Part shown: in pieces, positions 1 through 15,036 of the stretch
Layout: each line of letters begins with the position of its first letter
How positions within the stretch are numbered: position 1 is the stretch's first letter
Origin: Candidatus Altiarchaeota archaeon
Lineage (GTDB): Archaea; Altiarchaeota; Altiarchaeia; IMC4; SCGC-AAA252-I15
DNA: 15,036 bases
Assembly (NCBI GenBank): GCA_043804895.1
Contig: JAZDIN010000064.1
Coordinates: 1 to 15,036 of the forward strand
Reading direction: 5' to 3'
Program-made: the position numbers and the translations under genes
Notes under the pieces: model-generated
Told to the model about the DNA's origin: nothing
The model's database searches: none
The model's input: only the letters and a program-made list of their open reading frames with translations

Positions 1-1
1 A

Positions 2-184
2 AAAGGAGACACAGTCTCGGTAGCCGACAGGAGCGGCCGGGAGTTCGCCCGCGGGATGACGAACTTCAGCTCAGAGGAAGTCGAGAAGATAATGGGGAAA
101 CAATCAGTTGAGATACAGAAGATAACCGGCAAAAAAATAAAGGAGGTAATACACCACGACAACATGGTGCTCGTTGGAAAATGA
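2..184 (+). CDS. proB: Glutamate 5-kinase, C-terminal PUA domain (5'-truncated by window edge)
   Basis: Not in the ORF track. Manual translation of frame +2 gives KGDTVSVADRSGREFARGMTNFSSEEVEKIMGKQSVEIQKITGKKIKEVIHHDNMVLVGK*, matching the ProB PUA tail pattern (GD.V...ARG..N.SS.E..KI.G..S.EI...EVIH.DN.V). Stop TGA 182-184 overlaps the next ATG (ATGA). Confidence 0.88.
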   Translation, partial: KGDTVSVADRSGREFARGMTNFSSEEVEKIMGKQSVEIQKITGKKIKEVIHHDNMVLVGK

Positions 185-969
185 ATCTGACAATCCTTAA
201 GCTCGGGGGTTCGTTGATTACGAGGAAGAGTGACGACAGGCCTGTGGTGAATAAGCCGGTTTTGAAGAGGCTGGCTCGTGAGATTGCCGAAGTCCTATCT
301 GAAAAGCTTATAGGCCTTATAATTGTTCACGGGGCTGGTCCCTTCGGCCACGTGCCAGCCAAAAAGTACGGCCTGGCTGGGGGCCTCAAGGACAGGGTGC
401 AGGTCAGGGGTATGTCGTTGACTCACCAGGGCATGGAGGAGTTGAACTTGCAGGTCGTAGGCGCGCTCATCGATGCTGGGGTGAATGCGATAGCCTTCCA
501 GCCTTCGGCAGGCGGAATATTAGACGATCGGCAGCTCGTGTCTTTTCCAGTAGAGTCAGTGCAGCGTCTTCTTGAACTGGGCTTGGTCCCAGTGGCATAC
601 GGTGACGTTCTCCCTGACTTGAAGACGGGTTTTAACATACTCAGCGGAGATCACCTCGTTCCATACCTTGCAGAGAAGCTGGCCGCTGACAGGGTTGTGC
701 TTGCAACATACTACAATGGTATATTCGACCGAGACCCTGATGAGAAGGGCGCGAAGAAGTACGATTTCGTCAACGAGAGGATTCTAGCCGAACTTGATGC
801 GCGGACGACGAAGGGCACGGACGTCACAGGCGGCATAGGCCGTAAGGTTAGGGAGCTGATGGTGCTCGCCAAACACGGCGTCAAATCGGAGATAATCTCA
901 GGCATGGAACCAGGGTATGTTAAGAGGGCCCTCAAAGGCGAGGAGGGGATTGGAACGAGGATAGAATAA
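181..969 (+). CDS. ipk: Isopentenyl phosphate kinase (amino-acid kinase superfamily)
   Basis: ILKLGGSLIT, IIVHGAGPFGH (IPK-type His), YGDV, SGDHLV and DVTGGIGRKV motifs; 262 aa; MVA-pathway context. Confidence 0.92.
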   Translation: MNLTILKLGGSLITRKSDDRPVVNKPVLKRLAREIAEVLSEKLIGLIIVHGAGPFGHVPAKKYGLAGGLKDRVQVRGMSLTHQGMEELNLQVVGALIDAGVNAIAFQPSAGGILDDRQLVSFPVESVQRLLELGLVPVAYGDVLPDLKTGFNILSGDHLVPYLAEKLAADRVVLATYYNGIFDRDPDEKGAKKYDFVNERILAELDARTTKGTDVTGGIGRKVRELMVLAKHGVKSEIISGMEPGYVKRALKGEEGIGTRIE

Positions 970-972
970 TCC

Positions 973-1407
973 TTAGGCGACTGTTCCTCTGAGCACGTTA
1001 ATTTGAGTTTTTGAGTTCGTAGTCTCCCCATAGACTACTCCATAGTCTATCTTCACGTTTACTCCGTATTCCTCTCCAGGTGTCCGTTGTCCGCAGCCTG
1101 TGATATGAACTTTCATGCTCTGTTGAGGCGTCACGTACACGTCATCCTTAAGGCTGCACCTAACTTTACTGTCCTTCTCGTCAACGAGTGTAACACTCCA
1201 CAACCTAACCGTTTGCTCAGCGTTGTTGATTAATACTGTGTCGAACACGCCCTCAGACGACATTGTTATGCTATCGGCCTCCGGCATTATTTCAGTGCGT
1301 TCAAAATCCTCCCCCCCCTGTTGAAGAAAAAAGGATGCTGCAATGATTGCCACACCGATTACTATGATGGTCCACAGGGTTGTTGAGGGCAGGCGCGGCA
1401 AATCCAT
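973..1407 (-). CDS. Membrane-anchored exported protein, archaeal pilin-like
   Basis: N-terminal hydrophobic helix (LWTIIVIGVAIIAASFFL), beta-rich body with two Cys, and C-terminal Y.V.V.I.Y...LRG.V pattern reminiscent of DPANN/Altiarchaeota pilin-like proteins (from memory). No clear class III signal peptide. Confidence 0.55.
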   Translation of the reverse strand: MDLPRLPSTTLWTIIVIGVAIIAASFFLQQGGEDFERTEIMPEADSITMSSEGVFDTVLINNAEQTVRLWSVTLVDEKDSKVRCSLKDDVYVTPQQSMKVHITGCGQRTPGEEYGVNVKIDYGVVYGETTNSKTQINVLRGTVA

Positions 1408-1456
1408 CTAAGATATTTTAACCGACGTGTATATTACTGTGACAGAGGTGGTTTCT

Positions 1457-2740
1457 GTGAGCATGAGGGATTTTCTGGATAGGCTGGACAAGGATGGTAA
1501 GCTGGTGAAGATTAAGAAGGAAGTCGACCCGCATCTGGAGGCTGCAATGATCCTGAAGGACAAGGACGGTGAGACTGTGCTCTTCGAGAAGGTGAAAGGT
1601 TCGGAGTACAAGGTCGTAGCAGGCCTTTGCGGCAGCAGGGATAATTTCGCCTTGGCTATGGGTATCGATAAGAAGGACCTCCTGTTCAAGATAGCTGAAG
1701 TCATCAAGAAACCCACCAAACCGGAGGTCGTCTCCAAGGGAGCATGCCAGGAGGTCGTTGAGAAGGAAGTTGACCTCACGAAGATACCCATACTCACTCA
1801 CGCGTCAAAGGACCTCGGAGCCTACATCACAGCCGGAGTCTACGTCTCCAAGAACAAGGCCGGCAGACTGAACATGGCCTTCCACAGGAGCTCGCCCATT
1901 GCAAAAGACAGGTTGGTGGCGAGGATATGCCACCGGGACACATACAAGTTCCTTGAGGAAGCAGGCGGTGAACTGCCAGTCTCCATCTGCATCGGCCTCG
2001 ACCCGACGATCCTACTCGCAGCTTCAGTCTCAGCAGGCGACGTCAGCGAGTTGGAGATAGCTAACTCGATGAAGCCGCTGAAGCTTGTGAAATCCATGAC
2101 AAACGACATCCTAATCCCCGCTGACTCTGAGCTGGTGCTTGAAGGTATCCTCACCACGAAGGAGAAGCACACTGAGGGCCCGTTCCCGGACATAAGCGGG
2201 ACATTCGACGTGGTCAGGGAGGAGCCTGTGATAATAGTGAAGAAGATAACCCACCGGAAGAACCCCATATATCAGGGCCTCTTGCCAGCCTACAACGAAC
2301 ACCGCCTCCTCATGGGGATGCCGAAGGAGCCGACCATATACAACGCAGTCAACGAGGTCGCGAAATGCAGGAACGTGCTCATCACACCAGGCGGATGCTG
2401 CTGGCTACACGCGATAGTCCAGATTGAGAAGAAGAACCCGGACGACGGGATGAAAGCAGCCGAGGCCGCGCACAAAGGCCACGGGAGCATGAAACACTGC
2501 GTAGTCGTGGACGACGACGTCGACATATACAACCTAGCAGACGTCGAATGGGCCATAGCAACCAGGATGCAAGCAGACAAGAACGTGAAAATCTGGAAAG
2601 GCCCAGGCTCAAGCCTCGACGCGACAGCTGAGAAGATTGAAGGCTCAGACAGGCTGATGACCGCGAAAGTGGCCATGGACGCGACAATACCCTGGGACAA
2701 GAAAAGAGACAAGTTCGTGAAAGCGAAACTCGGGGAGTGA
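1457..2740 (+). CDS. ubiD: UbiD-family prFMN-dependent decarboxylase, probable trans-anhydromevalonate 5-phosphate decarboxylase (AMPD)
   Basis: UbiD motifs MRDFLDRL..G.L, EGPFPDISG, PGGCCWLH, VVVDDDVDIYN..DVEWAIATR and GSSLD. Start chosen as GTG 1457 after RBS GAGGTGG at 1445-1451 (alternatives ATG 1463 and track start 1427). The specific function is inferred from co-location with AcnX, mvk and ipk. Confidence 0.88.
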   Translation: MSMRDFLDRLDKDGKLVKIKKEVDPHLEAAMILKDKDGETVLFEKVKGSEYKVVAGLCGSRDNFALAMGIDKKDLLFKIAEVIKKPTKPEVVSKGACQEVVEKEVDLTKIPILTHASKDLGAYITAGVYVSKNKAGRLNMAFHRSSPIAKDRLVARICHRDTYKFLEEAGGELPVSICIGLDPTILLAASVSAGDVSELEIANSMKPLKLVKSMTNDILIPADSELVLEGILTTKEKHTEGPFPDISGTFDVVREEPVIIVKKITHRKNPIYQGLLPAYNEHRLLMGMPKEPTIYNAVNEVAKCRNVLITPGGCCWLHAIVQIEKKNPDDGMKAAEAAHKGHGSMKHCVVVDDDVDIYNLADVEWAIATRMQADKNVKIWKGPGSSLDATAEKIEGSDRLMTAKVAMDATIPWDKKRDKFVKAKLGE

Positions 2741-2815
2741 GGGTAAAATAAGGCTCTGGAATTACAACAATTGGGCGGCTCTGATTGTATATATCCCCAT
2801 TTTCCCCGGATTATT

Positions 2816-3823
2816 ATGATGCCAGTCACAGTTCAGAGGCCTCAGGAGTTTTCTGGGCCGGAGTTGCCTGTATTGTCGGGACAGGAGGGGCCTAAGCCTA
2901 CATTAGACGCTATCGAAACCCATAGTAAGGAAGTCGGGAGTATATCCGACAGCTTCAGGAGACTGGCTGAAATCGTCGGGTCCGCGTTGACGTCGCCTCA
3001 AATCCGTGAAGGACTGATAAGGTTGAGTTCTCTATTTTTGAAAAACAGGGAAGATAGTCGTCTCATCCCTGAGCCAAAAAACTCACGGCTAATGGAACTC
3101 TTCTGTCAAGGGAGTTCAGATTATAGAAAAGAGTGGAACAGGGGACTGGTTGACGGTTACCTGGGGAATGAGCGTTGGAAGAGGGGGGATCCACCACCAT
3201 GTCTCAAGCAGGAGAATATGACCTCCTGCGCTTATGCCTCCGTTAGGATGGGGGCGCTCAGGTTCGGGAGAGACATCTCTGAAGATGAGTTCGACCGCGC
3301 TCTGCCTGAATCAAACAAATCTATTCTAGGATGCTCACCTGATGATATAAAGAAGGCACTCGAAAAACTAGGTTATTCGACATATTCCCTGGCGCATGCA
3401 TCCCTAATGGATAAAATAGAAGTCCCCTTCACAACTACTTATGCGAGTGTAGAAGCTTTATTAAAGACGCCAGTTGCTCCGAAGCCTGAGGAGTTCGAGG
3501 GGTTCGTGAGGGAGAACCTGCGGAAGGGAAGGAGTGTCGTAGTTGCGACGATGGGTCACGCAAGGTTGATGACAGGCATTGACGACGAGTATGTCTCTGT
3601 CAATGACCCCTCCGATGGTACGGCGGAGAAATACGAGTTAAAGGATATGCACCAGCTTACCAAGTATCTGGCTAGCATGACGGTCGTGGCGTTCGAGCCT
3701 ATTGGGGAGGTATCTGAGGGAATGTGGAATCAAGAGAGAAAAAATCCACTCCGCCAACTCACTGGAACGATGATGGGACTGGCAGGGATGTCATTGAAAA
3801 AATTGGGAGAAAAGGTGGAATAA
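2816..3823 (+). CDS. C39-like (papain-fold) cysteine peptidase with unknown N-terminal region
   Basis: Q-x5-C motif KQENMTSCAYAS, His in VVVATMGHARLMTG, and V.VNDP: the Cys/His/Asp layout of peptidase C39-like domains. Start taken at ATG 2816, downstream of TATATAT 2788-2794. Confidence 0.7.
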   Translation: MMPVTVQRPQEFSGPELPVLSGQEGPKPTLDAIETHSKEVGSISDSFRRLAEIVGSALTSPQIREGLIRLSSLFLKNREDSRLIPEPKNSRLMELFCQGSSDYRKEWNRGLVDGYLGNERWKRGDPPPCLKQENMTSCAYASVRMGALRFGRDISEDEFDRALPESNKSILGCSPDDIKKALEKLGYSTYSLAHASLMDKIEVPFTTTYASVEALLKTPVAPKPEEFEGFVRENLRKGRSVVVATMGHARLMTGIDDEYVSVNDPSDGTAEKYELKDMHQLTKYLASMTVVAFEPIGEVSEGMWNQERKNPLRQLTGTMMGLAGMSLKKLGEKVE

Positions 3824-3824
3824 C

Positions 3825-4217
3825 ATGATGGACGAGAAGAAGCCTGGGGGACGGCGGTGGAATACGATGGATGATGGACTGATAGAAGGCATAGAACCTA
3901 AGGAGATTCTCATCGGGAAAGAGGACCTTGAGCGGGTGAGGAAGATGGCTGGTGAAACATGCCAAGTCCTACTCTCAGAGAGGTTCGGTATTGGCCCGTG
4001 GAGTATGCTGGATCCTGAGCTGGTGAAATACAAGGGTAAGCCGGGTTGGATGGCTGCAATCTGCCTGACGTTCCCTAAGTCCACGATAAAACCCGATGAT
4101 GCGATAATAGGGGAGATTATCGTGGGTGAGGATTTTAGGCCACTCTACATAACGCCGAATGAGAAGTTGCTGAAGAACATGGAGGAACTGGCTGATAAAT
4201 TGGGGGGAAAAAAGTAG
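3825..4217 (+). CDS. Hypothetical protein
   Basis: 130-aa ORF starting 1 nt after the peptidase stop; operon-like spacing; no family confidently recognised. Confidence 0.65.
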   Translation: MMDEKKPGGRRWNTMDDGLIEGIEPKEILIGKEDLERVRKMAGETCQVLLSERFGIGPWSMLDPELVKYKGKPGWMAAICLTFPKSTIKPDDAIIGEIIVGEDFRPLYITPNEKLLKNMEELADKLGGKK

Positions 4218-4226
4218 AGTACTCTC

Positions 4227-4583
4227 ATGGATGATTTAACCGATGACCTAGTCTGGCAGGGCTTGAACTTAGACCAATACAATAAGCTTGACCCCGATTC
4301 CCAAGAGCAGATAAGACGGCGGGCATCCCAGTTCAGGCGCCTTAAAGATATGGGTTTGGTTGCTGAATTGCTCATCGCGGTCGCCTCAGAGCTGGGTGAT
4401 GGGAAATCGGATGTGATTGCGTCGATAATCGACGGCCGAAATCCTGATGGCGAGGAGTTCGTCCGTAAAGTCGTCATTGCGTATAAGAAATCCGGGATGA
4501 AGACAGATATCGGGGAATTCTACAGGAAAAACTACACGGGGGGAATAGCAGCATTCTTGGCTGGATCTCATTTGTTGAAGTAG
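4227..4583 (+). CDS. Hypothetical protein (probably helical)
   Basis: 118-aa ORF 9 nt after the previous stop and followed by a terminator hairpin. Confidence 0.6.
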   Translation: MDDLTDDLVWQGLNLDQYNKLDPDSQEQIRRRASQFRRLKDMGLVAELLIAVASELGDGKSDVIASIIDGRNPDGEEFVRKVVIAYKKSGMKTDIGEFYRKNYTGGIAAFLAGSHLLK

Positions 4584-4598
4584 GGGCGACCACTAACT

Positions 4599-4627
4599 GA
4601 GCGTTATCCGGCGATAACGCTCTTTTT
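4599..4627 (+). terminator. Intrinsic terminator-like hairpin plus T-tract
   Basis: Perfect 10-bp stem GAGCGTTATC (4599-4608) / GATAACGCTC (4613-4622), loop CGGC, then TTTTT (4623-4627), 15 nt after the stop at 4583. Confidence 0.75.
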
Positions 4628-4677
4628 GATATTTTTATTCTCCCCTCCATATCATATACTCTTTAGGGTGGTTCGAA

Positions 4678-5877
4678 GTGCATCTTACTAAGGAGGATGA
4701 GGCTGTTTTGGGCGGTTCTGAGGGTAATGCTGCTGCCAAGTCGATGAAGATTCTAGTTGCTTTGGGTGAGATTTACGGGGCTGAGAAGCTAATTCCCATT
4801 AGCTCCGTGCAGGTTGCTGGAGTCTCTTACGATAATCTCGGTGACCCGGGCCTCGAATACCTCGCTGAGCTTGCGAAGGATGGCCAGGTGAAGGTCACAA
4901 CGACTTTGAATCCAGCCGGGATGGACCTAGTCGACTGGAAGAAGCTGGGGATAACCCCAGAGTTCGCGGAAAAACAGAACAATGTCATTGAGGCGTTCGA
5001 CAAGATGGGCGTCATAACGTGCTGCACGTGCACCCCATACCTTATCGGCAACCTCCCCCACTACGGCGAACACATCGCATGGAGCGAATCCAGCGCAGTC
5101 ACATTCATAAACTCTGTCATAGGAGCTAGGACGAACCGCGAAGGAGGCCCCTCCGCCATCGCGGCCGCGATGATAGGGAAGACGCCCGAGTACGGCCTAC
5201 ACCTTGAGGGGGAGCGGAAACCTGACATCACCTTCAATGTGGCTGCGCACGTTAAAACGCTTCCAGATTTCGGAGCCCTCGGTTACTTCATAGGCAAGAA
5301 CGCGGAGGGCATGATTCCATACATACAGGGAATCGGCGAGGCCTCCGTCGACCAGTTGAAGAGCTTCAGCGCATCGGTCGTCACATACGGTTCTAAGCCG
5401 CTCTACCACATGGAGGGGATAACTCCGGAGGCCAGCAAATATGATCCGACCAGAAAACGGGTCACTGTAACGCAGAAGGAGTTGGACGAATCATACAAGG
5501 CAATCAATGATGAGACGGGGGATATAGAGTTCGTCTCCCTCGGGTGTCCTCACTGTTCCATTGCTGAAATCGGGGAGATAGCCGGGTTCCTGAAAGGTAA
5601 GAAGGTGAAAGATACTGTCGAACTGTGGGTTGCCACGGCTAGGCCGACTAAGTACCTTTCGGATTCAAGGGGTTACACGAAGACAATCGAGGACGCTGGC
5701 GGGAAATTCGCGTGCGACACATGCATGGTAGTAGCACCCTTGAAAGGCAGGTTCAAGAATGTGGCGACGACGAGTGCGAAGGCCTGCTTCTACTGTCGCG
5801 GCAAGAACAAGATGCAGGTGAAGGTCGGCACGTTCCAACAGTGCCTGGATGCGGCGGTGACTGGAAGATGGAACTGA
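4678..5877 (+). CDS. acnX: Aconitase X catalytic subunit = phosphomevalonate dehydratase large subunit
   Basis: M.LT.E....L.G..G start, TTLNPAG, CTCTPY, AWSESSA..FINSVIGARTNREGGPSA, SLGCPHCS and DTCMVV (Fe-S ligand Cys motifs). GTG start after AGGGTGG RBS. Confidence 0.92.
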   Translation: MHLTKEDEAVLGGSEGNAAAKSMKILVALGEIYGAEKLIPISSVQVAGVSYDNLGDPGLEYLAELAKDGQVKVTTTLNPAGMDLVDWKKLGITPEFAEKQNNVIEAFDKMGVITCCTCTPYLIGNLPHYGEHIAWSESSAVTFINSVIGARTNREGGPSAIAAAMIGKTPEYGLHLEGERKPDITFNVAAHVKTLPDFGALGYFIGKNAEGMIPYIQGIGEASVDQLKSFSASVVTYGSKPLYHMEGITPEASKYDPTRKRVTVTQKELDESYKAINDETGDIEFVSLGCPHCSIAEIGEIAGFLKGKKVKDTVELWVATARPTKYLSDSRGYTKTIEDAGGKFACDTCMVVAPLKGRFKNVATTSAKACFYCRGKNKMQVKVGTFQQCLDAAVTGRWN

Positions 5878-6248
5878 AGGGAAGGATAATTAACAAGGGG
5901 AAGGCTGAGGGTGAGGCGCTAGTCACAAAGGACCCCATATCATTCTACGGCGGAGTAGACCCGAAGACGGGTATAATCACTGACAAGGATAACGAACTCA
6001 ACGGCCAGAGCATCAAAGACAAGATACTAGTCTTCCCCACAGGGAAGGGTAGCACCGTAGGCCCTTACACCATATACCAGCTCGCTAAGCTCGGAACAGC
6101 CCCGAAGGCGATGGTGAACCGGGAGTGCGAGACCATAGTCGCAGTAGGCGCGATAATCTCTGACATACCGTGCGTAGACAAGATAGACATAACAAAGATA
6201 AAGACTGGAGACAGGCTGAGGTTAGACGGGGACACGATAACCATCTAA
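5868..6248 (+). CDS. Aconitase X swivel subunit = phosphomevalonate dehydratase small subunit (DUF126)
   Basis: MELKGRII.KG.AEGEALVT..PISFYGGVDPKTG and GKGSTVG (catalytic Ser motif). The true start is ATG 5868, after GGTGA 5856-5860, overlapping the large-subunit end by 10 nt; the track start 5712 is an over-extension. Confidence 0.92.
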   Translation: MELKGRIINKGKAEGEALVTKDPISFYGGVDPKTGIITDKDNELNGQSIKDKILVFPTGKGSTVGPYTIYQLAKLGTAPKAMVNRECETIVAVGAIISDIPCVDKIDITKIKTGDRLRLDGDTITI

Positions 6249-6249
6249 C

Positions 6250-6663
6250 ATGGCAAACCCTGATTGCAAGTCATGTAGGCTCAACAGTGCCTGCAGGGAC
6301 TCGAAGGCCTCATGGGTCTTCTTCTTCATCGGCGTCATAGCCACAGTCGCGTTGAGAATCATAGAACCCATCAGGGTGTTCAATCCGCTTTACGGTAAGA
6401 TGGCATGGTATGTAGGGGTAGCTGGATTCCTGCTATTCTTCATATACAAGTACAACGCACTCAAGAAGACGTCAACACTCATCCAAGAAGCAGGTCTGAA
6501 GGAGAAGCTGGCATCGGCTTCCCCATTATCCGAATACGATTACTCCCTTGTGTCAGAAATCGTCTGCGCCCAGGACAACTGGAAGGAACGGACAAACTAC
6601 TTTGTTATATTCGTACTCTCGGCCGCCGCCTTACTATTTGCCTTGTGGGTTGACCTGGCTTGA
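6250..6663 (+). CDS. Small membrane protein (about 3 TM helices) with N-terminal CxxC-x5-C
   Basis: Hydrophobic segments WVFFFIGVIATVAL, AWYVGVAGFLLFFIY and YFVIFVLSAAALLFALW; N-terminus DCKSCRLNSAC; starts 1 nt after the small-subunit stop. Confidence 0.75.
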   Translation: MANPDCKSCRLNSACRDSKASWVFFFIGVIATVALRIIEPIRVFNPLYGKMAWYVGVAGFLLFFIYKYNALKKTSTLIQEAGLKEKLASASPLSEYDYSLVSEIVCAQDNWKERTNYFVIFVLSAAALLFALWVDLA

Positions 6664-6748
6664 TTGTGATTTTTATACTCCCACTACCAATAGTAAGAGG
6701 AGATACCTGGTAAGTGATTTATCCTCCAACTATCAAGGGGTGGTTTAA

Positions 6749-7006
6749 ATGGTTTGTCCAAGAGCTAAGGGCTCAACACGGAGTATGAGCGGGCTTAAGC
6801 CCGTGCTGGTGAACGACAGTTCAAAGTCCTTCATAGTAGACCCGAAGGTTTTTATCGTCTGGAGCCTCTGCAACGGCAAGAACACGGTCGATGACATACG
6901 GGTCAAGTTCGGCAGCCGAATCGGCCTCGACGAAGGCGAGAAGGAGGATATAAGCATCCCTGATGTGATAAACTCGCTGCAGCGGATAGGCCTCGTAGAA
7001 AACTAG
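6749..7006 (+). CDS. PqqD-like / RiPP recognition element (winged-helix) small protein
   Basis: 85 aa; beta-strand N-half then IVWSLCNGKNTVDDI...VINSLQRIGLVE, the typical PqqD pattern (IW.L.DG..TV.EI...L..L...GLI). RBS GGGGTGG upstream. Confidence 0.65.
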   Translation: MVCPRAKGSTRSMSGLKPVLVNDSSKSFIVDPKVFIVWSLCNGKNTVDDIRVKFGSRIGLDEGEKEDISIPDVINSLQRIGLVEN

Positions 7007-7512
7007 GCTGACGGCTTATTGTCCTTGCATATCTGGTTTACCTGTTCCTCGGTTGGGCATTCGCATTTCCCTTGCTCCCCCTCCTTGCATTTCACGTACT
7101 TCAGGTCCCTGCAGCAGCACACCATCCCCTCCTCAGTGGACGGGAACACCTTCCTGTACGAGCATCTGGCAGCGCACGGGTTGTTTTCGCCGACAGGGTA
7201 TGTGCATTCACCGTCCCCCACAACTGTGCTGTTCGTGTACCCTATGCTCCTGCATTGGCTTACGCAGTCTGACACGAGCTCAGACTCTGTCGCGTTAACG
7301 CAACCGCAGTGCTGGCAGAAGCCGTACTTGCATGGGAAAGCGTTCTCGCACTCCTCTGAGTTCTCAAGCAGTCCATTCCCGCAGTTGTTGGTCTTGCTAG
7401 GTTGTGTGATGTTTACAGGGCATCCGATATCGTTGCAATCTTCTTTAGCCTGGCTGACGCAACCTGCGGAAAGGACTATTAATGTCAGAACTAAAATAAT
7501 ATATTCATCCAT
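7003..7512 (-). CDS. Cysteine-rich exported (lipo)protein
   Basis: Signal peptide ending in lipobox-like LSAGC; 21 Cys in 169 aa; contains CGNGLLENSEEC resembling the Myxococcus-type Cys-rich repeat (CGNG..E..E.C). Its ATG overlaps the mvk stop (TGATG). Confidence 0.75.
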   Translation of the reverse strand: MDEYIILVLTLIVLSAGCVSQAKEDCNDIGCPVNITQPSKTNNCGNGLLENSEECENAFPCKYGFCQHCGCVNATESELVSDCVSQCRSIGYTNSTVVGDGECTYPVGENNPCAARCSYRKVFPSTEEGMVCCCRDLKYVKCKEGEQGKCECPTEEQVNQICKDNKPSA

Positions 7513-8444
7513 CAGACACCAATCCTAGTCTTATATGCGATGTAGCCTTCAGACTCTATTGCTGAAGCCACCTTATCCTGCAACTTTTTACCGGGAGTCA
7601 AGGCCACCATAAGTCCGCCTCGTCCAGTCCCAGTGAGTTTCGCTCCGTATGCGCCTTCCTGCCGTGCTATGCCGACAAGGAGGTCGAGTTCCTCGCAGCT
7701 TACTGTAATGTCCTGGAGTAGCTTGTGGTTCCTGTCCATCAGTTCCCCTACATTCTTTATGTCTCCGCCTGTGAGAGCCTTCTTCGCTAAGTTGACTATC
7801 TCAGTGTACTCTGAGAATATCTTCTCATACTCCTTCAGGTGAGCCTCCTTATTCTTCTTCACGTCTTCCACGACTTCCTTAGTGCTTGAAGTCAGTCCAG
7901 TGTTCCCGAGGACTATCTCAACAGGGTTCGGCATCCTAAGCCGGTCCATCGTATTACGCCCTCCTTGGAGGCTTTTCACGAACCATATTAGTCCACCGTA
8001 GACGGCTGCAGTGTTGTCTATGCCTGAAGGCTTACCATGGTACCCCCTCTCCCCCTCATAGGCCACCTCGTTTATCCTGGCGTCGTCGTATCCTAAGTTG
8101 AAGTGCTGGTCTAGTGCGCGGGCTATAGCAGCAGCGGAAGCTGCTGATGCGCCGACTCCGGAGGCGGCTATTAGGTCTCCTGCCAATGTCACCTTCACCG
8201 GCGTCTTCTCAACGTCTATCCCGCACGCAGTGAATATTAACTTATTAGACTCCACCTGCTCCGCGTACTTCTCCACCTTGTAGCCGGGCGTGGCAGGCCT
8301 ATCATCGACTAGCTCGTAGGACTTCGAGTTCTCGACGACGGCGGTCGTTTTGCTCCCCAAGGCAGAAGCTATCGCAGGCAGACCGTAGACTACAAAATGT
8401 TCCCCGAACAGTATCGTCTTCCCGAAACCATATCCCTCAGACAT
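7512..8444 (-). CDS. mvk: Mevalonate (5-)kinase, GHMP family
   Basis: GKTILFGEHFVVYG, ASGVGASAA (ATP loop), YHGKPSGIDN and GAKLTGTGRGG. Start ATG 8444 preferred over 8465 because a TATA-like TATATATT lies 23-30 nt upstream. Confidence 0.93.
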   Translation of the reverse strand: MSEGYGFGKTILFGEHFVVYGLPAIASALGSKTTAVVENSKSYELVDDRPATPGYKVEKYAEQVESNKLIFTACGIDVEKTPVKVTLAGDLIAASGVGASAASAAAIARALDQHFNLGYDDARINEVAYEGERGYHGKPSGIDNTAAVYGGLIWFVKSLQGGRNTMDRLRMPNPVEIVLGNTGLTSSTKEVVEDVKKNKEAHLKEYEKIFSEYTEIVNLAKKALTGGDIKNVGELMDRNHKLLQDITVSCEELDLLVGIARQEGAYGAKLTGTGRGGLMVALTPGKKLQDKVASAIESEGYIAYKTRIGV

Positions 8445-8466
8445 GGTATCAGTATCGCATTTCACT

Positions 8467-8596
8467 AATATATAGCGAATGACATAAGTTGTTGAGCTTT
8501 GGCTTGTTGGAACTCAGCCGAATTTCTATGTCATTCGATATATTCGATAGCAAATGTACCTTGTCAAAAGTTCAAATACATTTGTTATCGTCTATA
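8467..8596. other. Intergenic double inverted-repeat element (candidate structured RNA or operator array)
   Basis: CGAATGACATA 8476-8486 / TATGTCATTCG 8527-8537 (perfect 11 bp); CGATAGCAAATGTA 8545-8558 / TACATTTGTTATCG 8577-8590 (13 of 14, one G.U); direct repeat ATTCGATA at 8533 and 8542. Confidence 0.6.
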
Positions 8597-8598
8597 AG

Positions 8599-8838
8599 TC
8601 AGGTGTACTCTTTCAGCTTCCTCTGGTGGGACTTGTGCTTGCATATCCTGCACATGCGGAGGCCTACCTTTTCCGCGGCGTTCCTGGACTTGAAGTATAG
8701 CCTGTTCTCCCTCGTGATGCTCTGCCGGTAATGGCATTCACACCCTATCCTGTGGTACAAGTGGTCCTCAGAATTCCTGCTTGAGACGTACCTACTTCTC
8801 CTAACGATATCCACAAGCTTTGAGAACAGCCCAACCAC
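8599..8838 (-). CDS. Stand-alone Ada-type metal-binding domain protein
   Basis: YVSSRNS...YHRIGC.....I..ENRLYFKSRNAAEKVGLRMCRIC matches the Ada Zn-binding-like pattern (YH.P.C...I...N...F.S..EA...G.RPC..C). GTG start with AGGA upstream. Confidence 0.7.
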   Translation of the reverse strand: MVGLFSKLVDIVRRSRYVSSRNSEDHLYHRIGCECHYRQSITRENRLYFKSRNAAEKVGLRMCRICKHKSHQRKLKEYT

Positions 8839-8860
8839 AGAATCCTATGCGTTCGCTGGC

Positions 8861-9811
8861 TTATAAGGTTTTCGCACCGTCTGCGACCTTGTATCTCTTA
8901 TACCTGAGGTCGTGGTCTTTAAGTTCTCTGGAGACTTCTTTCACCCACTTCTCCAGGGTGAAGACGTACACCTGGCTTCCGCCTGCGACGTTCCAGTACA
9001 CCTGCAGCCCGCGCTCCCTCATGCCTGCGACGAGGTTCACCGCGTCCTTCATCTCCCCCCTAATCACAGACATGCCCATGTCATTGAACATCCCGTGGAC
9101 TGTCTCAGCCTCAGCCTCCATGAGGGCCATGAAACCAAGGAGGTCTTTCCTGTCGACTATGTCCTGCAGCTGTCCGATATGCTTTTTAGACTCATCGCTC
9201 CTCTTCGGGTAGTGTGGGTGTCCGACGACTCTGAGGTGTAGGTCGTCTGCGCTCAACCTCTTGATAGTGAAAGGTATCGCGTATACTATCAGGTCGCGGA
9301 AGAAGGATGCCCTCGCAAGTTGCGTCACCTTCATCTTCCCCTCCCGGTCTATGGTGCACTGGCTTAATCCGCCCACGAGGCTCCTGTATGCGGTCTCGCT
9401 CACCCCCCTGCTAAGCTCAATCATCCTCTCCATCGGAAGGCCCAGCCCAAGCAGTTCATCAACTGCCGTGACAAGTGCCGCGGCTCCGGAGTCGCTTGAG
9501 CCTGTGAGTATGTTATGGTTTAATGAGTCCACCTTAATTCCCGTATACTCCACAGCCTCTGATTGCATCTTCCGTATCATATCTAAGGCGCCCTTCACCC
9601 TCGGGCCGTGCGGTGAAGCTCCATCAAGAGTAAACTCTATCCCAGAATCCGTCGCATAGGCTTTGGTTTCCGTCCTCACCTTCTCGAACTCGTCAGTTAT
9701 GGCGAGGCTCGCATGGCTGTGCCCTGAAATCCTCCTCCTATACTCCCTGAAACCTTCGGCGAAGACGACCGGCAGCCCCGGATAGGCCACTGCGTGCGAA
9801 CTGGATTTCAC
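8861..9811 (-). CDS. GHMP-family diphosphomevalonate-decarboxylase homolog of the mevalonate 3-kinase (Thermoplasma Ta1305-like) type
   Basis: AYPGLPVV, VRTETKAYA, SLNHNILTGSSDSGAA, RGVSETAYRSLVGGL, GMSVIRGEM and VAGGSQVYV parallel Ta1305 motifs as I recall them (AYPTIGVV, IRSETRIYA, SQNFGILSGSSDAGAA, RAVSESAGRSLFGGL, GVNVIRENM, VTGGSNVYV). It lacks the KYWG and DAGPN motifs of true decarboxylases. Start GTG 9811 preferred (track 9829). Confidence 0.78.
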   Translation of the reverse strand: MKSSSHAVAYPGLPVVFAEGFREYRRRISGHSHASLAITDEFEKVRTETKAYATDSGIEFTLDGASPHGPRVKGALDMIRKMQSEAVEYTGIKVDSLNHNILTGSSDSGAAALVTAVDELLGLGLPMERMIELSRGVSETAYRSLVGGLSQCTIDREGKMKVTQLARASFFRDLIVYAIPFTIKRLSADDLHLRVVGHPHYPKRSDESKKHIGQLQDIVDRKDLLGFMALMEAEAETVHGMFNDMGMSVIRGEMKDAVNLVAGMRERGLQVYWNVAGGSQVYVFTLEKWVKEVSRELKDHDLRYKRYKVADGAKTL

Positions 9812-9813
9812 AT

Positions 9814-9840
9814 GATATATTAGATGCACTACAATATATC
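9814..9840. promoter_or_regulatory. Symmetric bidirectional TATA-box pair
   Basis: GATATATT 9814-9821 and its exact reverse complement AATATATC 9833-9840; each lies about 22-30 nt upstream of one of the two divergent start codons (9845 + and 9811 -). Confidence 0.6.
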
Positions 9841-9844
9841 CCCC

Positions 9845-10504
9845 ATGCCAGCTGTTATCTTCGACTTAGACGGCACCCTCGTAGACCTGTTCGACGTCCA
9901 CTTACATGCCTTCCAAGAAATCGTGGAAAGGGAATGTGGGATGAGGTTCGAGAAATCAGACCTTGAACCCCACTATGGCAAATCAGGAGAGGAGATACTG
10001 AAAATCTATTTCGAAAAGCAAGGCTTAAAGGATGCTGACTGGAAAGACCTCGCTGAAAAAAGAAGGACGCTGGCGATAGCTAACCTAAAAAGTTGCGCCC
10101 TACTCTCCGGGGCAGAAAAACTTCTCAAAGCGGTGAAGAAATCAGGCATGAAGACAGCGCTCGGGACCTCAAACCCTCGTCAGATAGGGGAGGCGATACT
10201 CAACGCCTGTGGCCTTTCCGGCTTCTTTGACTTTAAGGCTTACCGTGACAGCGGACTTGCCGGCAAACCCGCGCCTGACATCTTCCTCCACGTCGCAAAG
10301 GAGATGGGGGTCGACCCCAAAGAATGCGTAGTAATTGAGGACTCCGTGTTCGGAGTATCCGCTGCCAAAGCGGCTGGGATGAAGTGCATCGCAGTCGCTA
10401 CTGGAACGCACACGATCGATGAGCTTAGGGGGCAGAAACCTGACCTCCTAGTCGCAACGCTCGAGGAAGTTGATTTAAAATCGATAAAAACACTATTAAC
10501 CTAA
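9845..10504 (+). CDS. HAD-superfamily phosphatase (beta-PGM/CbbY-like, subfamily IA)
   Basis: Motif I IFDLDGTL, motif II GTSN, GKPAPDIF and motif IV VIEDSVFGVSAAKAAGM. Start ATG 9845. Confidence 0.92.
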   Translation: MPAVIFDLDGTLVDLFDVHLHAFQEIVERECGMRFEKSDLEPHYGKSGEEILKIYFEKQGLKDADWKDLAEKRRTLAIANLKSCALLSGAEKLLKAVKKSGMKTALGTSNPRQIGEAILNACGLSGFFDFKAYRDSGLAGKPAPDIFLHVAKEMGVDPKECVVIEDSVFGVSAAKAAGMKCIAVATGTHTIDELRGQKPDLLVATLEEVDLKSIKTLLT

Positions 10505-10506
10505 AA

Positions 10507-10911
10507 ATGCGTTTTGAGATTTCGTTACTGTTGGTGATGCTAGTCTGTGGTTGCATCGAGAGCATGGCGCCATCAACCGCTAAATCCAATGACACCACAG
10601 TCGATGCGCTCTTCACCGAACTTTTGAACCCGGCTACAACCTCATCCCTCCCCCAGGGCGAGACGACAACAAGCACGATAGCGACAACGACTACATCGAC
10701 AGTGAGAACCACCTCAACTACCACGTCAACGGCCTCGACGACCACCACTATACTCAAGGACATAGAATGTAAGCAGATAGCTAATCCGATGACTCCCGCA
10801 GACTGTAGACGGGGTTACTGTTCAGCACCCGGTGCGGAATGCCGTTACTTCCCCGGAACCCTGGTGTCAGGGCAGGCTAGATGCGTGTGCATGATACCCT
10901 CAAAGGATTAG
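10507..10911 (+). CDS. Exported (lipo)protein with Thr-rich linker and C-terminal 6-Cys domain
   Basis: Signal peptide with LVCGC, a TTTSTIATTTTSTVRTTSTTTSTASTTTT tract, and six Cys in the last ~50 aa. Confidence 0.75.
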   Translation: MRFEISLLLVMLVCGCIESMAPSTAKSNDTTVDALFTELLNPATTSSLPQGETTTSTIATTTTSTVRTTSTTTSTASTTTTILKDIECKQIANPMTPADCRRGYCSAPGAECRYFPGTLVSGQARCVCMIPSKD

Positions 10912-11692
10912 GCTCCAGTTCTCCTATCATAATCGGCTTTAATAGCTTTCAGTAGTTCTCTCTCCGTTATGATGCCTATTAACCTATCCATCCTATCCAG
11001 TACCGGGAACCTCCTGAAACCGTAGAAGTACATTAAGTAGCATGCATGGCTTATCTGGGTGTTTGGCTCCACCTCGACGATGTCGGCTGACATTATCTTA
11101 GACACTGTCGGGTCATCATAGCCCTTATCTCCTGCGATGAGTTCCTCAAGATGTCGCTTTTGGTCACGACCCCGATTATGTTTTTGCCGTCCTTGACTAT
11201 GATGCAACCCATCTTAGAGTCGATCATCATCCTGACAACCTCGGCAGCCTTCGTAGAAGATGGCACTGTCTTTGCTGCCCTGCCCATATAATCAGACACT
11301 TTGCCTTTTGCCGTAGGCGAGTTCATCTCGAATATGAGGTCTTTGACTGTGACGACTCCGACAACTGTCAATCCGTCAACGACTGGCAGGAACCTGAGGC
11401 CGCGTTCTATCATCGTCTCTGCAGCGTTAGCTATTCTCGTATCAGGCGTTATGGTGATGACATCCCTCGTCATCAAGTCGGAGACCTTAGCCCCTTCGAT
11501 TGTGCCCTTCAAGGCTATCCTCTTCAAGATATCCCACTCAGTCAGAACTCCTCTTAATTCCCCCCCCTCAACGATGACAAGGGAGACGATATTCTTCTTC
11601 GTCATAAGGCAGGCAGCGTCGTAGGCTGACGTCGAAGGCGTCGCTGTAACTACGTTAGCTGTCATCACCTCAGTAACCTTATCTCGCAACAT
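10908..11692 (-). pseudogene. Four-CBS-domain protein split by a single-base frameshift near 11141-11150
   Basis: ORF 11093-11707 carries CBS1-3 up to IIGVVTKSDILR. ORF 10908-11207 continues in another frame with ELIAG...VSKIMSADIVEVEP...FRRFPVLD..LIGIITEREL (CBS4). RBS AGGAG precedes ATG 11692. It could equally be a sequencing error. Confidence 0.75.
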
Positions 11693-11783
11693 GGATACTC
11701 TCCTCATGAAAAAATGGATTGGAGGCTTAAATATGTGCGCATTCGACCAGTCTTAAATAGGATTGTGTCGATAGTTATTACTC

Positions 11784-12773
11784 ATGGAGATACAGGATAC
11801 CATCAAGTCGAAGTGCGCTTCTGTCGAGCCATTCCTGCGGAAGTATGCCTATGTCGGGGATGCAGGCATACAGAAGATGATACTCCACCCCATCGAAGCC
11901 GGTGGTAAGAGGATTAGGCCGTGCCTGACCATACTCGCCTGCGAGGCCGTTGGAGGGGACACGAGGAAGGTGTTGCCTGCTGCGGCTGCTGTTGAACTAC
12001 TTCACACGTTCACACTCGTCCACGACGACATAATGGACCACGACTACCAAAGGAGGGGTAGGCCGACAGTCCACGCCATCTGGGGGGAGGAGATGGGAAT
12101 CATCGTCGGCGACACACTATATTCCGGAGCATTCAAAGCCCTGGTTGACGTCAGAGGCAAGGGAGTGTCAGACAAACTTGTCCTAGACGCAGTCAACGTC
12201 CTCGTCAAAGCAAACGGCGAACTGCAGCACGGGCAGATAATGGACATGCTCTTCGAGAAGATGGAGTCCGTAAGCGAGGAAGAGTACATGGATATGATAC
12301 AAAAGAAGACCGGCTCCCTCATTGAAGCCTCTGTGGAAATCGGCGGCATAATCGGCGGCGGAAGCGCGAAGGAACTTAAGGCTTTGACCACGTTCGGCGC
12401 AAACAGCGGAGTCGCCTTCCAGATTAAGGACGACGTCTTGGACCTGACAGCGGACAGGAAGGATTTCGGGAAGCCGATAGGCTCTGACATACGCTCCGGC
12501 AAGAAGACGCTCATCATAGTCCACGCCATGGAACACGCCGGGGAGAGGGACATCAAGTCCATACTCAGGGTACTAGGCCGCGAGGAAGCGTCTGAGAAGG
12601 AAGTCAGCCAGGTAATAGGCAAGCTCAAAGAGCTCGGGTCAATCGACTACGCAGACCAGAAGGTGGCCGACCTAATAGCTGAAGGCAAGAAAGCCCTCAA
12701 CAGGCTGCCAAAAACAGATGCAAGGGAATCACTGAAAGCACTAGCAGACTACCTGGTGAAAAGAAGGACGTGA
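11784..12773 (+). CDS. idsA: Geranylgeranyl diphosphate synthase (short-chain trans-prenyltransferase)
   Basis: GGKRIRP, FARM LHTFTLVHDDIMD...RRG with Phe five residues before the motif (archaeal GGPPS chain-length signature), GQ.MD, KKTG, SARM FQIKDDVLD and GSDIRSGKKT. TATA-like TTAAATA at 11753-11759. Confidence 0.92.
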   Translation: MEIQDTIKSKCASVEPFLRKYAYVGDAGIQKMILHPIEAGGKRIRPCLTILACEAVGGDTRKVLPAAAAVELLHTFTLVHDDIMDHDYQRRGRPTVHAIWGEEMGIIVGDTLYSGAFKALVDVRGKGVSDKLVLDAVNVLVKANGELQHGQIMDMLFEKMESVSEEEYMDMIQKKTGSLIEASVEIGGIIGGGSAKELKALTTFGANSGVAFQIKDDVLDLTADRKDFGKPIGSDIRSGKKTLIIVHAMEHAGERDIKSILRVLGREEASEKEVSQVIGKLKELGSIDYADQKVADLIAEGKKALNRLPKTDARESLKALADYLVKRRT

Positions 12774-12813
12774 ATTTACGCACTATTTAATCCGGTCTTA
12801 CACGATATATTTC

Positions 12814-13419
12814 ATGCGGAAACAGGTTGGTGATACTACGCCCACAGACAAAAACACTGATCCTTTGTTGACCAGGATTCTAACCATTGACGTAACGAAC
12901 CCATTCAACAAACCAAGGGAATCTAAGCAGGACACACTCATTGCCTTGCCAGAGCATATAAAAAAGTTAGCCGATAAATCTGCAGAGACCTTTGTTTCAC
13001 ATTGGGCTGAGCGGAAGGAAAAGGTTCTAATCGTAGAGGATGAAATTGGAGCGTATAGGGCAACCCCTAAAAAAGGTTGGGCGAAGCTTTTTCCGACCTT
13101 TGCAGAAGATTTTAAATTCGGGGTCATGAGTGGGAGGCAGCTTAATGAGTTCCCGACGAAAGTTGTGGCATCTTACCTGTCCCAAGCATACTCCGATGAG
13201 CCTGATATAGTACGGATGTACGATGCTAGTTACTACGATGGCATGGCCAACTCTCTTAAGCTATCTGGTGGGGACGAATTCCTGAATAGCATAAGGGACA
13301 TTACCAAGCTTATAATACTCGAACCTCCCGCCCAAAGGCGGAAGTTAGCCAACTCCGTGCTATCGTGTATGCTAGACCGGGTCAGGGAGCTTCAACCCAT
13401 GAAGCCTGCTGGCGAATAA
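12814..13419 (+). CDS. Hypothetical protein
   Basis: 201-aa ORF with TATA-like TATTTAA at 12784-12790; no family recognised. Confidence 0.6.
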   Translation: MRKQVGDTTPTDKNTDPLLTRILTIDVTNPFNKPRESKQDTLIALPEHIKKLADKSAETFVSHWAERKEKVLIVEDEIGAYRATPKKGWAKLFPTFAEDFKFGVMSGRQLNEFPTKVVASYLSQAYSDEPDIVRMYDASYYDGMANSLKLSGGDEFLNSIRDITKLIILEPPAQRRKLANSVLSCMLDRVRELQPMKPAGE

Positions 13420-13469
13420 ATACTTCGCAAAAGCCCGCGCAGACTACCTCGTGTAAAGAAAGATACGAA

Positions 13470-13790
13470 TCAGTTCAACGCATCCAACACTCTCTTACTA
13501 AGTTCCGGGTCTTTGGTTTCGTAACTCCTCTTTCTGACAATCTCTAACAATCCCTTTCTAGCACTCTCTTTCACATCACCAACCCCATTTAATGTTGCTT
13601 CAACCAGTCCCCTGAGAGCATTATCTCTACTTTTAGGCCCCTGTCTACTGTCTTTAAGCATCCCTAAGCAAGCATCAACATCTTCGACTGTCTTAGGGAT
13701 ATATCCTCTCAGATTTTGCTCATCATATCCTTGATTCGTATCTCCTGTTTTGGTGGCTACATTGCTTTTTATAACTGCCATACTAACCAT
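13470..13790 (-). CDS. Hypothetical helical protein (possible HEAT-like pair)
   Basis: ~106-aa ORF divergent from fni. Amphipathic helices SRDNALRGLVE and VKESARKGLLEIV. Start uncertain (13793, 13790 or 13781). Confidence 0.5.
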   Translation of the reverse strand: MVSMAVIKSNVATKTGDTNQGYDEQNLRGYIPKTVEDVDACLGMLKDSRQGPKSRDNALRGLVEATLNGVGDVKESARKGLLEIVRKRSYETKDPELSKRVLDALN

Positions 13791-13836
13791 CAATCATTTC
13801 TCCTTTAATACTTTAGCCTTCGAATTATCTGATACT

Positions 13837-14823
13837 ATGATAGGCGACCGTAAGCATGATCATCTGAGGATTTGCGTCGAGAAGGATGTTGAGGCCGGTG
13901 ATGCTGGATTCTCTTCTGTTCGTTTGGATCATAGGGCTTCTCCTGAGATTAGTATGGAAGACGTTGACACTAAGGTTAAGTTCCTCGGGAAGGAGATGGG
14001 TTTCCCCCTCATATTCGAGGCCATGACCGGTGGGACCTCTGAAGCTCAGAAGATTAACAAAGCCCTAGCCAGGATAGCTCAGGAGAATCTAATCGGAATG
14101 GGTGTCGGAAGCCAACGGGTTGCTTTGGATGATCCCTCACTTGAAGGAACTTACGTTGTCCGCGACGTCGCGCCAGACATCCTCCTCATAGGCAACGTAG
14201 GCGCAGTCCAACTCAACTACGGCTACGGCATCAAGGAGTGCAGGAAGGCTGTTGAGATGATAGGCGCTGATGCATTGGCGTTGCACATGAACCCGTTGCA
14301 GGAGGCCATCCAACCTGAAGGAAACACGGACTTCAGGGGGTTAATCGCGAAGATGAACAAGGTCTCGAAGGAGCTTACTGTTCCGGTCATCGCGAAGGAA
14401 GTCGGCTGCGGCATAGACTATGAGACTGCGAGGCGGCTTAAGGTCGCGGCCTTCGACTCTGGCGGATTAGGGGGGACATCCTGGAGTCTTGTGGAAAGCC
14501 ACAGGAGCAGGGGGCTGATGCGCGCAGTCGGCGCAACCTACTCTACCTGGGGGATACCAACGGTAGAGTGCATCAAACAACTCTCAAGACTGGAGAAGCC
14601 GCTCATCGCATCAGGCGGAGTTAGAAGCGGCTTGGATGCTGCGAAGGCGATAGCGCTCGGCGCTGACGTCGTCGGCGTTGCATTACCTGTCCTTAAAGCT
14701 TACTACTCCAACGGCGAAAACGGCGTCAGAGACTACGTGAAAAGGTTCATTGCAGAGTTCAAGACCGCAATGTACCTCACAGGCTCAAGCAGGGTCAGCT
14801 ACCTTAGGGGGAAGGTCTCCTGA
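13837..14823 (+). CDS. fni: Type 2 isopentenyl-diphosphate delta-isomerase (FMN-dependent IDI-2)
   Basis: RKHDHL, AMTGG, MGVGSQR, NVGAVQL, HMNPLQEAIQPEG, KEVGCG, GGTSW and ASGGVRSGLDAAKAIALGA. Start ATG 13837 with TTTAATA at 13804-13810; the track start 13750 is an over-extension. Confidence 0.95.
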   Translation: MIGDRKHDHLRICVEKDVEAGDAGFSSVRLDHRASPEISMEDVDTKVKFLGKEMGFPLIFEAMTGGTSEAQKINKALARIAQENLIGMGVGSQRVALDDPSLEGTYVVRDVAPDILLIGNVGAVQLNYGYGIKECRKAVEMIGADALALHMNPLQEAIQPEGNTDFRGLIAKMNKVSKELTVPVIAKEVGCGIDYETARRLKVAAFDSGGLGGTSWSLVESHRSRGLMRAVGATYSTWGIPTVECIKQLSRLEKPLIASGGVRSGLDAAKAIALGADVVGVALPVLKAYYSNGENGVRDYVKRFIAEFKTAMYLTGSSRVSYLRGKVS

Positions 14824-15036
14824 ATGGAAGACGATACTGTGACCATCAGAGTCGGCAAGAACGGGGTCACTAAGGCACTGACAGAAGAGGTAAGGTGCAT
14901 CCTCAGGAAACATAAGAAGGCAAGGGTGAAGATGCTTAAAACGTCGCTCGGGACGAAAGACAAGCACGACATGGCAGATGAAATCAGGAAATCCTGCAAG
15001 GCCAGAAAGGCGAAACTAATAGGACACACGATACTC
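14824..15036 (+). CDS. yhbY: YhbY/CRM-domain RNA-binding protein (3'-truncated by window edge)
   Basis: Not in the track. Manual translation: MEDDTVTIRVGKNGVTKALTEEVRCILRKHKKARVKMLKTSLGTKDKHDMADEIRKSCKARKAKLIGHTIL, with the CRM pattern (I.VGK.G......E....L..H...KVK...IG.T..L). Its ATG directly follows the fni stop. Confidence 0.85.
   Translation, partial: MEDDTVTIRVGKNGVTKALTEEVRCILRKHKKARVKMLKTSLGTKDKHDMADEIRKSCKARKAKLIGHTIL

Follow-up and report, generated by a model that had tools for sequence, protein, structure and literature searches.

In the window, the whole stretch of 15,036 nucleotides of Altiarchaeota DNA that was analysed (source genome, G000), a mevalonate (MVA) pathway cluster of the archaeal AcnX/UbiD type contains a gene for a mevalonate 3-kinase (M3K)-like protein of the GHMP/diphosphomevalonate decarboxylase (DMD) fold, which on balance is probably an active, non-decarboxylating 3-kinase of mevalonate. 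Its fold, residue pattern, clade, distribution and synteny and the absence of its partners are observed directly, and from them we infer the activity and the substrate. The enzyme would carry out only the first, ATP-dependent half-reaction of the DMD family, in which the tertiary 3-OH group is phosphorylated and no decarboxylation follows, and its likeliest substrate would be free (R)-mevalonate, to be converted into mevalonate 3-phosphate. The gene appears to be wired into the AcnX/UbiD cluster, where it would typically be co-transcribed with the single mvk gene and is divergently paired with a HAD hydrolase gene. Such an arrangement may open a branch at mevalonate parallel to Mvk, in which the 5-phosphate could come from Mvk, a phosphate could be taken off by the HAD enzyme, or both. 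The pathway to lipid precursors may have an undescribed side branch here.

A 2024 paper counts four recognised variants of the mevalonate pathway, and its Table S3 already tabulates the M3K-like gene without its partners (PMC11052028). The synteny and residue analysis of the Altiarchaeota gene appears to be new; among the papers listed from 2019 onward on mevalonate 3-phosphate, 3,5-bisphosphate or bisphosphomevalonate, none, to judge by its title and the beginning of its abstract, characterises an enzyme of the Altiarchaeota type. In each variant, DMD-family proteins come with a defined set of partners; here an M3K-type kinase occurs in 23 genomes with neither partner, and its gene adjoins that of Mvk inside the one variant that should manage without a DMD homologue. 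If the protein is active on mevalonate, 3-phosphorylated mevalonate would have a new fate or function, or the pathway would have an undescribed regulatory valve. A new route would bear on the evolution of the pathway and on the engineering of low-ATP or oxygen-tolerant isoprenoid production. Altiarchaeota of this clade are anaerobic, CO2-fixing archaea.

The M3K-like protein and its active site

The M3K-like gene lies at 8861..9811 on the minus strand, in an open frame spanning 8861..9829, and encodes 316 amino acids. GTG at 9809-9811 is the likely start, in agreement with the database gene call and with the N-termini of homologues, and the stop is TAA at 8861-8863. The Pfam models M3K_C (PF21433, 58 bits) and MVD-like_N (PF22700, 54 bits) both match above their cut-offs of 27. 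The top NCBIfam model is mevalonate-3-kinase NF040848 with 142 bits, next to 59 for DMD and 55 for PMD; this score is below the equivalog cut-off of 440, which is exceeded in 0/61 Altiarchaeota genomes. The best PDB match by HMMER is 4rkp, the Ta1305 structure (E 2.2e-25), and DMDs come next at about 3e-07. An AF2 model (pLDDT 95.8) was submitted to Foldseek, which placed 4RKP/4RKZ first (TM 0.90, E 2e-31) and DMD and PMD structures at TM 0.83-0.89. The fold is therefore like that of the M3Ks of Thermoplasmatales (Ta1305, 4RKP/4RKS/4RKZ; Picrophilus PTO1356; EC 2.7.1.185), with a sequence identity of about 25-29%, and the match to the M3K family is far beyond chance. Assignment as an M3K-like, non-decarboxylating member of the DMD family, as proposed in the preliminary description, is supported by the Pfam, NCBIfam and PDB scores, the residue alignment, Foldseek and the tree, which all agree.

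Residues were compared in an alignment of 106 sequences, including 62 clade members, 11 M3Ks, 9 PMDs and 12 DMDs. Where DMD, PMD and MBD have their catalytic Asp (SeMDD Asp283, SsoDMD Asp281, PtoMBD Asp309), the window protein has Ala, encoded by GCA at 8984..8986 (minus strand) in the motif NVAGGSQ. This column holds Ala in 61/62 clade members, Asp in 9/9 PMDs and 11/12 DMDs, and Thr or Val in 11/11 M3Ks. The Glu codon GAG at 9395..9397 (minus strand), in VSETAYRS, aligns with Glu140 of TaM3K; Glu occupies this column in 62/62 clade members and 11/11 M3Ks, and Gly does in 8/9 PMDs and 12/12 DMDs. The HMMER alignment to 4rkp likewise sets the window Ala opposite the Thr of IVTGGSN and the window Glu opposite the Glu of VSESAGRS. 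The numbers Thr275 and Glu140 are presumed ones, derived from the 19 extra N-terminal residues that we counted in the 4rkp chain; the preliminary description also names Glu140. Vinokur et al. reportedly found in 2015 that Glu140 of TaM3K keeps out phosphorylated substrates. Checked codon by codon, both the Ala and the Glu codon lie exactly where the preliminary description had put them.

An Arg codon at 9383..9385 (minus strand) aligns with the family-wide carboxylate-binding Arg (Arg144 of TaM3K and SeMDD), which is invariant in 106/106 sequences, and another at 9257..9259 (minus strand) aligns with TaM3K Arg185, which is Arg in 62/62 clade members and 11/11 M3Ks and variable in PMD and DMD. 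The GHMP ATP-binding motif TGSSDSGAA is encoded at 9479..9505 (minus strand), with its Asp at 9491-9493. G-S-S-D is kept in 62/62 clade members, with Ser or Ala instead of Asp in PMD and DMD; judged from the alignment, this Asp is characteristic of the M3K-like superclade. Hence the window protein and the Thermoplasmatales M3Ks have in common the lack of the catalytic Asp, the equivalents of Glu140, Arg144 and Arg185, and an ATP motif of the SGSSD type.

According to passages in PMC9254496, the catalytic Asp is common to DMD, PMD and MBD and is not found in M3K, and its replacement in an archaeal DMD yields a 3-kinase without decarboxylation. In the Asp-to-Thr/Val mutants of Saccharolobus DMD described there, loss of the Asp gives a pure 3-kinase, and the same logic would apply to the Ala found here (PMC9254496). 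Those mutants are, however, MVA-5-PP 3-kinases that still bind the diphosphate, whereas the diphosphate-binding sites are replaced in the window protein (Gly to Glu at 140 and K-Y-W to F-A-E at 17-19). The N-terminal substrate loop reads F-A-E-G in the Altiarchaeota clade, in contrast to L-L-G-G in M3K and K-Y-W/H-G in DMD and PMD, and the clade has invariant Arg71, Thr140 and His198, which are absent from M3K. Because of this clade-specific loop and these three residues, the substrate preference of the Altiarchaeota enzyme may differ from that of M3K.

Phylogeny and distribution

In the tree (support given as bootstrap/SH-aLRT), the M3K-like proteins form a superclade (100/100) that does not include PMD, DMD or MBD, so that a clustering of the window protein with PMD or DMD, for which a phylogeny had been proposed as the check, is contradicted by a 100/100 branch. 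The Thermoplasmatales M3Ks belong to the same superclade and form a separate clade, with Thr where the window protein has Ala at the Asp position. The window protein stands outside the clade (100/99) of eight proteins that score 346-538 bits on NF040848 and are here taken as Thermoplasmatales-type, the group of the biochemically characterised M3Ks. It belongs to a clade of Altiarchaeota's own (100/99), whose sister (95/97) is a DPANN/Heimdall clade consisting of M3K-like proteins of Micrarchaeota, Iainarchaeota, Aenigmatarchaeota, Marsarchaeota and Heimdallarchaeota.

The sister clade shares the Glu/Arg/Arg set with Altiarchaeota, has Gly or Thr at the catalytic Asp position, and its genes are found among isoprenoid genes. 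The gene order there is M3K-like followed by M3P5K(-like), and mostly then by a decarboxylase resembling MBD, DMD or PMD. Outside Altiarchaeota and Thermoplasmata, the M3K-like gene adjoins M3P5K(-like) in 27/29 loci, and a natural M3P5K-M3K fusion of 547 amino acids (P0086) was also found. Neither M3P5K(-like) nor a decarboxylase is present in the 18 Altiarchaeota loci that were scanned alongside. The operons with M3P5K(-like) support a role as mevalonate 3-kinase for the sister-clade proteins.

The M3K-like gene was found in 23/61 Altiarchaeota genomes. The carriers are G000 and 19/20 relatives in the window family, 1/1 and 2/2 genomes in two further families, and none of the genomes in two others (0/22 and 0/8). 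Two Altiarchaeota families have AcnX in 29/30 genomes and the M3K-like gene in 0/30. Identity to the window protein is no more than 38-61% across the 62 clade sequences.

The mevalonate cluster and its conservation

The cluster begins with isopentenyl phosphate kinase (IPK) at 181..969 (plus strand; NF040647, 224.5 bits, cut-off 120) and a UbiD-family decarboxylase at 1427..2740 (plus; TIGR00148, 355 bits, cut-off 245). From gene context we infer that the UbiD protein is anhydromevalonate phosphate decarboxylase; in relatives its gene adjoins AcnX and IPK. The AcnX of the phosphomevalonate dehydratase type occupies 4678..6248 (plus), with the large subunit at 4678-5877 and the small one at 5868-6248 (PF04412, 502 bits; PF01989, 120 bits; NF003046, 191 bits, cut-off 163). 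Mevalonate kinase (mvk), at 7512..8465 on the minus strand (TIGR00549, 226 bits, cut-off 163), has a single match in G000. Its start is probably ATG 8444, which puts it about 416 nt downstream of the M3K-like gene on the same strand, close to the 420 nt estimated before. On the other side, back-to-back with the M3K-like gene, lies a divergent gene for a HAD-IA hydrolase at 9845..10504 (plus; Pfam HAD_2); the protein scores 136 bits on a beta-PGM-family hydrolase model, under the cut-off of 153, and has relatives in the PDB. A CBS-domain protein at 11093..11707 (minus) follows, which in several relatives is also kept between the HAD and GGPP synthase genes. Next come a short-chain prenyl diphosphate (GGPP-type) synthase at 11784..12773 (plus; Pfam polyprenyl_synt 251.5 bits, cut-off 27), which stays under the NCBIfam equivalog cut-offs (IdsA, 352.7 bits against 468), and type 2 IPP isomerase (IDI2) at 13750..14823 (plus; TIGR02151, 387 bits, cut-off 281). 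Curated cut-offs are exceeded by IPK, UbiD, both AcnX subunits, mvk and IDI2, which bears out the earlier description of a complete cluster of the archaeal type, and HMGS and HMGR are encoded elsewhere in G000. With mvk, AcnX, UbiD, IPK, IDI2 and a GGPP-type synthase, the window matches the gene set of the archaeal AcnX/UbiD pathway, which, as described in PMC9254496, uses no DMD homologue.

The neighborhood is conserved in other Altiarchaeota. Of the 20 loci with enough downstream sequence, 11 have mvk directly following on the same strand at a distance of no more than 400 nt, the spacing being 23-45 nt in six loci, and four more have it 2.2-5.8 kb away. The HAD gene is divergent within 100 nt in 12/20 informative loci and within 4.7 kb in five more. 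IPK adjoins the M3K-like gene in two loci (L083 and L084). MVA and isoprenoid genes surround the M3K-like gene in each locus whose sequence extends far enough to reveal its neighbors, so the linkage of homologues to MVA genes, on which the preliminary description had made its reading depend, is found in relatives. Each carrier genome has one Mvk, except G046, which rules out a specialised second Mvk as a feature of carriers. One carrier, G032, has the M3K-like gene together with DMD and lacks AcnX and UbiX.

The partners of the Thermoplasma-type pathway

M3P5K and MBD, the mevalonate-3-phosphate 5-kinase and bisphosphomevalonate decarboxylase of the preliminary description, were said there to be missing from the window, and indeed no gene for a Thermoplasma-type partner is present in it. 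The genome search suggested at the same time was also empty: neither M3P5K (NF008996) nor MBD (NF040847) has a match in G000, and each is above cut-off in 0/61 Altiarchaeota genomes. The same models were positive in the controls, where M3P5K(-like) proteins score 163-269 bits in 5/5 genomes and MBD scores 369-639 bits in 4/5. A full Thermoplasma-type pathway of M3K, M3P5K, MBD and IPK elsewhere, which would have explained the gene, was accordingly not found in G000 or in the 61 genomes. The G000 assembly is 88.7% complete, and absence from one such genome is weak by itself, so it is the absence throughout the phylum that carries the argument. Thermoplasmatales show the opposite pattern for Mvk and both partners: alongside Mvk, AcnX, UbiD and IPK, G000 has no M3P5K or MBD, whereas Thermoplasmatales, in the account of PMC6107057, have no Mvk and have both M3P5K and MBD. 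The control genomes agree, as M3P5K and MBD were found there by the same models.

Several candidates were considered and set aside. NF008996 gives matches of at most 103 bits across the phylum, in 6/8 genomes of a family without the M3K-like gene and in only 3/23 carriers, with none in G000; the two that were examined (L066 and L059) are proteins of about 300 amino acids that reach 333 bits with NF003259, the model of 2-phosphoglycerate kinase, and are taken as such kinases. G000 has no second DMD-family gene, its four GHMP genes being mvk, the M3K-like gene, shikimate kinase and an HddA-like sugar kinase, and 22/23 carrier genomes have no DMD-family decarboxylase. Loss of UbiX, the prFMN synthase, was also considered as a trait tied to the M3K-like gene and was rejected, as UbiX is above cut-off in 55/61 genomes. 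It is so in 3/4 relatives of the same genus, and the best score in G000 is only 34.5 bits, probably because the assembly is incomplete.

Possible roles of the M3K-like protein

If the protein is a mevalonate 3-kinase, its product has no known use in the absence of M3P5K, MBD or a recognisable lyase, and the enzyme would compete with Mvk for mevalonate. Option (a) of the preliminary description is a sub-case of this reading that would supply a use. In this ATP-driven hybrid route, the M3K-like enzyme and Mvk would make mevalonate 3,5-bisphosphate, which an unrecognised enzyme or a non-enzymatic step would turn into isopentenyl phosphate or anhydromevalonate phosphate, rejoining the pathway at UbiD/IPK. 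Some weight is lent to it by mvk, which stands in the operon place held by M3P5K in the sister lineages (11/20 versus 27/29 loci) and favors it a little. The fusion protein P0086 shows 3- and 5-kinases cooperating elsewhere, and the adjacency of IPK in L083 and L084 points the same way. We nevertheless hold this route to be unlikely, since the near-total lack of DMD-family decarboxylases in carriers is joined by the failure to find any candidate lyase or decarboxylase for the 3,5-bisphosphate, which PMC9254496 treats as needing MBD and its Asp. Moreover, the single Mvk of each genome must already serve the AcnX route, and G032, with its DMD and no AcnX or UbiX, does not fit. On account of G032, bypassing the Fe-S/prFMN steps cannot be what the gene does in general, and the earlier suggestion of a backup for these steps fails in that form. 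That one Altiarchaeota clade has a fifth variant of the lower pathway, in which an orphan M3K and Mvk lead through the 3,5-bisphosphate to isopentenyl phosphate or anhydromevalonate phosphate with no DMD-family decarboxylase, the step falling to a still unrecognised enzyme encoded in the cluster or happening spontaneously, is a speculative proposal to which we give little credence. If true, it would offer, in place of the reversible Fe-S dehydratase and prFMN decarboxylase steps, an irreversible course driven by ATP. Exchange of modules between variants may occur, with M3K-like followed by mvk in Altiarchaeota as against M3K-like, M3P5K and decarboxylase in the sister lineages.

The HAD gene suggests another sub-case of an active mevalonate 3-kinase, option (b) of the preliminary description, which is tentative and in our view likewise unlikely. 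Mevalonate would be parked as its 3-phosphate, and the HAD enzyme would free it or clear mis-phosphorylated species, buffering the flux. The conserved divergent pairing, within 100 nt in 12/20 loci, is what this kinase/phosphatase valve would predict; HAD matches at the orthologue level (at least 124 bits) occur in 17/23 carriers, HAD genes recur near M3K-like operons elsewhere in DPANN (L109, L115 and L136), and a second HAD paralogue directly adjoins AcnX in G008, G009 and G048. On the other hand, the protein is a generic HAD-IA member of the sugar-phosphatase/beta-PGM-like kind with no signal of specificity, and similar HADs (122-126 bits) exist in 5/8 genomes of a family that has no M3K-like gene. 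In three loci whose upstream sequence would leave space for it, HAD is not within range, a close HAD is missing in G032, G035, G005 and others, and a cycle that burns ATP would presumably be costly for energy-limited anaerobes.

A substrate other than free mevalonate, either mevalonate 5-phosphate or some other 3-hydroxy acid, tertiary or secondary (option (c)), is rather doubtful. The clade-invariant F17-A18-E19 and Arg71 fall in or near the regions of substrate-phosphate binding and catalysis, which in SeMDD are positions 17-21 and 72 according to passages of PMC4357925, and Thr140 and His198 also set the clade apart. Picrophilus M3K is described in the same source as also taking 3-hydroxyisovalerate and 3-hydroxybutyrate (PMC4357925). 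However, the equivalents of Glu140, Arg144 and Arg185 are invariant, and this conserved set makes option (c) less likely. The extra acidic Glu19 in what is the phosphate-binding loop of DMD would argue against a phosphorylated substrate, and every informative locus has MVA and isoprenoid neighbors. Readings that deny the protein its kinase activity fare worse. A relic, or a non-catalytic regulatory paralogue, of an ancestral Thermoplasma-type operon would account for the loss of the partners and for the full operons in the sister clade, and it is very unlikely, as no ATP-binding or catalytic position varies over 62 sequences of such divergence, the gene is kept in 23 genomes of three families (19/20 in the window family), and its conserved operon position indicates that function is retained. 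It is extremely unlikely that the protein is a true PMD, DMD or MBD, or that a full Thermoplasma-type pathway hides elsewhere in the genome. The DMD fold and the incompleteness of the 88.7% complete assembly would allow for these readings; the replacement of the catalytic Asp by Ala in 61/62 clade members and the 100/100 split from PMD, DMD and MBD speak against the decarboxylase, and the absence of M3P5K and MBD above cut-off from 61 genomes, with models positive in 5/5 and 4/5 controls, and the identity of the weak M3P5K-model matches as 2-phosphoglycerate kinases, none of them in G000, speak against the hidden pathway.

Noncoding features and the spacer upstream of mvk

A search of Rfam over the window found no family at its gathering score, and a scan for promoters and terminators in 7400-10000 gave counts no higher than in shuffled sequence. 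The spacer upstream of mvk, treated as a gap in the preliminary description, contains an open reading frame that had been overlooked, at 8599..8838 (minus strand) between the M3K-like gene and mvk. Its product of 79 amino acids is rich in His and Cys and has a weak match to Ada_Zn_binding (18.6 bits, under the cut-off of 23), and a spacer alignment of five genomes shows that the reading frame is conserved.

Identity of the M3K-like Protein

The ORF of the M3K-like gene spans 8861..9829 (minus strand), and its probable start, GTG at 9809-9811, agrees with the database gene call P0001 and with the N-termini of homologues, so that the protein has 316 aa. Its Pfam matches are M3K_C at 58 bits, against a cut-off of 27, and MVD-like_N at 54 bits. 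The top NCBIfam model is mevalonate-3-kinase at 142 bits, far below the equivalog cut-off of 440, and DMD (59 bits) and PMD (55 bits) score lower. The closest solved relative is Ta1305, the M3K of Thermoplasma acidophilum (E = 2.2e-25), followed by DMDs at about 3e-07. An AlphaFold2 model computed from an alignment of 30 sequences (pLDDT 95.8, pTM 0.92) has 4RKP/4RKZ as its top structural matches (TM 0.90, E = 2e-31), and DMD and PMD structures give TM 0.83-0.89. These four lines of evidence agree on the M3K-like, DMD-fold identity assigned in the preliminary description, and the resemblance to M3K is beyond chance.

A maximum-likelihood tree of 45 rows, among them four MBDs whose sequences were translated from loci of Thermoplasmatales and Micrarchaeum, places the window protein apart from PMD, DMD and MBD (MBD clade 100/100; supports are ultrafast bootstrap/SH-aLRT) and inside an M3K-like superclade (100/100). 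Within the superclade, an Altiarchaeota clade (100/99) is sister to six rows of the "INT" group (95/97), which takes in proteins of Heimdallarchaeota, Iainarchaeota/Diapherotrites and Bathyarchaeia. Eight M3K-labelled rows (346-538 bits on NF040848), taken as Thermoplasmatales-type, form another clade (100/99). A bigger quick tree of 70 rows concurs; for speed, 27 of the 63 Altiarchaeota-type sequences entered this tree and 11 of the 63 the smaller one. As judged from its sequence, the window protein is M3K-like yet outside the characterised M3K clade.

The two diagnostic codons lie exactly where they had been reported, GCA at 8984-8986 inside NVAGGSQ and GAG at 9395-9397 inside VSETAYRS. Aligned to Ta1305, this Ala stands opposite the Thr of IVTGGSN, the Glu and the Arg after it opposite the Glu and Arg of VSESAGRS, and the Arg of IKRLS opposite that of YQRNPSD. 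We take the Ta1305 residues to be Thr275, Glu140, Arg144 and Arg185 of TaM3K, assuming that a 19-residue tag is counted on the PDB chain, and the roles that we attribute to these residues and their equivalents are likewise presumed. Relatives were gathered from a library of 1.84 billion representatives (133) and by a word-indexed search (68), 43 of them labelled by NCBIfam, and residue columns were compared across an alignment of 106 sequences. The column of the catalytic Asp holds Ala in 61/62 members of the Altiarchaeota clade, Gly or Thr in 11/11 of "INT", Thr or Val in 11/11 M3K-labelled proteins, and Asp in 9/9 PMDs and 11/12 DMDs. At the Glu140-equivalent position, Glu is found in 62/62, 10/11 and 11/11 of the three M3K-like groups, and Gly in 8/9 PMDs and 12/12 DMDs; the Arg185 equivalent is Arg in 62/62, 10/11 and 11/11, and variable in PMD and DMD. 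The Asp of the ATP motif GSSD is likewise confined to the three M3K-like groups and missing from PMD/DMD. The diagnostic columns thus separate the groups cleanly, and from them and its place in the tree, the window protein is not a PMD, DMD or MBD. The Altiarchaeota clade keeps an intact GHMP ATP site, the carboxylate-binding Arg and the M3K-type Glu and Arg, and has lost the decarboxylation Asp; these sites are under purifying conservation across sequences merely 38-61% identical. According to passages of one report, this Asp is common to DMD, PMD and MBD but not M3K, and its mutation in an archaeal DMD gives a 3-kinase without decarboxylation (PMC9254496).

The substrate pocket has features of its own. 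The phosphate-binding loop, described for DMD as positions 17-21 of SeMDD in a passage of PMC4357925, reads F-A-E-G in the Altiarchaeota clade, whereas it is K-Y-W-G in DMD, K-Y-H-G in PMD and L-L-G-G in M3K. Arg71, Thr140 and His198 are invariant solely in the Altiarchaeota clade. The additional acidic residue of the loop would argue against a phosphorylated substrate, and the clade-specific loop and residues may leave room for a changed specificity.

Thermoplasma-type Partners and Distribution

A genome search for the partners of the Thermoplasma-type pathway, advised in the preliminary description, was carried out with profile models of M3P5K (NF008996) and MBD (NF040847). Neither model scored over cut-off in any of 61 Altiarchaeota genomes, all of them MAGs, or gave any match in the genome of the window (G000); the absence is thus a profile-search result. 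As positive controls, the M3P5K model gave 163-269 bits in 5/5 genomes and the MBD model 369-639 bits in 4/5 (Oxyplasma, Acidiplasma, E-plasma and Micrarchaeum A_DKE; none in an Iainarchaeum MAG). Weak M3P5K matches (103 bits or less) to proteins of about 300 aa occur in 11 genomes, and the two examined are rejected as M3P5K, reaching 333 bits on a 2-phosphoglycerate kinase model. They do not track the M3K-like gene, since 6/8 genomes of a family without this gene have them, and G000 holds no homologue. Weak MBD matches proved to be the DMDs present in the Altiarchaeum-type family and in G032 (MAG LFW-28). G000 has four GHMP-superfamily genes only: mvk, the M3K-like gene, an archaeal shikimate kinase and an HddA-like sugar kinase.

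Named homologues of the protein come from Candidatus Altiarchaeota/Altiarchaeales MAGs. Strong M3K-model matches (129-185 bits) are found in 23/61 Altiarchaeota genomes, namely G000 and 19/20 relatives of its own family, and 1/1 and 2/2 genomes of two more families; the M3K-model search found none in two others (0/22 and 0/8). AcnX is present in 52/61 genomes and in 21/23 carriers. All carriers have a single Mvk apart from G046, in which the search found none.

Gene Neighborhood

Synteny was compared in 24 distinct Altiarchaeota loci, 20 of which extend at least 1.3 kb downstream and could be scored for mvk. The co-occurrence check bore out the linkage noticed in the window: mvk is the next same-strand gene downstream, within 400 nt, in 11/20 loci (six gaps measure 23-45 nt, the other five 273-398 nt). 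Four more loci have it at a distance of 2.2-5.8 kb downstream, and in five it is out of range. A scan of genome contigs yielded 80 loci (18 Altiarchaeota, 33 Thermoplasmata and 29 others, from MAGs labelled Micrarchaeota, Iainarchaeota, Aenigmatarchaeota, Marsarchaeota and others). The flanks of the 18 Altiarchaeota loci contain neither M3P5K nor a DMD-family decarboxylase, whereas in 27 of the 29 others an M3P5K(-like) gene lies no more than about 1.3 kb from the M3K-like one, usually as its direct downstream neighbour and in most cases with an MBD-, DMD- or PMD-like gene and IPK after it. Thus, the Altiarchaeota mvk holds the operon position that M3P5K has in sister lineages. The Thermoplasmata differ again, in that the M3K gene stands alone and M3P5K and MBD adjoin each other elsewhere (e.g., in Oxyplasma).

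Two further arrangements were observed. In P0086 (547 aa), a natural fusion protein, the N-terminal part matches the M3P5K model at 213 bits and the C-terminal part the M3K model at 369 bits. At 7989-10749 of L095, a locus of a Candidatus Iainarchaeum MAG whose genome has no match to the MBD model, two divergent M3K-like paralogues stand on either side of an M3P5K-like gene (163 bits).

Possible Fates of the Product

From its residues, the enzyme would phosphorylate the 3-OH of mevalonate and then stop. One conceivable fate of the product is a hybrid route, in which the Mvk encoded next to it adds the 5-phosphate and a further step brings the carbon back into the pathway; we consider it unlikely. 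A role as backup for the Fe-S/prFMN steps had also been suggested, but not as the sole role can this stand: G032 carries the M3K-like gene together with a true DMD (339 bits), and neither AcnX nor UbiX was found in it, so the gene is not tied solely to a bypass of AcnX/UbiD. Its M3K-like gene adjoins those of GGPPS and IDI2, with no mvk or HAD nearby, and Table S3 of PMC11052028 gives PMK=1 for this MAG. The other fate is a valve, in which the HAD enzyme reverses or proofreads the 3-phosphorylation. Of the 20 loci that reach 700 nt or more upstream, 12 have a divergent HAD gene no farther than 100 nt from the M3K-like gene, five have it 0.6-4.7 kb away, and three have none in range. We hold such a valve to be about as improbable as the hybrid route.

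Relation to Published Surveys

In passages of Hoshino and Gaucher (2018; PMC6107057), Thermoplasmata and a few Micrarchaeota are the only lineages credited with M3K and MBD, and the DPANN lineages that excerpts of a 2024 study (PMC11052028) list for its M3K, M3PK and MBD trees include Altiarchaeota. In the supplementary gene table of the latter, two of four Altiarchaeota genomes have M3K=1, M3P5K=0 and MBD=0: GCA_014727915 (the MAG of locus L076), with AcnX1/2, AMPD and IPK, and GCA_902384455, with PMK and DMD. The bare occurrence of an orphan M3K is therefore already in print. The accessible text of that study held no discussion of the orphan status, the mvk/HAD linkage or the residues, and its tree figures may place Altiarchaeota sequences; judged by listings and passages, the literature searched held no characterised enzyme of the Altiarchaeota type. 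As far as these searches show, the definition of the clade, its specific pocket residues, the control-checked absence of partners across the phylum and the replacement of M3P5K by mvk in the operon are new.

Other Genes of the Cluster

The assembly G000 comprises 1.58 Mb in 71 contigs and is 88.7% complete. IPK (181-969), a UbiD-family decarboxylase (1427-2740), both AcnX subunits (4678-6248), mvk (7512-8465) and IDI2, also in the window, score above curated cut-offs; a GGPP-type synthase in the window passes its Pfam cut-off and stays below the NCBIfam equivalog cut-offs. HMGS and HMGR are encoded in G000 as well, outside the window. UbiD-type decarboxylases require the prFMN synthase UbiX, which was not found in G000 (best match 34.5 bits against a cut-off of 109). 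Since UbiX is over cut-off in 55/61 Altiarchaeota, including three genomes of the same genus, its lack is probably due to the incomplete assembly.

The longer gaps between the M3K-like gene and mvk, the window's included, contain a conserved ORF of about 80 aa. It spans 8599-8838 (minus strand) in the window, encodes 79-80 aa rich in His and Cys, with the motifs YH..CxC ... CRIC, and recurs in four relatives (G038, G039, G050 and G051) with spacers of 273-313 nt. The window copy has a sub-threshold match to the Pfam Ada metal-binding domain (18.6 bits, cut-off 23), and the small product may bind Zn and regulate the cluster. The stretch 2771-4583 (plus strand), which separates the UbiD gene from those of AcnX, holds the gene of a 350-aa protein that weakly matches the papain-like Peptidase_C39_2 (29.5 bits, cut-off 24) and two small ORFs of 130 and 118 aa that match no family; for none of the three was a match found in the clusters of relatives. 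A 137-aa membrane protein (6250-6663, plus strand), whose N-terminal part carries a CxxC...C motif, is also kept next to mvk/AcnX in G050 and G044. G038 and G050 keep a 169-aa Cys-rich protein (7003-7512, minus strand) whose N-terminus is signal-like. Neither protein could be assigned to a family. A CBS-domain-only protein (11093-11707, minus strand), encoded between the HAD and GGPP synthase genes, is conserved at that site in several relatives (e.g., loci L039, L040, L042, L044 and L078) and may regulate the isoprenoid cluster by sensing nucleotides.

The window's HAD-IA hydrolase gene (9845-10504) is divergent from the M3K-like gene. At least three Altiarchaeota genomes have another HAD-IA paralogue (G008:C118:3468-4118, G009:C137:1123-1752 and G048:C92:47420-48067), which scores 95-110 bits against the window HAD and is the immediate neighbour of the AcnX large-subunit gene; each of these genomes also has a HAD adjoining the M3K-like gene. 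HAD genes are present in M3K-like operons of other DPANN lineages as well (L109, L115 and L136), and from these cases HAD hydrolases seem to be recurrent members of DPANN mevalonate clusters.
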